The notes under the pieces: generated by a model | What the model was told of the DNA's origin: nothing | Database searches by the model: none | The model's input: the letters and a program-made list of their open reading frames with translations, nothing else | Part shown: piece by piece, positions 1 to 64,000 of the stretch | Layout of the letters: each line of letters starts with the position of its first letter | How positions within the stretch are numbered: position 1 is the stretch's first letter | Virus record (IMG/VR): IMGVR_UViG_3300010412_000010 | Coordinates: 14,463-78,462 of that record | From: a virus | Lineage: Duplodnaviria > Heunggongvirae > Uroviricota > Caudoviricetes | Length of the DNA stretch: 64,000 nucleotides | Strand: one strand, 5' to 3' | Position numbers and translations under genes: made by a program

Positions 1-1
1 G

Positions 2-193
2 CGATGTAAAAACCGGAGCAATACTGAACGCAAACAATACCGCGCTTGCCCGCGCGCGCGAGGCCAAGTCTCGCACAATGAAAGACAAAAAAAGAATTGC
101 TGCACTAGAAGAAACAGTATCCAAAATAAATAATGATATGGGCGAAATGAAAGATTTACTGAAAACAATAGCTAATTCGATAGGCAACAAATA
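2..193 (+). CDS. 3' end of upstream gene (C-terminal fragment, coiled-coil-like)
   Basis: Open frame entering from the window edge, ending at TAA 191-193 immediately before the next ATG. Confidence 0.35.
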
Positions 194-2158
194 ATGGCCA
201 TTATCACACTACCAATTCCACCGCATGTCCTTAAGTCCGAGTCATTCGATTCGTGGCGCATAAAATTCAATGAAATTATTGATGTGCTGAATAGTATCAG
301 TGGTACAATCAATGCCGAAGACATTGTGTTTGATAATGCGGGCACTTCTTTGGTTGGTGCTGATGTTCAGGCGGTAATCGAGGAATTGGATGATAAGACC
401 CAGCCAGCTACGGCGATAGCACATGGTATTGCCAGACCAACTAACATTTTCGATATCATCACATTGCTAACGACTTCTGGTGCTGCACCATCCGATGTAT
501 TTCTTTCATTGGATGACTTTAAGGCATTGATGTTGGGTACCCAAACAGATGTTCCTTTTGATGGGCCTGGATTTGGACAACTCCCAGGAACTCAGGATTA
601 TTATCTTGATACATCTAAGTATGCACAATTTTCTGGCGGACTTGAACTTAGATGGGGCATTGCAACCATCCCAGCTTCGGTTTCAAACTATCAAGTTCCT
701 TTTGAGAATTTTGTTGTAAATACGGAAATCAAACAATTTGGACAAACAGAAAACCAGAATGTTACCAATGGACAAACAGTCATAACACTACAAGAAATGT
801 TTGTCGAAGAGGGCGTCAATGAAGTAACAATTGTTTTTGTTGACACAACAACTCTTACTCCGGTAACAATGTATAAAGACAGGGATTTTGAAATTACAGG
901 GGAAGCAGAACTTACCCTGATTGGCCCATATACTGCCGGATTTCCAGACAGTGGTACTATTGCCGTAACCAGAGCGAACCTGATTGTTCTTTCTGGCCCT
1001 ACGCACATGCAACTTACTCCATTGATTAATGCAAACAATGCCGCCGGTTCCCTTTATTTAAGAAAATACGATATTTTCAGTTTTTATGTTGAAAATACTT
1101 TCCCATATGATGTGGAATGTCTTTGGTATGCCATTGGCGGACAGGGCGCTCCGTCTCTCGGAACAACAGAGTATTACCATCCGGCGATTGGCGACGATTC
1201 AATTTTTCCAACCACTGCGATGAATGCATTGAACTATGTTCGCATGAGATACTATCAGGATGGGCTTTCTGGTGGATACACAGAACATGTGGTAGGTAAA
1301 TCGCTACAGATTGATGGTCAGCATAAGCTGAGACTAAAATATAACGGTGTTGGTATTAGGGAAAACGAAAGTACGGCTATTGCTGGGGTCAACCCATTAG
1401 TTTCCATGCCAACAATAACAAGCCTTTCTGGGACAACCAATGATGTGTATTATGATGATGGTGTTGTTTCGCCGTATAGATTGAATGAAGGTAGTGATTA
1501 TGAAATCGTGTCTTCTACTGATATTCAGTTTACTGGAACATATGCCGGTACAATTGATGTATATACCTACTGGGTTGAGTTTTTGCCTGGTGGTATTGTA
1601 GACACAGAGGTTATTGCGGTTCTTGCGGCAGACACCTTTGTAACAACTACAACCCTTATATTTGAAGATTCAAATGTATTGGTTGTTACATACGACGATG
1701 GTATTCCTGTCGAATTGGTAGAGAATGTTGACTATACAAAAGATGAACTAACACAGACCATTACTCTTACTGCCGCTGCTTTTGGTGCAACTGGCCAGTT
1801 TCCCAACAACGGAAATGTGACTGTAGAACAACGAGCGGGCGATAATGGTGCTGGTGTCGTGGAGCTTTTGTTTGGTAAAGAAAAGCAACAAGAATATGAT
1901 GTTACTTCTGGACAAACGGCAATTACTGTATACGCATATCCTTTGGCACCGGAACCATACAACATGTCTTATGGCCTTACCGATATCATAGAATTTACCT
2001 ACTATGATAGAGCGGATAATGGTGCTGCTATTAAGTTTGTCGAAGGTGTGGATTTCCAAAGAGAATTGACTGGCGATACCCTAACACTGATAGGAGCATA
2101 TTCTGGCGGATTCCCATCCAACGGAAAAGCAAATATCAAAATAATTAGAATAGAATAA
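194..2158 (+). CDS. virion structural protein (baseplate/tail-fibre region)
   Basis: 654-aa ORF in a co-directional late structural block upstream of the neck genes; rich in Thr/Gly/Val with beta-like repeats; no specific family recognised. Confidence 0.45.
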   Translation: MAIITLPIPPHVLKSESFDSWRIKFNEIIDVLNSISGTINAEDIVFDNAGTSLVGADVQAVIEELDDKTQPATAIAHGIARPTNIFDIITLLTTSGAAPSDVFLSLDDFKALMLGTQTDVPFDGPGFGQLPGTQDYYLDTSKYAQFSGGLELRWGIATIPASVSNYQVPFENFVVNTEIKQFGQTENQNVTNGQTVITLQEMFVEEGVNEVTIVFVDTTTLTPVTMYKDRDFEITGEAELTLIGPYTAGFPDSGTIAVTRANLIVLSGPTHMQLTPLINANNAAGSLYLRKYDIFSFYVENTFPYDVECLWYAIGGQGAPSLGTTEYYHPAIGDDSIFPTTAMNALNYVRMRYYQDGLSGGYTEHVVGKSLQIDGQHKLRLKYNGVGIRENESTAIAGVNPLVSMPTITSLSGTTNDVYYDDGVVSPYRLNEGSDYEIVSSTDIQFTGTYAGTIDVYTYWVEFLPGGIVDTEVIAVLAADTFVTTTTLIFEDSNVLVVTYDDGIPVELVENVDYTKDELTQTITLTAAAFGATGQFPNNGNVTVEQRAGDNGAGVVELLFGKEKQQEYDVTSGQTAITVYAYPLAPEPYNMSYGLTDIIEFTYYDRADNGAAIKFVEGVDFQRELTGDTLTLIGAYSGGFPSNGKANIKIIRIE

Positions 2159-2166
2159 GGTGCCAT

Positions 2167-2724
2167 ATGTTTTATATTTCATACAACCAGACAACCGGAA
2201 AAATTGAAGGTATCCTTCCAAAGTCGGCAACCAAAAATGGAATAAAACCAAAAAAACCATTTGTTGTTGTTGATTCTGATTTTGCTGCGGAAATCAAATC
2301 CGACATACAATCATATCTGGTTGTTAGTGGTGCGGTTGTTTATGTTCCGGTTGTCCAGAGCCTAGAAAGCATAAAGGCGAGAAAAAAAGCCGAAATAAAT
2401 TCGATGGCTGATAACATCATGAATTCCATACTACTGCAATATCCTCGTTCGGAAGTTTTTTCTTGGGACAAACAAGAAGCAGAAGCAATTGCTTGGCAAA
2501 GCGACAATTTAGCCAGCACCCCATTAATTGACCAAATTTCAACAGAACGAAATATCGACAAAACATTGTTGATAACAAAAATTCTGGAAAAGGCTCTTAT
2601 GTTCAAACAGTTTTCTGGGTGCATTTTTGGCCAGCGACAAAAACTAGAAGACTTGGTTGATGCGGCGGCGACTGTGGCGGAAGTGGATGCGATTTCGGTG
2701 GTGATTATTCCGCCAGCCCCTTGA
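2167..2724 (+). CDS. hypothetical protein (structural module)
   Basis: 185-aa ORF tightly packed after the previous gene. Confidence 0.4.
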   Translation: MFYISYNQTTGKIEGILPKSATKNGIKPKKPFVVVDSDFAAEIKSDIQSYLVVSGAVVYVPVVQSLESIKARKKAEINSMADNIMNSILLQYPRSEVFSWDKQEAEAIAWQSDNLASTPLIDQISTERNIDKTLLITKILEKALMFKQFSGCIFGQRQKLEDLVDAAATVAEVDAISVVIIPPAP

Positions 2725-2784
2725 TATGTTTGGGATGAGTTTGTCATAAATAGTTACAAACCATTTTAACAATCAAGGACTGTC

Positions 2785-3099
2785 ATGGTAGACGAAAAAA
2801 CAAAAAAACCGAAACAGGAAGTTCAGCCATCATCGCCAACCGTAAGTAGTGTTGTGCGAGAATTGAGGCTGGATGCTATATGGAATTCTGTGTTACTGAT
2901 TACCATCATAACGCTCCTAATCACGACCAGAGAAGAACTGTCCGCCATGATGACGAAAATGGAGTCATGGGACAAAACGATTCAGAAAATTGAAGCGCGG
3001 TTGCAGGGGATGTCTACCGACATGACAGATTTGCAAGTTCGCGTAAAAATATTGGAAGAAAAAGAGCGAACACACGACAAAAAGAACGGTAATGAATAA
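2785..3099 (+). CDS. hypothetical small protein with one predicted TM helix
   Basis: 104 aa; hydrophobic stretch ILLITIITLLITT; stop overlaps the next start (TAATG). Confidence 0.35.
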   Translation: MVDEKTKKPKQEVQPSSPTVSSVVRELRLDAIWNSVLLITIITLLITTREELSAMMTKMESWDKTIQKIEARLQGMSTDMTDLQVRVKILEEKERTHDKKNGNE

Positions 3100-3818
3100 T
3101 GGCACGAACCAAAAATATTTTTATTGACCAAGGCGCTTCATTCGAAGAGTCTTATATTGCCTATGATAAACTCGACCAAGTAATCGACTTGACTGACTAT
3201 AATATTCGTGCGCAAATGAAGAAAACCTTCATTGCATATCGCGCCATTGATTTTGTAATAGAAGTTGTCGATGCTGTCAATGGACATTTCAAAATAAAGA
3301 TGCTGCCAGAAACATCCGATGTGCTTCGTGGTGGCAGATATCTGTATGATATCGAGCTTGAGCACGGCGTAACCGGCGATGTCATTCGTGTTTACGAAGG
3401 TCTTGCTGTACTCAATCCACAAATCACCGGCGCAAATCCTTTTGCAACGGTTGATGGATTGAATCTACTAGACACGGGGACGCTACACTCTCATGATAAT
3501 TTGGACAGCCTGAATTCCGTATTTGCCAAACCTTGGACGGCTGTTTCTAGCGATTATGCGATGGAAAACGGTGACCGGATTTTTGCGGATACAAGTGCTG
3601 GTATCATCGAACTAACCCTTCCGGCATCACCAGAAATTGGACACACAGTAGAAATTGTTGATATGAAGGGAACATTCGCAACAAACAAGGTAATTTTGAA
3701 AGGCGGTGCGGAAAACATTTCCGGTCAACCACTAGATGTTGATGTTGATGACTCAAACATTAATTTTAGAGCCGTGTATACGGGCGATGTTGCTATCGGC
3801 TGGAAACTATTGTTCTAA
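3099..3818 (+). CDS. hypothetical structural protein
   Basis: 239-aa ORF translationally coupled to its neighbours. Confidence 0.4.
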   Translation: MARTKNIFIDQGASFEESYIAYDKLDQVIDLTDYNIRAQMKKTFIAYRAIDFVIEVVDAVNGHFKIKMLPETSDVLRGGRYLYDIELEHGVTGDVIRVYEGLAVLNPQITGANPFATVDGLNLLDTGTLHSHDNLDSLNSVFAKPWTAVSSDYAMENGDRIFADTSAGIIELTLPASPEIGHTVEIVDMKGTFATNKVILKGGAENISGQPLDVDVDDSNINFRAVYTGDVAIGWKLLF

Positions 3819-3831
3819 TTGGTGAATACAC

Positions 3832-6800
3832 ATGCCTAGCATAAAAGATTTTATTCCAGATATCATGCGGGACGACCAGCGAGCGCTGGAAGTTCCTTAT
3901 GATGGTGGTGCGAGTGGCATTCCTGCTAGCAATGTACAGTCTGCCATTGACAGTTTGGATTCTCGCGTCGACAGTGCTGAGGGTGTATCACATACCCACA
4001 CCAACAAGGCTATCCTTGATGTAATTACGGCTGCTTTCACCACAACAGAAAAAACAAAACTGGCCGGAATCGAATCTGGCGCTACCGCCGACCAAAACGC
4101 AAGTGAGGTTCCATATAACAATACCACATCTGGGTTGGCCGCTACACAAGTTCAGGCAGCTATTGATGAGGTAGAAGATAGAGTTGGTGTGATAGATAGT
4201 ACCATCACATCCCAATCGTCTGCTATTTCCATCTTGCAGGCTGATGTGATTTCTCACGAATCCAGACTAGATACACACGACATTTCAATTGGCTTGCACA
4301 CATCGCAAATTACCAATCTACAAGTCGCCTCTCATACCCATTCCAACAAAGCCATTCTTGATGGTATAACCAGTGTTGGTTCTGGACAAATTATTACCGC
4401 AACCGAAAGAAGTGGTCTGCATACTCATTCCAACAAAGCCATTCTTGATGGTATAACCAGTGTTGGTTCTGGTGCGATTATTACGGTTGCGGAAAGAAAT
4501 AAACTCGCTGCTATTTCTGGAATAAACACCGGAAACCAAACTGCCACACAGGTTCCGTACAGCAATATTACATCTGGATTGGCTGCAACAAATGTTCAGG
4601 CTGCGATTGATGAAATCGACACAACACTTGATACTTTGTCGTCATCGTCGCATGGCCACACAAACAAACCAGTTCTTGATGGCATAACCAATGCCGGTTC
4701 TGGTGCGATTATTACGGTTGCCGAACGAAGTAAGCTTGCTGGTGTAGAAGTTGGCGCTACCGCCGACCAAAATGCAAGCGAGGTTCCTTACAGCAATGTT
4801 GGTTCCGGATTGGTTGCTGTCGATGTCCAAGCCGCCATTGATGAAGTGGAAGGTCGTGTTGATGCCTTGGAATCATCGTCGCATGACCACTCCAACAAAG
4901 TCATTCTTGATGGTATAACCAGTGTTGGTTCTGGTGCAATTATTACGGTTGCGGAAAGAAATCAACTATCTTCGGCAGAACAGACCACAAACAAAGGTGT
5001 TGTTGGTGGGTATGCTTCTCTTGATGGTTCCGGCACTGTTCCGCTTTCTCAGCTTCCCGATGCGGTAAAAAACGGTGATTATAAAGGTGCGTGGAACGCT
5101 TCAACCAATACACCAATACTAGCCGATGGTATTGGTTCTAATGGTGATAACTACAAGGTGTCTGTTGGTGGTACACAGGACTTTGGTTCTGGGCCAATTA
5201 CATTTGCTGCTGGACAGTCTGTTGTGTACAACGGAACATCGTCCTCGTGGGAAAAAATCGGAACGGATGATGCCGTGAATTCAGTAAACGGACAAATCGG
5301 CGCAGTTGTTCTTGATTCGGATGATATTGATGATTCGGCATCCACGACAAATAAATGGATGACACCAACAGAAAAAACAAAACTGGCTGGCATCGAAGAT
5401 GGTGCGGAAGTAAATCCAACCGCGTCCGAAATAAAGACTCTCTATGAGTCAAACGCGAACACAAATGAATTCACGGATTCCGAAAAAACAAAACTTGCTG
5501 GTATAGAAGTTGGTGCTACCGCCGACCAAAATGCAAGTGAGGTTCCTTACAGCAACACCACATCTGGACTAACTGCTACACAAGTACAAGCTGCTATTGA
5601 TGAAGTGGATGGTCGTGTTGATGCACTAGAAACATCATCACATACCCATTCCAACAAGGCCATTCTTGATGGTATAACCAGTGTTGGTTCTGGTGCGATT
5701 ATTACGGCTGCGGAAAGAAGTAAGTTGGCCGGTATCGAATCTGGTGCTACTGCTGACCAAAATGCAAGCGAAGTGCCGTATGACAATGTTGGTTCTGGTT
5801 TGGTGGCGACACAAGTACAAGCTGCTATTGATGAAGTGGATGGTCGTGTTGATGCACTAGAAGCATCATCACACACCCACTCTAACAAAGCAATTCTTGA
5901 TGGTATAACCAGTGTTGGTTCTGGACAAATTATTACCGCAACCGAGCGGTCTAATTTACACACCCACTCTAACAAAGCAATTCTTGATGGTATAACCAGT
6001 GTTGGTTCTGGTGCGATTATTACGGCTGCGGAAAGAAGTGGGTTGCACACCCATTCCAACAAAGCAGTTCTTGATGGTATAACCAGTGTTGGTTCTGGTG
6101 CGATTATTACGGTTGCGGAAAGAAGCGGTCTGCATACTCATGGCAACAAGCCGGTTCTCGATTTAATTACGGACGCTGGGTCTGGCGTGATAATGTCATC
6201 GACAGAAAGAACGAAACTTGGTGGTATTTCTGCTGGTGCAACCGTTGGTGCAACATGGGATGTCAATATTTCCGGACAACCGTCAATCATATCGCAAGCA
6301 GAGGCAGAGGGCGGCGCTGCAACAACTCAACGAATTTGGACTGCGCTGAGAATAGCACAGGCCATTGCCGCATTGACAAGAATCCGAAGTCATGTGTCTA
6401 GGGCAACCGGAAGTATTCCGATTACCACAACAACTGTTATTTCTTATACCGGAGTGGAAATCCCAGACACATCCATCATAACAGTAAGCGGAAGTAATGA
6501 ATTTACTTGTGTGAAATCTGGGAGATATGAATTACATGCGGTATCCAACGGTCAAATGGATTACGCAATTTTTTCGCTAGAAGGCTCACTCGAAACATAC
6601 ATTGAGCGCAGTGATGGTGGTGCATATAGCAGGATAAATAGGTCTACTGGGACTGGTTCTGCCAATAGGGGACAATCCGCATCCGGAGGAAGAAACATTG
6701 GTATGCACTCTTATGTCATCGAAACAGACTGTGTTGCGGCAACCACAAAATTTAGGGTTGTTTGTGACAGACCGTCCGGCAACAACGGAACTTTGTTTGG

Positions 6801-6843
6801 CGCTCAGTGTTCATTTACTATTAAATATTTGGGACCATCATAA
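3832..6843 (+). CDS. tail-fibre-like protein with ~10 internal ~30-aa tandem repeats
   Basis: 1003 aa; repeated motif SHTHSNKAILDGITSVGSGAIITAAERSKLAG...QVQAAIDEVDGRVDALE recurs about 10 times; Gly/Ser-rich C-terminal domain. Confidence 0.55.
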   Translation: MPSIKDFIPDIMRDDQRALEVPYDGGASGIPASNVQSAIDSLDSRVDSAEGVSHTHTNKAILDVITAAFTTTEKTKLAGIESGATADQNASEVPYNNTTSGLAATQVQAAIDEVEDRVGVIDSTITSQSSAISILQADVISHESRLDTHDISIGLHTSQITNLQVASHTHSNKAILDGITSVGSGQIITATERSGLHTHSNKAILDGITSVGSGAIITVAERNKLAAISGINTGNQTATQVPYSNITSGLAATNVQAAIDEIDTTLDTLSSSSHGHTNKPVLDGITNAGSGAIITVAERSKLAGVEVGATADQNASEVPYSNVGSGLVAVDVQAAIDEVEGRVDALESSSHDHSNKVILDGITSVGSGAIITVAERNQLSSAEQTTNKGVVGGYASLDGSGTVPLSQLPDAVKNGDYKGAWNASTNTPILADGIGSNGDNYKVSVGGTQDFGSGPITFAAGQSVVYNGTSSSWEKIGTDDAVNSVNGQIGAVVLDSDDIDDSASTTNKWMTPTEKTKLAGIEDGAEVNPTASEIKTLYESNANTNEFTDSEKTKLAGIEVGATADQNASEVPYSNTTSGLTATQVQAAIDEVDGRVDALETSSHTHSNKAILDGITSVGSGAIITAAERSKLAGIESGATADQNASEVPYDNVGSGLVATQVQAAIDEVDGRVDALEASSHTHSNKAILDGITSVGSGQIITATERSNLHTHSNKAILDGITSVGSGAIITAAERSGLHTHSNKAVLDGITSVGSGAIITVAERSGLHTHGNKPVLDLITDAGSGVIMSSTERTKLGGISAGATVGATWDVNISGQPSIISQAEAEGGAATTQRIWTALRIAQAIAALTRIRSHVSRATGSIPITTTTVISYTGVEIPDTSIITVSGSNEFTCVKSGRYELHAVSNGQMDYAIFSLEGSLETYIERSDGGAYSRINRSTGTGSANRGQSASGGRNIGMHSYVIETDCVAATTKFRVVCDRPSGNNGTLFGAQCSFTIKYLGPS
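4260..6200 (+). repeat. intragenic tandem repeat array (about 10 copies of a ~90-bp / 30-aa unit) inside the tail-fibre gene
   Basis: Recurring DNA block cat acc cat tcc aac aaa gcc att ctt gat ggt ata acc agt gtt ggt tct gg... Confidence 0.8.
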
Positions 6844-7388
6844 TGGCTACATTGGGTCAAATTATTTCACAAAATCCAAACAAACTATTGACTGTTGTTC
6901 GTGGTGACAGCGAATATAAAATCAATCGCATTGTTGGCAACATCGTCTATATGTATGGCGGCCAGCAATTTGACGCGTCCGAATTTTCTGACTGGAATAT
7001 AAAACCAGAACAACAAGCGATGCCAGGAATTTTCCAAGTCCAGTTGGGCGGAAGTGTTATTCAATCGCAGTCGTTTATTGTCATAACAGGGACAACGATG
7101 CAACTGCCTGTCGGTGATTGGGAAATTATTGCTTCTGCAACAATAAACGGAGATAGCCAATCACAGGAGGCTGTGATATCCATTTTCGATGGAAATACGG
7201 ATATCCCACTCAGCAATAGAATATTTTCTTGGCCACAAAACAGAACTTCCACTGGAACATCCGTGCAATTGCACACTATGGCTATTATTTCGTCTGATGG
7301 CAATGTGGAGATATCGCTACGAGCAAAAACATCCGTTGGGGTATTGTCTTTTGTGTCTGGTGTTTTTGTTGTTAGGAGAATACGATGA
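6843..7388 (+). CDS. hypothetical structural protein
   Basis: 181 aa, start overlaps the previous stop (ATAATG). Confidence 0.4.
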   Translation: MATLGQIISQNPNKLLTVVRGDSEYKINRIVGNIVYMYGGQQFDASEFSDWNIKPEQQAMPGIFQVQLGGSVIQSQSFIVITGTTMQLPVGDWEIIASATINGDSQSQEAVISIFDGNTDIPLSNRIFSWPQNRTSTGTSVQLHTMAIISSDGNVEISLRAKTSVGVLSFVSGVFVVRRIR

Positions 7389-8044
7389 GATTGTGCGCAT
7401 ATAAGATTTCTGATAAACCAATTACAGAAATTTCATACAACAATGACCAATTAGCAGGAAGTCCAAAATTTATTGTTGTTGGTACCGGCGACCAAGTTCC
7501 TGTCGGCTATAAAGATGTGTCTAGCATCACAAATTGGCACAAATTCGGAACAACCGCCGGAAAAGATTACAAAGTGATTAGGAAAGAAATTACTATATTG
7601 GCTTCGACGATAGGATGGACAAATCTTTCCGTTGCTGAAAAAAAATTAGCTGCTGAATATTTTGCGGTATCACAAGACAAGCAACTACAAGTGATACCAC
7701 AACAAGAAATACTTCACTATGGGCTGAGGTTTCACCAAAATTCTTCAAAAGCCAGAAAAGCCAGAATGCAATATGTGGAAGCAATTATGTATGCTTTTCT
7801 TGGGGTACAACAAGCATTCATGATTATCAGCGATGTAAAAGACATATCGGAAGCATATGTGAATTATGGTGTTGAGGGTGTTGTGTCTGGTGATGTTGTT
7901 GGATTGTTTGACTATATAGTTAGTACACCAAATACACCGTTTGATAACGATGGGTTTATGCAAAAAGGACTCGTTTCATCTATACCAATCGCAACCATTC
8001 GCGACATGGTTATGGATGTTCTTGTTAATGGTAACTACAAATGA
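7385..8044 (+). CDS. hypothetical structural protein
   Basis: 219 aa, overlapping start/stop coupling. Confidence 0.4.
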   Translation: MRLCAYKISDKPITEISYNNDQLAGSPKFIVVGTGDQVPVGYKDVSSITNWHKFGTTAGKDYKVIRKEITILASTIGWTNLSVAEKKLAAEYFAVSQDKQLQVIPQQEILHYGLRFHQNSSKARKARMQYVEAIMYAFLGVQQAFMIISDVKDISEAYVNYGVEGVVSGDVVGLFDYIVSTPNTPFDNDGFMQKGLVSSIPIATIRDMVMDVLVNGNYK

Positions 8045-8796
8045 CAACTCCATCTGTCTACAGAGAAAATTTTAAGCAATATTGTCTTCGCAAGCTTGGT
8101 GCGCCAGTCATTGAAATCAATGTCGAGGATGTCCAGGTAGAAGACCGCATTGATGACGCATTACTGCTATATGCAGAACACCACTTCGAGGGCACAGAAA
8201 AGGTGTTCATGAAGCATGTTGTCACGCAACAAGACATAAATCGTGGATATATCGTATTACCGGAAACTGTGCAAAGCGTCGTTCGGTTACTACCGTTTAA
8301 TACGACTGGATATTATTCCGACCCATTATTCAATGCCCGATATCAGTTCATGCTGGACGAGGTGTTTGAAATCACCAATGTTGGCACTGCGCTACAAGAT
8401 TGGTATATCGCAAACCAACACATCGACTTGTTTAATTATTTCTTCGACAGAACACCCGTCATTTCTTTCAACAAACACATGAACAGACTGAAAATTGAAA
8501 TGAACTGGGAAGAATTTTGCGCAGATAAAAGTGTGGTTATTATGGAAGCATACCAGTTGGTTGATGTCGAACAACATCCGGATGTTTGGTCTGACCGATG
8601 GCTAAAAGAATATGCAACCGCTCTCATTAAAAAACAATGGGGCATTAATATGAAAAAATTCAACAATGTTTCTTTGCCAGGTGGCATCACGATGAACGGC
8701 AAAGAAATATATGACGAGGCCATAGAAGAAATTCGATTGCTGGAAGAAGAATTGTTGACCGGACACTCGGCACCAATTGAATTCTTTAAGGGGTAA
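8041..8796 (+). CDS. neck protein (gp13-like, by synteny)
   Basis: Sits two genes upstream of gp15 in the conserved T4 order gp13-gp14-gp15-gp16-gp17. Confidence 0.4.
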   Translation: MTTPSVYRENFKQYCLRKLGAPVIEINVEDVQVEDRIDDALLLYAEHHFEGTEKVFMKHVVTQQDINRGYIVLPETVQSVVRLLPFNTTGYYSDPLFNARYQFMLDEVFEITNVGTALQDWYIANQHIDLFNYFFDRTPVISFNKHMNRLKIEMNWEEFCADKSVVIMEAYQLVDVEQHPDVWSDRWLKEYATALIKKQWGINMKKFNNVSLPGGITMNGKEIYDEAIEEIRLLEEELLTGHSAPIEFFKG

Positions 8797-8799
8797 AAT

Positions 8800-9426
8800 A
8801 TGGCGACCAACCCGTGGACTGGATTTCACTCGGCATCACCAGAACAAAACATGTTGATGGACTTAACCATTGAAACAATCAAGTTCAATGGTATGGATAT
8901 ATTGTACTCACACCGTGAGGTTGTGAATCTGGACTCGTTTTATAACGAAGACATTGAGTCTCAATTCAACGACGCCAAAACAATTGAAATGTTAATTGAG
9001 TCTGTTGATGGATTTGAGGGAGACGCAGATTTCTTGTCTCGATTTGGACTATCAATCAAAGACAAGGCAACTTTTGTTGTTGCGCGGCGTCGATTTGCTG
9101 AGGTTTTTCCAAATTTGGAAAGGCCGAGGGAGGGTGATTTGATTTGGCTTCCCATGTCAAAAGGGTTGTTGGAGATTACTCATGTGGAGGACGAAAGTCC
9201 GTTTTATCCTCTTGGTTCATTGACCGTGTTTAAGCTATCTTGTGAAATGTTCAAATATAGCCAAGAGGTATTGGATACTGGATATCCGGAAATCGACTCG
9301 GTTGAAGATATTTTTGAAAATGCGGATGATAGTTCGAAAGACCCGTTCGCCCGAAATGACATTATCGAGCAAGAAGCAAGTAATATTGTCGACTTCACCG
9401 AAGACAACCCATTTGGTAATCTATGA
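8800..9426 (+). CDS. neck protein (gp14-like, by synteny)
   Basis: Immediately upstream of gp15. Confidence 0.4.
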   Translation: MATNPWTGFHSASPEQNMLMDLTIETIKFNGMDILYSHREVVNLDSFYNEDIESQFNDAKTIEMLIESVDGFEGDADFLSRFGLSIKDKATFVVARRRFAEVFPNLERPREGDLIWLPMSKGLLEITHVEDESPFYPLGSLTVFKLSCEMFKYSQEVLDTGYPEIDSVEDIFENADDSSKDPFARNDIIEQEASNIVDFTEDNPFGNL

Positions 9427-10460
9427 TGATTGGGCCGTATTTCTATCACGAAATAACAAGAAAAATATCAATAGCGTTTGGTTCGCTGTTTAATGATATT
9501 TCCATCCAACGACTAGATAACAACGGTGTTGTCGTAGATACCATTGAGGTTCCATTGTCATATGGGCCACACCAAGCATATTTGACCAGATTGCAACAAG
9601 ACAAATCATTGCTTGGTGTTGACACTGGAATTCAAATGGTGCTACCGAGGATTGCGTATGATTTGATTGGTATTACATACGACTCTTCAAGAAAACTACA
9701 ATCCGGCATTAAGCTTCGAAACTGCTCAGACCCATCTAGTTCGGCATATTCATATAACAGAGTTCCTTTTATTTGGGATTTTGATTTGGCAATCATGACA
9801 AAAAACATGGACGACATGTTGCAGATTGCAGAACAAATCCTACCATTTTTTACCCCAACATTGACGGTAACAATAAAGGATTTGGAAGAACTTGGTGTCG
9901 CAACCGATATCAAAATTGAATTGACTGGCGTAACATTAGAAGACACATACGAGTCTGCGTTTGATGATTTGCGCGCATTGACTTGGGTGTTGAGTTTTGC
10001 GGTCAAAGGTTATTTGTATCCAGCAGTATCAAATTCTGGCGGAATCATCGAAACATCCATTGCCAATATTATCGCCGAATCAACCGCCGTCGGTACTGGT
10101 GGAATATCAACAATTACATGTCTATCACAACCACCAATCGGCGCGGTTTATACCAAGACGGATATCACACCAACAGAACAAGTCGTGGTTGATTCGTTTA
10201 GTGTATCCGAAGTAAAGAATGCAAAATATTTTGTTACTGTGCAAGAAAGTGATAATACCGATGTGCAGTCATATGAACTGATTGCTTCACACAGCAACGG
10301 AATTTTGCCGGTTTTTAATAAATACTCGGTGGTTGGTGATTCGATTTCTCATACCATAACGGTTGATATTGTGGATGGTGTGTTTAGGGTATTGATAACA
10401 AACAACGAATTACACCGAATAACGGTACGAACTACGAAAATAGAAACGGTGGTGGCATAA
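9423..10460 (+). CDS. 15: tail sheath stabiliser/completion protein gp15
   Basis: Similar to T4 gp15: FYHEITRKISIAFGSLFNDI / QIAEQILPFFTPTLT resemble T4 FYNSSFRRYATLMGDLFSNI / QIVEQILPYFQPHFN. Confidence 0.7.
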   Translation: MMIGPYFYHEITRKISIAFGSLFNDISIQRLDNNGVVVDTIEVPLSYGPHQAYLTRLQQDKSLLGVDTGIQMVLPRIAYDLIGITYDSSRKLQSGIKLRNCSDPSSSAYSYNRVPFIWDFDLAIMTKNMDDMLQIAEQILPFFTPTLTVTIKDLEELGVATDIKIELTGVTLEDTYESAFDDLRALTWVLSFAVKGYLYPAVSNSGGIIETSIANIIAESTAVGTGGISTITCLSQPPIGAVYTKTDITPTEQVVVDSFSVSEVKNAKYFVTVQESDNTDVQSYELIASHSNGILPVFNKYSVVGDSISHTITVDIVDGVFRVLITNNELHRITVRTTKIETVVA

Positions 10461-10783
10461 TGGCTCAGATAACAGACATAGTATTGGCCGGAACATCGAA
10501 AGTTGTTCTATCCATATCCATTGCGGATTTTAGGGCAATCCAATATCTGGTAACCGTTTCTAACCAGACAGCCGGAACATCCGGTGTATATGAATTCACC
10601 ATTGCCCACAAAAATCCATCTTCGCCAACCGTTTTTTCTGAACAGGGTGCTGTTGTTGGTGATGTGGTTTCGCATGTCATTTCCGCAGAACTGGATTTGA
10701 CTAACAATGTGGAGGTTTCTGTTAATAATACCGAAGCCGATGATGTCACTGTTGATATGGTGGAACTTGCTAGGATAGAATAA
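10460..10783 (+). CDS. hypothetical protein
   Basis: 107-aa ORF between gp15 and gp16. Confidence 0.35.
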   Translation: MAQITDIVLAGTSKVVLSISIADFRAIQYLVTVSNQTAGTSGVYEFTIAHKNPSSPTVFSEQGAVVGDVVSHVISAELDLTNNVEVSVNNTEADDVTVDMVELARIE

Positions 10784-11277
10784 TGTCTATTGATAATAAT
10801 CATGATAAAATTTTGTGTGAAGTTTTTGATATAGACCAAACAAACGAAGACCACGCACAGCCAATTTCCGGCGAAATAATAGAAGCAAACCAAGATACGC
10901 GCGAGCGCGAGAGCGCCCGTGTACCCGCGCGCACGGGGGATTCTCAAATGTCCGCCGATTTGGACGAAGACTATCGTCAGAGCCGTGAAACCATTCGCGC
11001 CACCATTTCGAGAGCCGGTGATGCACTGGAAGATATTTTGGAAATCGCAAAGCTCAGCCAACACCCGCGTGCGTATGAAGTGGCAAACCAACTAATCAAA
11101 AACATTTCTGACATGTCAAAAGACTTGCTGGAAGTACATGCGCGCACAGAAAAAATCAAGAAAGATAAAGAACCCGAACAAGGAAAGAACCCACAAACGG
11201 TCAATAATAATTTATTTGTGGGAAGCACAGCCGACCTACAGAAAATGCTAAAACAACTGAAAGATGGTGGTGAGTAA
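10783..11277 (+). CDS. 16: terminase small subunit gp16
   Basis: 164 aa, the same length as T4 gp16; DEDYRQSRETIRA...AKLSQHPRAYEVANQL resembles T4 EDDYGVVRRNMHF...AKNADSPRHMEVFATL. Confidence 0.75.
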   Translation: MSIDNNHDKILCEVFDIDQTNEDHAQPISGEIIEANQDTRERESARVPARTGDSQMSADLDEDYRQSRETIRATISRAGDALEDILEIAKLSQHPRAYEVANQLIKNISDMSKDLLEVHARTEKIKKDKEPEQGKNPQTVNNNLFVGSTADLQKMLKQLKDGGE

Positions 11278-12923
11278 TGGCCACCAAAGTTACCGATGCT
11301 GCTGGGGTTGAGTATAAGACATACAAAAACAACCCAAACCTAAAGGGCATGTACAACACCGTAGGTTTTACTAAAGAACAAATCGCGGAATATATCAAGT
11401 GCTCAGAAGACCCAATTTACTTCATCGAAAAATATGTAAAAATCATTAACCTAGACCACGGTTTAATGGATTTCAAAATGTTTGATTTCCAGAAAACGAT
11501 GGTTGAAACATATAACAAAAATCGTTTTGCTATTACATTGTGTCCAAGACAGGTTGGAAAGTCGGTCACCGCGATTGCCGGTTTTATGTTGTGGTATGTG
11601 CTGTTCCAAGCGGACAAGAACTGTTGTATCTTGGCAAACAAAGGTTCGCTTGCAAGAGAACAGTTAGGAAGATTGCGCACTGCATATGAAAATCTTCCTT
11701 TATGGATACAACAAGGTGTGCGCACATGGAACAAAGGTAAGATTGAACTCGAAAATGGGTCGTGTGTCGTTGCGGCGTCCACCAGTTCAAGCTCAGTTCG
11801 TGGTAACTCATACAACTTGATTTTCCTTGACGAATTTGCGCATGTTAGTAACAATTTGGCCGAAGAATTTTTTGAGTCCGTTTATCCCACCATTGCTTCT
11901 GGTAAAAACACGAAAGTTATTATTGTTTCTACCCCAAATGGCATGAACCTGTTTTACAAACTATGGACCGATGCAACCGAAGGTAGAAACTCATATGTTC
12001 CGATTCGTGTGCATTGGCAAGATGTTCCTGGTCGTGATGAAGAATGGAAAGAAGAGACTATTGCCAACACTAGCGAAAAGCAGTTTGAACAAGAGCACGA
12101 ATGTCTTTTCTTGGGTAGTGCCAACACTCTTATTTCTGGTCATGTGCTGGCCAGATTGGCATTCCACAATCCATTATCCACTTCAAACAACATAAAATTT
12201 TTCGAAAAACCGGAGCCAGAAAAAAAATACACAATTGTGGTTGATGTGGCGCGCGGTGTTGGATTGGACTACAGTGCGTTTTCTGTTTTTGATGTGACTG
12301 GTTTTCCATACAAACAAGTCGCCGCATACAAAGACAATAAAATTGCACCAATCATGTATCCGCAAATCATCTACAAAGTGGCCAAGATGTTCAACGAGGC
12401 CGATGTGTTGGTTGAGGTGAATGATATCGGTGGCCAAGTTGCCGAAATCTTGTACCATGATTTGGAATACGAAAATGTGTTTTTCACTACCACATCCACA
12501 AAGAAAGGTCAAATTATTGGTGGTGGATTTTCCGGAAATTCCAAGCTTGGGGTAAAAACCAGCCCACAAGTCAAGAACATTGGATGTTCGACCCTAAAGA
12601 CGCTCGTAGAAAGCGATGGATTGATTTTGAACGATTTTGATACGGTGTCCGAGCTAACCACCTTCATTTCCAAAGGAAGCTCATACGCCGCCGAAGAAGG
12701 CAAGAACGACGATATGGCCATGACACTGGTTTTGTTTGCATGGCTAACCACCCAGCAGTTTTTCAAAGATTACATGGAACATGATTTTCGTGAAAAATTG
12801 TTTGAAGACCAAATGAGGATGTTAGAAGAAGAATTGACGCCGGTTGGTATTTTTTCTGATGGAATCAGCGATAGCAGTTTTGTCGATTCTGATGGCACTC
12901 GCTGGACAAGCGCCAAATGGTGA
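11277..12923 (+). CDS. 17: terminase large subunit gp17
   Basis: T4 gp17-type Walker A (CPRQVGKS); C-terminal nuclease-like region. Confidence 0.9.
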   Translation: MATKVTDAAGVEYKTYKNNPNLKGMYNTVGFTKEQIAEYIKCSEDPIYFIEKYVKIINLDHGLMDFKMFDFQKTMVETYNKNRFAITLCPRQVGKSVTAIAGFMLWYVLFQADKNCCILANKGSLAREQLGRLRTAYENLPLWIQQGVRTWNKGKIELENGSCVVAASTSSSSVRGNSYNLIFLDEFAHVSNNLAEEFFESVYPTIASGKNTKVIIVSTPNGMNLFYKLWTDATEGRNSYVPIRVHWQDVPGRDEEWKEETIANTSEKQFEQEHECLFLGSANTLISGHVLARLAFHNPLSTSNNIKFFEKPEPEKKYTIVVDVARGVGLDYSAFSVFDVTGFPYKQVAAYKDNKIAPIMYPQIIYKVAKMFNEADVLVEVNDIGGQVAEILYHDLEYENVFFTTTSTKKGQIIGGGFSGNSKLGVKTSPQVKNIGCSTLKTLVESDGLILNDFDTVSELTTFISKGSSYAAEEGKNDDMAMTLVLFAWLTTQQFFKDYMEHDFREKLFEDQMRMLEEELTPVGIFSDGISDSSFVDSDGTRWTSAKW

Positions 12924-12942
12924 TTTCCCAACAAACCATTTT

Positions 12943-12950
12943 TATAAATA
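12943..12950 (+). promoter_or_regulatory. T4-type late promoter motif TATAAATA upstream of gp18
   Basis: Exact TATAAATA about 60 nt upstream of the gp18 ATG. Confidence 0.5.
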
Positions 12951-13008
12951 CCTGTAGGAACATTCATATACTGAATATTTTTCAGAATTCCTACTAGGGA
13001 GATTTTCG

Positions 13009-15027
13009 ATGGCCTTCTATCTAAGTCCAATTATTGATGTAAATGAGATTGACCTTACCCTTGGGGTTCCGGCAGTTTCAACTTCTATCGGTGCGTTTGC
13101 TGGTCCTTTCGTATGGGGTCCGGTTGAAGAGATTGTAACTATCGCATCCGAAACCGAACTTGCTGCAAGATTCGGCAAGCCAGATAACGACACTGCGGCA
13201 TCATGGTTCAGTGCTGCCAACTTTTTGGCATATTCAAATAACCTGAAAACTGTCCGTGTTGTTGGTTCTCTTGCCGTAAACGCTGGTTCTTCGGGAACAG
13301 GCGTTCTTATCAAAAACGAAACTGATTATGAAAATAAGATTGACGGAATCGTTCTTGATGGCTCAGAATTTTTTGCAAAATATCCTGGTTCTCTTGGAAA
13401 TGGTTTGCAAGTGTATGCCCAAAACTCAGCAAACTATTCTTCATGGACATTCGCTGATGCGTTTGATTCTGCCCCAGCAGCAAACGAAATTCATTTGGTA
13501 GTTGTTGACGGTGACGGTACATGGACTGGTATCGCCGGTAATATTTTGGAAAAATTTGCATTCTTGTCAACTGTTGCTGGTACCCAGTCTTCGGATGGTT
13601 CGAATGTGTACTACAAAGATGTCATCACCCAGCAATCCAGATACATTTGGGTTGGTGGTGGAGCAGACGAAACCGCGTTCACCAATGCAAGCCAAACCAA
13701 TTCAATTTCTTCGGAATCAACTGTTGTTGCTGCACTAGACCCAAGTGTTGTTGCACTGACAACTGACATTTCTGGAACAGATTTGTTGTATGTTACTTTC
13801 GATTCTGGTTCTGGCCCAGTTGAGTTGGTGGAAGGCGTTGACTACACCAAGACAATTAACGCGTCTCCAACACCAGACGAATTGGACTTCACCCTACTGA
13901 ATGGTGGTGCTACCTTCCCAGTTGGCGGAACAATTGCCGTTGTTGTTACCCCAGCAACCATTACGACTACCGCACCTTTCGATGCGGACGATACCTTGGT
14001 TGTTACCATTGGTACTTCTACCCTGGTGGAAGGCACCGAATATAGCAGAACAGCACCAAACATGATTAATATGTTGTTGCCGTTGGAAGTCGCTGGTACG
14101 CTGACAATCAAAAACGAATTCTTTGCAGAATTGTCTGGCGGGGTTGACGATAACATTGGTGTTGATATCACCGATGGATATGAAATGTTCAGAAATGCCG
14201 AAGAGGTTGACATTTCGTTAGTTGTTACAGGCCCAGCCACCCAAGTACAAGCAGAATGGGTTCTGGACAATATCGGCGAATACAGAAAAGACTGTGTGGT
14301 ATTCATTTCCCCAGAAAAATCTGATGTCGTAAACAATCCAGGTGACGAAGTTGCTGATACCGTTGCGTTCAGAAACCAGTTCAATAGCTCTTCATATGGC
14401 TTCATGGACAATAACTGGAAAAAACAATACGACCGATACAACGATACCTTCCGTTGGGTTCCATTGAACGGTGATATTGCTGGCTTGGCCGCATATACCG
14501 ACAATGTTTCCGACCCTTGGTATTCGATTGCTGGTTTTAATCGCGGTCTGGTTAAGAATGTTGTCAAGTTGGCATACAGCCCGAACCAAACTCAGCGCGA
14601 TGAACTGTACAAGAATGGCGTGAATCCAGTGGTTAATTTCTCTGGTCAAGGCACTGTGTTGTATGGCGACAAAACCATGTTGTCTCGCCCAAGCGCGTTC
14701 GACAGAATCAATGTTCGTCGACTGTTTATTGTGTTGGAAAAGGCGATTGCTACAGCAGCAAAATATCAGTTGTTTGAATTCAACGACGAGTTTACTCGCG
14801 CACAGTTCAAGAACATGGTTGAGCCGTTCTTGCGTGATGTTCAAGGCCGTCGTGGTATCTATGACTTCCGAGTTGTTGCCGATACAACAAACAACACACC
14901 GGAAGTGATTGACAGAAACGAGTTTGTTGGTGATATCTATATCAAACCAGCTAGGTCAATTAATTTCATTCGACTGAACTTCATTGCGGTTCGCACTGGC
15001 GTGTCGTTCGAAGAAGTTGGCGCATAA
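13009..15027 (+). CDS. 18: tail sheath protein gp18
   Basis: C-terminal ~200 aa closely match T4 gp18 (KQYDRYNDTFRWVPLNGDIAGL...FDRINVRRLF...RVVADTTNNTPEVIDRNEFVGDIYIKPARSINFIRLNF). Confidence 0.9.
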   Translation: MAFYLSPIIDVNEIDLTLGVPAVSTSIGAFAGPFVWGPVEEIVTIASETELAARFGKPDNDTAASWFSAANFLAYSNNLKTVRVVGSLAVNAGSSGTGVLIKNETDYENKIDGIVLDGSEFFAKYPGSLGNGLQVYAQNSANYSSWTFADAFDSAPAANEIHLVVVDGDGTWTGIAGNILEKFAFLSTVAGTQSSDGSNVYYKDVITQQSRYIWVGGGADETAFTNASQTNSISSESTVVAALDPSVVALTTDISGTDLLYVTFDSGSGPVELVEGVDYTKTINASPTPDELDFTLLNGGATFPVGGTIAVVVTPATITTTAPFDADDTLVVTIGTSTLVEGTEYSRTAPNMINMLLPLEVAGTLTIKNEFFAELSGGVDDNIGVDITDGYEMFRNAEEVDISLVVTGPATQVQAEWVLDNIGEYRKDCVVFISPEKSDVVNNPGDEVADTVAFRNQFNSSSYGFMDNNWKKQYDRYNDTFRWVPLNGDIAGLAAYTDNVSDPWYSIAGFNRGLVKNVVKLAYSPNQTQRDELYKNGVNPVVNFSGQGTVLYGDKTMLSRPSAFDRINVRRLFIVLEKAIATAAKYQLFEFNDEFTRAQFKNMVEPFLRDVQGRRGIYDFRVVADTTNNTPEVIDRNEFVGDIYIKPARSINFIRLNFIAVRTGVSFEEVGA

Positions 15028-15042
15028 TAAAGGAGAAATCGA

Positions 15043-15570
15043 GTGAATATTAATCAATTTAAGGCAGAACTTGTTGGTGGTGGCGCTCGCCCTAACCTAT
15101 ACAAAGTGATTCTTCCGTTCCCTACGGTTGCGCTAACTAGCGGACAAGAAACGAGAAAGATGGCATTCTTGTGTCGTTCTGCCGCACTACCAAGTTCCAC
15201 TATTGGCCCAATCCAAGTTCCATTCCAAGGTCGTGTTCTGCCAGTTCCTGGCGATAGAACATATATTGAATGGTCACTGACAGTATTCAACGATACCGAT
15301 TTCATGCTGAGAGACGCGTTCGAGCGTTGGTCAAATGCAATCAACAGTCATTCAGAAAACTTTAGCTCACTCGATTTGAGCCAGTTGTATGTTGATGGTA
15401 TTGTTCAGCAACTTGGCAGAAAGGGCGAAGTGTTGAAAGAATACAAAATGGAAGGCATTTGGCCGAGTGAAGTTGGTCAGATTGATTTGGCATTTGATAC
15501 AAACGACACCATCGAAGAATTCCCTGTTACATTGCAGGTCACTTCGTGGAGTTCAAACACCACTTCATAA
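15043..15570 (+). CDS. 19: tail tube protein gp19
   Basis: 175 aa; the GGGARPNLYKV N-terminus resembles T4 gp19 GDFARPNLFQV. Confidence 0.85.
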   Translation: MNINQFKAELVGGGARPNLYKVILPFPTVALTSGQETRKMAFLCRSAALPSSTIGPIQVPFQGRVLPVPGDRTYIEWSLTVFNDTDFMLRDAFERWSNAINSHSENFSSLDLSQLYVDGIVQQLGRKGEVLKEYKMEGIWPSEVGQIDLAFDTNDTIEEFPVTLQVTSWSSNTTS

Positions 15571-15637
15571 TGTCCAATAAATATTGACGCACACTGGGGC
15601 GAACAGCCCCAGTGTTTCTTGACAAGGACATATCAAT

Positions 15638-17212
15638 ATGCAAGTTTTCGGATACGACTTTAAGTTTCGAGTATCTAAAAAATCCACCGAAAAACAGGAC
15701 ATCGAATCTGTCAATATTTCTTTTGCTCCACCAAGAAAAGACGATGGTGCAATCGAAGTTCAAACAGACGGCGTTACTGCTGGCGGTGTCGTTTCCTCAT
15801 ATGTAAACATTGATGGCAGTGAGGCCAATAACCAAGACAGTTTGGTTAAGCGATATCGAAAAATGGCGCTTGTTGCTGAGGTGGATGAAGCAATTTCATA
15901 TATTGTAAATGACGCTATTACTATTGGGTCTGTTTTGAAGCCAGTCGACATTGTGCTTGATGGCGTCGATTTGTCGGATGGCGTGAAGAAAAAGATTCGC
16001 GAAGAGCATGATTATATCATGTCATTGCTTGGTTTTTCGTCAAAAGGATATGATATTTTCCGAGAGTTTTACATCGACGGAAGAATTCTTTATCACCAAA
16101 TCAAGGACGAAAAGGGAACAAAACTCGTTGAATTGCGTCGCCTAGACCCACTACACCTTAAGAAGGTTCGTGAAGTTATTAAGAAAAGAACCGAATCTGG
16201 CGTCGAAGTTGTTTCTGGTTATCGCGAATACTACATTTACAACAACCCAACACAGTTCAGATACGGAAGTACCGGACAGGCCGTTATTATTGCACCAGAA
16301 GAGATTATCAATGTTACTTCTGGTTTGATGGATGCCGAAAAGAAACTTGTGTTGAGTCATTTACACAAAGCAATCAAGCCACTGAATAACCTTACCCGAC
16401 TGGAAGACGCCACCGTCATCTATCGCCTCGCGCGCGCGCCTGAGCGAAGATTATTTTATCTGGATGTTGGTAACCTGCCAAAGACAAAGGCAGAGCAATA
16501 TGTGGCCGACATGATGAACAAATACAAGACCAAGATGGTATATAACGCCGTCACTGGTGAGGTTGACAACGACCACGATTACATGTCAATGCTTGAAGAT
16601 TTTTGGTTACCCCGCCGTGAGGGGGGAAAGGGTACTGAGATTTCGACGCTTCAGGGCGGAACCAGTCTTGGTGAAATTGATGATGTGATTTACATGCAGA
16701 AAAAACTGTATAAATCGCTGAATGTACCTATCACAAGATTAGAACCAGAAAACTCAATTTCGTTGGGACGCGCGTCTGACATAACAAGAGACGAACTGAA
16801 ATTTTCAAAATTCATTGACAGGATGCGAAATCGTTTTAATGGACTGTTCTTACACGCGCTTCGCACACAGTTAATATTGAAAAAAATCATTAATGAAAAT
16901 GAGTGGAGCGCCATTTACGATAAGATTCAGTATGACTACATTCAAGATTTTTATATCACAGAAGAGAAAGATGCTGCCATCATGCAGGCTCGATTTGCGT
17001 TGATGGGTGATGCTGAACAATACATTGGCAAGTATTTCTCTGAAGAATGGGCACGGAAGAATGTACTGAGACAAACCGATGATGACATTGAAGAACAAGA
17101 CACAAAAATAGAAGAAGAACGAAAAGCCAAAGAAGCCGCTGGTGTTGCTGATGATAATACCGATGGTGGTTTTGGTGGAGACTCACAACAATTTGGGTTC
17201 GGAAATGAATAA
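15638..17212 (+). CDS. 20: portal vertex protein gp20
   Basis: 524 aa (T4 gp20 is also 524 aa); sits between gp19 and the prohead core/protease genes. Confidence 0.85.
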   Translation: MQVFGYDFKFRVSKKSTEKQDIESVNISFAPPRKDDGAIEVQTDGVTAGGVVSSYVNIDGSEANNQDSLVKRYRKMALVAEVDEAISYIVNDAITIGSVLKPVDIVLDGVDLSDGVKKKIREEHDYIMSLLGFSSKGYDIFREFYIDGRILYHQIKDEKGTKLVELRRLDPLHLKKVREVIKKRTESGVEVVSGYREYYIYNNPTQFRYGSTGQAVIIAPEEIINVTSGLMDAEKKLVLSHLHKAIKPLNNLTRLEDATVIYRLARAPERRLFYLDVGNLPKTKAEQYVADMMNKYKTKMVYNAVTGEVDNDHDYMSMLEDFWLPRREGGKGTEISTLQGGTSLGEIDDVIYMQKKLYKSLNVPITRLEPENSISLGRASDITRDELKFSKFIDRMRNRFNGLFLHALRTQLILKKIINENEWSAIYDKIQYDYIQDFYITEEKDAAIMQARFALMGDAEQYIGKYFSEEWARKNVLRQTDDDIEEQDTKIEEERKAKEAAGVADDNTDGGFGGDSQQFGFGNE

Positions 17213-17579
17213 CGCAATAGAAGAAGTCGCTTCACGGATATCTTGTATGGTTGAAGAAAGCAACCGAAGCAAAATTGAGTCGGATATCATTTTGAAACAG
17301 CTTGGACAAAACAAATTTATCACCATGACCGGCGCTAAACATTTGGCTTATGGTAGCGACAAGCGGGGAAACACCACGCTGAGTATGCAATTGATGCGCG
17401 GAAAAGATGGGATAAATTCATTAACCATTACCTATAACAAGGCAACAGACTCATATGATTTGACCTTTGCCAGAATTCATGGGTCGAACTACACGGTTAA
17501 AAAACAAGTCGATGGTGTGTATGCAGAAGACCTTCGCCGAGCCGTTTCTGATAACACCGGATTGGCACTAAGTCTCTAA
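17205..17579 (+). CDS. prohead core protein (gp67/68-like, by synteny)
   Basis: ATG at 17205 overlaps the portal stop; small protein between portal and prohead protease. Confidence 0.4.
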   Translation: MNNAIEEVASRISCMVEESNRSKIESDIILKQLGQNKFITMTGAKHLAYGSDKRGNTTLSMQLMRGKDGINSLTITYNKATDSYDLTFARIHGSNYTVKKQVDGVYAEDLRRAVSDNTGLALSL

Positions 17580-17582
17580 TTT

Positions 17583-17590
17583 TATAAATA
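17583..17590 (+). promoter_or_regulatory. late promoter motif TATAAATA upstream of the prohead core gene
   Basis: Exact motif 24 nt upstream of ATG 17614. Confidence 0.5.
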
Positions 17591-17613
17591 TTTCGAAACA
17601 CAGGAGAATCGCC

Positions 17614-18099
17614 ATGAGCGAAAAACAACATTCACCAGAATATGAACTCGTGACAAATATTCAGGACGGGAAGGTAGCAGAAAACAAAACACTGTTTTCG
17701 CAGGCTATTTCTACGAAAATTTTCGAAAAACTTGCCGCAAAAAAACAGGAAGTTTCTTCGTATTTTGTCGCCGAAGCCAAATCTACGGAAGATGATGATG
17801 ATGATATGGAAGATGATGATATGGAAGATGGCGAAGATGAGTGTTCTTGCGACGAAATCAGGGAATCCAAAGAAGACCCAATTCTGGCAAAAGTGGCGTC
17901 TGTTATTGGCGATGCCGCAATTGTCGATATGAGAAAACCACTGGAAGCTGCATACAAGAAATCAGCCGTTTCTTTTTCGTTCGAGCCATTTGCTCATTGG
18001 ACAATCAAACACAAAGGCAAAACCATCGTTATCACAAGCAAGAAATATGTTGATAATCCAGATTTGGTTCATGGTGCATTTGCAATCGGTTATCTGTAA
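17614..18099 (+). CDS. prohead core / internal head protein, acidic
   Basis: DDDDMEDDDMEDGEDE acidic stretch; preceded by a TATAAATA late-promoter motif. Confidence 0.4.
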   Translation: MSEKQHSPEYELVTNIQDGKVAENKTLFSQAISTKIFEKLAAKKQEVSSYFVAEAKSTEDDDDDMEDDDMEDGEDECSCDEIRESKEDPILAKVASVIGDAAIVDMRKPLEAAYKKSAVSFSFEPFAHWTIKHKGKTIVITSKKYVDNPDLVHGAFAIGYL

Positions 18100-18113
18100 T
18101 ACAGGAACCAACC

Positions 18114-18554
18114 ATGTCATTTGGGAAAGAATTGATTAAGCACATAGAAGAACGGAATTTCACAGATTTTGCTGACATGTTGTCAGAGAAACTATTTGAT
18201 GAAATTTCCGTGCTTATTGATGAAGAGCGAGAGTTTGAAACAAACAAACTACAGGAAGCAATTCGTCGACTGAATCGCGTAAGAAAGGGAAAAATTCAGC
18301 GCAATGTGAGGGTGTCTGATAAGGCGGGATTTACAATACGGGGCGGAAAGGAAGTTCGACTAAAAGCGACAGAAAGAAGAAAAAGAAGACTGGCTCGAAG
18401 AATAGCAAACAAGAAAATTAAAAGAAAACTTCGCACTGGAACATCGAAAATAAAAAGAAAGCGTTCAGTCATTAAGTCCAGACGCCTATCAAACTCCAGT
18501 GCAACACGCCGCGCATTATCGGCGAAACGAAAAAAACTAAGAGGACGAAGATGA
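18114..18554 (+). CDS. prohead core / internal protein, highly basic C-terminus
   Basis: RRKRRLARRIANKKIKRKLRTGTSKIKRKR tail; lies upstream of gp21. Confidence 0.4.
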   Translation: MSFGKELIKHIEERNFTDFADMLSEKLFDEISVLIDEEREFETNKLQEAIRRLNRVRKGKIQRNVRVSDKAGFTIRGGKEVRLKATERRKRRLARRIANKKIKRKLRTGTSKIKRKRSVIKSRRLSNSSATRRALSAKRKKLRGRR

Positions 18555-19219
18555 TGAAACTTATTACCGAATTAACCGAAGATGTTTCTTATCTAGTAGA
18601 AGAGAAAAACGGCAAAAAGGATTTTTTCATCGAAGGTATTTTCTTGCAGGCCAATATAAAAAATCGCAATGGTCGTATATATCCATCTGCGATTATGGAG
18701 CGTGAAGTAAATAGGTATATCGCCGAACAGGTAAACCAGAATCGCGCTTATGGCGAACTTGGTCACCCAAACACACCAACAATTAACCTAGATAGGGTAT
18801 CCCACCGAATTGTTGAGTTGCGAAAGGACGGCGACAACTATATCGGAAAAGCAAAAATTTCATCATCACCATCCGGCCAAATTGCTCGCGGCTTGATGGA
18901 AGATGGTGGTCGTCTTGGTGTTTCTTCGCGCGGATTGGGTAGCTTAAAAGAGGTTAATGGTGTCCACGAAGTGCAGTCGGATTTCATGCTAAACACCGCT
19001 GGGGATATCGTTGCTGACCCGTCTGCCCCAGATGCATATGTTCGTGGAATCATGGAAGGACGCGAGTGGGTGTGGAATAACGGCTTGCTGAAAGAGGTTG
19101 AAATTGACAATCACCGCAAACAAATCAACGCCGCTGCTGGGTCTGTAAAACCAGCAAAACTCGAAGAAACAATGATACTCGTATTTGAAGATTTTCTTCA
19201 AAAAATACACAAAATTTAA
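18551..19219 (+). CDS. 21: prohead core protein and protease gp21
   Basis: NGKKDFFIEGIFLQANIKNRNGRIYP...GELGHP...RLGVSSRG matches T4 gp21 NGKKNYYIEGVFLQADIKNRNGRIYP...GELDHP...VLGVSSRG. Confidence 0.88.
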   Translation: MMKLITELTEDVSYLVEEKNGKKDFFIEGIFLQANIKNRNGRIYPSAIMEREVNRYIAEQVNQNRAYGELGHPNTPTINLDRVSHRIVELRKDGDNYIGKAKISSSPSGQIARGLMEDGGRLGVSSRGLGSLKEVNGVHEVQSDFMLNTAGDIVADPSAPDAYVRGIMEGREWVWNNGLLKEVEIDNHRKQINAAAGSVKPAKLEETMILVFEDFLQKIHKI

Positions 19220-19223
19220 GATT

Positions 19224-19231
19224 TATAAATA
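19224..19231 (+). promoter_or_regulatory. late promoter motif TATAAATA upstream of gp22
   Basis: Exact motif 11 nt upstream of ATG 19242. Confidence 0.5.
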
Positions 19232-19241
19232 ACTATCATAG

Positions 19242-20099
19242 ATGGCTCTAACCGACTTTAAGTCTTGCAAAGAGGAAATTGAAATGTCAGTAAAAGACGA
19301 AACTCAAATTGAAGAAACCGTTGGTATTACCGCTCTTTTTGACGGTCAAGACCTAACAGAAGAAACCAAGGACAAGATTACTACTATCTTCGAAGCGGTT
19401 GTTTCTGAGAAAGTAAAATCAATCCAAGAGGAAACTGTTGCGCGTCTTGAAGAAGAATATGCAACCAAATTGGAAGAACAAGTCGAGTTAATCCGCGAAA
19501 ATTTGGCAAGTGATGTTGATACCTATACAACATTTGTTGCTGAACAGTGGATGGAACAGAACAAATTGGCTGTTGAGCAAGGCATTCGTACCGAAATTGC
19601 GGAGAGTTTTATTTCTGGCTTGAAGGGCCTGTTCGAACAACACAACATCCAGCTTCCAGAAGAAAAAACCGATGTTATGGTTGAACTTGCAACCAAGATT
19701 GCTGAACTGGAAGATAGCTTGGAAGAACAAATTACTACCAATGCCATTCTGAGCAAAAATTCAAAAGAATTGAAAAAACAACTGAAAATCAACGACCTGA
19801 AAGAAGGCATGGTTGCTACCGATGCGGAACGCCTTGCATCACTTCTTGAAGATGTTGATTTCGAAGATGAAGACAGTTTCATTAAAAAGGCCACCACGAT
19901 TAAAGAGGGGCTTTTTATTGTTTCTTCTGAAACCAATGGTTCGATTGACAGTGAAGTTGACGACTCATTGATTAAGGAAGAAAACGCCGGTTCAGACAAG
20001 CCTTCAAAGATTGAAAGCACTGCATACGACGGCGATATGGCTGCGCTGATTGCTGGGTTCAGCCGAGTTATTGGCAATAGCAAGCAAACCAAAGCGTAA
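19242..20099 (+). CDS. 22: prohead scaffold protein gp22
   Basis: Glu-rich coiled coil; LAVEQGIRTEIAESFISGLKGLFEQHNIQLPEE resembles T4 gp22 LAVDKGIKAELFESMLGGLKELFVEHNVVVPEE. Confidence 0.85.
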   Translation: MALTDFKSCKEEIEMSVKDETQIEETVGITALFDGQDLTEETKDKITTIFEAVVSEKVKSIQEETVARLEEEYATKLEEQVELIRENLASDVDTYTTFVAEQWMEQNKLAVEQGIRTEIAESFISGLKGLFEQHNIQLPEEKTDVMVELATKIAELEDSLEEQITTNAILSKNSKELKKQLKINDLKEGMVATDAERLASLLEDVDFEDEDSFIKKATTIKEGLFIVSSETNGSIDSEVDDSLIKEENAGSDKPSKIESTAYDGDMAALIAGFSRVIGNSKQTKA

Positions 20100-20111
20100 A
20101 AATTTGATTTT

Positions 20112-20119
20112 CATAAATA
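20112..20119 (+). promoter_or_regulatory. late promoter-like motif CATAAATA upstream of gp23
   Basis: Near-consensus motif about 38 nt upstream of the gp23 ATG. Confidence 0.35.
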
Positions 20120-20156
20120 ATTAAAACGGTTAAGAAAACCACTTAAGGAGCAAAAC

Positions 20157-21479
20157 ATGTATCTGTCAGAAGATATCAAGAAAAAATGGCAGCCTATCGT
20201 TGAGCACGAAGCTCTTCCGAAAATTGAAGACCCGTACCGCAAGGCTGTTACCACTATCGTTCTTGAAAACCAAGCACGATTCACCAAAGAAAAAACTGGC
20301 CGCGAGTTGATGGTTGAAGCGACTTCTTCAGACGCTAACAATGTGACCGCTGGTGTTGACAAGTATGACCCAGTATTGGTGTCATTGGTTCGTCGTTCAA
20401 CTCCAAACTTGTTGGCGTTTGATGTTGCTGGTGTACAGCCAATGTCTGGCCCAACTGGTCTGTTGTTCGCTATCCGTGCTCGTTACACCAACCAATCTGG
20501 TGGTGAAGCGCTGTTCGGCGAAGCCAACACAGCACACTCTGGTACTGGCACTCACGCCGGTGACACTTCTGGTTTCCCAGCCGACTTCTTCGGTGTTGGT
20601 GACCCAGCAGTAGGAACCGACAAGGGTGTTGGTATGGATGTGGCTGTTGGTGAAGCAAAAGGTACTGATTCTGGTACCGCGTTCAACCAAATGGCATTCA
20701 CTATTGAAAAAACTTCAGTTGAAGCGAAAACTCGCGCTCTGAAAGCTGAATACACCACTGAACTTGCACAAGACTTGCGCGCTATTCACGGTCTTGACGC
20801 TGAAAACGAATTGGCAAATATTCTGTCTACCGAAATTCTGGCAGAACAGAACCGTGAACTGATTCGTACTATCAACATTTCCGCTAAGTACGGATTTGGT
20901 GGTACTGGTTCATTCGATGCGGCTTCAACCGTATCTGGTGGTGACGCTGATGGTCGTTGGTTCGTAGAACGCTTCAAAGCTGTTCTGTTCCAAATCGAAC
21001 TTGAAGCAAACGAGATTGCCAAATCAACCCGTCGTGGTCGTGGTAACTTCGTAATCACTTCAAGCAATGTGGCTTCTGCTTTGGCAATGGCTGGTATTCT
21101 GGACTACGCTCCGGCAATGTCAACCAACCTGCAAGTAGACGATACTGGCAACCTGTTTGCTGGTGTTATCAACGGCAGAATCAAAGTGTATGTTGACCCA
21201 TACGCGACAATCGACTATGTAACCGTTGGTTACCGTGGTTCGAACCAGTTTGACGCTGGTATCTTCTGGGCACCGTATGTACCGCTTGAAATGGTACGCG
21301 CGGTCGGTGAAGACAGCTTCCAGCCAAAAATTGGTTTCAAAACCCGTTATGGTATCGTGGCCAACCCGTTTGCTACCATTGTTGACCCAATTGCGGGTAC
21401 ACCAGTAGGTGGTCAGAGCGGTCTGGGTGCCGGACAGAACTTCTACTACCGTAAGTTCCGCGTCCTGAACCTAATCTAA
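20157..21479 (+). CDS. 23: major capsid protein gp23
   Basis: KWQPIVEHEALPKI and NLLAFDVAGVQPMSGPTGLLFAIRARY resemble T4 gp23 KWKPLLEGEGLPEI and NLIAFDICGVQPMNSPTGQVFALRAVY; strong terminator downstream. Confidence 0.95.
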   Translation: MYLSEDIKKKWQPIVEHEALPKIEDPYRKAVTTIVLENQARFTKEKTGRELMVEATSSDANNVTAGVDKYDPVLVSLVRRSTPNLLAFDVAGVQPMSGPTGLLFAIRARYTNQSGGEALFGEANTAHSGTGTHAGDTSGFPADFFGVGDPAVGTDKGVGMDVAVGEAKGTDSGTAFNQMAFTIEKTSVEAKTRALKAEYTTELAQDLRAIHGLDAENELANILSTEILAEQNRELIRTINISAKYGFGGTGSFDAASTVSGGDADGRWFVERFKAVLFQIELEANEIAKSTRRGRGNFVITSSNVASALAMAGILDYAPAMSTNLQVDDTGNLFAGVINGRIKVYVDPYATIDYVTVGYRGSNQFDAGIFWAPYVPLEMVRAVGEDSFQPKIGFKTRYGIVANPFATIVDPIAGTPVGGQSGLGAGQNFYYRKFRVLNLI

Positions 21480-21509
21480 TCGAACAATAAGAACGGTTAG
21501 GTGATTTGA

Positions 21510-21536
21510 CCCCCAGCTTCGGCTGGGGGTTTTTTA
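21510..21536 (+). terminator. rho-independent terminator after gp23
   Basis: cccccagc-ttcg-gctggggg followed by tttttt. Confidence 0.8.
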
Positions 21537-21557
21537 TGCGCCTAAATATAATTGTAA

Positions 21558-22061
21558 GTGGAGGTATTCATGTCTACAGATTGCAGAAAAGGATGTCCTA
21601 GAGATTTATTGGACGCCACAAAATTTGGGTTCACTATTGACAAACTGAACTGCACAATTTCGTTGTTGCATGGCGTAGAACTTCCTGGGGTAACCATTGG
21701 TGACACTTTACACCCGACTAGCGTTCTGGACTATGGTATTCCTGGTGAAAAAATCGTATACGATGACCTGACGCTGACCTTTTTGCTCGATGAAAACATG
21801 GACGCGTATGTAGAAATTTACAAGTGGATGTTGGCCATTGCCAACCCAACACGGACAGAATTGAGAGAAACCGGAATAGATAATTGGTATTCTGACGGTT
21901 CGTTGATTACCAGAACCAATAAAGAAAATCCAAACAGGGTAATCCGTTTTTTTGATATGTGGCCATCCAACATTTCTTCCATTTCGTTTGATACACAAAA
22001 CACAGACGAACCTGTTCGTGTGACAGCAACCTTTAGGTACTCATATTTTTTATTTGAATAA
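21558..22061 (+). CDS. tail completion/sheath-terminator-like protein (gp3-like, by position)
   Basis: 167 aa between gp23 and uvsY, as in cyanomyophages; sequence not specifically recognised. Confidence 0.35.
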   Translation: MEVFMSTDCRKGCPRDLLDATKFGFTIDKLNCTISLLHGVELPGVTIGDTLHPTSVLDYGIPGEKIVYDDLTLTFLLDENMDAYVEIYKWMLAIANPTRTELRETGIDNWYSDGSLITRTNKENPNRVIRFFDMWPSNISSISFDTQNTDEPVRVTATFRYSYFLFE

Positions 22062-22063
22062 TC

Positions 22064-22525
22064 ATGGAGATTATTATGACTGGTAATGAAGACTTTGAAA
22101 AAAAGATTGAACAACTACACAAAGACATTGAAAAAGACCTGAAAATTGATGATGTCCAACTTGACTACGAATCACTAAGAACACCGTCGCTACACAACAA
22201 ATATTTTCGTTTGTTGACAGTAGAGGCAATGCGCCTCAAAAAAATAGAGTCCGAATGCAACAAGATTTTCAAAGAGCGCACAGATTACTATTGTGGGCGC
22301 GCGCCTGCGGATGTGTACAAGCAGTCGCCGTTTAATCATAAGGTGCTGAAGCAGGAATTGGATACCTATCTTGATGCAGACGAACAATATTGTGCCGCAA
22401 AAGAAAAATATGAAGAGCAAAAACAGGTAGTGACATATCTGGAAAATACGGTAAAAGAAATAAACCGCCGCAACTGGGCTATCCGGAATGCTATTGAGTG
22501 GAGACGATTTACAAATGGCGGATAA
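22064..22525 (+). CDS. uvsY: recombination mediator UvsY
   Basis: 153 aa; shares the T4 UvsY pattern (...KKIEQLHKDIEKDLKIDDVQLDYE...TDYYCGR...). Confidence 0.6.
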   Translation: MEIIMTGNEDFEKKIEQLHKDIEKDLKIDDVQLDYESLRTPSLHNKYFRLLTVEAMRLKKIESECNKIFKERTDYYCGRAPADVYKQSPFNHKVLKQELDTYLDADEQYCAAKEKYEEQKQVVTYLENTVKEINRRNWAIRNAIEWRRFTNGG

Positions 22526-24020
22526 GCCCGATATCGTTATTACAAAAGTATCTGATGTCCATGCGAAAATCGAATGTGAAAAGTCGGTATTCATGGAACT
22601 ATCTGACTATATGACTTTCATGAGTCCAAACGCCAAGTTCGATAAGCGATATCGTCGTCGCCAATGGGACGGAAAAATTCGGCTGCTAAACGGAAAAAAC
22701 AAAAAAATAGCGGTTGGTCTTGTTCCGAGACTTGCTTCGTTTGCAAAAAAACAAGGATATGTGGTTTCGGTTGACCCAACCATTGCAACGATTGTTGGCG
22801 CGGTTACCCCAGAAAAAATACACCAACTGGTTGTGTCCCAAAACATTTCCAGAAAAGAAGATGACGGAACAATCATCCCACTTGACATGTATGCATATCA
22901 ATATTCTGGTGTGTATTATGCCGCCAAAGAAAGGCGATGTTTGTTGGTGTCTCCGACCGCATCCGGAAAATCGGCAATGATTTATTCGATTGCCAGAATG
23001 CTCATGCAGGTTACAAAAAAACGAACCCTGATTTTGGTATCCACTACCAGTCTTGTAGAACAAATTTTTTCGGATTTCGTTGATTATTCTGGGATTAATG
23101 GCTGGGACACACAAAAACACTGTCAGAAAATTTATTCGTTGTTCGACAAGTCCGTATCCAAGGACATCGTGATTTCCACTTGGCAGTCAATCTATGAATT
23201 TGACGAATCATATTTCCGACAGTTTGACTCAATCATCGTTGATGAGGTGCATCTAGCCGAAGCCGATTCTATTTGTGGAATCATGGAAAAATTAAAAAAA
23301 TGTCCATACAGGATTGGTCTTACTGGTACGCTTAAAGACGCCAAGGTGCACCAATTGGTTTTGGAGGGTATGTTTGGGGCTGTGCATACCTTGGAAAAAA
23401 CAAAAAGCTTGATGGACAAAGGAATCATTACCAAGCTGAAAATCAACATGGTAGAGCTACACCACAAGCAAGCCGACTGTGAAATTGTAAAAAAACTGAA
23501 TTACCAAAAAGAAATGGAATTCATATCCCAGCACGAAAAACGCAACATTTTTATAAAAAACCTTGCCCTGAAACAGAAAAATAACTGTCTGGTGCTGTTC
23601 CAATACATTGAGAAGCATGGAGAGCTTCTTAGGAGCTTATTAGAGCGCGATTCGCCAGAGAATCGACCCGTTTACTATGTGGTAGGAGAAACCGCTGTAA
23701 TCGAACGAGAGAAGGTTAGAGCGCTGTGTGAGGCAAATGATGGCTGTATTATTTTGGCCAGTTATGGCACTTTTTCGACTGGTATCAATGTGAAGAATAT
23801 TCACTCCATTGTTTTTGCCAGTCCGTACAAGTCAAAAATCAAGGTTTTGCAGTCCATTGGTCGTGGGTTAAGAAAATTTTCTGGAAAAGACGAGCTTGTC
23901 TTGTTTGATATTGTGGATGATTTTGGTGGAGATAATTACGCGGTCTCACATGCCAATGCGAGAATAGAAATTTATGACAAGGAAGAATTCGACTATGAAA
24001 TTTTCAAAATAAAATTCTAG
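22515..24020 (+). CDS. uvsW: UvsW RNA-DNA/DNA-DNA helicase
   Basis: The N-terminus aligns with T4 UvsW (WDGKIRLL, CEKSVFMEL); DEVH box and SF2 helicase motifs. Start trimmed to ATG 22515. Confidence 0.9.
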   Translation: MADKPDIVITKVSDVHAKIECEKSVFMELSDYMTFMSPNAKFDKRYRRRQWDGKIRLLNGKNKKIAVGLVPRLASFAKKQGYVVSVDPTIATIVGAVTPEKIHQLVVSQNISRKEDDGTIIPLDMYAYQYSGVYYAAKERRCLLVSPTASGKSAMIYSIARMLMQVTKKRTLILVSTTSLVEQIFSDFVDYSGINGWDTQKHCQKIYSLFDKSVSKDIVISTWQSIYEFDESYFRQFDSIIVDEVHLAEADSICGIMEKLKKCPYRIGLTGTLKDAKVHQLVLEGMFGAVHTLEKTKSLMDKGIITKLKINMVELHHKQADCEIVKKLNYQKEMEFISQHEKRNIFIKNLALKQKNNCLVLFQYIEKHGELLRSLLERDSPENRPVYYVVGETAVIEREKVRALCEANDGCIILASYGTFSTGINVKNIHSIVFASPYKSKIKVLQSIGRGLRKFSGKDELVLFDIVDDFGGDNYAVSHANARIEIYDKEEFDYEIFKIKF

Positions 24021-24071
24021 TAATCATTTTTACAACATAATGTTCGAACCGAGCGAAGCGAGCGTTCGAAT

Positions 24072-24140
24072 AATAAGGTTTAATAAAGTAAATAAGGTTT
24101 AATAAAGTAACTTAAGGTACTTAATATACTTAAGGTATAT
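24072..24140 (+). repeat. intergenic tandem repeats (2 x 19 bp aataaggtttaataaagta, then repeated cttaaggta) in the regulatory region after uvsW
   Basis: Perfect 19-bp tandem duplication at 24072-24109; an adjacent quasi-palindrome ttcgaaccgagcgaagcgagcgttcgaa at 24044-24071. Confidence 0.7.
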
Positions 24141-24270
24141 AACGGACTTCACCGAACTTCGCTGAACGGAGTGTACACACAAAAAACAAGATTGTCAATT
24201 ATATTTTTTAGAAATAACATATTGACTTCAATATTATATTTCTGTATGATAACAAGTTTAGGAGCTAAAA

Positions 24271-24612
24271 ATGCCAGCCAAAAAACTTCCAATAGACCAG
24301 ATTAAAGTATTTTTCGGTGGAAGTATAGACCCAGAACAAAAAAAGTGGCTGGAAGACACAGCCAAAGCCAATCGCGTCTCCAAGAGTAGTATCTTGCGCG
24401 AGGTAGTCCAGTTTGCGCAGGACAACATGGGTGAGATAGGTTCGACTGGAGAAATCGAACCCAAACCAGCCATAAATACACCAGACACGGACAAATACAA
24501 GAAGGCACTGGAAGCCATTATCATTGAGGCTACTAAAGGACAGAACCATCCAGTCAGAATGTATCACATAGCAAACAATGCTATCCACGGAACCCCAGAT
24601 ATCAAATATTGA
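24271..24612 (+). CDS. small putative DNA-binding regulator (ribbon-helix-helix-like)
   Basis: 113 aa; N-terminal segment SKSSILREVVQFAQDN resembles an Arc/CopG fold; follows a repeat-rich regulatory region. Confidence 0.3.
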   Translation: MPAKKLPIDQIKVFFGGSIDPEQKKWLEDTAKANRVSKSSILREVVQFAQDNMGEIGSTGEIEPKPAINTPDTDKYKKALEAIIIEATKGQNHPVRMYHIANNAIHGTPDIKY

Positions 24613-24621
24613 AAATAAAAA

Positions 24622-25200
24622 ATGACATGCATAGTAGCGCTCAAACATCGCGGTAAGGTGTATATGGCGGGAGACAGTTCCGCAGTTGGTGGTCATTTTG
24701 TTTCTAAAGTTACCCGCCCAAAGGTATTCAAATCGCATGGGTTTGTCTATGGCTATGCTGGGTCGTTTAGGGTTGGTCAGGTTATGGAACATGCCTTTGT
24801 TCCGCCAAAGATTCCAGAAACGGTTGGAGTCACACAAGACTCATTTATGAAATACATGGTCACTGATTATGTGAAGTCTCTTAAGCGGTGTCTGAAAGAG
24901 AATGGTTGTATTGTCGAAGTGTCGAATACATCATGTGACGATGAAGAAGATTTTTTTGGAGCGGCCATCATGATTGGTTATGGTGGTCGTTTGTTTGAGA
25001 TTGAATCTGGATTTCATGTTGCTGAATATACTGTTCCATACATGTCAATTGGCGTTGGTCGTGATTTTTCCCTTGGCTCGTTGTATTCAACCACCGATAG
25101 GACTGACTTGAAACCAAAGGAAAAATTAACAATGGCTCTTGATGCTGCGTGTGAATTTTCTGGGTGGGTATCCAAGCCATATCATTTTGTAAATACTTGA
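24622..25200 (+). CDS. HslV/proteasome-beta-like N-terminal-nucleophile peptidase
   Basis: N-terminus MTCIVALKHRGKVYMAGDSSAV resembles E. coli HslV [22 protein letters not shown], with Thr2 as the putative nucleophile. Confidence 0.55.
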   Translation: MTCIVALKHRGKVYMAGDSSAVGGHFVSKVTRPKVFKSHGFVYGYAGSFRVGQVMEHAFVPPKIPETVGVTQDSFMKYMVTDYVKSLKRCLKENGCIVEVSNTSCDDEEDFFGAAIMIGYGGRLFEIESGFHVAEYTVPYMSIGVGRDFSLGSLYSTTDRTDLKPKEKLTMALDAACEFSGWVSKPYHFVNT

Positions 25201-25203
25201 TTT

Positions 25204-25449
25204 ATGGAAGAATTGATTCAGTTTATTATTATGCTTACCGGAATGGGTTCGATTTATTGTGTGAATCACCCAAACACCGAAGTTGTAAAATATGCGTCGA
25301 TAATTGGATTGATTGGTCAGCCATTTTGGTTTTATTCTTCCGCCACTAATGGTCAGTGGGGGGTTTTTTTATTGACCGCCGTTTATACAGCTTGTTGGAT
25401 TCGTGGATTCTTCCGTTTGTGGATTAACAATTATCAAATGAATGAGTAG
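25204..25449 (+). CDS. small membrane protein
   Basis: 81 aa with 2-3 hydrophobic helices. Confidence 0.35.
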   Translation: MEELIQFIIMLTGMGSIYCVNHPNTEVVKYASIIGLIGQPFWFYSSATNGQWGVFLLTAVYTACWIRGFFRLWINNYQMNE

Positions 25450-26059
25450 TGGAATGAAAAAGAAAGAAGATAAAGAACATTATGTCGACAATGAAATGTT
25501 TCTACGCGCTCTTGTAATGTTCAAGAAAGACCAAGAAGAATCAGATTGTCCTGTTAGAATTCCTGAGTATATCGGCGAATGTTTTTTGAAAATTGCCACT
25601 AGGTTGTCGTATAGCCACAAGTTCATAAATTATCCGTTCAGGGAAGACATGATTTGCGATGGCGTAGAAAACTGCGTTACATATGTGTCCAATTTCGACC
25701 CGTCCGTTTCAAAAAATCCATTTGCATATTTCACACAGATAATCTACTACGCATTCTTGCGTCGAATAGAAAAAGAAAAAACCCAGCTATATATAAAGGC
25801 CAAACAAATTGAACAGGCCGGAGTAACAGTGGAGACAAGTTATTCCGATGAAGAAGATGAAACCACGGAAATTGTTGATACCTACATCGAGAGCATAAAA
25901 GACACCACCGACATCATTTCTGATTTTGAAACCAAGATGGTTGATAAAAAAGAAAAGGCCGCCAAGAAGCGCCGTCGGAAAAGATTACCACTTGAAGAAT
26001 TCGAAGATGGTGATGATGAAGACGATGATAACAATGAATATGAAGATGATGACCAATGA
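25442..26059 (+). CDS. 55: late sigma factor gp55
   Basis: YVDNEMFLRALVMFKK resembles T4 gp55 YVNNKELLQAIIDWK; sits immediately upstream of gp47/gp46. Confidence 0.75.
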   Translation: MSSGMKKKEDKEHYVDNEMFLRALVMFKKDQEESDCPVRIPEYIGECFLKIATRLSYSHKFINYPFREDMICDGVENCVTYVSNFDPSVSKNPFAYFTQIIYYAFLRRIEKEKTQLYIKAKQIEQAGVTVETSYSDEEDETTEIVDTYIESIKDTTDIISDFETKMVDKKEKAAKKRRRKRLPLEEFEDGDDEDDDNNEYEDDDQ

Positions 26060-27147
26060 AGATTGCCATTATTACAGACAGACACTACGGTGTCAGAAAT
26101 GACTCTGACATTTTCTATGCCAACCAAAAGCGATTCTACGATTCTGAGTTTTTTCCAGTCCTGAAGAAACTTGGGATAACTACTGTTATTGATGGTGGTG
26201 ACCTAACGGATAAACGCAAGTATGTAACCCAAAAGACACACGAGCGGTTGATTGAATATTATGAGCGAGCCGAATCTGTCGGAATAGTATCACACAACAT
26301 TGTCGGTAACCACGACTGTTTTTGGAAGAACACAAACGACCTTAATTCGCACTCACAGTTTGTGTCTCCACGATTCGATTCTGTTCATGTATACGAGAAA
26401 CCAACCGAAGTAAAGATTGGTGGGTTGTTGTTCTTGTTTGTTCCATGGATAACAGAAGATAACTATGACGCGTGTATGCGCGCGATTGCGGGTACGCGCG
26501 CGCGCGTGTGTGTGGGACATTTTGAGATTTCTGGTTTCAAGATGTATGCCAATTCCATTGAGTGTTCGTCTAGGATTTCTCAGGACATGTTTTCCAAGTT
26601 TGATTTGGTGTTGTCTGGGCATTTCCATCATAAGTCGACCAACGGAAACATCCACTATCTTGGTGCCCCCAGTCAATATACTTGGTCTGATTGTGATGAC
26701 CCTCGCGGTTTCCATATACTGGATACCGAAACACTTGAACTAGAATTTGTCGAAAACCCAAATACAATTTTCGAAAAAATTTATTACGACGATAGCGACT
26801 TTGACATGGAAGATAAAGAAAACATATTAACTCAGTTTGAGTCGCTTCGCGAACAAATTAGCGATAAGTATGTGAAGATTGTTGTTGTTGAAAAGACAGA
26901 TGTCGTTGTGTATGATTCGTTTGTCAAGTTTGTTGAATCATGTAATCCGGTAGACCTAAAAGTTGTCGACAGTTCTTGGGTTGCCGAAAAACAACCACAA
27001 CAGCAAAATATAAACATAGAAGACACGCAACAGTTGTTGTCTTCTTTTGTTGATGAGTCCGTGAACATTCGCGATGATATAAAGAACCAAGTTAAGTCTC
27101 TTATGAAAGTTCTTTATCGAGAGGCTATTAGTGTAGGTGAGTCGTAA
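26056..27147 (+). CDS. 47: recombination endonuclease subunit gp47 (Mre11/SbcD-like)
   Basis: Calcineurin-like phosphoesterase motifs (DRHYG, GGDLTD, GNHD, GHFH); stop overlaps the gp46 start. Confidence 0.85.
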   Translation: MKIAIITDRHYGVRNDSDIFYANQKRFYDSEFFPVLKKLGITTVIDGGDLTDKRKYVTQKTHERLIEYYERAESVGIVSHNIVGNHDCFWKNTNDLNSHSQFVSPRFDSVHVYEKPTEVKIGGLLFLFVPWITEDNYDACMRAIAGTRARVCVGHFEISGFKMYANSIECSSRISQDMFSKFDLVLSGHFHHKSTNGNIHYLGAPSQYTWSDCDDPRGFHILDTETLELEFVENPNTIFEKIYYDDSDFDMEDKENILTQFESLREQISDKYVKIVVVEKTDVVVYDSFVKFVESCNPVDLKVVDSSWVAEKQPQQQNINIEDTQQLLSSFVDESVNIRDDIKNQVKSLMKVLYREAISVGES

Positions 27148-28901
27148 TGGTTGTGTTTAATAAATTGCGCTGGAAAAATTTTCTAGCCACCGGAAACATG
27201 TTCTGTGAGGTTGACTTGGATGGCGACTTTTCGACAACATTGATTATCGGTAAAAACGGTTCTGGCAAAAGTACGATTCTGGACGCACTGACATTTGTAT
27301 TGTTCAATAAGCCATATCGTGATATCAATAAACCACAATTAGTCAACTCCATTAATGGTTCTGAATGTGTGGTTGAAATTGAATTTTCTGTTTTCGGTCG
27401 CGGTTACAAAATTGTTCGTACCATAAAACCGGATTCAGTCTGTGTGTTTGAGGATGATGGTTCTGGGCAATATGTTGAGCGTAACAAAGAAGCGTCCGCC
27501 ACGGACACGCAGGATTACATCGAAAATGTCGTTCTTGGGATGAACTATCGCGCGTTTACCCAAATAGTAACTGTTGGTAGCGCGTCGTTCGTTCCGTTCA
27601 TGCAATTGAAGGCGACAGAAAGGCGCGCCATGATTGAAGATTTGTTGGACATAAAAGTGTTTAGCAAAATGAGTGATGTGCTGAAAGAAAAACGAGCAAC
27701 ACTTAAGGCCAAGATATCAACAAACAACGACAAAATAAATCTGATTGGTGGACAGATATCATCCAAGCAAAAGCATGTGGCGCAGGTTCGGGCAAAATCT
27801 GATGTTTTTATGGAACAGAAAGAAACAGAGTTACAAAAGTTGCTTGTTGAGTATGTAGAAATAGTCGCCGATAGATTGGCTGCGGAAGACGCTCGTGACT
27901 CCATAATAGAAAGGAAATTCCCAAGCCATACTAAGACCATAGAAAACCGGCGGGACATAATATCAAAGGCTGATGCTGCAATTTCAAGAATAAAAAAAGA
28001 AAAGTCGTTTTTTGAAAGCAATTGTGTGTGCCCTTCGTGTTCGCAGGACATATCAGAAACAATGAAGGCCGAAAAGCTGGAATTGCTTGATGCCAAGATA
28101 AACATCGCAACCATAAAGCGGGCGAAAATTGTCGCCGAATATGATTCTCTTCGGGCGGAAGAAGATGGGTATCGGAAGGCGGAGCGCGAATATCAAACCA
28201 AACTAGCTAAAGCGAGTGCGGAAGTTTTTTCTATAAAAAGAGCAGAAGATAGTGTTCGTGATAGAATATTTGCGATACAAAATGACATTGATTCGTTTGC
28301 GTCTGCCGTTGATGTTACTGATGACTTGGAAGAGTTAGAATCATTAACGGCTCAATTACAACAAGAACAGTCCTCTTATGATGAATTGCTTAGGGCGGAA
28401 GAGGTGTGTGGGTGTGCGACAAAGTTGTTGCGAGACGATGGTATCAAATCAAAGGTGGTGTCTTCTTATTTGCCAGCCATGAATTCGTATATCAGTGAGT
28501 ATCTTGATGAGCTTGGTTTTTCGGTTGGGTTTGTTCTTGATGAAAATTTCAAAGAAGAAATATTGTCGAGGCATAGAGACAAATTCTCATACAACAGTTT
28601 TTCCGAAGGTCAGAAAATGCGAATCGACTTGGCGCTGTTGTTTGTGTGGAGAGAGATTGCCAAACTGAAAAATAGCATGAACACAAATGTCCTGTTTCTT
28701 GATGAAGTGTTTGATGGGTCTCTTGATGATGAAGGAACCGATGATGTCATGCGTGTATTGGATAAATTGTGTGCCTGTGGGCAAACAAATGTATTTGTCA
28801 TATCCCACAATCGGGATGCTCTGATTGACAAATTTGACAGGGTGATTAAATACGAAATGTCCAATTCTTTCAGTACAATGGTGGACGCTTTCTCTGAATA
28901 G
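27147..28901 (+). CDS. 46: recombination endonuclease subunit gp46 (Rad50/SbcC-like)
   Basis: Walker A GKNGSGKST; central coiled coil; C-terminal signature/Walker B region. Confidence 0.85.
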   Translation: MVVFNKLRWKNFLATGNMFCEVDLDGDFSTTLIIGKNGSGKSTILDALTFVLFNKPYRDINKPQLVNSINGSECVVEIEFSVFGRGYKIVRTIKPDSVCVFEDDGSGQYVERNKEASATDTQDYIENVVLGMNYRAFTQIVTVGSASFVPFMQLKATERRAMIEDLLDIKVFSKMSDVLKEKRATLKAKISTNNDKINLIGGQISSKQKHVAQVRAKSDVFMEQKETELQKLLVEYVEIVADRLAAEDARDSIIERKFPSHTKTIENRRDIISKADAAISRIKKEKSFFESNCVCPSCSQDISETMKAEKLELLDAKINIATIKRAKIVAEYDSLRAEEDGYRKAEREYQTKLAKASAEVFSIKRAEDSVRDRIFAIQNDIDSFASAVDVTDDLEELESLTAQLQQEQSSYDELLRAEEVCGCATKLLRDDGIKSKVVSSYLPAMNSYISEYLDELGFSVGFVLDENFKEEILSRHRDKFSYNSFSEGQKMRIDLALLFVWREIAKLKNSMNTNVLFLDEVFDGSLDDEGTDDVMRVLDKLCACGQTNVFVISHNRDALIDKFDRVIKYEMSNSFSTMVDAFSE

Positions 28902-28993
28902 AGCATAACTCGTTGATTTTATTGGTTATTTTTGTGCTTGACTCTGGCGGGGTTTTTTTGTGATAATGTGGTTTTCCGTGTGGGGGGAAATCC

Positions 28994-29389
28994 ATGCCAG
29001 AATTGGTTATTATTCGTGGTCTTCCTGGTTCTGGTAAATCCACCATTGCCAAAAAAGACGACTCGTTTGATGGGTATGCCCATTTTGAGGCCGACATGTA
29101 TTTCTTGGACGATACTGGCCAATACTTATTTGACCCAGCCAAGCTAAAAGAAGCACATGAATGGTGTTTCGCTGCCGCACAGTCGTGTTTGATTCACGGT
29201 CGCAATGTTGTCGTGTGTAATACCTTTTCTCGGCTGTGGGAAATGCAGCGATACCTTGACTTGGGGTTTCCTACTAAGGTGATTAAAGCAACGGGTAATT
29301 ACCGGAATGTACACGGCGTTCCGAATCATACAATCGAAAACATGCGCGCGCGGTGGGAAGACTATGACGGTGAAGTCGAATACATTTGA
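28994..29389 (+). CDS. P-loop kinase, polynucleotide-kinase (Pnk) kinase-domain-like
   Basis: VIIRGLPGSGKSTIAKK and overall layout resemble the T4 Pnk N-terminal kinase domain (ILTIGCPGSGKSTWAREF...). Confidence 0.5.
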   Translation: MPELVIIRGLPGSGKSTIAKKDDSFDGYAHFEADMYFLDDTGQYLFDPAKLKEAHEWCFAAAQSCLIHGRNVVVCNTFSRLWEMQRYLDLGFPTKVIKATGNYRNVHGVPNHTIENMRARWEDYDGEVEYI

Positions 29390-29717
29390 TTTTAGGGGCA
29401 GTCATGTGATATGTGATGCTGTATTGGTATCCATTCCAGACAATATTCATGAAATCATCGAGGATGGAATATCACATTCAAAAATGACCGTTGTTGACAA
29501 ATTGTCTTGTTATTTTAGTCCGCAGGGCGAAACCGTTGTGTGGATTTTGGCAGAAAGTCATTTTACCCTACATACATATCCGGAATATGAGTATATCAGC
29601 ATGGACTGTTATACTTGTGGTGAAGAGGGAAATCCGCTCGCTGCCATGGAGCATATTATTGGTGCTCTTGGTGTTGAAAAATATAAGATGACGGAGATTG
29701 GTCGTGGTGAGGTCTGA
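29364..29717 (+). CDS. speD: S-adenosylmethionine decarboxylase proenzyme (SpeD/SpeH class)
   Basis: Hallmark motif ESHFTLHTYPEYEYISMDCYTCG matches SpeH ESHISIHTWPE...VDVFTCG; start trimmed to ATG 29364. Confidence 0.7.
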   Translation: MTVKSNTFDFRGSHVICDAVLVSIPDNIHEIIEDGISHSKMTVVDKLSCYFSPQGETVVWILAESHFTLHTYPEYEYISMDCYTCGEEGNPLAAMEHIIGALGVEKYKMTEIGRGEV

Positions 29718-30531
29718 ATACAACATCGAAGAAAGCCCAAAACTCATGCGGGTTTTTTCTGACCTACATTTGGATTTTTATCCATACGACGATGGCATGT
29801 TTGTTCCGCTGGAAACCGACAGGGACAGTGTGCTAATCATTGCTGGTGATTTGTGTGAACCCCACAAAAAAACCAAGATAGAGAATTTTTTGTCTATTTC
29901 TGCCGACCGATTTGCGTGGGTGATTGTTGTGCTTGGAAATCACGATTATTACAACAGTTCGTTAGAAACCGCCGTCGGTGAGTACCAAAAAATCGCCAAG
30001 GATAATTGTTTGAACAATGTTATTGTCACCGATTGTGCGACTGTGAATTTTGAAAATGTATCTTTTATATGCGCTACTTTGTGGACAGACTACGATAATC
30101 GCGATTGGTTTTCTATGCAAGCAGCGAAGCGCGGAATGTTGGATTACCAGACAATCATGACAATTGGTGATGATGGGCTTTCCCGCCGAATCGTTCCAGA
30201 GGATTTGTTTTGTATTCACCAGACACACAAGAGCTTTATTGACGCTCAGTTGATGGTTCGCGACAACAAGAAAAAAATTGTCGTTACACATCACATACCG
30301 TCGCCTGCTTCCGTCCATGAGAAATATTCAAGAAGCAGTATTAATGGTTGTTTTGCTTCGAATCTGGACTCGTTAATACTAAAACACCAACCAAAATTTT
30401 GGATTCATGGGCACACACATGAGGTGTTTGATTACTATATCGGGGAAACTCGTGTGTATTGTAATCCATATGGATATTACGGACATGAAAACACGGATAA
30501 GTGCGACAAGGCATCTATTTTTTTGTTATAA
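29698..30531 (+). CDS. calcineurin-like metallophosphoesterase
   Basis: Motifs DLHLD, GDL, GNHDYY, HH, GHTHE. Confidence 0.7.
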   Translation: MVVVRSEYNIEESPKLMRVFSDLHLDFYPYDDGMFVPLETDRDSVLIIAGDLCEPHKKTKIENFLSISADRFAWVIVVLGNHDYYNSSLETAVGEYQKIAKDNCLNNVIVTDCATVNFENVSFICATLWTDYDNRDWFSMQAAKRGMLDYQTIMTIGDDGLSRRIVPEDLFCIHQTHKSFIDAQLMVRDNKKKIVVTHHIPSPASVHEKYSRSSINGCFASNLDSLILKHQPKFWIHGHTHEVFDYYIGETRVYCNPYGYYGHENTDKCDKASIFLL

Positions 30532-30543
30532 TTGGAGGTAGTT

Positions 30544-30843
30544 GTGTTTGAGCAATCAGCGGTTTCTTTTTTTGATGTGCATCCTTATGGTATTGTGTTG
30601 TTAATTGGGTTGGTGGTTTTTCCGCGACTGACTATATTTATTGGTTGGTTGGTTGGGTATCTGGCCACTGGTGGTGCTTGGTTTTGGCTTGGGTGGTTTT
30701 TTGTTCCGCGATTCTTGATTGCGTTGATTGCTACCCTGTCGTATTGGAATACCAATCCGGTTTTGGTGGTGTTATCTTGGTTGTTTGCGCTTTCTGGAAC
30801 AACTGCCGAAACGGCCACGGCGGCAAAAAAAATATCCAAATGA
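30544..30843 (+). CDS. small polytopic membrane protein
   Basis: 3-4 predicted TM helices; GTG at 30544 preceded by GGAGG. Confidence 0.35.
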   Translation: MFEQSAVSFFDVHPYGIVLLIGLVVFPRLTIFIGWLVGYLATGGAWFWLGWFFVPRFLIALIATLSYWNTNPVLVVLSWLFALSGTTAETATAAKKISK

Positions 30844-30884
30844 GTTGACAACTTCGTATAAATATGTTTTGATGTTCAAATAAT

Positions 30885-30959
30885 TGGACTGTAACTCAGT
30901 GGTAGAGTCCTCGACTGATAATCGAGTGGTCGGTGGTTCAAATCCACCCAGTCCAACCA
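30885..30959 (+). tRNA. tRNA-Ile (anticodon GAT)
   Basis: Cloverleaf folded by hand: acceptor tggactg/cagtcca, anticodon loop ctGATaa, T-loop ttcaaat, encoded CCA. Confidence 0.8.
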
Positions 30960-31019
30960 TTTATAAAAATTCTGAGGAAAAATGCCGCAGAATGAGGAAA
31001 ATGGACGCAAGAGTCTTAT

Positions 31020-31096
31020 TGGCGCGTAGCACAGTAGGTAGTTGCGGGTGACTGTTAATCACCATGTCGCTGGTTCGACCCCAGCCGCGCCAGCCA
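31020..31096 (+). tRNA. tRNA-Asn (GTT)
   Basis: Anticodon arm ggtga-ctGTTaa-tcacc; T arm gctgg-ttcgacc-ccagc; CCA end. Confidence 0.8.
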
Positions 31097-31102
31097 ATTT
31101 AT

Positions 31103-31178
31103 GGCCACATAACTCAATGGCTAGAGTATCCGCCTGTCTAGCGGAAGGTTAGGGGTTCGAGTCCCCTTGTGGTCGCCA
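31103..31178 (+). tRNA. tRNA-Asp (GTC)
   Basis: Anticodon arm tccgc-ctGTCta-gcgga; T arm agggg-ttcgagt-cccct; CCA. Confidence 0.8.
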
Positions 31179-31187
31179 ATTTGTAAT

Positions 31188-31262
31188 GCCCTGTTCGTCT
31201 ATCGGTTAGGACACCCGGTTTTCAACCGGACAAGAAGAGTTCGATTCTCTTACAGGGTACCA
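31188..31262 (+). tRNA. tRNA-Glu (TTC)
   Basis: Resembles E. coli tRNA-Glu (ttcgtcta...); anticodon loop ttTTCaa; T arm aagag-ttcgatt-ctctt; CCA. Confidence 0.75.
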
Positions 31263-31459
31263 CTTTTTTGGAGTGATGTGATAAACGAATTTGACCGACG
31301 AATTGAAGAAAAACGCCGACGCAGAAACGCCGAAGTTTCGATTATCGTGTCTGGTAAAGAGACTCCATTGTCTCTTGGTCGAAAAAATTTTTGCTTAAAA
31401 GGCGTTGATTTGTCGTCCAAAAGAAGAAGCGCTACCCTGTATGATATTTTTTAATATTT

Positions 31460-31534
31460 GCGTCGATGGCCGAATGTTTAGGCAGCGGATTGCAAATCCG
31501 TTTTATATCGGTTAGAATCCGGTTCGGCGCTCCA
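31460..31534 (+). tRNA. tRNA-Cys (GCA)
   Basis: Anticodon loop ttGCAaa; acceptor gcgtcga/tcggcgc; CCA. Confidence 0.8.
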
Positions 31535-31580
31535 ATTTTTTGTGTGTGTTGTTATTAATAAGCCAAAGGAGGCTATTGAA

Positions 31581-32522
31581 ATGAAAAAATTGTTATATGG
31601 TGTATTTGCATTGATTTCGCTCACGCTTGTTGCGTGTGGTGCGAAAGTTGAAGTTCCACCTGCACATGTGGGTAAAGTGCTAACCAAAAATGGCTATGCG
31701 CCGGAAACCATCACTCCAAGTAAATTCCGTCTTCCGCCGTGTTGGGTATATTGCGACAAGCTTGTGTTGTTGCAGGCCAATGATGCCGGTATCAAGGAAG
31801 AATTTGAATTATTCATGCCGAAAGACAAGCTGAACCTTCATGTCGAGGTTCGTGGTACGCTGTCAATTCAAAGTGACCCAAAAACTGTTGATGCTCTGTA
31901 TTCGAGAATCGTAGCAACTGAAGATGCGAAAACCGATGTATCGACTATTACGGTATCCCAGATTTATGGCGTATATGGTCAACAAGCGCTGCGCGGTATC
32001 GTTCGAAGTGAATTGGTGAAATATACAATTTCCGAAATTCTGGAAAACCGCGATACTGTTGGTGAATCAATTCATGCGGCACTGACGAAAAAACTACAGG
32101 AAACACATACACCAATTGTGGTGAGTCGATTTGAGTTGGCCGATATCCAACCACCGGCAATTATCGTGAAGGCACAGGAAGCGGCCAAGAAGCGAGAAAT
32201 TGATATCCAGACCGCCGAGGCAAACGCCCAAGTACAACTGGTAGAAGCAGAACGCGCACTGGAAGTCGCCAAAAAAGACCGATTGGTTGAGCGCGAAAAA
32301 GCGGAAGCTATTGCGGAACAGAACCGTATTGCTGCACAAAGTATCACTCCACAATTGCTTGCATATCGCCGATTGGAAGTTGCCGAACGGATTTATTCTG
32401 AATTGGCTAAGTCCAATAATGTGGTAATCGTTCCTGCTGACGCAAGTTCGTTTTCAACTATTACCGATGATGCAGTCCTTGCGAAAATGCTTGGACAGGA
32501 ATTCAAGGGAGTTAAGAAATAA
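31581..32522 (+). CDS. SPFH/band-7 (prohibitin/HflKC-like) domain lipoprotein
   Basis: RBS AAGGAGG; signal peptide with lipobox LVAC; SPFH core and C-terminal coiled coil (AAQSITPQLLAYRRLEVAERIYSELAKSNNVVIVP). Confidence 0.6.
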   Translation: MKKLLYGVFALISLTLVACGAKVEVPPAHVGKVLTKNGYAPETITPSKFRLPPCWVYCDKLVLLQANDAGIKEEFELFMPKDKLNLHVEVRGTLSIQSDPKTVDALYSRIVATEDAKTDVSTITVSQIYGVYGQQALRGIVRSELVKYTISEILENRDTVGESIHAALTKKLQETHTPIVVSRFELADIQPPAIIVKAQEAAKKREIDIQTAEANAQVQLVEAERALEVAKKDRLVEREKAEAIAEQNRIAAQSITPQLLAYRRLEVAERIYSELAKSNNVVIVPADASSFSTITDDAVLAKMLGQEFKGVKK

Positions 32523-32863
32523 TGAACGCGCTGTTTAACCTGTTCCTGTTTGCTACAACTGCTGTTGGGTTGTGTTTGGTGTACTGGGTATTGCCGTCTG
32601 AATTTTGGGCGGCTCTTCCAGAACCCGTAGCGAAGAATCGGAAAAAAATTCTTGGTTTCTTTGTGTTGATTGTGTTGATTATCGGTGGATATTCGTCTCT
32701 GAACACATATGGAATCCGGAATAATGTTTCTGTTTCTGGTGGAACCTATGTTCCTGAACAACAAGAAGTACCAGAAACAAAAGACATTTTTTCAAAAGAA
32801 AAAGACCGCTCTTCGGTGTTTAGTGACCGATTGGATGATGAGAAGGTTGATGGCACATTATGA
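32522..32863 (+). CDS. small membrane protein, possible NfeD-like partner of the SPFH protein
   Basis: Two TM helices followed by a soluble C-terminal domain; start overlaps the SPFH stop (TAATG). Confidence 0.35.
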   Translation: MNALFNLFLFATTAVGLCLVYWVLPSEFWAALPEPVAKNRKKILGFFVLIVLIIGGYSSLNTYGIRNNVSVSGGTYVPEQQEVPETKDIFSKEKDRSSVFSDRLDDEKVDGTL

Positions 32864-33789
32864 TTCCGGTGGATGCTCGCCCAGAGCAATACAAACAAGA
32901 GCACTGTTGGCAATATGATATTAGGCTCAATAATCTGAAAGAAGACATGTTGCGTGATGGTATTTCGGAAGAAGACCTGTCCAACATGTCGATTTCAGAT
33001 TTTGAGTTTTCGTTTGTCGACAAATCAAACAAAGTTGTTTTTGCGGAAGTTGTTGGGTTTATCGAGCGACACGAATGGCTTGGAAAAATGTCTTTGTATC
33101 CAACCCATTTGTTTGTGGCAAGATATAAACACAGAATTGTTCCGGGTTCTCTTTCAAAAAATGTTCTTGCTGGCGTAATCGTAATGGACATGCCAGCATC
33201 ATTCTCAAATCTTCTTGGCAAAGACACCAGAAAAATCGAACGGTTGGTTTCTCGTGGAGCATGTATTTCTTGGTCTCCAAAAAATTTGGCCAGTTCGTTG
33301 TTGATGTATTCAATCAAGTGGATGGTCGCCAATACCCAGTATCGACTTTTTACCGCATATTCCGACCCAGAAGCAAGAGAGCTTGGAACGATTTATCAAG
33401 CTTGTAATTTTACTTACATTGGCCAGAATTTTGGTGTCGGTAAAAAATATAGATACCCAAATACAGACCGATGGATTAGTGACCGTAGCTTTCGGTCTCG
33501 TTCGGCATATCGTCGCTACGCAAAGGCTCTAGGAATCGCTTGGCAGGATTCTTGGCAGCTTGCCGGTAAGGATACTATTGATTGGACAAAAGTTCCTGAT
33601 GATGTCGAGGATGCGCTACGAGCAGAATCCAAGAGACAATACCAGATATGTGATGTCAGAGAGACGCCAAGCAAGCATAAATATTGCTACATTTTAGGTA
33701 GAACCAAGAAAGAGACAAAAATTCTCAAAAAAAGATTTGCCGAATTGAACCCAAACCTGATAAATTTACCATATCCAAAATCAAGATAA
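32860..33789 (+). CDS. hypothetical protein
   Basis: 309-aa ORF, no family recognised. Confidence 0.4.
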   Translation: MIPVDARPEQYKQEHCWQYDIRLNNLKEDMLRDGISEEDLSNMSISDFEFSFVDKSNKVVFAEVVGFIERHEWLGKMSLYPTHLFVARYKHRIVPGSLSKNVLAGVIVMDMPASFSNLLGKDTRKIERLVSRGACISWSPKNLASSLLMYSIKWMVANTQYRLFTAYSDPEARELGTIYQACNFTYIGQNFGVGKKYRYPNTDRWISDRSFRSRSAYRRYAKALGIAWQDSWQLAGKDTIDWTKVPDDVEDALRAESKRQYQICDVRETPSKHKYCYILGRTKKETKILKKRFAELNPNLINLPYPKSR

Positions 33790-34077
33790 ATGTTGAATAC
33801 TTTGACTGATTGTCCGAGAGTTCTCAACAAGAATACGGATGACATTCCCGCCGATGCGGTATACATAGGAAGACCAAGTAAGTTTGGAAATCCATATGTA
33901 ATTGGCAGGGATGGAACCAGAAAAGAAGTTGTTGAAAAGTACAGGATGTATTTGCTTTCCAATCAACAGTTGGTTATAATGGCCAAGTTGGAGTTGAAGG
34001 GAAAGGATTTGGTTTGTCATTGTAGTCCGCAATTGTGTCATGGACATGTGTTGTTGGCTGTTGTGAATGACCAATGA
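33790..34077 (+). CDS. small Cys/His-motif protein (DUF4326-like)
   Basis: YIGRPSKFGNPY...CHCSPQLCHGH pattern. Confidence 0.4.
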   Translation: MLNTLTDCPRVLNKNTDDIPADAVYIGRPSKFGNPYVIGRDGTRKEVVEKYRMYLLSNQQLVIMAKLELKGKDLVCHCSPQLCHGHVLLAVVNDQ

Positions 34078-34277
34078 AGTCTGCCAGAGATAACCGTCTG
34101 GCTAGTCGGGGTGGTGGCCGATGAACTGAAAGCTGGCGTGGTGCCAGTACAAACCACTGGCGTGGCATGGCCAGAACATGCTCGGCACTGGCTTGTCGTG
34201 AGTTGGTATGGGATGGAGCGCACATTTCCCCCCAGTTATGGCGCTGGGAAGTTACCGCCAACATGCCTAATATTTTG

Positions 34278-34353
34278 AGCCTTTAGCTCAGTTGGTTAGA
34301 GCAGTCCGCTCATAACGGATAGGTCGTAGGTTCAAGTCCTACAAGGCTCACCA
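34278..34353 (+). tRNA. tRNA-Met (CAT)
   Basis: Canonical D arm tagctcagttggttagagc; anticodon loop ctCATaa; T arm gtagg-ttcaagt-cctac; CCA. Confidence 0.8.
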
Positions 34354-34513
34354 GAACTGGTGATAGTCCAGATACCGAAACCAGAAATGGACGACCATGT
34401 GCTATGGTGGTAGTAAGAAGTACAATGAACCCACCGTCGGGATATACAACACCGACCACCATATATGCGGCAATATAAATACATGATATCGTCCATTAGA
34501 AGGATTTAATATC

Positions 34514-35386
34514 GTGTGTATTGTTGCCGCAAAATATTTCAAAGGAACGGGTTGGGTTGGTGTAAAAAACCGAGACCGTAACTATAAGCCTACGGTAAAA
34601 ATTCGCCAAAGTTTCAAAAAAGATATAGAACGCCTGTATATTTGGGACGAAAAGACCAAATATACAGAAGGGTTGAACGAGTTCGGAGTCTGCATTTTGT
34701 CTGCTGCCGTGGCGGTAAAGGATGACGAAAAGGAAGGTTCGAAGGAAGAAGAAAATCCTGATAAGGTGTTTTATTCGCCAGACGGAAAAAAGGTAAGAAC
34801 CGCTCTTTTTGAAAAAACAGTAGACAAAGCACTGAAGAAATTGATTGAGTTGGAAATTGCCGGAAACACACTGGTGTTTGATACAGAAACTCTTTATTTG
34901 TTGGAAGGCGCGTTTGACGAAGATGATAACTATCAACATGTCGTGAAGAAGATTCCAAAGACGGAAACGATTGTTCGCACAAATCATGGCGTGTTGATTC
35001 CTTGGGCCGGTTATCAAAACGACGAAGAATCCGATGACCACGAACGGGCGGCACGAATTTCTTCGGAGTCGAGACTGAAAAAAGTTCGAGAGGATATCAA
35101 AAAAATTACGGTTCCGGAAAACATGTTTGATTGTGTTTCTGATACCAGTAACAAAGACCCACAGTTGAATCCGATTCGGTTGGAAAAAACTCACGGAAAA
35201 ACAATCATGCGCACCACTGGCCAATTGATGATTGTTTCTTCAGAAAAAACTCTTCACTACAGACCGATTTGGTCGGAAGTTGAGTTTGATTTTGGAAAAA
35301 TTGACCACCCATCGAAGAAGACATCGTTTGAGGTGGTATCCAGCAAGCGACTATTGTCGTTCAAGGAATGTGTAGAAAAAGCTTGA
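34514..35386 (+). CDS. N-terminal-nucleophile hydrolase, choloylglycine hydrolase/penicillin V acylase family-like
   Basis: GTG start; N-terminus fM-C2-IVAA with K18-N19-R20-D21 resembles the CGH catalytic signature C2...R18-N19-x-D21. Confidence 0.35.
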   Translation: MCIVAAKYFKGTGWVGVKNRDRNYKPTVKIRQSFKKDIERLYIWDEKTKYTEGLNEFGVCILSAAVAVKDDEKEGSKEEENPDKVFYSPDGKKVRTALFEKTVDKALKKLIELEIAGNTLVFDTETLYLLEGAFDEDDNYQHVVKKIPKTETIVRTNHGVLIPWAGYQNDEESDDHERAARISSESRLKKVREDIKKITVPENMFDCVSDTSNKDPQLNPIRLEKTHGKTIMRTTGQLMIVSSEKTLHYRPIWSEVEFDFGKIDHPSKKTSFEVVSSKRLLSFKECVEKA

Positions 35387-35420
35387 CATTGGTTGATTTG
35401 GTGGGTTAGAATTTGCGGAT

Positions 35421-35497
35421 GCGTCCTTAGCTCAGTTGAATAGAGCAATTGCCTTCGAAGCAATCGGTCGCTGGTTTGAGTCCAGCAGGGCGCACCA
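35421..35497 (+). tRNA. tRNA-Arg (TCG)
   Basis: Anticodon arm attgc-ctTCGaa-gcaat; T arm gctgg-tttgagt-ccagc; CCA. Confidence 0.75.
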
Positions 35498-35526
35498 GAT
35501 TTTTAATGTGTTGATGAGGAAATATC

Positions 35527-35862
35527 ATGGCAAAGTTGAAGGCCAGTGCGGCTAAAAAAAATCGTCATAATGTGTACAAGACTGCCAATGTGGCGTCAAA
35601 AAACAAGGCAAAAAAACTAAAGCGTCATTTGAAGCAGAATCCGAATGACGCTGTTGCCAAAAGTGCACTTGACAATCCGAAGCCGTATGCCAAGAAAAAA
35701 CCGAAGACCCATAAGTGGACTGCCCCACTGTCTGCGTTTTTTGCTGAGTATGCGCGGGTATGTCGTGCGTTGAATGCTGATGCGTATGCTTCTGGCACAT
35801 TCAAGGAAAAGGCCGTTCCGTATTTTCCAAAGCCAGAAGAAAAGAAAAAGCGCACTGACTAA
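35527..35862 (+). CDS. small lysine-rich basic protein
   Basis: 111 aa, roughly 25% Lys/Arg, N-terminus MAKLKASAAKKNRHNVYK; possibly a nucleic-acid-binding or ribosomal-protein-like protein. Confidence 0.4.
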   Translation: MAKLKASAAKKNRHNVYKTANVASKNKAKKLKRHLKQNPNDAVAKSALDNPKPYAKKKPKTHKWTAPLSAFFAEYARVCRALNADAYASGTFKEKAVPYFPKPEEKKKRTD

Positions 35863-35909
35863 AACTCAGATAAATAAACACACATTGTGTTGATATGAAC
35901 ACATTTTGT

Positions 35910-35983
35910 GGCCGGTTAGTTCAATGGGAGAACGCCGCTCTTACAAGGCGGGTACGATAGTTCGATTCTATCACCGGCTACCA
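35910..35983 (+). tRNA. tRNA-Val (TAC)
   Basis: Anticodon arm ccgct-ctTACaa-ggcgg; T arm gatag-ttcgatt-ctatc; CCA. Confidence 0.75.
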
Positions 35984-36000
35984 TTTTTGGGTGATTTTGT

Positions 36001-36348
36001 ATGTCAAAAGATGTTTCTGATTTTTTACAAAATGCCAAGACCGAGGGTGAAACTCTTCGGTCGTTGGATAAACAACAAAAAAAGACAGAAAAGACGGTTG
36101 TTGCGTGTGAGGTTGAAATTGCGAAGATGATATCGTCGCTGGTTTCTTCTGGGTGTACCAATCTAACCGTTGAGTTGGTGTCTGTTGTTAGTGCGTTGGT
36201 TGTTTCTGTTTGTCACCGATACACCGAAACACCGGAAGATTTTGAGCGAATGGTTTCGGTAATGACGAGCAATATCAATGACCTGTCATCGTTTATGCTG
36301 GCGCAAATACGCGAAATCGAAGCCGAAACGATTGTTGGCGATGAATAA
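36001..36348 (+). CDS. hypothetical protein
   Basis: 115-aa ORF between tRNA genes. Confidence 0.35.
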   Translation: MSKDVSDFLQNAKTEGETLRSLDKQQKKTEKTVVACEVEIAKMISSLVSSGCTNLTVELVSVVSALVVSVCHRYTETPEDFERMVSVMTSNINDLSSFMLAQIREIEAETIVGDE

Positions 36349-36369
36349 TAAATTCACATAATATTGATG

Positions 36370-36448
36370 GGGGCTAGGGACTGCTAGGAGTGGTCGCCTC
36401 TCTTGCACAGAGGATAACAGTTCAGTTCGAATCTGAATAGCTCCACCA
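36370..36448 (+). tRNA. tRNA-Ala (TGC), atypical (9-nt D-loop, 7-nt variable loop)
   Basis: Acceptor ggggcta/tagctcc; anticodon arm cctct-ctTGCac-agagg; T arm ttcag-ttcgaat-ctgaa; CCA. Confidence 0.5.
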
Positions 36449-36452
36449 TTTT

Positions 36453-36529
36453 GCGGTTGTAGCTCAGTAGAATAGAGCATTTGTCTACGAAACAAAAGGC
36501 CGCAGGTTTGAGTCCTGCCAACCGCACCA
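36453..36529 (+). tRNA. tRNA-Arg (ACG)
   Basis: Anticodon arm tttgt-ctACGaa-acaaa; T arm gcagg-tttgagt-cctgc; CCA. Confidence 0.75.
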
Positions 36530-36543
36530 GTTGAGGAATTGTC

Positions 36544-36888
36544 GTGTACGAATATAGGGCAACATTAGACAGAGTAGTCGATGGTGACACAATAGATGTC
36601 ATCATGGATTTGGGATTTGGTGTTTATAGCAAACAACGAATTCGTCTTGCTGTTATTGATTGTCCAGAAATGAATTCGTCCGATGAATCACAACGAGCAC
36701 TTGCAAAACAAGCAAAAGAGTTTGTTGAGCAATTGATTGCCAAGCACGGAACTGAGCTTGTTATCCGTACCGCAAAGTCGGATAAATATGGTCGATATAT
36801 CGGCTATGTTCGGTTTTACGATGACCACCAGATATCCATTCACGAAGAATTGTTGAAGTCTGGGTTGGCTGCTGTATATTCCAAGTAA
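36544..36888 (+). CDS. staphylococcal-nuclease (SNase/thermonuclease)-like nuclease
   Basis: VVDGDTIDV...RIRLAVIDCPE...DKYGRYIGYV...ELLKSGLA pattern of an SNase fold. Confidence 0.6.
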   Translation: MYEYRATLDRVVDGDTIDVIMDLGFGVYSKQRIRLAVIDCPEMNSSDESQRALAKQAKEFVEQLIAKHGTELVIRTAKSDKYGRYIGYVRFYDDHQISIHEELLKSGLAAVYSK

Positions 36889-37376
36889 TGGGAAATTACA
36901 ATTTTCGACAAGATTTGGATTTCGCGAAAAATACAGAAACGGTGGTTTCTGATATTTTGAAATCAAGAAATTTCAAAATAATTGATTTCTGTGACACCAA
37001 AGATTTTGACTTGTTGGTGGAGCATCCAACCAATGGCAAGACATATTCCATCGAAATCAAAGAAGATTTCATGGCCGCAGATACCGGAAATGTGGCCGTT
37101 GAGTATGAATGCAGGGGCAAATCTTCTGGTATTGCGTCTACGCGCGCGGACGCGTGGGCGTATGTGCTGCATGAGCGCGCGCGTGTGGGCGTATATTTGA
37201 TTTCTACGATAGACCTGATGTCGGCTATTAGGCAAGACAAACACCACAGGGAAGTCATTGGAGGCGATTTTGGAAGCAACACCAAAATGTGCCTGTTCAG
37301 GGTGGAATCGTTTAAGTCTATGTGTTTTTGTTTAGAATCCGACATTTCCGCTAAATATGGTATTGACAGTAAATAA
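36888..37376 (+). CDS. hypothetical protein, possible PD-(D/E)xK-type nuclease
   Basis: D...IEIKED / VAVEYE motifs; assignment weak. Confidence 0.3.
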   Translation: MGNYNFRQDLDFAKNTETVVSDILKSRNFKIIDFCDTKDFDLLVEHPTNGKTYSIEIKEDFMAADTGNVAVEYECRGKSSGIASTRADAWAYVLHERARVGVYLISTIDLMSAIRQDKHHREVIGGDFGSNTKMCLFRVESFKSMCFCLESDISAKYGIDSK

Positions 37377-37398
37377 CACGCTGTTATAATCGAGGTTT

Positions 37399-37488
37399 TG
37401 GAAGGGTGTCCGAGCGGCTTAAGGAACTGGTCTTGAAAACCAGCGAAGGAGAAATCCTTCCGTGAGTTCAAATCTCACCCCTTCCGCC
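37399..37488 (+). tRNA. tRNA-Ser (TGA)
   Basis: Type II, 90 nt; anticodon arm ctggt-ctTGAaa-accag; long variable arm; G73; CCA. Confidence 0.8.
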
Positions 37489-37507
37489 AATTATGGGTTG
37501 TTAAATA

Positions 37508-37592
37508 ATGGAGCGTAACCGAGTGGTCAAAGGTATCAGACTTTTAATCTGACGCGAAATGCTTCGGGGGTTCGAATCCCCCCGCTCCAACC
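37508..37592 (+). tRNA. type-II (long-variable-arm) tRNA with apparent anticodon TTT; identity uncertain (Leu-like body, A73)
   Basis: Acceptor tggagcg/cgctcca; 3-bp D stem; anticodon arm tcaga-cTTTTaa-tctga; 14-nt variable arm; T arm ggggg-ttcgaat-ccccc; CCA. Confidence 0.5.
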
Positions 37593-37611
37593 ACTTTATC
37601 AAGAGGATGTT

Positions 37612-38172
37612 ATGTCTCAGGCGTCTATTGCATATTGGATTGACCCCAAGGGTAAGCTTGTATCTGGTGGGTTGAAACGACACATCGAATTGGTTGCGGC
37701 TTCGCCAACCAAATTCTTAATTTCTAAAAAAGAAGTCGAATCCATCTATAACAAACACAATGAAGTTGTTGGAACAGAAGGTAAGGCGCGGGAAGAAATT
37801 ATCAAAAAAATCCTTAGCGTTGGTTTTATTCGCCTACGCATTTATCCAAACGATTATTGGAGTGTGACTGTCGATACATTCAATCGTCGAGCAAAGGTTG
37901 CGTTACAGAAATGGGCACAACAGGAAGGCGGACTGATGCCTGTGAAAATTTCACAATCAGGAAAGCCATCCGCAAAAACGATTGAATATACCGTAGATGA
38001 ACTTGCAAATGGCGACCATTTGTTTGAGCAAGCAGACTATGAGCTTGCAAAAACATTTACCATTGAGGTTGTCGATATTGAACATTTTGGTTTTGATGTT
38101 GATGATAACGCGGTGATTTTCAATCGAAACCTAGTGATTGAAACTTTGAAGAAATGTGGGCGATTAGTTTAA
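37612..38172 (+). CDS. hypothetical protein
   Basis: 186-aa ORF; its last 15 nt overlap the acceptor stem of the following tRNA-like gene. Confidence 0.4.
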   Translation: MSQASIAYWIDPKGKLVSGGLKRHIELVAASPTKFLISKKEVESIYNKHNEVVGTEGKAREEIIKKILSVGFIRLRIYPNDYWSVTVDTFNRRAKVALQKWAQQEGGLMPVKISQSGKPSAKTIEYTVDELANGDHLFEQADYELAKTFTIEVVDIEHFGFDVDDNAVIFNRNLVIETLKKCGRLV

Positions 38173-38252
38173 TTGGTAAAACACCAAGCTTATACCTTGG
38201 CATGGCACCAGATTAGTGCAAGTTGTCCGTTCGAATCGGACATCGCCCACCA
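38158..38252 (+). tRNA. atypical 95-nt tRNA, anticodon TAT (Ile-AUA?), ~24-nt variable arm
   Basis: Perfect acceptor gggcgat/atcgccc; D stem gttt/aaac; anticodon arm ccaag-ctTATac-cttgg; T arm gtccg-ttcgaat-cggac; CCA. Overlaps the CDS 3' end. Confidence 0.4.
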
Positions 38253-38269
38253 TAACACGGATTTATATT

Positions 38270-38779
38270 ATGCCCATGAAAGAAGTTGATTTTGATGTTG
38301 CAGAAATCAGAAAGGCGATTGAAGAAAGCACTGAAACCACTTCGATATATGTTGGTGCCGATTCAAAAAAATGTAGGGACAATGTTGTTTATGCGACAGT
38401 TGTTGTTTTGCATTTTGACTCCAAGCATGGTGGAAAGATTTTCAAGGACATTAAAATCGAACCGTATTATGGAAGCGTTCGGCAGAAATTGATGTTCGAA
38501 GTATACAAGGCTGCTGATATCGCATATAAAATCATGGATGTTGTTGGTGCTCGCAGGTTTCAGATTCATTTGGATTTGAACCCAAACAAAGACCAGTTAA
38601 GCAACATTGTTGTGAAAGAGGCGACTGGTTATATTCTGGGTACTGTTGGGTTTGCGCCAACATTGAAACCGGACGCGTTTGCTGCATCCACTGCTGCTGA
38701 TGAATTTGCAGTAAAGAATGCTAAATTTGGTAGGAAGTTTTTCAGGAAAAGGCGAAATAAAAAAAATCATGGTGGTTGA
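38270..38779 (+). CDS. hypothetical protein
   Basis: Start trimmed to ATG 38270 to clear the tRNA; basic C-terminus. Confidence 0.4.
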   Translation: MPMKEVDFDVAEIRKAIEESTETTSIYVGADSKKCRDNVVYATVVVLHFDSKHGGKIFKDIKIEPYYGSVRQKLMFEVYKAADIAYKIMDVVGARRFQIHLDLNPNKDQLSNIVVKEATGYILGTVGFAPTLKPDAFAASTAADEFAVKNAKFGRKFFRKRRNKKNHGG

Positions 38780-38785
38780 TATTAT

Positions 38786-40420
38786 ATGAGCAAAAAACGA
38801 CCAAATCATTGCGGAAAGCCGATGCATTTGCACGATACAAACAAACATGGTAGACAACGATACCGTTGTGCTGTTTGTAAAACGAGCATGATTGAGAACC
38901 GAAGCGAAGAGCATACTCATGGTTATGATGTTGATTTGGCCAATGACAATGCCAAGAAGATTCAGTTGCTTGTTAAGAAAAACAAGCACAATAAGTTCGT
39001 CATTACTTCCGCGATAAACAATACCGAGGCTTGGCAGGATTATCTGCTATCCCTACAGAAATATTGCGACCACAACAATGCAACTCTTATTATTGTTCCT
39101 GTTCCATACAAAAATGTAACCGCATTCTCCAGCAACAAAGAAAGAAAAAAGTGGTGGGATGATTCCATCGTTCCTTTCTTCGTTGACGATGACATCTATC
39201 TTGGTGGTAATATCATGCTCATGGCCGGTACCAGAATTGGTGCTACTATGGCCAATCCGTTGTCGGGGAAGGCCGCTATTGGTGGACACAGGTGGACTAT
39301 TTTTGCGCATCCGCAGTTGGCGTTGGAGCCGGTTGCTACTCCTATAAACACCATGCCAAAAAAGATGTATACGACTGGCGCGGTTACTGTTAAGAATTAT
39401 TCGCGAACAAACGAGGGCAAAAAGGCCGAGTTTCATCATGTGATGGGTGCAATTGTTGTTGAGACAATTGGTGATTCACATTCGTTTGTTCGTCAATTGA
39501 ATGCTGGTGATGATGGTAGTTTTTATGATTTGGAATATCACTACACCCCAAGAGGTGCCAAGAAATACGACCATATTGAAGTGTTGGCGCCTGGAGACGA
39601 ACATGCAAAGTTCGTGTTGGATTCTGTAAAGCGAGCCACATATTCAAATAGAGATAGTATCGTTAATACGCTAAAACCAAGAATGATTGTTCGAAATGAT
39701 ATTTTGGATGGGTATGCCGGAAGCCACCATCACGCGAAAGACCCGATGTTGCAATTCAAAAAGTTTCACAATGATGATGATAACTATCGGAAAGAACTTG
39801 ACCAGTGCGTCGCGTATGTGAATGAGACGACGCCGAATTATGCGGTTTCTGTTTTTGTTGCATCCAACCACCACGACCATTTAACAAAATGGCTTAATAC
39901 TGTCGACCCAAATAAAGACCACAAAAATGCACTATTAATATCGGAATTGAATGTTGCTGTAAGACAGGCGATTCTGGAAGATAGAGACTACGACCCATTC
40001 AGGTTGTATTTGGAACCAAGGCTGACATGCAAAAATAAGTTTTTGAGTCGGAATGAGCGGTTTGTTGTTGGTGAGGTTGATTACTCTCAACACGGCGATG
40101 TTGGGGTAAATGGCGCAAAAGGTAACGCGCGCGGTTTGGCAAACACATGCGCTAAGATGGTTATTGGGCATTCGCATGGCGCGAGAATCGTGAAAGGTGT
40201 GTATCAGACAGGAACCAGTACCGGAAGCTTGGAATATGAAAAGGGGTTGGGTGACCATTCCAACACACATTGCATCCAATACCCAAATGGCAAGCGATGT
40301 TTGATTGATATTATTGATGGGCAATGGCGACACACCAAACGAACCGAGACACAAAGAAAGAATAAAATCAAAAAAAAGACGATTGACAGGCGAAAAAAAG
40401 TCGCTACAATACATAAATAA
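38786..40420 (+). CDS. N-terminal zinc-ribbon protein with C-terminal calcineurin-like metallophosphoesterase-like motifs
   Basis: CGKPMHLH...RYRCAVCKT zinc ribbon; downstream APGDEH, ASNHHDH, IGHSHG motifs resemble MPE motifs I-V. Confidence 0.45.
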   Translation: MSKKRPNHCGKPMHLHDTNKHGRQRYRCAVCKTSMIENRSEEHTHGYDVDLANDNAKKIQLLVKKNKHNKFVITSAINNTEAWQDYLLSLQKYCDHNNATLIIVPVPYKNVTAFSSNKERKKWWDDSIVPFFVDDDIYLGGNIMLMAGTRIGATMANPLSGKAAIGGHRWTIFAHPQLALEPVATPINTMPKKMYTTGAVTVKNYSRTNEGKKAEFHHVMGAIVVETIGDSHSFVRQLNAGDDGSFYDLEYHYTPRGAKKYDHIEVLAPGDEHAKFVLDSVKRATYSNRDSIVNTLKPRMIVRNDILDGYAGSHHHAKDPMLQFKKFHNDDDNYRKELDQCVAYVNETTPNYAVSVFVASNHHDHLTKWLNTVDPNKDHKNALLISELNVAVRQAILEDRDYDPFRLYLEPRLTCKNKFLSRNERFVVGEVDYSQHGDVGVNGAKGNARGLANTCAKMVIGHSHGARIVKGVYQTGTSTGSLEYEKGLGDHSNTHCIQYPNGKRCLIDIIDGQWRHTKRTETQRKNKIKKKTIDRRKKVATIHK

Positions 40421-40431
40421 TTTTTGTTTGT

Positions 40432-40507
40432 GGGTAGGTAGCTCAGTAGGTAGAGCACTTGTTTGAAGCACAAGGTGTCGACAGTTCAATTCTGTCCCTG
40501 CCCACCA
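40432..40507 (+). tRNA. tRNA-Phe (GAA)
   Basis: Canonical D arm; anticodon arm cttgt-ttGAAgc-acaag; T arm gacag-ttcaatt-ctgtc; CCA. Confidence 0.8.
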
Positions 40508-40512
40508 ATTAT

Positions 40513-40589
40513 GTCGCTGTAGCTCAGTTGAATAGAGCAATTGCCTTCTAAGCAATCGGTCGTAGGTTTGAGTCCTACCAGCGACGCCA
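40513..40589 (+). tRNA. tRNA-Arg (TCT)
   Basis: Near-duplicate of the Arg(TCG) gene body; anticodon loop ctTCTaa; CCA. Confidence 0.8.
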
Positions 40590-40596
40590 TATTAAT

Positions 40597-40673
40597 GGGC
40601 AGGTGATGGAATTGGCATACATGTTGCGCTTAGAACGCAAATTTTAAGGGTTCGAGTCCCTTCTTGCCCACCA
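40597..40673 (+). tRNA. class-I tRNA with anticodon TAG (Leu codon CUA), irregular D arm
   Basis: Acceptor gggcagg/cttgccc; anticodon arm ttgcg-ctTAGaa-cgcaa; T arm aaggg-ttcgagt-ccctt; CCA; D stem poorly paired. Confidence 0.5.
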
Positions 40674-40690
40674 TTTATATCATCTATGTC

Positions 40691-40768
40691 GTCTAGTTGA
40701 TGGGAATTGGTATACCTCCTTTCCTCAAAAGTAAGGGCTTCTTGGTTCGAGTCCAAGACTAGACACCA
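40691..40768 (+). tRNA. tRNA-like gene with aberrant 11-nt anticodon loop (possible pseudo-tRNA)
   Basis: Perfect acceptor gtctagt/actagac and T arm cttgg-ttcgagt-ccaag with CCA, but anticodon stem tcctt/aaggg encloses tcctcaaaagt. Confidence 0.35.
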
Positions 40769-40772
40769 TTTT

Positions 40773-40850
40773 GGGCTGGTAGAGAATTGGAATATCGGTC
40801 AGACTTAAAATTTGGCGTCATTGTGGGTTCGATGCCCACCCAGCCTACCA
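40773..40850 (+). tRNA. class-I tRNA with anticodon TAA (Leu codon UUA), 7-nt variable loop
   Basis: Acceptor gggctgg/ccagcct; anticodon arm tcaga-ctTAAaa-tttgg (two G-U pairs); T arm gtggg-ttcgatg-cccac; CCA. Confidence 0.5.
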
Positions 40851-40880
40851 TTGTTGTTGTACTATTATTTGGAGATTTTT

Positions 40881-41282
40881 ATGAATGACAAACATGCTGA
40901 ACATGTAAATGTTGATGAAAAAGAGGCTGATGAACTTTCATATGAAGGCGGGCGAAGAAGCGCTCAATTTGTTGGCGGATTCAGACAGGCGATAAAAACT
41001 CAAACATATTACATGGGCGATTTGAATGCCCAAGCAAAATTGCTGGTTTCTCAGTTGGATGAATACAACATGCTTGCTTCATATCACGGTGCTCCAACTG
41101 TTGATGTGCGAAAGGCGTTGGTTTTTTTGGAAAATCGGGTTGCGCGGTTTTATGGATTGAAAAATAAATACAACGGTAACGGAAGTCTTCGTGAGCGAGT
41201 TGAGAGTGTGTTGTTGAAAAGTATTGACGAAGAAATCGAAAGAACACAGCAGGAAATGGCCGACATTGAGTCGGATGTTTGA
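40881..41282 (+). CDS. hypothetical protein
   Basis: ATG 40881 preceded by GGAG; the upstream in-frame extension would overlap a tRNA. Confidence 0.4.
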   Translation: MNDKHAEHVNVDEKEADELSYEGGRRSAQFVGGFRQAIKTQTYYMGDLNAQAKLLVSQLDEYNMLASYHGAPTVDVRKALVFLENRVARFYGLKNKYNGNGSLRERVESVLLKSIDEEIERTQQEMADIESDV

Positions 41283-41290
41283 AATAATTT

Positions 41291-41375
41291 GGGGGTTCGT
41301 CGGAGTGGGAGAGCCGAGTCGGACTGTAAATTCGATGTGAAAGCTGAGTAGGTTCGAATCCTACAGCCCCCACCA
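41291..41375 (+). tRNA. tRNA-Tyr (GTA)
   Basis: Type II, 85 nt; anticodon arm tcgga-ctGTAaa-ttcga; T arm gtagg-ttcgaat-cctac; CCA. Confidence 0.8.
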
Positions 41376-41390
41376 AAAAAGGTATATAGC

Positions 41391-41636
41391 ATGAACGAGT
41401 CGTTGATTGTTGACTTGGAAAAGGCGGTTAGGGTTGTTCATTCGTGCGATACGGAAGAACAATGCATGGTTGCTGCAAGATGGATTAGTAGATTCATTGA
41501 CAAATGCAAATTGCTCAATCTTGATTATAATGACAGGACATATGTTGATTTTTTTGTTTATTCTTTGCGAGACCAGTTGTCCGATAGAATCACGACATTT
41601 CGGATTAAAGCCGGACAAACAAATTTCTCCGAATAG
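41391..41636 (+). CDS. hypothetical protein
   Basis: 81-aa ORF between tRNAs. Confidence 0.35.
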   Translation: MNESLIVDLEKAVRVVHSCDTEEQCMVAARWISRFIDKCKLLNLDYNDRTYVDFFVYSLRDQLSDRITTFRIKAGQTNFSE

Positions 41637-41724
41637 GAAGCGTGGTAGAGTGGTTAATACAATGGATTGCTAATCCATGAACCTGTATGGGTTCCGACGG
41701 TTCGAATCCGTCCGCTTCCGCCAC
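41637..41724 (+). tRNA. tRNA-Ser (GCT)
   Basis: Type II, 88 nt; anticodon arm atgga-ttGCTaa-tccat; T arm cgacg-gttcgaat-ccgtc; G73; CCA. Confidence 0.8.
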
Positions 41725-41739
41725 ATAAATACAAATATG

Positions 41740-41813
41740 CGGGCTAGCCCAAGGTGGGTCACCGGCCTTCCAAGCCGTGTAGGGTGGGTTTCGATTACCC
41801 CAGTCCGCTCCAG
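41740..41813 (+). tRNA. tRNA-Gly (TCC)
   Basis: 74 nt; acceptor gcgggct/agtccgc resembles E. coli Gly2; anticodon loop ctTCCaa; short D arm; CCA. Confidence 0.65.
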
Positions 41814-41818
41814 TTTTG

Positions 41819-41894
41819 CCCGTGTAGCTCAGTTGTTAGAGCATCCCATTGGTATTGGGAAGGTCGTAGGTTAGACTCCTATCATGGGCACCAG
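41819..41894 (+). tRNA. tRNA-Thr (GGT), unusual T-loop (ttagact)
   Basis: Canonical D arm tagctcagttgttagagca; anticodon arm tccca-ttGGTat-tggga; CCA. Confidence 0.65.
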
Positions 41895-41899
41895 TTATG

Positions 41900-41976
41900 C
41901 GGGTATATCTCAGTTGGCTAGAGCGATTGCTTGCCAAGCAATAGGTCGTGAGTTCGAGTCTCACTACCCGCTCCAA
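41900..41976 (+). tRNA. tRNA-Gly (GCC)
   Basis: Anticodon arm attgc-ttGCCaa-gcaat; T arm gtgag-ttcgagt-ctcac; CCA. Confidence 0.8.
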
Positions 41977-41977
41977 A

Positions 41978-42811
41978 TCACCGATACATGATTGTAGTTT
42001 TCGCCTTATTGAATTTACCAGCACCACGACGAAGGTCTTTGATATTTTTATTCTTGTTTCTGTTTTTTGATGCGTTTGCTAAGTTAAAAATCTTCTTGCT
42101 GTATTCCAAGTCTCGTTTTTTGATGTCCGCGTCATAGTCTTTCAGTGAACGATATTTCGTGTAGATTTTGTGTGCTTCTTCTTTCCATGCCCATAGTTTT
42201 TTTGTCATCACCTGTACTTCTGCGATGATATCACCCACAACAATTTTGAAATGATGTGAGCCACGATAGCCATATTCTGGGTCTGCTTTTTCGTCTTTGT
42301 ATTCATATGATTGAACAACCGCGCGTTTTTTTAGACGCTTTACCACATCCAGCACATCGTGTTTTTCTGGAACAAGAATGGCACCACGCAACACATCGTG
42401 AATTTGTTTTGGGTCTTTTCCGCGATTAACCGCTTTGTCAATAAACGAATCGAGTGATTTGAAATCGACGAGAATTTTCGTGTTGTTTGGTGAAACTGCT
42501 TTCAATAGCCGCGAATATGTTTTTTCGGCTTCTAGTGCCTTTTCATGCGCTTGTAACCATGCGGATTCCGCAGACGAACGCCTTTCCTCTTCGGTGTCGC
42601 CACTAATTCCTTGCCATGGCTGATATCCCGCTAATCTGGCTGGGTCTGTTGATGTGCGCTGTGCTGCACCAGAAACTTCGTCCAGTTCATATTGTTCCAC
42701 GACATGTTCCACGGAGTCTAGCCCGACGATAAAGTCCAATTCCTCGGTCAAATCGAACATATCGGTCAATATTTTCTTATTAATATCAATTACTTGCGAT
42801 AATGATTTCAT
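41978..42811 (-). CDS. RelA/SpoT-homologue small alarmone synthetase (SAS / toxSAS-like nucleotidyltransferase)
   Basis: Synthetase motifs IHDVLRGAILV and GYRGSHHFKIVVGDIIAEVQVMTKKLWAWKEEAHKIY (compare GYRSLH...EVQIRT...W); start trimmed to ATG 42811. One of only two minus-strand genes. Confidence 0.7.
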   Translation of the reverse strand: MKSLSQVIDINKKILTDMFDLTEELDFIVGLDSVEHVVEQYELDEVSGAAQRTSTDPARLAGYQPWQGISGDTEEERRSSAESAWLQAHEKALEAEKTYSRLLKAVSPNNTKILVDFKSLDSFIDKAVNRGKDPKQIHDVLRGAILVPEKHDVLDVVKRLKKRAVVQSYEYKDEKADPEYGYRGSHHFKIVVGDIIAEVQVMTKKLWAWKEEAHKIYTKYRSLKDYDADIKKRDLEYSKKIFNLANASKNRNKNKNIKDLRRGAGKFNKAKTTIMYR

Positions 42812-42845
42812 TTTATTGTCTCGAATAAATACCAACGGTCTATTT

Positions 42846-42853
42846 TATTTATA
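42846..42853 (-). promoter_or_regulatory. T4-type late promoter motif TATAAATA on the minus strand, upstream of the SAS gene
   Basis: Reverse complement of tatttata at 42846-42853, about 35 nt upstream of the SAS ATG. Confidence 0.35.
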
Positions 42854-42855
42854 GG

Positions 42856-42884
42856 TTGACTTTATTAGAACTATTCTGTATATT
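42856..42884 (+). promoter_or_regulatory. sigma70-like promoter (TTGACT-17-TATATT) for the alarmone hydrolase gene
   Basis: Near-consensus -35 and -10 elements with a 17-bp spacer, about 25 nt upstream of the RBS GGAG and ATG 42909. Confidence 0.55.
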
Positions 42885-42908
42885 TATTCGTGGTTGTTGG
42901 AGAAAAAG

Positions 42909-43391
42909 ATGAATAAGTTGATTGGTTCAAATCTTGTGTTCGATGAGGCGATGTATCTTGCTGCCATAGCGCATAACGGAAGTGTTGATTTGGGTGGTGC
43001 GCCGTACATTCTTCACCCGATTCGCGTCGCGGCCAGTTTGTTGGTCGTTTGGCCGTATGATTACGAACTGGCCGCAATCGGGTTGTTGCATGATGTTGTT
43101 GAAGACACCAATATGACCTTTGAGGATTTGGAAAAAATTGGGTTTTCTCCCCGTGTTGTCGATGCTCTTCGTGCGTTGACCCACAAAAAAGGTGTTCCGT
43201 ATGATGCCTACATTGACGACCTGATTGCTACCAAGAACTGGTCTGCGATTGCGGTAAAACTGGCTGATTTGAAAGATAATGCCAATTTGAGCCGTCTTGG
43301 GAATAATGTTGGTGCCGCTGATATCAAGCGTACTGAGAAATATATTCGTGCGATTGCGAAAATCGAAGCATTGGATATTGTCGATATGTAA
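42909..43391 (+). CDS. HD-domain (p)ppGpp hydrolase (small alarmone hydrolase, SpoT/Mesh1-like)
   Basis: YILHPIRVAASLL...AAIGLLHDVVEDT...FSPRVVDALRALT matches the SpoT hydrolase HD signature (HP..VA.IL...AALLHDVIEDT). Confidence 0.8.
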   Translation: MNKLIGSNLVFDEAMYLAAIAHNGSVDLGGAPYILHPIRVAASLLVVWPYDYELAAIGLLHDVVEDTNMTFEDLEKIGFSPRVVDALRALTHKKGVPYDAYIDDLIATKNWSAIAVKLADLKDNANLSRLGNNVGAADIKRTEKYIRAIAKIEALDIVDM

Positions 43392-43421
43392 AAAAAAATC
43401 ATATTTGATGAAAAAAAACCA

Positions 43422-43450
43422 TTGACAATCGTATAAATAGCACTTAGAAT
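43422..43450 (+). promoter_or_regulatory. strong sigma70-like promoter (TTGACA-17-TAGAAT); a late motif TATAAATA is embedded in the spacer (43432-43439)
   Basis: Consensus -35 and near-consensus -10; no CDS follows for about 0.9 kb. Confidence 0.55.
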
Positions 43451-43457
43451 GTGCGAA

Positions 43458-44357
43458 TGTTTTTGGGGCATAGCCCAGATAACCAATCGTAAGGTTGGGA
43501 AAGGTGTGAAGTCAACATAACACCACCTTCGCAAGAAGGCCAATCTATGCAAGCCGAGGAAGTAGTACCTAGTGTGCCATGCATACTAGGAACGGATGAA
43601 ACAAGAGGTAAAAGTCAGTGCAATAATCAAAGACTGGCCAGCAAAGAATGGGGACATTTGATGCTACCTGTATCCAACTTGTGAACCGTATTTCCGAAGG
43701 GTAGGGTGGATAGTGAGAGTTTTAGCGGACAATTGCACCATCCAGTTTACGAGGTTGCTTTGTCATATCGACAAAGAATCTTGAAAAACGGTATGAGTAT
43801 TCTTAGCGGAAGAAAATACAGGGGGCGCGTTGTATTTTGTGGTTCAAAAGACCATGAAGCAACCGGAAGCGCGCGTCCTAGTTGATACGATATAGCCGAA
43901 TGGTACGGCATCAGCCTTCTAAGCTGACGATTGGTGGTTCGATTCCATCTATTGTTTACAAAAGCAAAGACGCTTCCGGTGTCAGATGAAAATGACTTAA
44001 GCCCGTGCGCGCAAGCGAACGCGGGAAGTCCAAGGCTCGCAAGGCTGCGGATTTTTAAGGTGTAGTTGCACGGAACCGAAGCACGGTTTGTAGCCCGCAA
44101 GGCTGACGGTAAACGAAACTTTGAGAAGTCTGGCACGACAAGAGAACCGCCACTCTTCAAAAAAGGCAGTCATGGAGAAATAGATATTTGGGCGAAAGCT
44201 GGGTATCTGGATAAGACTTTAACACTGGCAGCAACCAGTTGGTACGGAGTCGAAAGTTTCTTCAAGTGAGGGTGTAATCTCAGCCCAAACCAAATATTCG
44301 CATGGTGATTGGAAAACTGGATTACTGAATAGTACCGACAGTCACCAGCCGAATATT
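43458..44357 (+). ncRNA. promoter-driven structured non-coding region (candidate stable RNA(s); RNase P RNA-like motifs in 43981-44357)
   Basis: No plausible + strand ORF; multiple GNRA-type hairpins; contains a tRNA-like element. Motifs gggaagtccaaggctcgc, gacggtaaacg, cacgacaagagaaccgcc, agcccaaaccaaata and acagtcaccagccgaata resemble RNase P RNA conserved regions I, III, IV and V in the correct order. Confidence 0.3.
43886..43957 (+). tRNA. tRNA-like element (Arg TCT-type anticodon), no encoded CCA, 1:72 mismatch
   Basis: D arm gccg-aatggta-cggc; anticodon arm tcagc-ctTCTaa-gctga; T arm ggtgg-ttcgatt-ccatc; flanked by 10-bp inverted repeats accggaagcg (43862-71) and cgcttccggt (43971-80). 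Confidence 0.35.
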
Positions 44358-44358
44358 T

Positions 44359-44435
44359 GCCCTAGAAACTTTTAGTTGGATGAAGCAGTGCCTTGTAAGC
44401 ACTGGAAGCAGGTTCGATTCCTGACTGGGGCACCA
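44359..44435 (+). tRNA. tRNA-Thr (TGT)
   Basis: Acceptor gccctag/ctggggc; anticodon arm agtgc-ctTGTaa-gcact; T-loop ttcgatt; CCA. Confidence 0.7.
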
Positions 44436-44449
44436 ACTAAATAATATTG

Positions 44450-44528
44450 TGGTAGGTATATTTTAATTGGCGAAAAATCCGGAATGTGACTCCGGCCATT
44501 GTCGGTTCGAATCCGACTACCTACCCCA
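44450..44528 (+). tRNA. tRNA-His (GTG) with encoded G-1
   Basis: G-1 opposite C73; D arm tttt-aattggcg-aaaa; anticodon arm ccgga-atGTGac-tccgg; T arm gtcgg-ttcgaat-ccgac; CCA. Confidence 0.8.
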
Positions 44529-44534
44529 CAACTC

Positions 44535-44609
44535 CAGTCGGTAGCTCCAATGGTAGAGCGGCGGTCTCCAAAACCGCATGTTGTAGGTTCGAGTCCTACC
44601 CGGCTGGCC
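44535..44609 (+). tRNA. tRNA-Trp (CCA)
   Basis: Anticodon arm gcggt-ctCCAaa-accgc; T arm gtagg-ttcgagt-cctac; CCA. Confidence 0.8.
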
Positions 44610-44616
44610 AAATGAA

Positions 44617-44693
44617 TAGCCCCGTAGCTCAACTGGCTAGAGCATCGGCCTTTGAAGTCGTGTGTTATTGGTTCGAATCCAATCGGGGTTGCC
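44617..44693 (+). tRNA. tRNA-Gln (TTG)
   Basis: Canonical D arm; anticodon loop ctTTGaa (4-bp stem with a G-U pair); T arm attgg-ttcgaat-ccaat; CCA. Confidence 0.7.
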
Positions 44694-44698
44694 AGTTT

Positions 44699-44776
44699 TC
44701 GGGGTGTAGCACAGTCTGGCCAGTGCGCTTGCTTTGGGAGTAAGATGTCGGGAGTTCGAATCTCTCCACCCCGACC
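44699..44776 (+). tRNA. tRNA-Pro (TGG)
   Basis: Anticodon arm cttgc-ttTGGga-gtaag; T arm gggag-ttcgaat-ctctc; CCA. Confidence 0.8.
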
Positions 44777-44969
44777 AATTTGTTGTAACAGTAGTAATAG
44801 TATTGAGTGGAAATGAATGGTTTTTTCAGAACAGTCAAATACAAATCGTTGCGAACAATTGTCAGATATAACAATCTTGACAGCTATGCTCGTTCCGATT
44901 TGTATCATGTAATCGGAATATTTGTTGGTTCCGTTGCGTTGATTTGTCTTGCGTTTATGGTGTGATTTT

Positions 44970-45045
44970 GCGGGGTAGTTCAGTGGTCAGAATAGTTGGC
45001 TCATAACCAAAAGGCCGGTGGTTCGAATCCACCCTCCGCAACCAG
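44970..45045 (+). tRNA. tRNA with CAT anticodon (second Met, or Ile2 after lysidine modification)
   Basis: Acceptor tgcgggg/ctccgca; anticodon arm gttgg-ctCATaa-ccaaa; T arm ggtgg-ttcgaat-ccacc; CCA. Confidence 0.7.
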
Positions 45046-45092
45046 AATTGAAATGTTTGTCATGATTATGTTTAACTCATGAGGAAATTGAA

Positions 45093-45326
45093 ATGAAACA
45101 TCGTACCCTAGCAGAAATGCGAAATCTCGAAACCGAAACGAAGCGCGTCGAAGCTTATCTGAGCATTCGTAAGTGTGGTTTGACCAAACACGAAGCTGAA
45201 GACAAGTTGGAAGTGAACGACCTGAATTCTGCAATCCGCAACTTGAAGAAACAAGGCGTGAAGATTGTTGATGAGTGGGATGCCACTTCTGGTATTCGAA
45301 TGAAGCGTTATCGTATTGCTGCGTAA
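45093..45326 (+). CDS. small hypothetical protein (possible HTH/winged-helix)
   Basis: 77 aa, followed by a terminator. Confidence 0.35.
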   Translation: MKHRTLAEMRNLETETKRVEAYLSIRKCGLTKHEAEDKLEVNDLNSAIRNLKKQGVKIVDEWDATSGIRMKRYRIAA

Positions 45327-45347
45327 TCGCTGATTTTGGCACATGAA

Positions 45348-45379
45348 GCCCAGTTCAGTGATTTGGACTGGGCTTTTTT
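45348..45379 (+). terminator. rho-independent terminator
   Basis: Hairpin gcccagt...actgggc followed by a T-run. Confidence 0.7.
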
Positions 45380-45400
45380 GTTGATAAATAGTGATATGGG

Positions 45401-46156
45401 TTGGAGGTTCATATGAGAACATTGCGGGAAGTAAAAAATACACCACAAGAGTTGGCAGAAGAGTTTGGTGCTCTTTTGGAAGCGTCATTTTCTCGATTAT
45501 TTCAGCATTTCCAAGAGCGTCCGATTGGTATTATTACTGCATTCCGTCGTTGTAACACGCGGGAAAAAAACCGTGAGCGGAATCGGGTTCTTGCAAAAGA
45601 ATTGCGCGCTGCTGGGTATGGGTTTATCCGAGCGCATGGCTATTATCCGGAAACTGGCGATGATGGCGAAAAGAAAAAGCGCGAAGAGGTTTTTATTGTT
45701 GTTGGTGATGTTGAAGACGCGGATGGTTCCAAACTACAAAAAAAACTAACCCATCTTGGGTATAAATGGAACCAAGATTCTGTATTCATAAAGCCAGCCA
45801 ATAGCGACAATGCCAAGCTGGTTGGTACCCAAGACATTGACAGGGATTGTAAAGTTGGTGAGCCTGTGTGGCCAGGACGAAACAAGGTCGCTAGGCTTGG
45901 GAAATGGGAACCAAATAAAATCGGCCTGTTCTATTCCAAAATGACCGGCAGGACTTTCGTGTTTACTTTGTTGGATGATGGTGAGGTGGTTGAGGAATTG
46001 GATTTGACTGGTCGTGTATATTCCGATTCGTCCATGTTTGGTGCGTGGGCAAAACACCTTATTGAGAATTGCGGACATAAGGTATACACGGAAGAAGAAT
46101 ATGACGCAATTCTAGCCAAGGAAAGGGCGGAAAAGCAGAAACACCAGAGCGGTTAA
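45401..46156 (+). CDS. hypothetical protein
   Basis: 251-aa ORF, no family recognised. Confidence 0.4.
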   Translation: MEVHMRTLREVKNTPQELAEEFGALLEASFSRLFQHFQERPIGIITAFRRCNTREKNRERNRVLAKELRAAGYGFIRAHGYYPETGDDGEKKKREEVFIVVGDVEDADGSKLQKKLTHLGYKWNQDSVFIKPANSDNAKLVGTQDIDRDCKVGEPVWPGRNKVARLGKWEPNKIGLFYSKMTGRTFVFTLLDDGEVVEELDLTGRVYSDSSMFGAWAKHLIENCGHKVYTEEEYDAILAKERAEKQKHQSG

Positions 46157-46860
46157 ATGTTTTCGTATTCTGGTGTTATCTCTTTTTCGATTGACGCTAT
46201 GTTTTGGTGTAACTTTTGTTTCTTTGGCGACGAACCAAATACTGAGTCAACTTTTTGTTTCAAAAAAGAAACCGCGTCTCCTAGCGTTTTGACCAATTGG
46301 CCTTTTGATTGTGCTGTTTGTTTGTGAATGTTTGCCCATAATTCCCAGCCAGTAATTGCGTCAATGACATGTATTGGGCCAGTGATGATGTGTGCTGTTG
46401 CTTGGTCGAGTTTTAGCAAAAAATCAATAACATCTTCTTTGCGTACTTGTTTTGCGATTGAGCGAACCTGTTCCTTGTCGCCTTTGATTGCAGCAATAAA
46501 CATTTTTGCGATGTTTGGTGTTGCTATTTTCAGATATTGTATTAACCCCTTGCCTTTGTGTGCAGTTATTCCAAGTTTTTCCAAAAAATCTTTGGCGTTA
46601 TCGAGAACCCCTTCGGTCAAGTCTGTTTGTTCTGTTAATACAATTTCTTCTTGTGTCAAATACAACATTTCGGCAATGGTTTGTGTTTCGGAAAAATCAA
46701 CTGCACATTCACTTGCGCGCGCGTTTGTATACGGGGTATATACATCCAGTGATTCAAGCAGGTCTGATATTTTTTCGCATACCATTGCAGAAAACATTTT
46801 TTCAATAGAATGAAATTCTCTGTTTTCTATGGCAGTGACAATTTTTAATTCAGTTTGCAT
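46153..46860 (-). CDS. hypothetical protein (minus strand)
   Basis: 235-aa ORF; second of only two minus-strand genes; divergent from the CobT-like gene across an AT-rich 270-bp intergenic region. Confidence 0.45.
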   Translation of the reverse strand: MQTELKIVTAIENREFHSIEKMFSAMVCEKISDLLESLDVYTPYTNARASECAVDFSETQTIAEMLYLTQEEIVLTEQTDLTEGVLDNAKDFLEKLGITAHKGKGLIQYLKIATPNIAKMFIAAIKGDKEQVRSIAKQVRKEDVIDFLLKLDQATAHIITGPIHVIDAITGWELWANIHKQTAQSKGQLVKTLGDAVSFLKQKVDSVFGSSPKKQKLHQNIASIEKEITPEYENI

Positions 46861-47127
46861 TGCGACATCCTTTTTTTGGTACCTAATATTTATGTGTATT
46901 GGAATTGGTGTTTTTGCTGTATATGTATACAGTGGTTTTTTGTTAAAACCTATGATATGCTGTATGTTTATGTTGTTGGGTTGGTCGGTTTGCGCATTCC
47001 CCGACCATTAAAAAAATAGTAAATTTTGATTTACTATATGTAAGTTGTTGATTTTATTAGCATTTTTTGTTGATTTGGGTATTGCTTTTTTGTTTCGTAT
47101 CGGCGACAATATCCATGTTGATTGTGA

Positions 47128-49410
47128 ATGAGTAAGGTATTTGTAATGAGTAATGTGAATATTGACCTGTTAGCAAAACTGCTCGCGACGGAAGACATTT
47201 CCGTTGTGCATTCAAATGTCAAAACCGCCACTTTTGACACTCGCAATCGAATCCTGACCCTTCCGATTTTCAAAGAGGGTTTGTTTTCGCGCAATGTGAC
47301 CGACATGTTTATTGGCCACGAAGTTGGCCATGCCCTGTTCACTCCGATAGAAACCGATGCGGACATTAATGCCCGAAAAGACATTCCACATGCCATTGTG
47401 AATATCGTTGAGGATGCGCGGATTGAGCGATTGATAAAGCGTAGATACGCTGGGTTGGCGCGGATTTTTAATAAGGCATACACCGAAATTCACGAAGATG
47501 CGGATTTCTTCGGGTTGCGAGAAAATAATATTGATGTTGGGTCATTGTCGTTTCCCGACCGAATTAACCTGAGCGCCAAACTCGGCGCGATGTTTCTTGT
47601 TCCGTTTAGCGACAAGGAACTGGTTGTCAAGAAATTGGTGGATGATGCTGAAACCTTCGACGATGTTATTTTCGCTGCTCGTGCGGTTAATGAGTTGTAT
47701 GAAGAAGAAAACAAAAACAACGAAGAAGAAAACAACGAAGAAGAAAACAACGAAGAAGAAAACGCCGGTAAGTCTGGTTCAAACGGCGACGGTGATGATT
47801 CCGACGGTGATGCCGATGCCGACGGTGATGATGACGGTGATGATGACGGTGATGCCGATGCCGACGGCGATGATGACGGTGATGCCGATGCCGACGGCGA
47901 TGATGATTCCGACGGTGATGCCGATGCCGACGGCGATGATGATTCCGACGGTGATGATGACGGTGATGCCGATGCCGACGGCGATGATGATTCCGACGGT
48001 GATGCCGATGCCGACGGCGATGATGATTCCGACGGTGATGATGATTCCGACGGTGATGCCGAAACCAAAAAAAGCAAAGAAATTACTACCACCAATAACG
48101 AAAGTTCGTTTTTCGAATCGTTGGTTGATGTTGGTGCAAAAACACGAAGCACCGTTACTATTCCAGCAAAAGACAAAGACGGCCCGACCATCATATCTTA
48201 TGATGTGCTTGCTGCGGAAATCAAAGCGGCGATTGAATACATCGACTGTGGCACATATGCCGTTGGTTCGGTAGCCGACCACTATAACAACGAATGGAAG
48301 GCTTTCCAGAAGGAAAACTCCAATGTCGTTAATTATTTGGCAAAAGAGTTTGACCGTAAAAAGGCAGCAGATACGGCTCGTCGTGTATCGGTGAGTAAAA
48401 CTGGGGTGATTGATACGAATCTTCTGCACAAATATAAAATTTGTGAAGATGTGTTTCGGTCAAAATCCACAACAAAAGACGGCAAGAGTCATGGTATGGT
48501 GATGTATATTGACCTGTCTGGGTCAATGTATGACAAGATTAAAGATACATTCGAGCAAATTGTTGTTCTCGTGATGTTCTGTGAACGAGTTGGTATTCCG
48601 TATGAAGTATATGGATTCAGTTCTTCCCGAATTTCCACTGGTGTTAATGCGTTTTCGAGTGCCAAGGTTGGTACTGATATCGAGTTTAACAAAAAAATGT
48701 TTTTGATAAACTTTATCAGTAGTGCAATGTCTCCAAAACAAAAGCGCGACGCCACGAAGAATTTGTTTATCGCCGGTCGCCTGTTTGGCAAAACTCATAG
48801 TTCCATTCTGCACTTGTCGTCAACGCCGCTCAACGAGGCAATTTTCAGTGCCGATTATGTGGTTCGGGATTTCATTAATCGCACTCGCGTCACCAACACA
48901 ACGGTCGTGTTTTTGACCGATGGTGATGGTGATGAGTGTTGCACTAAAGACTCATACCTTGGTGTTAGTGGTAGTATTAACTTGGTAGACAAACAAACAA
49001 ACACCACCGTGTTTGTTGATGGCAAAAAGTCTCGTCGGTCTCTTACGACGGCGTTGCTGATTCGCATGAAAAAAATCTTCAATGTGAATGTTGTTGGGTT
49101 TTTTACTTGCAGTAGCGTTAATGATGTTGTTGCTGCGATTGGTTCGAATGGCGACACTAGCAACAACGAGCTTATGAATAAACGCTTTGAAATTGGACGG
49201 GAAATTAAGAGTAGCGGTTCTGGGCGAATTGATTCTGTTGGTTATGACGATTTCAACATTATCTTTTCTCGTTCCGCCACCAGCGATTCTTTCGATGGCA
49301 TTGCTGGTAACTCAACCGTTACTGGAGCCACCAACAAATTCAAGCGTGCCATGGCCAGTCGCCGGAAAAACCGTGCCGTTTTGGACGGTTTTATTGACCG
49401 AATCTGCTAA
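47128..49410 (+). CDS. CobT-like protein: N-terminal HExxH motif, central acidic D/G repeat tract, C-terminal von Willebrand A domain
   Basis: IGHEVGHAL (HExxH); about 120-aa D/G/A/S acidic low-complexity tract; MIDAS-like motif YIDLSGSM; partner AAA+ gene immediately downstream. Confidence 0.55.
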   Translation: MSKVFVMSNVNIDLLAKLLATEDISVVHSNVKTATFDTRNRILTLPIFKEGLFSRNVTDMFIGHEVGHALFTPIETDADINARKDIPHAIVNIVEDARIERLIKRRYAGLARIFNKAYTEIHEDADFFGLRENNIDVGSLSFPDRINLSAKLGAMFLVPFSDKELVVKKLVDDAETFDDVIFAARAVNELYEEENKNNEEENNEEENNEEENAGKSGSNGDGDDSDGDADADGDDDGDDDGDADADGDDDGDADADGDDDSDGDADADGDDDSDGDDDGDADADGDDDSDGDADADGDDDSDGDDDSDGDAETKKSKEITTTNNESSFFESLVDVGAKTRSTVTIPAKDKDGPTIISYDVLAAEIKAAIEYIDCGTYAVGSVADHYNNEWKAFQKENSNVVNYLAKEFDRKKAADTARRVSVSKTGVIDTNLLHKYKICEDVFRSKSTTKDGKSHGMVMYIDLSGSMYDKIKDTFEQIVVLVMFCERVGIPYEVYGFSSSRISTGVNAFSSAKVGTDIEFNKKMFLINFISSAMSPKQKRDATKNLFIAGRLFGKTHSSILHLSSTPLNEAIFSADYVVRDFINRTRVTNTTVVFLTDGDGDECCTKDSYLGVSGSINLVDKQTNTTVFVDGKKSRRSLTTALLIRMKKIFNVNVVGFFTCSSVNDVVAAIGSNGDTSNNELMNKRFEIGREIKSSGSGRIDSVGYDDFNIIFSRSATSDSFDGIAGNSTVTGATNKFKRAMASRRKNRAVLDGFIDRIC
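47711..48062 (+). repeat. in-frame tandem DNA repeats encoding (NEEEN)n and (DGDADADGDDDS)n acidic tracts
   Basis: Reiterated gaagaagaaaacaac and gacggtgatgccgatgccgacggcgatgatgattcc units. Confidence 0.8.
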
Positions 49411-49538
49411 GTTATTGAAAAATAACACAAAAAAATGTTGTTTTTATGTTGTTTTTGTGTTGATTTTGGTTGTGTTATTTGATAGACTGTCCATGTTGGT
49501 TGATGATTTTAGTGTTTTTAAGTGAAGGAGTTTATATT

Positions 49539-50768
49539 ATGGGTGTTCGTAATGATGCAAAAATCGCTTCGGTTGTTGCGTTGGTTGAGCGGTACGGTGT
49601 TGGTACTGTGACCAAGGTACAACTGAATGAATTGTCAAATGAGTTGTATGGAACGCCGCACAAATATGTGTGGATTGAGCGCGATGCGGAATTGCGAGTA
49701 AGTCGCGGGGTGTATAAGATTCCGGCATGGATTGCGTATCCGGATTCTACTGAATACGCGGTTGGTGAAGCGGTTGCTCCGGCTCCGAAAGTTGATGCTC
49801 CGGTAGAATCCAGCTATTCCAATGTGGCCACGGTTGTTCCGTTCAAAAACAACAACGGCGAAGAAGTGTATATTCCGGAAGCCATTCCGAATTTCGTGCC
49901 TTTTGGTAATTACGACAAAATCAAAAAGGTGATGTCTTCTGGATTGTTTTATCCGCTGTATGTGACTGGTCTGTCTGGTAATGGCAAGACCACCACCATC
50001 ATTGAAGTTGCCGCTGAATTGAAGCGCGAACTGTTCCGTGTGAACCTGAACGCCGAAACCGACGAAGATGATTTGCTTGGTGGATTCCGGTTGGTGAATG
50101 GTGAAACTGTTTGGGAAGACGGTCCTGTTATTCGTGCCATGGAGCGCGGTGGTGTGTTGTTGTTGGATGAAATCGACTTGGCCACCAACAAGGTGCTGTG
50201 TTTGATGCCGGTGCTTGAAGGCAAGTCAATTTACTTGAAAAAAATCAACCGCGTGGTGAAGCCGAAAGCTGGATTCACTGTGATGGCCACGGCAAACACA
50301 AAAGGTAAGGGTGACAATGCTGGTGGTTTTATCGGCACCAATGTCATGAACGAGGCGTTCTTAGACCGCTTCCCAGTGACCATGTTCAACGACTACCCAC
50401 CAGCAAAAACCGAACGCATGATTCTTAAGAAAACCTTCGAATCACTGAATATGGACTGTGTGCGTGGTTCTGACAATGCTGGGTTCGCGAAGCGGCTGGT
50501 GGATTGGGCAAATGTTGTTCGCGCAACATACCTTGATGGGGCGATTGATGAAATCATCACCACCCGTCGCCTAGTCAATATTGTCGAAGCGTTTTCGATT
50601 TTCTCCGACAAGAAAGAAGCGATTGCGTTGTGTATTGAACGATTCGACACCGAAACCCGCGATACCCTGTTGGACTTGTACACCAAGATGGATGACACAA
50701 TCGACGATGATGATTCCGACAAGAAGCCGGATGACACCACAACATCTACGGCGGTAATTGACTGGTAG
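49539..50768 (+). CDS. cobS: CobS-like / MoxR-family AAA+ ATPase
   Basis: Walker A GLSGNGKTT; Walker B VLLLDEID; sensor motifs; RBS GAAGGAG before ATG 49539. Confidence 0.75.
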   Translation: MGVRNDAKIASVVALVERYGVGTVTKVQLNELSNELYGTPHKYVWIERDAELRVSRGVYKIPAWIAYPDSTEYAVGEAVAPAPKVDAPVESSYSNVATVVPFKNNNGEEVYIPEAIPNFVPFGNYDKIKKVMSSGLFYPLYVTGLSGNGKTTTIIEVAAELKRELFRVNLNAETDEDDLLGGFRLVNGETVWEDGPVIRAMERGGVLLLDEIDLATNKVLCLMPVLEGKSIYLKKINRVVKPKAGFTVMATANTKGKGDNAGGFIGTNVMNEAFLDRFPVTMFNDYPPAKTERMILKKTFESLNMDCVRGSDNAGFAKRLVDWANVVRATYLDGAIDEIITTRRLVNIVEAFSIFSDKKEAIALCIERFDTETRDTLLDLYTKMDDTIDDDDSDKKPDDTTTSTAVIDW

Positions 50769-50837
50769 CTGTAACTGAATTGTTGTTCTTGTTGGGGGAA
50801 GGAACTCCTTCCCCCGTTTTTCATATATGAGGGTTGT

Positions 50838-51395
50838 ATGTCAAATAAAAAAACAAATTTGATTGGGCTGTCTGGTAAAGCGCGAGTTGGTAAAGACACT
50901 TCTGCTGATTACTTGGTTGGGCTAACTGGTTACCAAAAATATTCATTTGCCAGACCAATCAAAGATGCTTGTAATCATATTTTCATGTGGGACGAACGAC
51001 ATTCGGATGGTGAACTGAAAGAATGCGTCGACCCGTTCTGGGGCATTTCCCCGCGCTATGCGTATCAGACTCTTGGAACCGAATGGGGTCGGGATATTAT
51101 CAACAAGGACATTTGGCTTATGCGCGCGATACGCGTAGCAGAACAATGCAATGGGCTAATCATCCCTGATGTTCGTTTTGAAAACGAAGCGTCTTTTATC
51201 AGAACCAATGGCGGCATATTGATTCATATCGAGCGCGATGGTGCGGAAAAAGTTCTGCAACACGCCAGCGAAGCCGGTATAAAAAAAGAAAAAACAGATT
51301 TTGTTGTATTTAATAATGGTTCCGTTGATGAATTGTGGTCAGCACTGGACGCCATATTTTTATCCCACATCGTTAAACGCAATATCGAGGTATAA
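50838..51395 (+). CDS. 1: deoxynucleoside monophosphate kinase (T4 gp1-like)
   Basis: LIGLSGKARVGKDTSADYL...ARPIKDA resembles T4 gp1 LIFLSGVKRSGKDTTADFI...AGPIKDA. Confidence 0.75.
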   Translation: MSNKKTNLIGLSGKARVGKDTSADYLVGLTGYQKYSFARPIKDACNHIFMWDERHSDGELKECVDPFWGISPRYAYQTLGTEWGRDIINKDIWLMRAIRVAEQCNGLIIPDVRFENEASFIRTNGGILIHIERDGAEKVLQHASEAGIKKEKTDFVVFNNGSVDELWSALDAIFLSHIVKRNIEV

Positions 51396-51397
51396 CT

Positions 51398-52075
51398 ATG
51401 AAACTGTCAAGCGAAGCTCTCCAAGTATTGAAAAATTTTTCAACAATCTGCAAAGGACTTTCTGTCTCTAAAGGAAATGTCTTGCGCACAACCAATCCCG
51501 GACGAACCGTGCTGGCCGAAGCTACTCTGGAAGAAGATTTTCCGAAATCATTTTCCGTATATGACTTGACAGAATTGCTTGGTGTGTTGTCCCTGTTCAA
51601 GTCGCCCATATTTGATTTTGATGTTGATGATTCATTTGTTGTTATCCGCGAAGAAGATGGTCGTTCCAACTTGCGGTTTAATTTCTGTGACCCGACATTT
51701 GTTGATTCTCCAAAAAAAGAAATCATTATGCCGGATGAGAAAATCAAGTTCGTCATTTCCGCCGATGAACTGGCGCAGACCATTCGTGCCGCTTCTATTC
51801 TTCAGGCACCAAACATCGTGTTCAGTAGTGACGGTCAAGATATTTTCGTTGAGGCGACAGACGAAAAAAATTCTTCTGTCAATAATTTCAAATTGAAGGT
51901 TGCTGATGGCAATGGTGATAAATATCGAATTGTATTATTGGCCGCAAACTTCAAGATGCTCCCAAACACATACAATGTGAGTATTTCGTCCAAGCCGATT
52001 TGTCGGTTTGAGAGTGATGATGGCAGTGTTCGGTACTATGCCGCACTGGAAACAACAACCACATATGGTGAGTAA
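51398..52075 (+). CDS. 45: sliding clamp gp45
   Basis: MKLSSEALQVLKNFSTI...LLGVLSL resembles T4 gp45 MKLSKDTTALLKNFATI...FLGILSL; 225 aa. Confidence 0.85.
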   Translation: MKLSSEALQVLKNFSTICKGLSVSKGNVLRTTNPGRTVLAEATLEEDFPKSFSVYDLTELLGVLSLFKSPIFDFDVDDSFVVIREEDGRSNLRFNFCDPTFVDSPKKEIIMPDEKIKFVISADELAQTIRAASILQAPNIVFSSDGQDIFVEATDEKNSSVNNFKLKVADGNGDKYRIVLLAANFKMLPNTYNVSISSKPICRFESDDGSVRYYAALETTTTYGE

Positions 52076-52076
52076 T

Positions 52077-53033
52077 ATGTCATTGATTGATGAACTGTGG
52101 TGGGCGGAAAAATATCGTCCAAAAACTGTGTCCGAATGTATCCTACCAGAAGAAACCAAACAGATTTTTCAGAAAATGGTTTCGTCTGGCACGCTGTCTA
52201 TGCATTTGTTGTTGCACGGAAGCGCAGGAACCGGCAAGACCGCCGTGGCAAAGGCAATGTGTGAAGAACTTGGTGTTGATTACTTGTTTGTGAACGCAAG
52301 CAACGAAAGAAACATCGACACACTACGAACAAAGATTGCCCAGTTTGCAAGTTCGGTTTCTATCGGTGGTGGAATCAAAGTGGTGATTCTGGACGAGGCC
52401 GATTACCTGAACAAAGATAGTACACAGCCAGCACTCCGTGCCTTTATGGAAGAGTTTTCTTCAAATTGTAAATTCATATTGACCTGCAATTTTCCGAATA
52501 GGCTGATTGATGCGATTCGGTCTCGTTGCACCGAAATACAATTCAGGGTTCCGGATGAAGAGAAAAAACACCTTATGGGGATGTTACTGAAACGGGTTGT
52601 TTCGATTCTGGATTCAGAAGGTGTTGCTTACGATAAGCGTGTTGTTGCGACTATTATTACAAAATTCTTCCCAGACAATCGACGAATTTTGAACATACTT
52701 CAAAAATTCCATACACTTGGTTCGCCAATTGATTCTGGAGTATTGTCTAGTCTGGTGTCCGTTGATTTCGAAGACTTATTGAATGCTCTTCGCCACAAGA
52801 ATTTCACCGACATGCGAAAGTGGGTTGCCTTCTATGGTGATAATGACCCCGCCGTTGTTTTCCGTAGGTTTTATGATGAGTCATATACCATTTTCAAAAA
52901 GGAAAGTATACCGGAAGTGGTGTTGTTAATTGCTCGGTATCAGGAAGCCGCGTCCGTCGTGGCCGACCAAGAGATTAACTTGGCTGCGTTCCTGACAGAG
53001 ATAATGATGAATGTGGAGTTTGTTGATGCCTGA
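52077..53033 (+). CDS. 44: clamp loader large subunit gp44 (AAA+, RFC-like)
   Basis: WAEKYRP...LLLHGSAGTGKT Walker A; DEAD box ILDEAD; start trimmed to ATG 52077. Confidence 0.85.
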   Translation: MSLIDELWWAEKYRPKTVSECILPEETKQIFQKMVSSGTLSMHLLLHGSAGTGKTAVAKAMCEELGVDYLFVNASNERNIDTLRTKIAQFASSVSIGGGIKVVILDEADYLNKDSTQPALRAFMEEFSSNCKFILTCNFPNRLIDAIRSRCTEIQFRVPDEEKKHLMGMLLKRVVSILDSEGVAYDKRVVATIITKFFPDNRRILNILQKFHTLGSPIDSGVLSSLVSVDFEDLLNALRHKNFTDMRKWVAFYGDNDPAVVFRRFYDESYTIFKKESIPEVVLLIARYQEAASVVADQEINLAAFLTEIMMNVEFVDA

Positions 53034-53418
53034 GTTGAGAGACTTTCTTCGTGCGGTGAACGAGACGAAAACAGATTTGTTCTTGGAAAACGGTGACCCC
53101 GAAGCTGTCGAATCGGCATATGTTCCATTTGTGATGAACAAGTGCATGAGTTATTTCATTGATACTGTGTTGATTGCCAACGAGCTAAACAAACATCCAT
53201 CACTTGGTAAGAAACCGCAATTTCATTTTCTTCTAAATACTGTTAGGGTCAGAAAGCGATTCAGCAAATGGATTAAGCCGGATGACCTAGACCTGATTGA
53301 GGCTGTTTGTGAATATCATTCTTGTAGCAAAAGAAAGGCACTAGAAATCTTAGATGTCCTGCCTCAGTCAGATATTGACAATATAATAAGAAAAACGGAA
53401 AAAGGCGGCAAAAAATGA
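53026..53418 (+). CDS. 62: clamp loader small subunit gp62 (by synteny)
   Basis: Overlaps the gp44 stop (ATGCCTGA); sits between gp44 and regA. Confidence 0.55.
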   Translation: MPELRDFLRAVNETKTDLFLENGDPEAVESAYVPFVMNKCMSYFIDTVLIANELNKHPSLGKKPQFHFLLNTVRVRKRFSKWIKPDDLDLIEAVCEYHSCSKRKALEILDVLPQSDIDNIIRKTEKGGKK

Positions 53419-53840
53419 ACAGAGCCAATGTTGTAATTGGAGTTGATACCATGCTTGAAGTGAAACTGAATGATGCGGAAAATTTTTTGAAAATAAAAGA
53501 GACACTAACCAGAATTGGTATCGCGTCCGAAAAAACAAAAATTTTGTACCAGTCGTGCCACATACTACACAAACGCGGGCGTTATTTTATTGTTCATTTC
53601 AAAGAACTGTTTGCTCTTGATGGTAAGCCTGTAGATTTTTCAGAAAACGATATTGCTCGCCGAAATAAAATCGCCGCATTGCTGGAAGAGTGGGGGTTGG
53701 TTGAAATCGTCAACAAACAAGCATTCCAATCGCCGATGGCGACGGTTTCGCAAATAAAAATTCTTCCGTATGGCGAAAAGGAACAGTGGAACCTAGAAGC
53801 CAAATACGAAATGCGTGTTAAAAAAACCGAGGATAAGTAA
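53415..53840 (+). CDS. regA: translational repressor RegA
   Basis: NFLKIKETLTRIGIASEKTKILYQSCHILHKRGRYFIVHFKEL matches T4 RegA DFLKVKETLTRMGIANNKDKVLYQSCHILQKKGLYYIVHFKEM. Confidence 0.88.
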   Translation: MNRANVVIGVDTMLEVKLNDAENFLKIKETLTRIGIASEKTKILYQSCHILHKRGRYFIVHFKELFALDGKPVDFSENDIARRNKIAALLEEWGLVEIVNKQAFQSPMATVSQIKILPYGEKEQWNLEAKYEMRVKKTEDK

Positions 53841-54316
53841 TGCTGCTTAAATATTATCGAGTTTCTGGAAATAGCATTGAGCACCCAAAACGCGCCACCG
53901 CGTCTAGTGCGTGTTTTGATTTGGTTGCTGATATCAAAGGGCGAAAAGTCAAAAAAATGACGCGCAATGGAATACCGCGCGAAATCGAATGTGAAGATGA
54001 AATTATCATTGGACACGGCGAACGCGTTCTGGTACCATGCGGTCTAATTTTTGATATACCTGCTGGACACTCTCTTCGAATTCACAAACATGGCATCACA
54101 ATGGCAAACGCCGAAGGCGTTGTCGACGAGGATTATGTCGAAGAAACTATGGTGCTGCTGATGAACACCAGCGACAGTCCTTACTACATTAAGCACGGTG
54201 ACCGTATCGCACAAGCGGAAATTGTGGTTGATTGTCGAATGGGTATGATGGAAATTGAATCCCGCCCAACACAAAAAACGGATAGAAATGGGGGGTTTGG
54301 TTCCACTGGTAAATAA
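53840..54316 (+). CDS. dUTPase/dCTP-deaminase superfamily protein
   Basis: Motif EGVVDEDYVEE resembles dUTPase motif 3 GVIDSDYRGE; 158 aa. Confidence 0.5.
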   Translation: MLLKYYRVSGNSIEHPKRATASSACFDLVADIKGRKVKKMTRNGIPREIECEDEIIIGHGERVLVPCGLIFDIPAGHSLRIHKHGITMANAEGVVDEDYVEETMVLLMNTSDSPYYIKHGDRIAQAEIVVDCRMGMMEIESRPTQKTDRNGGFGSTGK

Positions 54317-54338
54317 TGATAATTAATGTGAGGTGTGA

Positions 54339-56900
54339 ATGAAGTTTTATACGAATGTTAAAACATACGGCAATTCGATTCTTGTTCGTGAAGTCGAAAA
54401 CGGAACCAAACGACAGTATAGGATAAAGGATTTTTCTCCGTCTCTGTATCTTCTGTCAAACAAACAAACAACTCCTGATGCGGTTACCTTGGATGGTAGA
54501 CCGTTGTCTGTGGTCAACCCTGGAAAAATTTCAGACTGTAAAGAGTTCCTAGAGCGATATTCCGATGTTTCTAATTTTGAAATTTTTGGGAACACCAATT
54601 GGACATATCAATTCATTGCGAACGAGTATCCGCAAACTCCGATTGAGTATGACTCGTCGCTAGTTACTGTGTGTAATATCGACATCGAAGTTGATAGCAG
54701 GAACGGCTTTCCGAAACCAGAATATGCGTCGGACAAAATTACTGCGGTGTGTATGCGTATTGGTAAGACATCTTATCTGTTTGGATGTGGTGATTTTGTT
54801 GTTCCAGAAAACAGAACACATGATGTTGTGTATACAAAATGCAACAATGAACCGCATTTGTTGCGGCAAGTTCTGGCTCGGTGGTGTGATAAACACCCAG
54901 ATATTGTTACCGGCTGGAATGTCGAGGGGTTTGATATTCCGTACTTGGTCAATCGCATGACCAAGATTATCGGTGAAGACGAAACAAAAACGCTGTCCCC
55001 ATGGAACCTTCTTTCCACCAAAGACACATTTGTCAATGGCCGCGAATCAGTTGTTCATTCTATTGGCGGTGTGGCTGTGCTGGACTATTACAATCTGTAC
55101 AAGAAATTTCGTCTGGTTCCGAGAGAATCATATAAACTGGATTTCATTGCAAAGGAAGAGCTTGGCGAATCGAAGCTAGAATATGACGGTCCATTGTGGC
55201 AGTTGTGTGATAATGATTTCCAGACTTTCATGGAATATAACCTGCGCGATGTTGACTTGGTTGACCGACTGGACGCCAAACTAAAAATGATTGATTTGGC
55301 GATGGTGCTCGCATACCAGTCAAAGTGCAACTACGAAGATGTGTTTTTTCAGGTGCGCATGTGGGATTGTTTGATTTACAACCACCTTCTTGCGCGAGGC
55401 ATAGCAGTTCCGCAAAAAGACAAACTTGTCGTGTCGTCGTCATATGATGGTGCGTATGTGAAAGACCCAGTATGTGGTATGCATGAGTGGGCGGTGTCGT
55501 TTGACTTGGACAGCCTGTACCCACACTTGGTTATTCAATACAACATTTCCCCAGAAAAATTTGTTCCCGTCGAATATGTTCCGGAAGAAGTGAAAGAACA
55601 CATCGACATCGGGGCAATATCGGTCGATTACATTTTGTCGGAAGAGCATGATTTTTCTATTTTGAAAAAACACCAATTGACCATGACCCCAAATGGACAG
55701 TTTTTCAAAACAGATTCACAGGGCTTTCTTGGTGAAATCATGGAAACCATGTACGCCGAACGAAAGCGATACAAGTCCATGGCAAAGGAATCCAAGAAAA
55801 AACTGGAATCCATTGACAAAGACACGCGCGCGCACGACGAAGAAACAAAACGCATGGAGCGATATTCGCTGTTGGAGCGTGGACTGAAAACAACATTGAA
55901 CAGTGGATATGGCGCTCTTGGTAATCAGTATTTTCGTTTTTATGACCATCGGCAAGCGGCAGCAATCACATCATCCGGTCAATTGTCGATTCGGTGGATT
56001 GAAAAGCGGTTCAATGAGTTGTTTAATAAGGTTCTTGGTACCAACAATGTTGATTATGTCATCTATATCGACACAGATTCCAACTACATCACGGTAAAGG
56101 ATTTCGTTGAAAAAAAATTTGGTGATGATGCTTCTGTTAGTATTTTAGAAAAAGTCAATTTTATTAATGCATTGTGCGAGAAAAAATTAATTCCTCATAT
56201 TGACAAGTCATATACCGAACTGGCAGAATATGTTTGCGCGTATTCACAGGCAATGCGCATGAAGCGTGAGGTAATTGCCAATCGTGGAATATGGACTGGG
56301 AAAAAACGCTATGTGTTGTCTGTGTGCGACGAGGAAGGCATTCGTTACGATACACCAGAATTGAAAATTACTGGGTTGGAAACAAAACGGTCTTCGGTTC
56401 CAGAACCATGTAGAACCGCCCTACAAAAATCGTATGAGATTGCGCTGAATGGAACCGAATCGGATATGATTGAATTTGTGGTCGGATTCAGAAAAGAATT
56501 TGAAGAACTGCCAATTGAGTCGATTGCGTTTCCGAGGGGGGTGAGCGACATTGAGAAATATCAAGAGGCAAATTTCTCTTTCAGGAAAGGAACTCCAATT
56601 CATGTTCGTGCGGCAATACTGCACAACAAACAGATAGATAAGCTGAATCTTGGAAATGAAATTCAGCCGATACGAAGCGGTGACAAATTGAAATTCGTAT
56701 ATTTGAAAATGCCGAATCCGCTCGGCGAAAATGTGATTGGGTTTTCCGACGCCACGCCAGATAGGATTGGTGTTGACCGGAAATACATTGATTATGATTT
56801 GCAATTCGATAAGAGTTTTTTGCAGCCACTAAAGGCGATAACAACTCTTATCAAGTGGAACACGGAAAAAACTTCAACACTAGACGACTTTTTTGGGTGA
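54339..56900 (+). CDS. 43: DNA polymerase gp43 (family B)
   Basis: Exo I motif CNIDIEVDS; polymerase motif A DLDSLYP; motif C YIDTDS; 853 aa. Confidence 0.9.
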   Translation: MKFYTNVKTYGNSILVREVENGTKRQYRIKDFSPSLYLLSNKQTTPDAVTLDGRPLSVVNPGKISDCKEFLERYSDVSNFEIFGNTNWTYQFIANEYPQTPIEYDSSLVTVCNIDIEVDSRNGFPKPEYASDKITAVCMRIGKTSYLFGCGDFVVPENRTHDVVYTKCNNEPHLLRQVLARWCDKHPDIVTGWNVEGFDIPYLVNRMTKIIGEDETKTLSPWNLLSTKDTFVNGRESVVHSIGGVAVLDYYNLYKKFRLVPRESYKLDFIAKEELGESKLEYDGPLWQLCDNDFQTFMEYNLRDVDLVDRLDAKLKMIDLAMVLAYQSKCNYEDVFFQVRMWDCLIYNHLLARGIAVPQKDKLVVSSSYDGAYVKDPVCGMHEWAVSFDLDSLYPHLVIQYNISPEKFVPVEYVPEEVKEHIDIGAISVDYILSEEHDFSILKKHQLTMTPNGQFFKTDSQGFLGEIMETMYAERKRYKSMAKESKKKLESIDKDTRAHDEETKRMERYSLLERGLKTTLNSGYGALGNQYFRFYDHRQAAAITSSGQLSIRWIEKRFNELFNKVLGTNNVDYVIYIDTDSNYITVKDFVEKKFGDDASVSILEKVNFINALCEKKLIPHIDKSYTELAEYVCAYSQAMRMKREVIANRGIWTGKKRYVLSVCDEEGIRYDTPELKITGLETKRSSVPEPCRTALQKSYEIALNGTESDMIEFVVGFRKEFEELPIESIAFPRGVSDIEKYQEANFSFRKGTPIHVRAAILHNKQIDKLNLGNEIQPIRSGDKLKFVYLKMPNPLGENVIGFSDATPDRIGVDRKYIDYDLQFDKSFLQPLKAITTLIKWNTEKTSTLDDFFG

Positions 56901-56904
56901 TAAT

Positions 56905-57963
56905 ATGGCACTAGATTTTTTGCAGGAATTGGTTGACGCAACACAAAACGAATATGCTGGTATAGCAACAAATGAAGAATTATTCAAGACAATGGGATTT
57001 GTTGACACCGGCTCATATGCGCTGAACGCATTGTTGTCTGGTAGTATTCACAAAGGTGCACCAAACAACAAGATTGTTGGGTTTGCTGGCGAACATGCTA
57101 CTGGTAAAACATTCTTTGTGTTGGCATGTATTAAACAGTGGCTTGACCAGAACCCAGATTCCATGGTGGCGTTCTTTGAAACCGAATCTGCGGTAGACCG
57201 TTCGACTTTTGAGTCGCGTGGTATTGACCCGAAACGGGTTGCGATTATTCCATGTGACACGATTGAAAATTTTCGAACCGCAGCGGTTCGTGTATTGGAT
57301 GGATATGCAGCAAAACCAGAAAAAGACCGTCCGCCGATTATGTTCGCACTGGACTCTCTTGGTATGTTGTCATCGACAAAAGAAGTAACTGATATTGCTG
57401 ATGGTAGTGACAAGCGTGATATGACCAAACAACAGTTGATTCGTGGCGCGTTTCGAGTGTTGACGCTAAAGCTGGGCAAGCTTCGTGTTCCAATGTATGT
57501 CACCAACCACATTTACCTGAAACAAGGTATGGCATTTGGTGACCCGCGTGAAATGGGTGGCGGTGGTGGATTGAAATACGCCGCATCCATTATCGTGTTC
57601 TTGTCAAAGGCTGGGTTCAAGGAATCCGATGAACTGTCTGGTGCTATTATTACTTGTACCATTGACAAGGGCAGGTTTACCAGAGAAAAACTGAAAGTTA
57701 AAGTGTTGTTGCACCATAGAACTGGCCTTGACCGTTATTATGGGTTATTGGACATTGCAAACAATGCCAATATCGTCAAAAAAGTCGGGAACAAGTTTGA
57801 GTTTCCTGACGGAACAAAAGCATTCGAATCCAAGATTATCAAAGAGCCAGAGACATTCTTTACCGAAGAGGTGTTGGCGTTGATTGATGATTACTGCCAA
57901 AAGAACTTTGTTTATGGCGGTGGCATGGACGAAGCGGTTGAGTCGGAAGACGATTCTGAATAA
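56905..57963 (+). CDS. uvsX: UvsX RecA-like recombinase
   Basis: Walker A GEHATGKT; RecA fold; start trimmed to ATG 56905 (the upstream TTG is in frame). Confidence 0.85.
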   Translation: MALDFLQELVDATQNEYAGIATNEELFKTMGFVDTGSYALNALLSGSIHKGAPNNKIVGFAGEHATGKTFFVLACIKQWLDQNPDSMVAFFETESAVDRSTFESRGIDPKRVAIIPCDTIENFRTAAVRVLDGYAAKPEKDRPPIMFALDSLGMLSSTKEVTDIADGSDKRDMTKQQLIRGAFRVLTLKLGKLRVPMYVTNHIYLKQGMAFGDPREMGGGGGLKYAASIIVFLSKAGFKESDELSGAIITCTIDKGRFTREKLKVKVLLHHRTGLDRYYGLLDIANNANIVKKVGNKFEFPDGTKAFESKIIKEPETFFTEEVLALIDDYCQKNFVYGGGMDEAVESEDDSE

Positions 57964-57984
57964 TAACAACCAATGGGGTGATGT

Positions 57985-58272
57985 ATGTTTGATATAGAAT
58001 ATGGCGGTAAAATTTTATCCGTCGAGGTGAATAACTTTGATTTTGATGCCGCGACCGAATCAACCGATGATGCTGGTAATGTTGTTGCACTGGATGTGCC
58101 GTTTACCATGGAAGTTTTCGAAGATGGAAATCGGGCTGCACATTACGAAACCGACCGCGACTTTATTGATGCTATATGTTCATATATTCTCACTGCGCTT
58201 GAATCGTTTATTGATTATGAACAAAATACCAATTACGAAGAGTATGCTTCCCAATGTCAAAAAGAAAATTGA
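57985..58272 (+). CDS. small acidic hypothetical protein
   Basis: 95-aa ORF. Confidence 0.35.
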   Translation: MFDIEYGGKILSVEVNNFDFDAATESTDDAGNVVALDVPFTMEVFEDGNRAAHYETDRDFIDAICSYILTALESFIDYEQNTNYEEYASQCQKEN

Positions 58273-58640
58273 GTGCGCTGTTTCACCCGCGCCAGTTTTT
58301 TTCTGACAGGAAAATGCGGAAAAGTTTTCGGCTTGATTATGAATGTGGCGTTGACCCAGTTCCGGTTGAAATTCTTTGCGGAAAATATGCTGGGGTAAAG
58401 TACCAATACGGCAAGGTGGGCATAACCCCAAGCGACCCACCAATCCTGCATTTTGTGTACCACATATTAGAAAACCCATCTGGCGTTGATACCGATACGG
58501 CGGATTTCATTGGTGTTGCTGGCGATACACTGAGCTTCATTATGAAGAATGATATGTATGATGAATTGTCGACCACGAAATCATCCGATGATTTGCTTGG
58601 GATGTTGGATGGAGTTGACCTTGATTTGGATATTAGTTAA
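58254..58640 (+). CDS. hypothetical protein
   Basis: 128-aa ORF; the true start may be the internal ATG near 58314; stop overlaps the gp41 start (TAATG). Confidence 0.35.
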   Translation: MSKRKLSALFHPRQFFSDRKMRKSFRLDYECGVDPVPVEILCGKYAGVKYQYGKVGITPSDPPILHFVYHILENPSGVDTDTADFIGVAGDTLSFIMKNDMYDELSTTKSSDDLLGMLDGVDLDLDIS

Positions 58641-60091
58641 TGACAGACAGAATAGAAAATACGATTCTTCGGAATGTCCTGTTCAACCAGAATTTTTCGA
58701 GACAAGTCATTCCATTTTTGAAATCGGACTATTTCAAGGAAAGAACTGATTCGATTATCATCGACGGCATTCTTGATTATGCGGCAAAATTCAATAACAT
58801 CCCAACAACAGAGGCGATTATCATTGAGTTGTCCGACTCAAACGATATCACCGAACAAGAATACACGGAATGTTGTGAGTTGGTGTCGTACCTTAAGGAT
58901 ACAGTCGATGCGGCGGAACAACCAGACATAGAATGGTTGATGAGTACAACCGAAAAATTCTGCCAAGATGCAGCAATCTATAACGCGGTTAGTAAATCAA
59001 TTCGGATTATCAATGGTGATGATACAACTACTCCAAAAACAGCAATTCCGGAATTGCTGTCCGATGCAATAAGCGTTTGTTTTGACACGCACATTGGACA
59101 TGACTACTTGGAAGATGTTGATGAACGATTTGAGTTTTATCATCGAACCGATGAGCGGATTCCGTTTGACTTGGCATATTTCAACAAGATGACAAAGGGT
59201 GGTCTTCCACGAAAAAGTCTGTCGATTATCTTGGGCGGTACAAATGTCGGGAAAAGTTTGGTAATGTGTCATTTCGCTTCTGCTAATTTGATGGCTGGAA
59301 AAAATGTGTTGTATGTAACTGCCGAAATGGCAGAAGAGCGAATTTCTGAGCGCATTGATGCTAACCTTCTTAACATTGCCCTTGATGATTTGGAGAGCAC
59401 TCCAAGAGAAATTTACATGGAGAAATTTAGTAATCGAGTACAAAAACGAGCAAGTGGTAAACTCATTGTGAAAGAGTTTCCGACCGCTTCGGCTCATTCT
59501 GGACACATCCGGCATTTACTGCGCGAACTGAAACTGAAAAAGAAGTTTGTTCCTGACATTATCTATCTGGACTACTTGAACATTTTTGCCAGTTCCAGAA
59601 TGAAGATGGGTGGTTCTATTAACACAAACACCTTCGTGAAGTCTATTGCGGAAGAAATGCGCGGATTGGCCGTCGAGTTTGATGTTCCGATTGTGAGTGC
59701 TACCCAGACAAACCGAACTGGGTTCACCAATTCTGACCCCGGTATGGAAGACACTGCGGAAAGTTTCGGGTTGCCCCAAACTGCCGATTTCATGGTAGCG
59801 ATTGTGTCTACGGAAGAACTGGACGAAATGGGACAGTACATGGTCAAGCAGTTGAAAAACCGCTGGGCGGATAAGCGTGGTTTGTTCCGGAAGTTTGTGG
59901 TTGGGGTCGACAAACCACACATGCGGCTCTATGACCTTGATGAAAGCGCCCAGCAGGCATCCTTGGGGGCAAGCATGGGTAGGGGCAAATCTTCGCAGGA
60001 AGACGCTCCTGTGGCTGATAACGGTGCTTTTGGTGAAGATTGGCGGGGTCGTAGGAAGCCGGTTGGTAGCACCGAAGGGTTCAATTTCTAA
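58640..60091 (+). CDS. 41: replicative DNA helicase gp41 (DnaB-like)
   Basis: Walker A GGTNVGKSL; DnaB C-terminal fold motifs; 483 aa (T4 gp41 is 475 aa). Confidence 0.85.
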   Translation: MTDRIENTILRNVLFNQNFSRQVIPFLKSDYFKERTDSIIIDGILDYAAKFNNIPTTEAIIIELSDSNDITEQEYTECCELVSYLKDTVDAAEQPDIEWLMSTTEKFCQDAAIYNAVSKSIRIINGDDTTTPKTAIPELLSDAISVCFDTHIGHDYLEDVDERFEFYHRTDERIPFDLAYFNKMTKGGLPRKSLSIILGGTNVGKSLVMCHFASANLMAGKNVLYVTAEMAEERISERIDANLLNIALDDLESTPREIYMEKFSNRVQKRASGKLIVKEFPTASAHSGHIRHLLRELKLKKKFVPDIIYLDYLNIFASSRMKMGGSINTNTFVKSIAEEMRGLAVEFDVPIVSATQTNRTGFTNSDPGMEDTAESFGLPQTADFMVAIVSTEELDEMGQYMVKQLKNRWADKRGLFRKFVVGVDKPHMRLYDLDESAQQASLGASMGRGKSSQEDAPVADNGAFGEDWRGRRKPVGSTEGFNF

Positions 60092-60182
60092 GTTGTTGAT
60101 TTTTTGATGTTTTGTTTAGTTGATGTTTTGTTTTGTGTGTGTTATGCTGGTGGTACCGAAATTACATTATGTGGGGGATATT

Positions 60183-60635
60183 ATGGCGAAGGGTGAAGAG
60201 CATGAAGTTGGCGATTCGGTTGTCATTATGGCCGGACGCCAAATCGGATTGATTGGTGAGGTGGTCAAGGTTGCTTATGGCACATATATTGTCGAGCCAT
60301 ACAACTACCCATATTTCAACAGTCCAAGCCATTTGACCAAAATTGGCCCATTTTCTGCTACTGACTTGGTGCCGGTTGAAAAGCCGGATGGTGCTAGTCT
60401 GGAATACAACCAAGAGAAATATGGGAAAAATTTTATCAACCAAAAGGACGAGCATGGCAATTCAATTTATCCGACCGGCATATATGCTGCCGGATATGAA
60501 CCAGCGGTGAAGGTGCGAGATAAAACTTGGTCTTCCGTCAAAACCAAAAAACGGAACGGGCGGAAACCAAAGAAAGTCGAAAGTGTTGGTATCGACGATA
60601 TCAAAACGGCATTTTCGAATCCTCTGGCTGTCTGA
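60183..60635 (+). CDS. hypothetical protein
   Basis: ATG 60183 preceded by GGGGGA; followed by a terminator. Confidence 0.4.
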   Translation: MAKGEEHEVGDSVVIMAGRQIGLIGEVVKVAYGTYIVEPYNYPYFNSPSHLTKIGPFSATDLVPVEKPDGASLEYNQEKYGKNFINQKDEHGNSIYPTGIYAAGYEPAVKVRDKTWSSVKTKKRNGRKPKKVESVGIDDIKTAFSNPLAV

Positions 60636-60664
60636 CGGCATCTACTTTAGTGTTGCAATAACAC

Positions 60665-60688
60665 AACCCCGCTTCGGCGGGGTTTTTA
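60665..60688 (+). terminator. rho-independent terminator
   Basis: ccccgc-ttcg-gcgggg followed by tttttatttg. Confidence 0.75.
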
Positions 60689-60733
60689 TTTGTCATAAAT
60701 ACTTGTACTGTTTATAAATTGCATGGAGTTTTT

Positions 60734-61441
60734 ATGAAGTCTTTTCGTCAAGTAATTCAAGAAGCTGGTGGAGAAGCGGCTGGAAAAATCGTTGTCCACA
60801 AGACACCGCTGGACAAGGCGCGCGCGTATGCGGAAAAGGAATTTCAAAAAATCGGAAAAACCCTCGACGAAGAAGTTCCGAATTTTGATGAAAACTATAA
60901 GCTGCTCCAGAAAAAACTTGCCCAGTCAAAAGGTGTCCGTCGGGTCGATATGCCAGTAATTGACCCAGAACAGATTGGTGATTTTGTGAAGCATTTGGAT
61001 GATGGCCGAATCGACATCTTCAAACCATATGCCGAAGGTAAGTTTGTAACCCAACAGGAATTAGGCAAGCTGGAACCGGGCGAGCGGTGGATTGATTTGG
61101 GTTATAAAGATGGAAACAAGAAAGATGATGTTGTCAAGGCAAAGTACACAACCGTTCCGGTAAAAGACCTGAAGCCAATCCAAGAAGAAGTATACTTTGA
61201 CAAAATCGTCGCGCCACTGGTTAAATTTGGAAAAATCACCCAGTCTGGTCCAGTAACCAAGCTAACCCTCATCACATCATCCGATAACTATATCATTGAT
61301 GGCCATCATAGATTTTCTGGCATGATTTTATCCGACCCAGACCTGAAAGCCAGTGTAGTGAAAGTTCCTCTGAAGATTGATGACTTGCTGAAGGTAACAT
61401 TGTCGTATGGTGATTCCGTTGGAAACGAGCGAAACAAATAA
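60734..61441 (+). CDS. hypothetical protein with a ParB/sulfiredoxin-like DGHHR motif
   Basis: IIDGHHRFSG motif; RBS GGAG; two late-promoter-like motifs upstream (cataaata, tataaatt). Confidence 0.35.
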   Translation: MKSFRQVIQEAGGEAAGKIVVHKTPLDKARAYAEKEFQKIGKTLDEEVPNFDENYKLLQKKLAQSKGVRRVDMPVIDPEQIGDFVKHLDDGRIDIFKPYAEGKFVTQQELGKLEPGERWIDLGYKDGNKKDDVVKAKYTTVPVKDLKPIQEEVYFDKIVAPLVKFGKITQSGPVTKLTLITSSDNYIIDGHHRFSGMILSDPDLKASVVKVPLKIDDLLKVTLSYGDSVGNERNK

Positions 61442-61458
61442 CACATAAATATTAAAAA

Positions 61459-62223
61459 ATGGATGACAATATGAAATCACTATTATCACATATCGACGAT
61501 TTTAACACGCAGTATGCGCCATACATGTGTGATTTGGCCGAAGAAGCGGATGACTTGTCTGGTGTGCTTGGGTTGGATTCATTTCATGTTCGCGGTGGGA
61601 AATTTGTTCCTGGCGATTCGAGCTTGGAATTGGTGATGACAGTAGAGGACATGGAAGAAGATTATCTGTCCGATGTTGTTATTCAAGAAGAGTGTTTGAA
61701 CGAAGAGTCTCCACCAGACGAAAAGTTAAAGAAGTGGCTGGAAGACCCAAAAGTACAAGCGTCGTTCAAGTCTCAATATGGTGATGAATGGAAAGAGGTG
61801 ATGTTCGCGCGCGCGTGGGCGCTGTACAACAAGAAAGAGAAATCGGCCAACGAACAGACTGAACATCTTTCTGAATCACTATCTGGTGCCGTTATTCTTG
61901 GTGCCAAGTTGGCGTTGGTGATTTATGCAATTGGCGAGATATACACTAATGCTAACTCATTCAATGCAAACAAGAAAGGATTGTTCGCGCGGGCGGTAGA
62001 ATCCGTCAAAGCAAAATCTTTGTTGAAAAAACTTCAACAGGATGAAAATATTTCAAAATTTTTGTCAGATAAATCTAATTTTGATGACAAAGGTGCTCTG
62101 AAGAAACAAAAAGCTTCAGATTTTAGGCAGTTGGTTCGCAAGACAGTAAGTATTAGCGAATATGGACTGTTTGAGCGATTGGTAAAGGAACTTGTTTCCG
62201 CTGCCAAAAAAGATGAGCAATAA
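61459..62223 (+). CDS. hypothetical acidic protein
   Basis: 254-aa ORF. Confidence 0.4.
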   Translation: MDDNMKSLLSHIDDFNTQYAPYMCDLAEEADDLSGVLGLDSFHVRGGKFVPGDSSLELVMTVEDMEEDYLSDVVIQEECLNEESPPDEKLKKWLEDPKVQASFKSQYGDEWKEVMFARAWALYNKKEKSANEQTEHLSESLSGAVILGAKLALVIYAIGEIYTNANSFNANKKGLFARAVESVKAKSLLKKLQQDENISKFLSDKSNFDDKGALKKQKASDFRQLVRKTVSISEYGLFERLVKELVSAAKKDEQ

Positions 62224-62236
62224 AAAGGAGAAAACA

Positions 62237-62506
62237 ATGAGCAAGGTTCCAGAATGGGCAACCCCCCCAATGGCCGGATGTATTGCAACCGACGCTGGTT
62301 GGCTTCACCCGAATTACGGGTTGGTTCGTGGCCACAAAGGTCTGAAGGCAAAGATTGATTCTTTGTATGCAGAAGAAACAAAACAGGTTAAGGTCTCTAT
62401 CGAAGAAACTGTAGAAGCTGGTCCTGTGTTGCTACAAGAAGAAGAACAGTCAGAAGAAAAGAAAAAGCCTCGCAAGAAAAAATCAAAAAAGAGCGACGCT
62501 GAGTGA
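62237..62506 (+). CDS. small hypothetical protein, Lys/Glu-rich C-terminus
   Basis: ATG 62237 preceded by AAGGAG. Confidence 0.35.
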   Translation: MSKVPEWATPPMAGCIATDAGWLHPNYGLVRGHKGLKAKIDSLYAEETKQVKVSIEETVEAGPVLLQEEEQSEEKKKPRKKKSKKSDAE

Positions 62507-62943
62507 GCACTGGTTATTTTGATTTAATGGAACGATTGGAGGTAGGTGCTGCCTCCACTTCGTTTATTCCCGATGACGCTCCAATCACAAAGCGTGATTT
62601 GATGTCGCTGGAACATTTGTTAGACCAGTTGTATGCTGCAATCGGAATGGATATCGGATTCACCAAACATTTTCTTGACCGCGTGAACGATGTTAGAAAC
62701 CGAAAGCAAATAACGATTGGTGAACTGAAACAGTTGTTTGTTGATGCGTTCCGCCAGTACAAAGGCCAGTTCGAAAAAATGAAAATCGACTTTGAGGCCG
62801 TGCTTACTGATTTGCGAAGTGATATCAATATTCCGTTTGCTATCACTTGGAATAACAAGCAAGGAGAGCTTGAAATAATCAGCAAAACGATTATGAGAAA
62901 CAAAAACTTCAGAACAAGCAACAAAAAGTTGTATGTTAGGTAG
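62503..62943 (+). CDS. hypothetical protein
   Basis: 146-aa ORF, overlapping start/stop. Confidence 0.35.
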   Translation: MSTGYFDLMERLEVGAASTSFIPDDAPITKRDLMSLEHLLDQLYAAIGMDIGFTKHFLDRVNDVRNRKQITIGELKQLFVDAFRQYKGQFEKMKIDFEAVLTDLRSDINIPFAITWNNKQGELEIISKTIMRNKNFRTSNKKLYVR

Positions 62944-62951
62944 GGATAAAT

Positions 62952-63296
62952 ATGTTAGAAGCACTCGAAAAAATGAAAGAAAATTATCCAAAAGTAATAT
63001 CAGCCGTTGTTGGGTTGATTACTACTGTGCTTACTTGTGTGTTCCTAATCGAAGACCGCTATGCGAATGCTGCTGATTTGGAAGAATCGACACAACGACT
63101 GGAACAACAGATTCAGGAAAAGATTGCCCCGCTAGAACAACAACTTCAGCGAACAAATGACAAAACCGACGCAATCATTCGCTACATGGAAGCAGACAGA
63201 CAGACAAGAATCACCGTGTTGCGCATGAAGGCACAGAACGGAACAATCACAAACGAAGAACGGGTTGAGCTTGAAAACCTACTTGATTTACACTGA
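62952..63296 (+). CDS. small membrane-anchored coiled-coil protein
   Basis: N-terminal TM helix VISAVVGLITTVLTCVFLI followed by a coiled-coil region. Confidence 0.35.
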   Translation: MLEALEKMKENYPKVISAVVGLITTVLTCVFLIEDRYANAADLEESTQRLEQQIQEKIAPLEQQLQRTNDKTDAIIRYMEADRQTRITVLRMKAQNGTITNEERVELENLLDLH

Positions 63297-63308
63297 GGAA
63301 ATACTGCT

Positions 63309-64000
63309 ATGACTGGCACAAAACAATTCAAAAAATTCGTCAATGAACTAATCGAAAACCGACTTTCCTATGCTACTCGCGGTAGTATGAGAATGGGCAT
63401 TGTTGGCAGCGGTGCGGTTGATGACGGTACGCTGAATGTACAAGACCTGACCGACGGCGAAAACATTCGTCGTCTGAATGCGTTTATCAAGTCTGTCAAT
63501 AAAACAAGCCACATGGACATTGAAAGCATTATTTCAAACATCCGCACCAAACTGTATGTGGTTGGGCTGACCTTCCCACAATTTGATGTGGAAGGCGACG
63601 CTGGTGGCGTGACTGTTACCGTTGACCAATATGGACACGACCTGAGCGATGTCGTTGATGGTGGGTTGTATCTTGATTTCAATTGGGAAACCGAGGCCGA
63701 TGGTCTGGTTCGTTTGGATGCGCGTTTGGTGAGCGGTGCCGAACTGGACATGGAAGCACAGGAAGATGGTGAAGATGTGTCTGATGACATGTCGGATGAC
63801 GATGATGAAGATGAATATGCGTCTGTGTCGGATGAGATTTCTGATTATGACGATGATGCTCTTCCGATATCAGAAAGTGAACTGGATGGTTTGTGCCTAG
63901 AAGATTTCTTGGTTCTGTTCGAAGAAACCGGCGACAAAGAAGAATTCCAGAAGTTCTTCAATTCTGTTTTGAAAAAATTCGGCGTTGAGTCTCCAAAAGA
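63309..64000 (+). CDS. hypothetical protein with acidic C-terminal tail (5' partial; runs off the window)
   Basis: ATG 63309; frame open to the window end; DDMSDDDDEDEY...DYDDD acidic tract. The antisense ORF 63368-63790 is likely spurious. Confidence 0.4.
   Translation, partial: MTGTKQFKKFVNELIENRLSYATRGSMRMGIVGSGAVDDGTLNVQDLTDGENIRRLNAFIKSVNKTSHMDIESIISNIRTKLYVVGLTFPQFDVEGDAGGVTVTVDQYGHDLSDVVDGGLYLDFNWETEADGLVRLDARLVSGAELDMEAQEDGEDVSDDMSDDDDEDEYASVSDEISDYDDDALPISESELDGLCLEDFLVLFEETGDKEEFQKFFNSVLKKFGVESPK

Follow-up and report, generated by a model that had tools for sequence, protein, structure and literature searches.

The window, the whole 64,000-nucleotide stretch of viral DNA analysed here, carries an array of 29 tRNA genes recognised by ARAGORN, and within this array lie two genes of non-standard architecture, one with anticodon UUU on a long-variable-arm body and one with anticodon UAU and an additional hairpin (Table 1). 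Comparison of the protein encoded between them with IMG/VR gave no match, and the last 15 nt of its reading frame, stop codon included, fall inside the UAU tRNA gene, an overlap that had been pointed out before and that is real but unremarkable. No tRNA-repair, aminoacyl-tRNA synthetase or TilS gene was found near the tRNA cluster. A megablast search of INPHARED returned no close relative of the phage, and the best relative found, L022, has 11 ORFs at 35-54% amino-acid identity.

Table 1. Features in and around the two non-standard tRNA genes (window coordinates).
Feature	Position	Strand	Basis or remark
tRNA-Ser(UGA), canonical class II	37400..37489	+	ARAGORN; ends 19 nt before the Lys-type gene; shows what an ordinary long variable arm looks like
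85-nt tRNA, bacterial tRNA-Tyr-type class II body, anticodon UUU	37509..37593	+	ARAGORN; Rfam; tRNA-Tyr best matches; covariation
Anticodon TTT in loop C-T-TTT-A-A (37541-37547)	37543..37545	+	Sequence and ARAGORN
Variable region, 14 nt, CGCGAAATGCTTCG: short GC..GC stem, small loop, then TTCG as in bacterial tRNA-Tyr	37553..37566	+	ARAGORN, alignment
ORF, 186 aa, no recognisable family; Shine-Dalgarno-like AAGAGG upstream	37612..38172	+	Program-made ORF list
tRNA-Ile(UAU), 95 nt, class I body plus extra hairpin	38158..38252	+	ARAGORN; Rfam; family membership
Decoding anticodon TAT in loop C-T-TAT-A-C (38189-38195)	38191..38193	+	Sequence and ARAGORN
Extra hairpin GCAC-CAGATTA-GTGC (4-bp helix, 7-nt loop); C-G at the '31-39' and '29-41' equivalents	38205..38219	+	Linker analysis, family covariation
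GAT in the middle of the extra loop	38211..38213	+	Family conservation
3' linker AAGTT, 5 nt, as long as an ordinary class I variable loop	38220..38224	+	Linker analysis
RNase H-like gene (PF04308), directly downstream of tRNA-Ile	38270..38779	+	Domain match

All tRNA calls rest on ARAGORN and on the general Rfam tRNA model (gathering score 29 bits). In a 16-kb search, the Rfam model matched both genes over its full length, with 63.1 bits (E = 6e-12) for the UUU gene and 60.6 bits (E = 3e-11) for the UAU gene. The acceptor and T arms are perfect in both genes and were reproduced by minimum free energy folding (z = -2.4 and -2.9, respectively), which also recovered the 4-bp extra hairpin of the UAU gene. 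The original prediction had drawn both folds by hand, had left it undecided whether they were unusual decoders or hand-made misfolds, and had proposed ARAGORN as a check. ARAGORN calls a tRNA-Lys(ttt) of 85 nt and a tRNA-Ile(tat) of 95 nt, and the hand-drawn anatomy agrees with the ARAGORN and Rfam covariance-model calls for both genes; the boundaries given for the UAU gene were exact, while those given for the UUU gene (37508-37592) were off by one, ARAGORN placing it 1 base to the right. A misfold or pseudogene can be dismissed on these calls, on the full-length Rfam matches and on the covariation described below for both families, and the two genes are indeed unusual decoders, each having many homologues with compensatory changes.

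The array spans all 20 amino acids only when the two genes are counted as Lys and Ile. The UUU gene is the sole tRNA with a Lys anticodon among the 29, and a separate tRNA-Tyr(GUA) is present in the same array. In the 65 ORFs of the window, AAA accounts for 66% of Lys codons (851 codons) and AUA for 17% of Ile codons (218 codons). It had been suggested that such tRNAs might reprogram decoding; we see no sign of this, because AAA and AUA serve heavily as ordinary Lys and Ile codons. The window probably also encodes a CAU-type tRNA-Ile2, so that a UAU decoder is not strictly needed.

The UUU gene has a 7-bp acceptor stem with U1-A72, A73, an encoded CCA, a 3-bp D stem and an 11-nt D loop. It combines a long variable arm, linkers of 0-3 nt and a class II D arm with an anticodon that is not of the Leu, Ser or Tyr type, and the class I body found in cellular tRNA-Lys is absent. 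An ochre-suppressor reading of its CUUUUAA loop was rejected, since with U33 in place the anticodon is UUU. With bacterial tRNA-Tyr it shares the 3-bp D stem, a GAGYGGYCAAA D loop, a short variable arm ending in UUCG, and A73, whereas it carries UUU instead of GUA and U1-A72 instead of G1-C72, A73 being the only one of GUA, G1-C72 and A73 to be kept. Annotated tRNA-Tyr genes are its best matches, in phages (83.8%) and in all 5,426 E. coli genomes (74-76%), and its median identity is 0.72 to viral Tyr tRNAs versus 0.60 to short viral tRNA-Lys; the earlier description of a class II scaffold reading a class I codon holds for this gene. The body retains Tyr features, and tyrosine or dual charging is conceivable.

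Long-arm homologues with UUU or CUU anticodons occur in at least nine viral contigs and in Caulobacter jumbo phages, making up a family of some ten phage lineages. The family cloverleaf is 99.1% paired, 14 of its 22 pairs show double-sided changes, and its covariation score of 0.691 compares with at most 0.118 in slid registers. In every array that carries it the long-arm gene is the sole UUU tRNA, a normal tRNA-Lys(CUU) adjoining it in two of nine contigs, and its anticodon is CUU in a Caulobacter phage of 63% GC and UUU in contigs of 35-54% GC. Four of nine lineages have U73 rather than A73 as the discriminator. Lysine identity in bacteria consists of the anticodon triplet and A73 (PMC9976931). 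Because anticodon UUU and A73, the basis of LysRS identity, are both present in the window gene (U34-U35-U36 and A73), we consider by analogy with bacterial tRNA-Lys that it most likely accepts lysine. It would have arisen on a tRNA-Tyr-type class II body through a change of the anticodon to UUU, and would supply the dominant Lys codon of the phage, AAA.

As to why such a tRNA should have a class II body, the leading idea, which we offer as a lead, is that it may protect the molecule from host nucleases directed at tRNA-Lys(UUU). [quoted passage not shown] Phage T5 encodes replacements for exactly these targets of the PARIS effector AriB, and escape requires differences in the anticodon stem together with distal features in the D loop (Belukhina et al., 2025; PMC12409363). 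The T5 replacements have an ordinary class I architecture and carry point substitutions (U39A, A41C and U16C), whereas the window tRNA keeps the AriB cleavage motif U36-A-A-U-C and differs in overall architecture; if it does escape a nuclease, the shape of its body would have to be the cause. Alternatively, the class II body could be a neutral accident in which a duplicate of tRNA-Tyr gained UUU and replaced a lost tRNA-Lys. Since LysRS reads mainly the anticodon and A73, any body will do for lysine charging, and UUU is indeed rare on the Tyr-type scaffold (1 of 101 unique tRNAs in a scan with free anticodon). We nevertheless regard this explanation as somewhat unlikely, because the arrangement recurs in about ten divergent phage lineages whose mutual identity is only 70-81%, because the same scaffold is also found with CUU and UUG anticodons, and because of the post hoc enrichment among the three AriB targets.

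The UAU gene is built differently. It has 7/5 acceptor/T stems, a 4-bp D stem with an 8-nt D loop, A73 and an encoded CCA, and the 24 nt that separate its anticodon and T stems comprise a 4-nt 5' linker (CATG), a hairpin that nearly matches an anticodon arm in length, and a 5-nt linker. A class II label was rejected for this gene, whose body and D arm are of class I and whose hairpin is inserted at the 43/44 junction with linkers of 4 and 5 nt. The original prediction had also considered a UAU-anticodon Ile reader, an accurate description of the 95-nt gene, which ARAGORN identifies as tRNA-Ile(tat).

Homologues bearing the hairpin were found in more than 120 IMG/VR contigs and in at least 119 GTDB genome contigs; these and the other scans of the collections were pattern-based, so that the counts are lower bounds and the samples vary with the pattern. 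The same hairpin occurs in a cultured Synechococcus cyanophage, where the gene is annotated as tRNA-Ile, and in the Lactobacillus phages LpeD and ENFP1. In the genome scan, copies in acidobacterial arrays share the CCAGAUUAG hairpin, and copies in Ruegeria sit in variable, ORFan-rich DNA with a Cro/C1-type gene. The window gene has all the features by which the family is recognised (UAU loop, 4-bp/7-nt GAU hairpin, linkers, 7/5 branch and A73), and its loop CTTATAC conforms to the family pattern of CTTATAA, CTTATAC or CTTATAT; some other members have a short-loop D arm. Short UAU tRNAs also occur in phage contigs (5 of 131 in family loci, plus locus L008), so the hairpin is not obligatory. All 26 tRNA-Ile(UAU) genes in loci selected by a Tyr/Leu-type scaffold, spread over 20 loci of which half or more are named giant-virus contigs, are 69-77 nt long and have no hairpin; eukaryotic IleRS accepts any N34 (PMC9976931).

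Conservation of the hairpin was measured in an unbiased sample of 79 tRNAs, 76 of which have a hairpin (48 distinct segments), using a scan in which the loop was not fixed. GAU, the anticodon of the major tRNA-Ile, stands at the centre of the loop in about 97% of this sample: G occupies loop position '34' in 74 of 76 hairpins, A position '35' in 74 of 76 and U position '36' in 73 of 76, while '33' is A in 70 of 76 and '37' is U in 80%. The '29-41' pair is C-G in 71 of 76 (93%) and the '31-39' pair in 66 of 76, with '30-40' and '28-42' varying freely; in the real anticodon stem of the same tRNAs, 29-41 is not conserved. When the hairpins were anchored on the loop with no requirement for pairing, four stem pairs were 96-100% paired, three of the four with compensatory changes, and a fifth position was paired in merely 30%. 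The alignment used for covariation (A2) leaves out three of the 48 segments, two without GAU and one mis-registered, and for this reason the base frequencies above were taken from the unfixed-loop scan. The hairpin has a covariation score of 0.855, against at most 0.204 in slid registers, and none of 500 shuffles reached that value. Each of the 117 family members measured has a 3' linker of 5-6 nt, and the 5' linker is 2-6 nt long.

The hairpin is confined to tRNAs with U34. No viral contig carries it with G, C or A at position 34, compared with at least 66 matched U34 controls, and a search of 241 million metagenome records for the hairpin with a non-U34 anticodon gave 14 matches, all of them chance occurrences outside tRNAs. 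A general trait of phage Ile or Met tRNAs was rejected, as there were zero genuine cases with GAU, CAU or AAU anticodons. Pairing of the loop with a complementary motif elsewhere in the tRNA was rejected as well (ATCT is depleted, with 9 observed versus about 38 expected), and use of the hairpin as the decoding anticodon of an alternative cloverleaf is unlikely, since '33' is A, which precludes a U-turn, and '37' is U.

The conserved positions coincide with determinants of isoleucine identity, which in bacteria comprise A73, C4-G69, U12-A23, C29-G41, G34 or L34, A35, U36, A37 and A38 (Giege & Eriani, 2023; PMC9976931). By sequence and ARAGORN fold, the body of the window tRNA has A73, C4-G69 and U12-A23 (125 of 126, 46% and 68% across the family, respectively). 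Its decoding arm has U34, A29-U41 and C38 in place of the determinants, and G34, C29-G41 and A38 are present only in the hairpin. E. coli IleRS favours LAU over UAU approximately 360-fold (PMC3575796). We propose that the tRNA reads AUA through an unmodified-type UAU anticodon, for which the host lysidine enzyme TilS would not be needed, and that poor recognition of UAU by an ordinary bacterial IleRS would be offset by the extra hairpin, which offers G-A-U at '34-36' and C-G at '29-41', that is, the IleRS determinants of an anticodon arm. IleRS would read the hairpin while the ribosome reads UAU, and A33 and U37 of the hairpin loop may keep the hairpin itself from decoding. What the comparisons show is the family itself, its anatomy, its conservation and its restriction to U34; that IleRS recognises the hairpin we infer. 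A dedicated partner protein encoded beside the tRNA was sought and none was found, the commonest neighbour family occurring in 16 of 145 loci and the RNase H-like family lying no more than 4 kb away in 11 of 145; the lack of a conserved neighbour gene suggests that it is a host factor that reads the hairpin. Against the proposal, bacterial IleRS depends strongly on t6A37, whereas '37' of the hairpin is predominantly U. Lactic acid bacteria are reportedly, going by paper titles, equipped with a tRNA-Ile(UAU) of their own and an IleRS that recognises UAU, and Lactobacillus phages carry the hairpin despite such a host system, which also speaks against the proposal as far as titles can tell.

The joint explanation that we favour, to which we assign a probability of roughly 0.5, is that the source is an uncultured myovirus in which both genes are functional tRNAs, each belonging to a recurrent non-standard family, with the hairpin of the UAU tRNA acting as a pseudo-anticodon arm for IleRS and the Tyr-bodied tRNA(UUU) being a probable lysine acceptor. 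The broader statement that this is a natural two-headed tRNA, offering GAU and a C29-G41-like pair to IleRS and UAU to the ribosome, and that phages routinely re-architect their tRNAs, we put forward more tentatively.

The hairpin could instead dock another factor, such as an enzyme that modifies U34 to prevent misreading of AUG, a phage protein, or a steric shield against nucleases, with charging achieved through the body and A35/U36. A conserved sequence with a single-stranded loop would suit any sequence-specific reader; unmodified UAU misreads AUG on E. coli ribosomes (PMC3575796), for which reason a wobble-restricting U34 modification would be useful; the U at '37' departs from the IleRS determinant t6A37; and the RNase H-like gene adjoins the tRNA in 11 loci, the window included. 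We judge this unlikely all the same, because the conserved bases are the anticodon-arm determinants of IleRS (G34, A35, U36, C29-G41 and A38) rather than an arbitrary motif, because no partner gene is conserved beside the tRNA, and because the hosts range from cyanobacteria to Firmicutes and Acidobacteriota, so that the reader must be universal, as IleRS is. That both tRNAs are non-translational, serving as regulatory or decoy RNAs such as sponges for anticodon nucleases, perhaps linked to toxin-antitoxin or mobile elements, appears quite improbable. It would fit the location of allo-tRNA-UAU genes near toxin-antitoxin genes and transposons and their inactivity in the assay of Mukai et al. (PMC5389517), the surroundings of the Ruegeria copies, and the AriB cleavage motif retained in the Lys-type tRNA, as in a decoy. 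It does not sit well with an array that is complete only when both genes are counted, with encoded CCA, A73 and perfect acceptor and T arms, with the conservation of U33 and A37 in the decoding loops, with compensatory evolution across the whole cloverleaf, or with the high demand for AAA and AUA.

Charging of one or both tRNAs could also be set by the long arm rather than the anticodon, such that Leu, Ser or Tyr is inserted at AUA or AAA in deliberate mistranslation, in the manner of nematode nev-tRNAs or Ser-type allo-tRNAs. LeuRS and SerRS do not read the anticodon, the body of the Lys-type gene is of the Tyr type with A73 and U35, and a nematode long-arm tRNA-Ile(UAU) is leucylated in vitro (PMC3333845, PMC4300185). 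We find this highly improbable: A73 excludes bacterial Ser identity; the UAU gene has a class I D arm and linkers of 2-6 and 5-6 nt, against 1-3 nt in real class II arms; enzymes that read arm shape would leave the conservation of the loop and the exclusivity to U34 unexplained; the 65 ORFs use 851 AAA and 218 AUA codons, the long-arm gene being the only Lys tRNA of the window and tRNA-Tyr being separately encoded; and the Lys-type gene lacks G34 and A36 and has U1-A72 in place of G1-C72, a bacterial Tyr determinant (PMC9976931).

Known systems resemble the UAU family in part. Since the acidobacterial array copies recovered by the genome scan carry the CCAGAUUAG hairpin of the window family, at least part of the allo-tRNA-UAU group (Mukai et al., 2017, NAR 45:2776; PMC5389517) is the same family. 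The window gene shares with allo-tRNAs a long extra arm and a non-Ser anticodon, UAU being predominant. Allo-tRNAs have an 8/4 or 9/3 branch, a tRNA-Sec-like D arm with a long stem and a tetraloop, and mostly G73 or U73 (PMC5389517), unlike the window gene and most phage members, which have a 7/5 branch, a normal D arm and A73; an 8/4 or 9/3 fold of the window gene was rejected, as the eighth pair would oppose U8 to C and remain unpaired. In E. coli, none of six acidobacterial allo-tRNA-UAU variants was active once UAU had been converted to CUA, and two of them were toxic, with Ser insertion alone being scored (PMC5389517). That study tested Ser identity alone and suggested a non-translational role, mentioning neither IleRS nor the GAU loop.

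The mechanism proposed here has an engineered counterpart in V-arm tRNAs, in which a synthetase domain is recruited by a hairpin that imitates an anticodon arm (GUG), aminoacylation is boosted and the real anticodon decodes another codon (Mukai, 2020, IJMS 21:7793; PMC7590224). The engineered system is synthetic, built on a 9/3 allo-tRNA chassis with HisRS fused to an additional anticodon-binding domain (PMC7590224), whereas the phage and bacterial hairpin occurs naturally in many genomes and an unmodified IleRS would have to suffice for it. Mycoplasma mobile likewise decodes AUA independently of TilS and faces the same problem of U34 recognition, which it solves in the enzyme (IleRS Arg865, a W to R change in the Zn-binding domain) and the ribosome with an ordinary class I tRNA-Ile(UAU) (Taniguchi et al., 2013; PMC3575796); for the phage family the host enzyme is beyond reach, and the adaptation sits in the tRNA. 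The nematode nev-tRNA-Ile(UAU) molecules are eukaryote-specific and have true class II bodies of the Leu type that are leucylated in vitro, and no conserved GAU loop is reported for them (Hamashima et al., 2012; PMC3333845); their arm also differs from the phage hairpin in the way it is tethered.

If the proposal is correct, this would be the first natural tRNA with a synthetase identity element duplicated onto a separate arm, and it would reveal a phage route to TilS-independent AUA decoding with an unaltered host IleRS. With identity and codon reading physically uncoupled, mobile elements could decode AUA without TilS, and synthetic biology would gain a natural scaffold that separates charging identity from codon reading. 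Cultured carriers, namely Synechococcus phage SynMITS9220M01 and Lactobacillus phages LpeD and ENFP1, are open to direct testing. Among the phage tRNAs seen here, Lys, Thr and Asn tRNAs with a long arm and Leu tRNAs lacking one would be examples of such re-architecture, which could leave a tRNA chargeable and yet change the surfaces that defence nucleases of the host encounter. As the Tyr-bodied tRNA-Lys and the arm-less tRNA-Leu show, class I/II architecture in the tRNA sets of phages is far less rigid than textbooks have it, which matters for the annotation of viral tRNA isotypes and possibly for the arms race with tRNA-cleaving defences.

ARAGORN called 29 tRNA genes in the window (42.6% GC), all on the + strand between 30885 and 45044, among them the tRNA-Lys(UUU) and tRNA-Ile(UAU) genes studied here. 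Both aligned end to end with the Rfam tRNA covariance model (63.1 and 60.6 bits, respectively; E ~1e-11), well above the gathering score of 29 and with neither a conventional fold nor a pseudogene score, confirming that two structurally odd tRNAs are present. The cloverleafs of the original prediction were recovered by ARAGORN for both genes, except that the 85-nt gene had been drawn one base off (at 37508-37592), and the main interpretation, that the two are unusual decoders, is upheld for each. The predicted overlap is also real: an ORF of no known family, preceded by a Shine-Dalgarno-like AAGAGG, terminates 15 nt within the tRNA-Ile(UAU) gene. Overlaps between tRNAs and ORFs are frequent in compact phage genomes, and we attach no significance to this one.

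Recognisable genes of the window encode a tail sheath, portal, major head protein, large terminase, DNA polymerase, DnaB-like helicase and T5 A1-like DNA transfer protein. No close deposited relative of this myovirus was found, and the window's tRNA region contains no tRNA-repair, aminoacyl-tRNA synthetase or TilS genes. The tRNA cluster also holds a full-length GOLLD RNA (Rfam RF02032, 190.5 bits, E = 1e-52) enclosing a tRNA-Arg(UCU)-like sequence without CCA, a Mom-family gene (PF25680) and, between tRNA-Ser(GCU) and tRNA-Thr(GGU), a sub-threshold Rfam tRNA match (23.8 bits, E = 0.39; no ARAGORN call) that may be a degraded tRNA; genes for S-adenosylmethionine decarboxylase and S-AdoMet lyase flank the cluster. 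A 2026 paper, by its title, reportedly ties a viral Mom-type enzyme to tRNA-dependent DNA hypermodification.

Coordinates of the features discussed (window coordinates unless a contig is named)
Feature	Location	Strand	Length	Caller
tRNA-Lys(ttt)	37509-37593	+	85 nt	ARAGORN
tRNA-Ile(tat)	38158-38252	+	95 nt	ARAGORN
Extra hairpin of tRNA-Ile(UAU)	38205-38219
ORF overlapping tRNA-Ile(UAU)	37612-38172
RNase H-like gene	38270-38779
CAT-anticodon tRNA	34277-34353
tRNA-Leu (UAG, CAA, UAA)	40597-40673, 40691-40768, 40773-40850	+	77-78 nt
tRNA-Tyr(GUA)	41291-41375
Sub-threshold tRNA match	41739-41809
GOLLD RNA	43822-44286
tRNA-Arg(UCU)-like sequence	43885-43959
S-adenosylmethionine decarboxylase gene	29307-29717
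Mom-family gene	32860-33789
S-AdoMet lyase gene	45413-46156
Over-long tRNAs, other phage contigs	L004 1398-1489, 3155-3239, 7478-7572; L006 1590-1673; L008 7516-7596; also L087, L165, L191
tmRNA gene, viral contig L005	1620-2005			ARAGORN

A blastn search of deposited phages matched the tRNA-Ile(UAU) gene to an annotated 95-nt tRNA-Ile of the T4-like cyanophage SynMITS9220M01, in which the extra hairpin (GCAC-CAGATTA-GTGC) is identical and the remainder of the tRNA is different. A scan with the loop fixed and every stem left free (CTTATA..CAGATTA..GTTCRANTC) matched more than 120 IMG/VR contigs, and ARAGORN called a tRNA-Ile(tat) of 88-96 nt in 110 of those listed. Among GTDB species genomes, a tighter hairpin-tRNA pattern matched at least 119 contigs; many are Acidobacteriota, with the gene within arrays of 10-38 tRNAs per 8 kb, and Ruegeria, Roseovarius, Sulfitobacter, Shimia and scattered other phyla carry single copies. 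Further cultured carriers are Synechococcus phage DSL-LC02 and the Herelleviridae Lactobacillus phages LpeD and ENFP1, and GenBank labels some family members plain tRNA-Ile. The DNA around the Ruegeria copies is probably accessory. In these genomes (L193, L202, L207, L224 and others) the chromosomal tRNA and ~2.6 kb downstream are ~90% identical between species; the flank upstream varies and the surrounding DNA has a Cro/C1-type HTH gene and ORFans, which together suggest a mobile island.

With the loop as anchor and no pairing requirement, Watson-Crick or G-U pairs formed in 96-100% of cases at the four flanking positions, three of which showed compensatory changes, and the fifth was only 30% paired. 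The covariation score, calculated on hairpins that had been selected for pairing, was 0.855, compared to at most 0.204 in slid registers, and none of 500 shuffles equalled it. Since the first pattern had fixed the hairpin loop, a repeat scan specified the anticodon loop, spacing and T loop only; this yielded 79 distinct long-arm tRNA-Ile(UAU) genes, 76 of them with a 4-bp hairpin and 7-nt loop. Numbered as in an anticodon arm, the loop of these 76 has G at '34' (74), A at '35' (74) and U at '36' (73), flanked by a pyrimidine at '32' (75), A at '33' (70), U at '37' (61) and A at '38' (58). The helix has C-G at '29-41' in 71 and at '31-39' in 66, and varies freely at '30-40' and '28-42' (five pair types apiece); pair 29-41 of the decoding stem in the same tRNAs is GC in 30, CG in 23 and AT in 21. 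The hairpin is one base pair shorter than an anticodon arm, and ATCT, the complement of its loop core, is depleted in long-arm tRNAs (9 observed, ~38 expected), so the loop is probably unpaired. Its 5' linker measures 2-6 nt and its 3' linker, without exception, 5-6 nt, as long as a class I variable loop; in the same loci, the canonical arms of Ser, Leu and Tyr tRNAs have linkers of 1-3 nt. The tRNA is thus of class I, and the hairpin is an insertion at the 43/44 junction. We consider class II-type mischarging highly improbable.

Experimentally defined Ile identity elements in bacteria are A73, C4-G69, U12-A23 and D-loop G16/U20/U21 (Giege & Eriani 2023 Table 1, PMC9976931), joined in the anticodon arm by C29-G41, G34 or lysidine, A35, U36, t6A37 and A38 (PMC9976931). 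The window tRNA has A73, C4-G69 and U12-A23 in its body and U34, A29-U41 and C38 in its decoding arm, and its hairpin contributes equivalents of G34, A35, U36, C29-G41, C32 and A38. The hairpin loop shares five of seven bases with the CUGAUAA loop of E. coli tRNA-Ile1; it departs from that loop in having A for U33 and U for A37, at the positions required for the U-turn and t6A, features that matter for decoding.

A hairpin compensating for U34 should be absent with other wobble bases. A pattern scan for the hairpin with G, C or A at 34 (A35 and U36 kept) found no viral contig, the matched U34 control pattern was satisfied by at least 66 loci listed, and the 14 matches to the non-U34 pattern among 241 million metagenome records included none within a tRNA and none with a paired stem. 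The 26 tRNA-Ile(UAU) genes from loci selected for Tyr/Leu scaffolds were all 69-77 nt and without the hairpin; they are spread over 20 loci, of which at least half are named giant-virus MAGs; IleRS of eukaryotes takes any N34 (PMC9976931). In a search for a conserved partner gene near the long-arm tRNA, the commonest protein family occurred in 16 of 145 loci at most, HNH homing endonucleases being the commonest neighbours. Given no common neighbour family, the hairpin reader is probably a universal host factor. An RNase H-like gene (PF04308 / phrog_11311) lies within 4 kb of the tRNA in 11 of the 145 loci (the window and 10 others, e.g. L062, L073, L083, L090), often directly downstream on the same strand.

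With a family that has a conserved helix, GAU and C-G pairs, is exclusive to UAU, shares one tether geometry and faces demand for AUA (17% of Ile codons in the window, 12 per 1000), we propose, at a probability of about 0.4-0.5, that IleRS may read the hairpin as a surrogate anticodon arm while the ribosome reads UAU. E. coli IleRS disfavours UAU ~360-fold versus LAU, a bias that the single substitution W905R relieves (Taniguchi 2013, PMC3575796); a phage cannot alter the host IleRS, and the difficulty would be overcome by a duplicate of the GAU determinant on the tRNA itself. The pseudo-anticodon concept has already been shown in artificial tRNAs (Mukai 2020, PMC7590224), whereas the element here is natural. 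Several points count against such a reading: t6A37 is a strong IleRS determinant, yet the hairpin has U37, and a few short UAU tRNAs occur in phage contigs. The hairpin is also borne by Lactobacillus phages although lactic acid bacteria, by the titles of Tomikawa 2018 and Uesugi 2022, reportedly possess a UAU tRNA themselves, together with an IleRS that recognises it. The window probably has a CAU-type tRNA-Ile2 as well, because the best E. coli matches to its CAT-anticodon tRNA (79-82%) are annotated tRNA-Ile; with GAU (at 30885), CAU/lysidine and UAU, the phage thus probably has three tRNAs that decode Ile.

The U37 of the loop would sit more easily with another sequence-specific reader, and the agreement of the conserved hairpin bases with IleRS determinants less easily; we consider such a reader, or a shielding role, unlikely. 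A non-translational role was proposed by Mukai et al. (PMC5389517), who found no activity in six variants with the anticodon changed to CUA and tested for Ser insertion; IleRS, AUA decoding and the loop sequence are absent from their discussion, and a 2020 review restates their account. Such a role seems less probable still. The window gene is without the 8/4 or 9/3 branch that defines allo-tRNAs and so, strictly speaking, is not one of them; the two groups are nevertheless connected by the acidobacterial copies, which share its hairpin. A full-text literature search, with most subscription journals outside its scope, found no description of a natural GAU-bearing arm; an earlier one is possible.

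The 85-nt gene has the features of bacterial tRNA-Tyr, namely its D arm (3 bp + GAGUGGUCAAA), a 14-nt variable region ending UUCG and A73. Among deposited phages it aligns best with annotated tRNA-Tyr genes (up to 83.8%) and with the 87-nt 'tRNA-Lys(CTT)' of Caulobacter jumbo phages, and tRNA-Tyr is its best match (74-76%) across all 5,426 E. coli genomes. Of the viral tRNAs, Tyr(GUA) is nearest to it (best 0.80, median 0.72), followed by Leu and Ser, with ordinary tRNA-Lys the most distant (0.60). UUU homologues of 81-86 nt occur in nine IMG/VR contigs, one of which also has the scaffold with UUG. Ten sequences of this type have a cloverleaf 99.1% paired, double-sided changes at 14 of 22 pairs and a covariation score of 0.691 (at most 0.118 slid), indicating from sequence that the long-arm UUU genes are selected, working tRNA genes. 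The matches listed in a free-anticodon scaffold scan were 54 Tyr(GUA), 46 Leu(UAA/CAA), many of these on giant-virus contigs, and 1 Lys(UUU); the anticodon switch is therefore rare but recurrent.

We favour a Lys function for this gene, since no array with a long-arm UUU tRNA has another UUU tRNA (a normal tRNA-Lys(CUU) adjoins it in 2/9 contigs), the window has a separate tRNA-Tyr, AAA is its major Lys codon (66%, 851 codons), a Caulobacter phage of 63% GC has CUU on the long-arm Lys scaffold, and bacterial Lys identity is the anticodon triplet plus A73 (PMC9976931). Four lineages of the long-arm UUU tRNA have U73, and partial Tyr charging of the Tyr-like body is a caveat. The window tRNA-Tyr(GUA), with a score of just 42.6 bits and an unusual D stem of 4 bp, is only 65% identical to the 85-nt gene, so the more canonical Tyr-type scaffold in this phage carries UUU. 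Giant-virus (GVMAG) contigs L317-L427 have many tRNA-Leu(UAA/CAA) on a scaffold very like that of the long-arm tRNA-Lys, sharing its D arm, YGC..GCTTCG variable arm and T arm, as well as normal-length tRNA-Ile(UAU), often in multiple copies. One viral contig with a long-arm tRNA(UUU) also has a predicted tmRNA gene.

Phage T5 escapes AriB, the PARIS nuclease that cuts tRNAs, by variant tRNAs (Belukhina 2025, PMC12409363), and a possible role of the class II body of tRNA-Lys(UUU) in nuclease escape is so far a lead. Bystander tRNAs were most commonly over-long for Asn(GUU), Lys(UUU) and Thr(UGU), the three PARIS/AriB target anticodons (10/144 vs 14/835; odds ratio 4.4, p = 0.001, post hoc and on non-independent sequences). 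The window tRNA retains UAAUC, so any protection would have to come from the altered D arm or the arm adjoining the cleavage site. Over-long tRNAs that combine a class II-like D arm with a class I anticodon are present in other phage contigs, including ~310-kb jumbo phages; their lengths are 95 nt for Pro(CGG), 92 nt for Asn(GUU), 85 nt for Glu(UUC), 84 nt for Thr(UGU) and 81 nt for Gln(UUG). All three window tRNA-Leu are without a long variable arm, with 5-6 nt variable loops and the Leu-type D arm and A73 kept. Arm-less tRNA-Leu occur in at least 120 viral contigs (93 unique sequences of 74-79 nt; A73 in 78/78), 24 of the 120 loci listed also having the long-arm tRNA-Ile(UAU), and Lactobacillus phage LpeD combines both; no description of them was found in the searchable literature.

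Both genes are new members of recurrent, essentially uncharacterised tRNA architectures, and the tRNA-Ile(UAU) family shows a striking, statistically robust and directly testable pseudo-anticodon-arm signature.

Follow-up and report, generated by a model that had tools for sequence, protein, structure and literature searches.

Three short-variable-loop tRNA-Leu genes in a phage tRNA array belong to a known form of leucine tRNA

Three adjacent genes in the tRNA array of an uncultured phage are real tRNA-Leu genes of a short form which is frequent in the tRNA clusters of phages and was already known from T5 and BF23. They lie on the + strand at 40597–40673, 40691–40768 and 40773–40850 of the window (the whole 64,000 nt stretch of viral DNA that we analysed), and ARAGORN calls them at exactly the positions given in the initial annotation, which had described two class-I bodies with leucine anticodons on either side of a tRNA-like gene. 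We consider it very probable that the trio are functional leucine isoacceptors (UAG, CAA and UAA) of short type I form, and base this on the structures of the genes, their identity nucleotides, their homology to T5/BF23 tRNA-Leu1, and the conservation and covariation of the family as a whole. The long variable arm (>10 nt) is absent from all three genes, which have variable loops of 5, 5 and 7 nt.

Structure and registration of the three genes

The first gene, tRNA-Leu(UAG) (77 nt, sub-class A of the short-variable-loop form; 40597–40673, + strand, ARAGORN), has its anticodon at 40631–40633 in the loop CUUAGAA, a 5 nt variable loop (AUUUU), A73 and an encoded CCA, with all seven acceptor pairs (one of them G·U) and all five T-stem pairs formed. 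Its D arm, U8 G9 AUG G AAUUGGCAU A CAU G, matches that of BF23/T5 tRNA-Leu1, and the gene scores 59.7 bits with the generic Rfam tRNA model (RF00005, gathering score 29 bits) and 67.8 bits with R1, the covariance model described below. The third gene, tRNA-Leu(UAA) (78 nt; 40773–40850, + strand, ARAGORN), is also of the short-variable-loop form and is the most deviant of the trio. Its anticodon is at 40806–40808 in the loop CUUAAAA, the variable loop is of 7 nt (CGUCAUU), and it has A73 and CCA. The acceptor stem is complete (7/7, including G1·U72), as is the T stem (5/5), with an unusual T loop (UUCGAUG), and the D stem has only two Watson–Crick pairs plus a G·A. The anticodon stem contains two G·U pairs and only three Watson–Crick pairs, a count found in 10 of 265 members of the family, and the 7 nt variable loop is found in five of them; the scores are 35.4 bits with Rfam and 54.6 bits with R1. 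The earlier view of these outer genes as class-I in length with leucine anticodons TAG and TAA is therefore correct (77–78 nt, variable loops of 5 and 7 nt).

The middle gene is called by ARAGORN as tRNA-Leu(CAA), a 78 nt tRNA of sub-class B of the short-variable-loop form (40691–40768, + strand), with the anticodon at 40726–40728 in the loop CUCAAAA (with U33 and A37), a 5 nt variable loop (GGCUU), A73 and CCA. Its acceptor and T arms are perfect, as had been noted earlier (7/7 and 5/5 pairs), and the D arm consists of A10–U25, one bulged nucleotide, two G–C pairs and a G·A. The 11 nt anticodon loop originally ascribed to this gene proved to be a mis-registration, for both ARAGORN and the covariance model shift the stem by one position and leave a 7 nt loop, and we dropped the tcctt/aaggg stem with its 11 nt loop in favour of that register. 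The anticodon stem (C-CUUUC/GUAAG-G) then has six pairs, including 26–44, with a single U·U mismatch (40722/40732). What had been taken for a tRNA-like oddity is thus a standard isotype, tRNA-Leu(CAA), called under a different registration. The generic Rfam model returned no match to the gene even at E ≤ 10; with R1 it scored 87.7 bits, aligned end to end in the CAA register, and was the top match of the whole window.

The model R1 was made from an alignment (A2) of 20 sub-class B genes which is gap-free and drawn from other contigs only, with no window gene among them; a MAFFT alignment of mixed sub-classes (A1) wrongly assigned the additional D-arm nucleotide of the sub-class B genes to the acceptor stem and was not used for the model. 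Sub-class B genes (78 nt) have the D arm UGA-N-GGG AAUUGG YAU A CCU, with A10–U25, a bulge, two G–C pairs and a G·A, and their 26–44 pair covaries, which extends the anticodon stem to 6 bp. Across the 20 genes 98.8% of the cells pair and both sides change in 18 of the 21 pairs, with a covariation score of 0.92 compared with 0.19 for shuffled alignments and 0.12–0.17 when the partners were slid. The identical D arm is found in other contigs with five anticodons (UAA, GAG, UAG, CAG and CAA), and the CAA gene is a regular member of this conserved sub-class, not an aberrant tRNA-like element. A metagenome scan for sub-class B CAA genes found one unrelated soil tRNA array only.

The CAA gene, the UAA gene, or both, could still be weak or impaired, and an unlikely reading of the trio is that one or both of them are decaying or poorly functional and that the UAG gene alone is fully competent. 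The U·U of the CAA gene (30–40) is found in three of 258 family members and goes with the missing Rfam match, and the UAA gene combines a reduced D stem, two G·U pairs, a 7 nt variable loop and an unusual T loop with a low Rfam score. We also found no close phage relative that would show these oddities to be conserved or compensated: a megablast search of 38000–46000 against cultured phages returned short tRNA-Arg matches only, a search of viral contigs seeded with the adjacent A1-like protein found no relative, and pf16, the closest cultured phage as judged by its capsid, lacks tRNA genes next to its A1-like gene. Against this reading, the CAA and UAA genes keep 7 bp acceptor and 5 bp T stems, U33, A37, A73, CCA and every leucine elbow nucleotide, and the CAA gene is the best match of the window to the family model with one non-standard pair. 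At that pair the related tRNA-Leu(CAG) of another locus (L132) has U·G, which places the CAA gene one substitution from a wobble pair. Working tRNAs often tolerate single mismatches and weak D stems. Once the genes are registered there is no aberrant loop, and the features that might have pointed to decoys or pseudogenes come down to the U·U mismatch of the CAA gene and the weak D stem of the UAA gene.

The reading of the trio as three leucine isoacceptors is also supported by the way in which the genes score together. Covariance-model scoring, which had been proposed as a check, favours all three genes when R1 is used (87.7, 67.8 and 54.6 bits for the CAA, UAG and UAA genes, with 37.5 bits for the next-best tRNA of the window), and only the UAG and UAA genes when the generic Rfam model is used (59.7 and 35.4 bits). 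The suggestion of a diverging paralogous family stands in so far as the genes are related as a group and fails as regards recent divergence, as their mutual identity is 59–63% compared with 76–82% to outside relatives. The same short UAG, CAA and UAA trio recurs in 19 other fetched loci, 16 of which have no long tRNA-Leu in the fetched stretch, and together with the closer outside relatives this shows the set to be old and recurrent and not a group of local diverging paralogues. Single-sequence MFE folding did not recover the cloverleaf for the UAG and CAA genes (z of –1.0 to –1.4), a result that we judge to be uninformative since non-recovery is common for unmodified tRNA sequences.

The D arm and leucine identity elements

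The AATTGG D-loop motif reported earlier is common to all three genes, and the D region in which it lies, at first regarded as irregular, is built like that of E. coli tRNA-Leu(CAG) and contains the identity elements for LeuRS. We used the E. coli tRNA as a reference after confirming that it is annotated as tRNA-Leu and occurs at 100% identity in all 5426 E. coli genomes. Segment 8–26 reads UGGCGGAAUUGGUAGACGCG in this reference and UGAUGGAAUUGGCAUACAUG in the window UAG gene, and the two have in common three D-stem pairs, an unpaired G13·A22, and a D loop of A14 A15 U16 U17 G18 G19 N20 A20a N21. The three-pair D stem with G·A at 13·22 is exact in the UAG gene and is interrupted by one bulge in the CAA gene, and each of the trio has A73, A14, A15, G18, G19, A20a and U48. 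The same arrangement extends to the wider family: in 180 short tRNA-Leu with a 20 nt D segment covariation is seen at the three D-stem pairs and 132 have G·A at 13·22, with A14 in 97%, A15 in 99%, G18 and G19 in 98–99% and A20a in 96%, and 43 long tRNA-Leu from the same loci share the D-arm arrangement of the short form. We therefore read the D region of the trio as the hallmark bacterial tRNA-Leu D arm with its LeuRS identity set.

In E. coli, leucine identity depends on A73, A14, A15–U48, G18G19 and A20a, and the long variable arm is not required by LeuRS, as an arm-less minimal tRNA-Leu is still charged (reviewed in PMC9976931). The 87 nt E. coli tRNA-Leu(CAG) is a type II tRNA which is like the trio in its D arm, elbow nucleotides, A73 and anticodon-independent identity, and differs in having a variable arm of 15 nt compared with 5–7 nt. 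Animal mitochondrial tRNA-Leu also combine a short variable loop with identity in A73 and A14 (PMC9976931), as in the trio; they are of an unrelated lineage, with a reduced A/U-rich structure and a dedicated LeuRS, and the resemblance is in outcome only.

These identity elements bear directly on whether the trio might be charged with another amino acid and so recode sense codons through a class-I body, which we regard as extremely improbable. It would explain the combination of a short variable loop with leucine anticodons, and this combination is the only feature in its favour. All three genes have every element of the leucine identity set and lack the G3·U70 alanine mark, and recoding to serine would conflict with the need of SerRS for G73 and a long variable arm. 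The anticodons of the trio are those of leucine, and most other synthetases read the anticodon (PMC9976931). Furthermore, the short form is seen with all six leucine anticodons of the family (UAG, UAA, CAA, GAG, CAG and AAG), and of the tRNAs with the leucine-type D-loop and short-length pattern 57 of 75 have a leucine anticodon (among the matches listed). Charging with leucine remains the reading that we follow below.

The short form across phages and in known systems

A blastn search found relatives of the UAG gene in 224 cultured-phage records at 77–83% identity, including BF23 tRNAL1, and these span T5-like Demerecviridae, Vequintavirinae (4MG, PVP-SE1) and Vibrio phages; most of the matches are annotated as tRNA-Leu, with one record labelled 'tRNA-Pseudo-TAG'. 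The BF23/T5 tRNA-Leu1 (AJ604530.1 tRNAL1) is like the UAG gene in its length (77 nt), UAG anticodon, A73, encoded CCA and type of T arm, and the two have an identical D arm (UGAUGGAAUUGGCAUACAU) and 77–83% identity over 70 nt. Both are found in phage tRNA arrays with homologues in the Demerecviridae and Vequintavirinae. They also agree in having a 5 nt variable loop (GUUUU in BF23 tRNA-Leu1 and AUUUU in the UAG gene), and differ by compensated changes in the acceptor and anticodon stems. T5 and BF23 are siphoviruses whereas the window phage is a distant T4-like myovirus, and the window adds short CAA and UAA isoacceptors, of which ARAGORN calls none beside the UAG one in the tRNA region of BF23.

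The record AJ604530.1 annotates BF23 tRNAL1 as reading CUA and, when given a CUA anticodon, as an effective amber suppressor in E. coli. This implies that in E. coli the tRNA is charged independently of its anticodon and functions on the ribosome, with the note in the record naming no inserted amino acid. It is difficult to reconcile the suggestion that the genes are decoys or decaying copies with a homologue annotated as a working amber suppressor, and equally so with a family cloverleaf that is under strong purifying selection.

The family set consists of 265 unique tRNA-Leu of ≤80 nt from all of the loci that we fetched, with A73 in 97%, U48 in 96% and a variable loop of 5 nt in 85%; it should be noted that most family statistics come from loci fetched by a pattern fixing GGAATTGG and GGTTCGA, that those columns are not independent evidence, and that the counts refer to pattern-selected loci among the matches listed and are not a census. 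In the 258 with at least six acceptor pairs, 98.8% of the pairs over 17 acceptor, anticodon and T-stem positions are standard, with mostly 4–6 pair types at a position. The D-loop/T-loop spacing pattern was found in at least 120 viral contigs, and a strict short tRNA-Leu(UAG) pattern gave at least 119 viral matches compared with 39 in 596 Gb of bacterial genomes. Most of these 39 are on MAG contigs with 10–25 tRNAs per 8 kb, which are phage-like arrays.

A less biased sample was provided by 119 viral loci fetched by a generic T-arm/CCA pattern which does not select for leucine features. Here 25 of 70 unique tRNA-Leu are short (≤80 nt), as are 2 of 23 unique tRNA-Tyr and none of 42 unique tRNA-Ser, and the 25 short leucine genes have A73 in 24 and U48 in 22. 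Roughly one third of the phage tRNA-Leu are therefore short in the sample examined, and short and long tRNA-Leu are mixed in 7 of 38 contigs. SerRS requires G73 and the long variable arm, and TyrRS is assumed to need the long arm as SerRS does. We suggest that leucine tRNAs can be short when serine tRNAs stay long because the arm is needed by SerRS and is dispensable for an E. coli-type LeuRS.

We found no published analysis of short-armed phage tRNA-Leu as a class, and the short form is absent from the reviews of tRNA identity and non-canonical tRNAs that we consulted, despite its share of about one third. Generic tRNA models can miss such genes, as in the case of the CAA gene with Rfam, and the 'tRNA-Pseudo-TAG' label given to a relative of the UAG gene is a similar case. 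For the window itself this is of little import and the genes should simply be annotated as tRNA-Leu(UAG), tRNA-Leu(CAA) and tRNA-Leu(UAA).

Two bacterial systems can be likened to the trio by description only. Phage-like, dense and horizontally acquired tRNA clusters in Mycobacterium mucogenicum/phocaicum carry a short-loop tRNA-Leu(TAG) (Behra et al. 2019, PMC6582537), and resemble the window in having a short tRNA-Leu(UAG), a tRNA-Ile(TAT) and a GOLLD RNA; they are from another host phylum, and the short loop is given one sentence in that paper. The type I tRNA-Leu(CAA) of Streptomyces coelicolor has a 5 nt variable loop and coexists with one LeuRS (Fan et al. 2019, PMC6614811), and is chromosomal and not phage-borne. 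Its identity also involves an A14–U8 pair and the elbow, its critical 3'-end nucleotide is C74 rather than A73, and E. coli LeuRS is reported not to charge it (PMC6614811). By contrast, the short tRNA-Leu of BF23 is recorded as functioning in E. coli. The S. coelicolor result suggests that tolerance of the short loop is not universal and that host compatibility cannot be assumed.

Setting in the tRNA array and proposed function

Judging from its proteins, the window is part of an uncultured and distantly T4-like myovirus. Pfam matches include the T4-type gp23 capsid, gp20 portal, gp18 sheath, gp17 terminase and UvsW proteins, as well as a gp46-like protein and a family B polymerase, and the nearest capsid is that of Pseudomonas phage pf16 (57% identity). 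ARAGORN finds 29 tRNA genes at 30.8–45 kb of the window covering all 20 amino acids, and a GOLLD RNA is found by Rfam at 43822–44286. A RelA/SpoT-like enzyme and an HD hydrolase are also located within the array. The tRNA-Ser (90 and 88 nt) and tRNA-Tyr (85 nt) of the window keep the usual long form, and ARAGORN found no long-armed tRNA-Leu in the window.

The trio lies at the end of a cluster of five tRNA genes (Phe–Arg–Leu–Leu–Leu) with spacers of 4–17 nt, in which tRNA-Phe(GAA) (40432–40507, + strand, ARAGORN; Rfam 67.9 bits) and tRNA-Arg(UCU) (40513–40589, + strand, ARAGORN; Rfam 68.6 bits) are 5–7 nt apart from their neighbours. Ending 22 nt upstream of the cluster is a sigma-70-like site (40383–40410, + strand) with TTGACA, a 16 nt spacer and TACAAT (11 of 12 consensus matches), and this match to the consensus makes it a candidate promoter. 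The spacing of the genes suggests that tRNA-Phe and tRNA-Arg are probably co-transcribed with the leucine trio.

We infer the transcription, processing, leucylation and decoding range of the trio as follows. The three genes would probably be transcribed with tRNA-Phe and tRNA-Arg from the sigma-70-like site, after which RNase P and 3' nucleases of the host would release them from the precursor. The host LeuRS, which does not read the anticodon, would then recognise A73 and the elbow (A14, A15–U48, G18G19, A20a and the three-pair D stem), and loss of the arm would be tolerated because the long arm is not an identity element for an E. coli-type LeuRS. The UAA and CAA tRNAs would read UUA and UUG, and the UAG tRNA would read CUA and CUG and possibly all CUN codons. 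Leucine codons in the window are used in the proportions UUG 38%, CUU 20%, CUG 19%, CUA 10%, UUA 8% and CUC 4%, and the trio would supply every one of them, including UUG which is the commonest.

A further possibility is that the short form escapes a nuclease or shut-off activity directed at the long-armed tRNA-Leu of the host, and that the trio are nuclease-proof replacements or decoys. Phage tRNAs have been proposed to evade tRNA-targeting defences (PMC10264068), the trio covers all leucine codons, and the RelA/SpoT-like enzyme and HD hydrolase lie within the array. The recurrence of the same short trio in 19 other loci, 16 of them with no long tRNA-Leu in the fetched stretch, and the enrichment of the short tRNA-Leu(UAG) in viruses (at least 119 matches compared with 39 in the bacterial genomes) are also consistent with escape. 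However, no nuclease or other factor recognising the variable arm of tRNA-Leu was identified in the window analysis or in the literature consulted, and many phage arrays mix short and long tRNA-Leu, as seen in the 7 of 38 contigs above. The different needs of LeuRS and SerRS are a simpler explanation which already predicts short leucine and long serine tRNAs, and genes serving purely as decoys would have no need to keep their anticodon loops, A73 and CCA intact under such strong covariation. We consequently think it rather improbable that the trio serves for escape.

In its most specific form this argument would hold that loss of the arm has been selected and not merely tolerated, with a complete arm-less leucine set (UAG, CAA and UAA) sustaining decoding when the long-armed tRNA-Leu of the host are disabled; the disabling agent might be either a defence toxin of the host or a shut-off enzyme of the phage, and would use the variable arm or type II shape. 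We give this little credence. If it were true, the type I tRNA-Leu of phages would form an escape class defined by structure, akin to the anticodon-loop escape mutations of other phage tRNAs, and it would follow that an E. coli-type LeuRS charges type I tRNA-Leu in vivo, which is not what the Streptomyces study would lead one to expect. We continue to prefer the simpler view of the trio as functional leucine isoacceptors whose shortened arm is tolerated by LeuRS.

We also note a feature of another tRNA in the array. The tRNA(UAU) gene at 38158–38252 is 95 nt long and has a 24 nt insert between the anticodon arm and the T arm which forms the hairpin GCAC-CAGAUUA-GUGC, and we found no description of such a GAU-loop hairpin in tRNA(UAU) in the literature. 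When compared as a set of 37 unique long tRNA(UAU) (that of the window and 36 from fetched arrays), GAU is present in all 37 inserts and AGAU in 34, usually in the hairpin loop, and the insert stems covary. The loop is of 7 nt in 26 of the 37 (CAGAUUA in 13, CAGAUAA in nine, CCGAUUA in two, GCGCCAG in one, and a shifted loop in one). AGAU is rare in other long arms (6 of 213 tRNA-Ser, 2 of 99 tRNA-Leu and 1 of 76 tRNA-Tyr), where the loops are mostly of 4 nt. The insert loop matches the anticodon loop of the window tRNA-Ile(GAU), CUGAUAA, at 5–6 of 7 positions, and as IleRS identity is strongly anticodon-dependent, this likeness suggests that the hairpin may serve this tRNA, with its true anticodon of UAU, as a surrogate GAU identity element.

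A tRNA(UAU) with an additional hairpin

The tRNA array of the window includes a tRNA(UAU) gene of 95 nt (38158–38252, + strand), the 'Ile' label of which derives from the anticodon. It has a standard 7/5 cloverleaf with A73 and CCA, and a 24-nt insert that separates the T arm from the anticodon arm and folds into the hairpin GCAC-CAGAUUA-GUGC. We compared this gene with 36 others from the phage-like tRNA loci collected from public sequence collections (including L018, L062, L138, L140, L151, L170 and L200), giving a set of 37 unique long tRNA(UAU) sequences, and found covariation in the stems of their insert hairpins. All 37 inserts contain GAU, usually positioned in the hairpin loop, and 34 of them contain AGAU, while the loop is 7 nt long in 26/37 (CAGAUUA in 13 cases and CAGAUAA in nine). 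AGAU is almost absent from the long arms of other tRNAs, where it occurs in 6/213 Ser, 2/99 Leu and 1/76 Tyr sequences. As the insert loop resembles the anticodon loop of tRNA-Ile(GAU), CUGAUAA, with U33 replaced by A, it is possible on these sequence comparisons that the hairpin acts as a surrogate identity element for IleRS. A search of cultured phages for the window tRNA(UAU) with its hairpin produced no match, and no published description of the hairpin was found in our literature search.

A second tRNA of unusual length is the tRNA-Lys(UUU) at 37509–37593 (+ strand; 85 nt), in which the variable region is 13 nt (CGCGAAAUGCUUC) compared to the usual 4–5 nt. Long forms were seen in 1/78 tRNA-Lys(UUU) and 7/81 tRNA-Asn sequences from the collected arrays, and an 84-nt tRNA-Lys and an 86-nt tRNA-Asn are annotated in the Vequintavirinae phage 4MG.

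Protein genes and GOLLD RNA within the array

Directly upstream of the tRNA cluster in this T4-like genome is a gene for a 544 aa relative of the phage T5 A1 or 'DNA transfer' protein (38786–40420, + strand), which shares 36–38% identity with proteins from Synechococcus, Xanthomonas and Stenotrophomonas phages and for which no Pfam match was obtained. Small genes also lie between the tRNAs on the + strand, and Pfam identifies their products as a staphylococcal-nuclease homologue (36544–36888; PF00565), an RNaseH-like protein (38216–38779; PF04308) and a member of the S-adenosylmethionine lyase family (45401–46156; PF23780).

A divergent gene pair within the array encodes a RelA/SpoT-like nucleotidyltransferase (41978–42835, - strand; PF04607, E = 7e-9) and an HD_4 domain protein (42894–43391, + strand; PF13328, E = 8e-7), and by these domain matches resembles a small alarmone synthetase and hydrolase pair. 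Some toxic members of the RelA/SpoT-like synthetase family are described as pyrophosphorylating the CCA ends of tRNAs (PMC11245113).

The array also contains a full-length GOLLD RNA (43822–44286, + strand), which scores 190.5 bits with the Rfam model RF02032 (cut-off 150). Of the two copies of tRNA-Arg(UCU) in the window, the first is located at 40513–40589 and the second (43885–43959) is embedded in the GOLLD RNA close to its 5' end.

Unusual RNAs in other phage-like arrays

Some of the collected arrays include tRNAs whose anticodon is CUA (amber) or UCA (opal), labelled Pyl or SeC by ARAGORN (L001 at 1810–1885, and L146 and L165 from MAG Phocaeicola contigs); recoded phages probably use these as suppressor tRNAs. 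In the curated record for the T5-like phage BF23 (AJ604530.1; L123), several RNAs that lie amid the tRNA genes are described as 'tRNA-like RNA with unknown functions' or 'stable RNA with unknown functions' and annotated as RNA1, RNA2, RNA3, RNAI, RNAIII, RNAIV, RNA 2H and RNAX, with coordinates for these RNAs including 3020–3380, 5701–5825 and 6619–6692. Within RNAX, ARAGORN called an extra tRNA with an ACU anticodon (14152–14225).

Follow-up and report, generated by a model that had tools for sequence, protein, structure and literature searches.

A RelA/SpoT-type synthetase gene paired with an Aph1-like hydrolase gene in the tRNA island of a T4-like phage, and its possible delivery in the phage head

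The gene pair and its setting

The window (the whole 64-kb stretch of DNA analysed here) is a contig of a T4-like myovirus. Within its tRNA island, the genes for a stand-alone RSH synthetase (SAS) and a small alarmone hydrolase (SAH) diverge from a shared gap of 97 bp (42812-42908), the length given in an earlier note on this DNA. The main features are:

41978..42811, minus strand: SAS gene, 277 aa from the ATG (PF04607, phrog_37685)
42074..42481, minus strand: catalytic SYNTH core of the SAS, residues 111-246, catalytic columns kept
41981..42073, minus strand: basic tail at the SAS C-terminus (residues 247-277; net charge +10)
42909..43391, plus strand: SAH gene, 160 aa, probably Aph1 type (HD_4, phrog_990)
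15638..21479, plus strand: T4-type head morphogenesis module (portal, core proteins, protease, scaffold, major capsid protein)

Both genes are surrounded by 29 tRNA genes (30885-45044, all on the plus strand), in keeping with the roughly 30 first reported; the array covers all 20 amino acids, and CCA is encoded in 28 of the 29. The synthetase had also been described as one of two reverse-strand genes, which holds: the only other credible minus-strand gene in the window is at 46153-46860. A further minus-strand ORF, 63371-63790, was considered as a real gene and rejected as low-complexity junk. Near the pair is a SAM lyase, so that the island holds anti-defence genes. The head module is identified by matches of the portal (phrog_213, 1e-184), protease (phrog_207, 4e-78), scaffold (phrog_237, 6e-69) and major head protein (phrog_138, 2e-142), and a gp21-type prohead protease gene lies at 18551-19219. 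A cyanophage setting had been suggested; this is not borne out by the major capsid protein, which is at most 57% identical to that of any phage in the collection and has its best matches in Pseudomonas pf16, Stenotrophomonas DLP6, Methylophilales Melnitz and pelagiphages.

The 277-aa minus-strand protein had been read correctly as a RelA/SpoT synthetase: it matches Pfam RelA_SpoT (PF04607) with 36.3 bits over residues 118-219 (gathering cut-off 27) and phrog_37685 at 1e-23, and the motifs IHDVLRGAILV, GYRGSHHF and EVQVMTKKLWAWKEEAHKIY are all found in the window pair. It is also stand-alone as claimed, RelA_SpoT being the only domain found by a Pfam search of the 277 residues; a MuF/SPP1 gp7 head-protein domain was not found by Pfam. 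Translation from an upstream TTG at 42835 would give 285 aa. The AlphaFold2 model (mean pLDDT 84.7, residues 61-250 mostly above 90) has the RSH nucleotidyltransferase fold.

The core has K118/S122/K126, D139, the G-loop Y182 and E198-x-Q200; in RelSeq numbering, we take the Mg-binding Asp to be D264, the G-loop Tyr Y308 and the ExQ Glu E323. Among 94 aligned family sequences this catalytic set (Asp, G-loop Tyr, ExQ, Lys/Ser/Lys clamp) is invariant or nearly so: K126, D139 and E198 are present in all 94, and K118, Y182 and Q200 in 93 each. Loss of the catalytic Asp or Glu, which the earlier note had named as a refuting result, is thus not seen. The donor-adenine arginine pair (motifs RxK and DxxGxR; presumably R241 and R269 in RelSeq, with R64 and R95 as FaRel2 counterparts) is replaced: position 116 is Asp in the SAS and D, N, G, Q, S or A, never Arg or Lys, across the 94 sequences, and DVLRGA (D139-x-x-R142-G-A144, with R142 in 94 and A144 in 89) stands where DxxGxR is usual. 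For FaRel2, the donor-site residues are R64, K66, S70, K74, D90, G93, R95, Y128, E145 and Q147 (PMC11782079). With this donor ATP-binding pair remodelled, the chemistry of the SAS may be altered.

On the acceptor side, Glu179 aligns with the RelP Lys that contacts the acceptor 5' phosphates, and structure comparison gave no separation of (p)ppApp, (p)ppGpp and tRNA acceptors. The tail (pI 11.6, against 9.2 for the whole protein) extends past the conserved end of the family, whose consensus closes ...SKxxFxxGN.

Family distribution, pairing and hydrolase type

The synthetase clade (phrog_37685) is almost exclusively phage. An exhaustive search gave 280 clusters, its matches coming from isolates of the T4 superfamily and from contigs, viral or metagenome, 50-260 kb long, and 185,579 species genomes yielded a single match, on a MAG contig. 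NCBI lists an identical SAS protein under the MAG "Thermoplasmata archaeon M11B2D". Cultured relatives are found in Sinorhizobium phages PhiM12 and PhiN3 (gp279), PhiM7 and PhiM19, Desulfovibrio phage 7757, Paraglaciecola GD virus 1 and Variovorax V45v66. Run against all PDB sequences, the family profile finds Rel, RelA, RelP and Tas1, with the long Rel/RelA enzymes nearest by their synthetase domains (E 1e-6 for M. tuberculosis Rel), and neither CapRel nor FaRel2 at E <=1. PADLOC has no match for the window module. Membership of a validated toxSAS subfamily (FaRel, FaRel2, PhRel, PhRel2, CapRel) was considered and rejected on a comparison that, among these, covered the sequences of CapRel and FaRel2, both unmatched, PADLOC being blank.

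A hydrolase gene occurs within about 1 kb of the SAS gene in at least 14 distinct loci, in divergent, convergent and tandem (on either side) arrangements, and single-chain fusions are known in both orders, HD-SYNTH (P0018, P0029, P0053) and SYNTH-HD (P0040, P0071, P0122). A functional link between synthetase and hydrolase is supported because the adjacency recurs in all orientations and is accompanied by fusions; the proposal that the two act as a pair stands on the same evidence. Another usual neighbour, commonly downstream, is a protein of about 128 aa (phrog_24699), seen in 14 of the first 17 loci inspected; in three relatives (L008, L014, L024) SAS, this partner and SAH follow in a row. 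The 64-kb window has no gene for this partner, and the SAS may thus be controlled differently from one phage to another. The toxSAS toxin-antitoxin architecture originally proposed for the window fares less well, with no known subfamily, no operon arrangement and the phrog_24699 partner missing.

One alternative is that the genes are independent, the hydrolase being a general anti-defence protein against host toxSAS or stringent-response restriction, a role already suggested for phage SAHs that stand alone, and its position incidental. SAH homologues are found in 414 phage records and SAS-family synthetases in 11, every toxSAS enzyme tested is neutralised by SAHs, those of phages included (PMC7229694), some 50 kb separates the two genes in PhiM12 and PhiN3, and the SAM lyase places anti-defence genes in the island; the recurrent adjacency in all orientations and the true fusions are, however, hard to explain without a functional link, and this reading is considered highly improbable.

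The 160-aa hydrolase matches Pfam HD_4 (PF13328) with 29.5 bits (cut-off 27.2), so that both domain searches proposed in the earlier note gave scores above the Pfam cut-offs; it also matches phrog_990 at 8e-42. HPIRVAASLL and LLHDVVEDT are both found, as are the HD, ED and DxxN metal/catalytic motifs. Its best solved relative is 7SMG, a "(p)ppApp hydrolase" (Aph1; E 9.4e-20), with residues 8-150 aligned to Aph1 5-139, giving homology over the full length of Aph1. The Aph1 family has been defined as including the C-terminal 53 residues, with a six-residue signature of D24, R96, D116, R119, K133 and Y134 (PMC10083569). Four of the six are kept in the SAH (D24 as D27, R119 as R129, K133 as K144, Y134 as Y145) and two differ (N126 for D116, Asp for R96). 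A D24 and R119 double mutant of Aph1 gains ppGpp activity (PMC10083569), and both of these adenosine-specificity residues are kept here (D27, R129); of 23 hydrolases adjoining or fused to the SAS family, 17 carry the same signature. The window hydrolase is probably of Aph1 type, (p)ppApp-specific and not a (p)ppGpp hydrolase, because it is closest to Aph1 and keeps both specificity residues. Of the SpoT/Mesh1 identity first given to this protein, the stand-alone HD_4 domain stands and the (p)ppGpp type probably does not.

This bears on the idea that the two genes amount to a split mini-Rel, through which the phage would raise and lower the (p)ppGpp of its host and so steer the stringent response while infecting. 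The nearest solved relatives of the SAS are indeed long Rel/RelA synthetase domains, HD-SYNTH fusions mimic the N-terminal architecture of Rel, and TIGR00691 (spoT_relA) matches the hydrolase. Yet at the position of the guanine-stacking Arg of (p)ppGpp hydrolases, the SAH and most hydrolases linked to the family have Asp, and they keep Aph1 R119; all 12 Aph1 homologues assayed hydrolysed ppApp, with only two modestly active on ppGpp; and fusions in both domain orders are not simply inherited from Rel. A (p)ppGpp role is regarded as very improbable.

Promoter motifs, N-terminus and proposed route

Promoter assignments in the gap between the genes are motif matches, as follows:

42846..42853, minus strand: TATAAATA, perfect motif of T4 late-promoter type, with the SAS ATG 35 nt downstream
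42881..42888, minus strand: second late-like motif, AATAAATA, facing the SAS
42824..42831, plus strand: late-like motif AATAAATA oriented towards the hydrolase, whose ATG follows 78 nt downstream
42856..42884, plus strand: sigma70-like candidate TTGACT-17-TATATT, 10/12 matches, facing the hydrolase

Seven copies of TATAAATA are found in the window against 1.9 expected. ATAAATA has 25 plus-strand and 4 minus-strand copies (about 5.5 expected per strand), three of the latter upstream of the two real minus-strand genes, and late motifs of this class are also found ahead of the genes for sheath, portal, major capsid protein and scaffold. Sigma70-like sites number 25 (20 +/- 5 expected), and the one at 42856..42884 is not significant alone. 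Host-type promoters are plausibly in use in the tRNA island, because the four best such sites (>=11/12) directly precede tRNA blocks or the GOLLD RNA. Opposite promoter classes, with the hydrolase expressed early and the synthetase late, had been suggested for the pair. A late motif towards the SAS and a sigma70-like one towards the hydrolase are present, and the former fits late synthesis of the SAS; since a late-like motif also faces the hydrolase, the picture of opposite classes is not clean and the split in timing is weakened.

Features bearing on possible head targeting are:

42782..42811, minus strand: N-terminus MKSLSQVIDI (SAS codons 1-10), resembling a capsid targeting sequence (CTS)
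42677..42751, minus strand: candidate prohead-protease sites LTE23, VVE39 and LDE45 ([LIV]-x-E), SAS codons 21-45
60734..61441, plus strand: ParB/Srx-like protein, 235 aa, with canonical CTS MKSFRQVIQE/AGG (phrog_2859)

A CTS has about 10 residues, positions 4 and 7 being key for targeting and 8 and 10 for processing; Asp at position 10 stops processing, not targeting (PMC9026906). In T4, ipII and ipIII begin MKTYQEFIAE and ipI begins MKTFKEFTST. The SAS family consensus, M-[KL]-[ST]-F-x-[EQ]-F-[LI]-x-E, and individual members (e.g., MKTFKEFITE, MKSFKEFITE, MKSYQDFLEE) resemble T4 MKTYQEFIAE and MKTFKEF. Hydrophobic residues at positions 4 and 7 are found in 87 of 149 members (background 12%), the other 62 lacking the CTS pattern; with Glu10 included, the pattern is present in 42 of 149 (28%), against 1.3% at internal positions and no more than about 2% of the remaining ORFs of these loci. 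The window sequence is a degenerate version, with Leu4, Val7 and Ile10 for the Tyr/Phe4, Phe7 and Glu10 of T4; I8 is present. It shares six of 10 residues with the N-terminus of the ParB/Srx-like protein, whose gene is the only other real gene in the window matching the pattern and is preceded by a late-like motif at 60694. In two relatives (P0002, P0105), a domain homologous to this ParB/Srx-like protein is fused N-terminally to the SAS.

The T4 gp21 protease cuts after L/I-x-E (PMC9026906), and the window has both such a site in the SAS and a gp21-type protease in the same phage. The candidate sites are in the acidic N-terminal part of the protein, where residues 36-48 have pLDDT <50. In alignment A1, the E45 column is Glu in 85 of 90 sequences and P3 is hydrophobic in 81, so that [LIVMF]-x-E occurs just ahead of the SYNTH domain in 81 of the 90; in SAS fusion proteins, this site falls at the domain junction. 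The hydrolase begins MNKLIGSNLV and is without a CTS. The CTS-like N-terminus and protease site of the synthetase point to delivery inside the virion, and not to resident toxin-antitoxin action.

The reading we favour, tentatively and at somewhat under even probability, is that the SAS, synthesised late, becomes an internal protein of the head and enters the next host along with the DNA, and that the hydrolase stays unpackaged and serves as its antidote. The 277-aa protein would be made late from the T4-type late promoter and taken by its CTS-like N-terminus into the prohead scaffolding core, where the gp21-type protease would probably trim it at an L/I-x-E site. Ejected with the DNA into the next host, like T4 Alt or the internal proteins (IPs), it would move pyrophosphate from ATP to the 3'-OH of an adenosine-type acceptor: most likely ATP, ADP or AMP, giving (p)ppApp, or alternatively A76 of tRNA CCA ends. 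The hydrolase, lacking a targeting sequence, would remain cytoplasmic and strip the added pyrophosphate as an Aph1-type 3'-pyrophosphohydrolase, shielding the producing cell as the SAS builds up in the late phase of infection. With early synthesis from a host-type promoter, the hydrolase would also end the effect of injected SAS once phage genes are expressed. Packaging, injection, expression timing, toxicity and acceptor identity are all inferred. The SYNTH-HD fusions noted above would package the hydrolase too, a misfit with an antidote that stays behind.

Another possibility is a resident toxSAS/SAH toxin-antitoxin or superinfection-exclusion module acting only within the cell, with the hydrolase early, the SAS late and nothing packaged. 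SAS and SAH combinations have precedents in FaRel/ATfaRel, and PhRel gp29/gp30 in superinfection exclusion; the catalytic residues are intact, different promoter motifs face the two genes, and many relatives have an adjoining hydrolase. Set against these are the confinement of the family to large lytic-type phages, with essentially none in bacterial genomes or prophages, the lack of an operon arrangement in the window, the failure of the family profile to match CapRel and FaRel2, and the late-like motif that also faces the hydrolase. Such a module also gives no reason for a family-wide CTS-like N-terminus and L/I-x-E site, and we consider it unlikely.

Distinctly unlikely, too, in our estimation, is that the SAS pyrophosphorylates host tRNA 3' CCA ends, translation being rebuilt by the phage tRNAs and by the hydrolase as a 3'-end repair enzyme. 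The location within 29 tRNA genes for 20 amino acids, 28 with CCA, would suit this, as would tRNAs within 8 kb in about 12 related loci, the tRNA nucleotidyltransferase and peptidyl-tRNA hydrolase among the SAS neighbours in PhiN3, and a basic protein with a +10 tail; Glu179, at the position of the RelP acceptor-phosphate Lys, recalls FaRel2 with its reduced basic patch. A76-PP would be a fitting substrate for a hydrolase specific for adenosine, and there are SAHs that remove pyrophosphate from tRNA, but activity of Aph1-type enzymes on tRNA-PP is hypothetical. Many relatives, moreover, have no tRNA nearby, and the position of the SAS among tRNA genes may be inherited genome architecture, because T4 internal-protein genes also flank the T4 tRNA cluster.

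A combination of tRNA chemistry with head delivery is judged quite improbable: an injected tRNA 3'-end pyrophosphokinase would block host tRNA aminoacylation within seconds of infection, and the phage would restore translation with its CCA-encoding tRNAs and an early, adenosine-specific hydrolase. The 20-amino-acid tRNA set would then be transcribed from consensus host-type promoters, and in HD-SYNTH fusions the prohead protease would cut off the antidote domain in the capsid, arming the toxin only after packaging.

Comparison with known systems

Alarmone-type toxins have already been described in type VI secretion, in modules for defence or toxin-antitoxin function, and as MuF fusions of temperate phages. 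If the head-delivery reading is true, large lytic T4-like phages would deliver an alarmone-type enzyme by the classical internal-protein route of targeting peptide and prohead protease, with a (p)ppApp-type hydrolase as antidote: a new way of delivery. RelA/SpoT chemistry would join the small list of T4-type head-injected enzymes, beside Alt; Aph-type hydrolases in phages would acquire a physiological setting; an RSH clade specific to phages, its donor site altered, would be defined; and a reversed SAS gene with a late promoter, inside an otherwise early-looking tRNA/accessory island, would be explained.

T4 IPI, IPII, IPIII and Alt are late proteins with an N-terminal CTS of about 10 residues and L/I-x-E gp21 sites, features that the SAS, going by its sequence, may share. 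The internal proteins are variable cargo, and their genes, like that of the SAS, lie in a plastic region around the tRNA cluster; Alt, an ADP-ribosyltransferase, is an injected enzyme that modifies host machinery. T4 IPs have no dedicated antidote gene, whereas the window SAS has its hydrolase; its packaging is inferred, and Glu10 is absent. In the literature searched, an RSH domain was not found described among T4 internal-protein cargoes, nor any link between the two.

In Cellulomonas marina, FaRel/ATfaRel/AT2faRel comprises a (pp)pApp-forming SAS neutralised by an SAH and by a second, unrelated small protein (PMC7229694, PMC11782079). The row of SAS, small partner and SAH in three relatives is like this module, which is a toxin-antitoxin operon of a bacterial chromosome; in the window, the two genes diverge and have no second partner, and membership of the FaRel subfamily was unsupported by any test run. 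The tRNA-pyrophosphorylating toxSAS enzymes are FaRel2, CapRel-SJ46, PhRel and PhRel2. The SAS family profile misses CapRel and FaRel2, and the SAS differs from these enzymes in being without a pseudo-zinc-finger antitoxin domain and in having the counterparts of FaRel2 R64/R95 replaced.

Closest in outline is a temperate phage of Bacteroides caccae, in which MuF-Apk2 joins a (p)ppApp synthetase to a head protein and Aph1 is the matching immunity protein (PMC10083569). There, as proposed for the window, a phage encodes a head-tied RSH-fold pyrophosphokinase together with an HD hydrolase of Aph1 type that breaks down what the kinase makes. The SAS differs in being without MuF, its proposed association with the head being through a short T4-type N-terminal peptide and protease site; and MuF-Apk2/Aph1 are tandem genes of a temperate siphovirus, whereas the window pair is divergent and belongs to a lytic-type T4-like myovirus.

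The gene pair and its phage

The divergent pair of ORFs described in the earlier note lies where that note placed it, with a gap of 97 bp between the two:

41978..42811, minus strand, synthetase (SAS), 277 aa counted from the ATG
42909..43391, plus strand, hydrolase (SAH), 160 aa

Both enzyme classes that it proposed are confirmed by Pfam: RelA_SpoT matches residues 118-219 of the synthetase (36.3 bits; cut-off 27), with no other Pfam domain in the 277 aa, and HD_4 matches the hydrolase (29.5 bits; cut-off 27.2). The PHROG matches are phrog_37685, of unknown function, for the synthetase (1e-23) and phrog_990, “metal-dependent phosphohydrolase”, for the hydrolase (8e-42). PADLOC had neither a match nor a model for the synthetase and gave only a chance-level match for the hydrolase; an NCBIfam search of the synthetase returned no meaningful match. 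A TTG at 42835 was considered as synthetase start and dropped in favor of the ATG at 42811, because of public gene calls and because the resulting N-terminus, MKSLSQVIDI, fits the pattern of the T4-type capsid targeting sequence (CTS).

The surrounding genes mark the phage as a myovirus of the T4 superfamily; among their products are tail sheath, portal, prohead core, gp21-type protease, scaffold and gp23-type major capsid protein, as well as a gp46-like nuclease subunit and a gp43-type DNA polymerase. No near-identical DNA was found for 41500-44000 by megablast against 50,697 phage records, so the phage is absent from that collection, and no record there shares more than 57% identity with its major capsid protein. 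An identical synthetase is held at NCBI as [quoted passage not shown]; since the window is that of a T4-like phage, this contig looks to have been wrongly binned into an archaeal MAG.

Enzyme specificity and coupling

The hydrolase had been taken for a (p)ppGpp enzyme, an assignment not upheld by comparison with all solved structures: the closest by sequence is 7SMG, “(p)ppApp hydrolase” (Aph1; E 9e-20, nearly full length), and the hydrolase domains of Rel, SpoT and Mesh1 score worse (E 1e-10 or weaker). Aph1 has a six-residue signature; its double mutant D24R/R119A acquires ppGpp hydrolysis, because D24 stands where Rel enzymes have a guanine-stacking Arg, and all 12 of the 12 Aph1 homologues assayed hydrolyse ppApp, with modest ppGpp activity in only 2 (PMC10083569).

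Table. Aph1 signature residues (PMC10083569) and their counterparts in the window hydrolase
D24: D27, kept
R96: D, not kept
D116: N126, changed
R119: R129, kept
K133: K144, kept
Y134: Y145, kept

The catalytic motifs HD, ED and DxxN are all found as well. From these and the specificity residues, D27 and R129 among them, we infer that the window hydrolase is an adenosine 3'-pyrophosphohydrolase of (p)ppApp type.

Only four relatives of the synthetase were found by a word-indexed search; an exhaustive search gave 280 clusters (E 1e-3 or better), mostly of 200-270 aa. Across a 94-member alignment the triphosphate clamp (K118/S122/K126), the Mg residue D139, the G-loop G181-Y182 and E198-x-Q200 are invariant or nearly so, and the pair of arginines that sandwich the donor adenine, R64 and R95 in FaRel2 (PMC11782079), is consistently replaced: position 116 is never basic, DxxRGA stands in place of DxxGxR, and R142 is invariant. 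Against the PDB, the family profile matches Rel, RelA, RelP and, weakly, Tas1; neither CapRel nor FaRel2 was found. The family is carried by viral contigs of 50-260 kb and by several isolates (Sinorhizobium phages PhiM12, PhiN3, PhiM7 and PhiM19, Desulfovibrio phage 7757, Paraglaciecola GD virus 1 and Variovorax V45v66), and the bacterial and archaeal genomes of 185,579 species, one each, gave a single match, a MAG contig. This is no toxin-antitoxin family of chromosomes or prophages, and the toxin-antitoxin framing of the earlier note is not upheld. The RSH clade to which the synthetase belongs is divergent and phage-specific, and its donor site is altered.

In profile scans of 62 related loci for synthetase, hydrolase and tRNAs, at least 14 distinct loci had a hydrolase homologue no further than about 1 kb from the synthetase. 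Every possible arrangement was seen, the divergent one in this phage only.

Table. Arrangements of synthetase and hydrolase in related loci (L-numbers), and domains fused to the synthetase in relative proteins (P-numbers)
Convergent: L018; L003/L008
Tandem, hydrolase upstream: L050, L053, L058
Tandem, hydrolase downstream: L014, L024, L033, L036, L042, L059, L062
Single chain, hydrolase then synthetase domain (HD-SYNTH): P0018, P0029, P0053
Single chain, synthetase then hydrolase domain (SYNTH-HD): P0040, P0071, P0122
N-terminal ParB/Srx-like domain: P0002, P0105
N-terminal HAD-like phosphatase domain (DxDxT motif): P0065, P0078

The fusions were checked as possible gene-calling artefacts: an internal Met followed by a CTS is kept in three apparent fusions (P0010, P0151, P0105), and is lacking in P0018, P0029, P0053, P0040, P0071 and P0122. 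The HAD-like fusion adds a third kind of phosphohydrolase-type partner to the two orders of HD fusion. Recurrent adjacency and single-chain fusions in both orders uphold the functional pairing of SAS and SAH that had been proposed; together with the Aph1 D24/R119/K133/Y134 signature, present in 17 of 23 family-linked hydrolase domains, every HD-SYNTH fusion included, they argue that the family product would be an adenosine 3'-pyrophosphate, either (p)ppApp or tRNA-A76-PP. The synthetase may act on tRNA: the window's 29 tRNA genes (ARAGORN; 30885-45044, all plus strand) cover all 20 amino acids, with the 3' CCA encoded in 28; some relatives adjoin tRNA genes or genes for a CCA-adding enzyme, peptidyl-tRNA hydrolase or tmRNA; and tRNA pyrophosphorylation is, according to the literature, reversible by some SAHs.

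A further candidate for a cognate neutralizer or partner of the family is the phrog_24699 protein (~128 aa, unknown function), encoded directly downstream of the synthetase, co-directionally (in tandem) or convergently, in 14 of the initial set of 17 loci; its loci include L001 (5551-5970), L002 (5502-5897), L008 (8547-8906), L011-L016 and L019-L024. Against Pfam it has only sub-threshold DUF6934 matches, and its AlphaFold2 model (pLDDT 74.7) has only weak GNAT-like matches in Foldseek (E >= 0.03, TM 0.38-0.45). It was not found in the 64-kb window by tblastn or profile; L018, like the window, has the hydrolase without it, and L008, L014 and L024 have both. The combination of synthetase, phrog_24699 protein and hydrolase recalls the FaRel module, with its SAH antitoxin and second, unrelated antitoxin (PMC11782079), as a resemblance only. 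In the related viral contig L023, the synthetase-partner gene pair is followed, after about 40 nt, by a permuted (alpha-type) tmRNA gene (9086-9422).

Promoter motifs and the tRNA island

Late-like motifs, of T4 late-promoter type, precede the sheath, portal, scaffold and capsid genes. There are 7 copies of TATAAATA in the window (1.9 expected). For the core ATAAATA about 5.5 copies are expected per strand: the plus strand has 25 and the minus strand 4, of which three are directly upstream of the window's two real minus-strand genes.

42846-42853 and 42881-42888, minus strand, late-like motifs facing the synthetase
42824-42831, plus strand, late-like AATAAATA facing the hydrolase
46153-46860, minus strand, the sole credible minus-strand gene besides the synthetase (235 aa), with a late-like AATAAATA 27 nt upstream (46887-46894)

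The late-type motif towards the synthetase that had been reported is upheld, with a second late-like motif facing the same way, and the strand bias and placement of such motifs make it reasonable to regard the synthetase as a late gene. A clean split into opposite promoter classes is not found, as a late-like AATAAATA also points at the hydrolase. The sigma70-like site of the hydrolase has 10 of 12 matches, which is not significant alone, and such sites show no overall enrichment in the window (25, against 20 +/- 5 expected), so that this promoter counts as a candidate only. Each of the window's four best sigma70-like sites (35383; 37363, with 12/12; 40383; 43422) directly precedes a tRNA block or the GOLLD RNA. 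With two kinds of motif ahead of it, the hydrolase may be expressed in the early as well as the late phase, as would befit an antidote required in both. The product of 46153-46860 has no Pfam or PHROG match and no clear CTS; its N-terminal part is acidic, with several L-x-E sites.

Late-like NATAAATA is upstream of several tRNA blocks (30857, 35869, 40412, 41724). Other features of this accessory/tRNA island include:

31542-32522, SPFH/Band 7 protein
38216-38779, RNaseH-like protein
43422-43450, promoter-like site ahead of GOLLD, TTGACA-17-TAGAAT, overlapping a TATAAATA
43822-44286, plus strand, GOLLD RNA (Rfam RF02032, full length; 190.5 bits, gathering cut-off 150; E 1e-52)
45413-46156, plus strand, predicted S-adenosylmethionine lyase (PF23780, 3.6e-11)

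S-adenosylmethionine lyases are a known class of phage anti-restriction enzyme. The GOLLD RNA is directly downstream of the hydrolase, and 43455-43822 may be its variable 5' half; embedded in it is a tRNA-like Arg(tct) element (43885-43959), the only one of the 29 without an encoded CCA. Of 19 related loci searched, none had a GOLLD RNA next to the synthetase; the adjacency is specific to this phage. In T4 (L063; NC_000866 64000-79000) the tRNA cluster lies between internal-protein genes, with ipI at one flank and ipII and ipIII at the opposite one, mirrored here by a synthetase with a CTS-like N-terminus inside the tRNA island; by this analogy, the position of the synthetase may have been inherited with the genome architecture and be no guide to function.

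Putative capsid targeting and the proposed head-protein model

Residues 1-10 of T4 IPIII form a CTS, in which positions 4 and 7 control targeting and 8 and 10 processing; Asp at position 10 blocks processing and not targeting (PMC9026906). The translated T4 genes begin MKTYQEFIAE (ipII and ipIII) and MKTFKEFTST (ipI), and N-termini in the synthetase family include MKTFKEFITE, MKSFKEFITE, MKTFKEFLEE, MKSYQDFLEE, MKTLLEYIAE and similar. Hydrophobic or aromatic residues occupy positions 4 and 7 in 87 of 149 family members (12% at internal positions), and 42 of 149 have Glu10 in addition (1.3% at internal positions). The strict CTS pattern is present in 30% of the family and about 2% of other ORFs in the same loci; the latter appear to be additional candidates for internal proteins. 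No CTS-like N-terminus is present in the hydrolase or in the phrog_24699 partner.

A second signature is a nearly invariant Glu (85/90) with a hydrophobic P3 residue (81/90) just ahead of the catalytic domain in the family alignment, at the domain junction in N-terminal fusions; this agrees with the preference of the T4 prohead protease for L/I-x-E (PMC9026906). In the window synthetase this site is LDE45, within a stretch of pLDDT below 50 (residues 36-48), and LTE23 and VVE39 are further candidate cleavage sites in its acidic N-terminal 60 residues.

Among the real genes of the window, just one besides the synthetase fits the relaxed CTS pattern:

60734-61441, plus strand, ParB/Srx-like protein, 235 aa (...IIDGHHRF...), starting with a canonical T4-type CTS, MKSFRQVIQE|AGG; late-like motif at 60694, 33 nt upstream

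MKSFRQVIQE has 6 of 10 residues in common with the MKSLSQVIDI of the synthetase. A domain homologous to this product is the one fused to the synthetase in P0002 and P0105. Synthetase-bearing phages have other CTS-like genes (L001 5980-7053; L008 1200-2219; L014 6729-7742; L022 1137-3005). That of L008 starts MKKYSTFLLEAQ... (339 aa), and the product to which it corresponds has a precomputed Pfam match to DnaJ; that of L001 starts MKSFKEYISEA... (357 aa), with a similar N-terminal region. There are hints here of injected effector candidates clustered around the synthetase.

The most economical reading of these signals is that the synthetase would be an internal head protein: made late, targeted into the prohead core, probably trimmed there by the prohead protease, and injected together with the DNA, with the Aph1-type hydrolase remaining in the cytoplasm as its antidote. 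All timing in this model we infer from motifs. Among its weak points, the putative targeting peptide of the window synthetase (Leu4, Val7, Ile8, no Glu10) is degenerate, SYNTH-HD fusions would take the hydrolase into the head along with the synthetase, and neither sequence nor fold singles out one acceptor.

In the searchable literature no publication joining “capsid targeting sequence” to alarmone terms was found, nor a description of an RSH toxin and SAH antidote in which a CTS, a changed donor site and a partner of Aph1 type come together. The pair is best read as belonging to a kind already known, phage-borne RSH toxins with SAH antidotes, and is distinguished by its putative T4-type CTS and protease-processing signature, its phage-only clade with altered donor site and its Aph1-type partner. 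The two nearest precedents are MuF-Apk2 with Aph1 in a Bacteroides prophage, for the synthetase/hydrolase pair, where co-injection was raised as a possibility by the authors (PMC10083569), and, for the proposed injected synthetase, T4 Alt, an injected enzyme processed by gp21 (PMC9026906).
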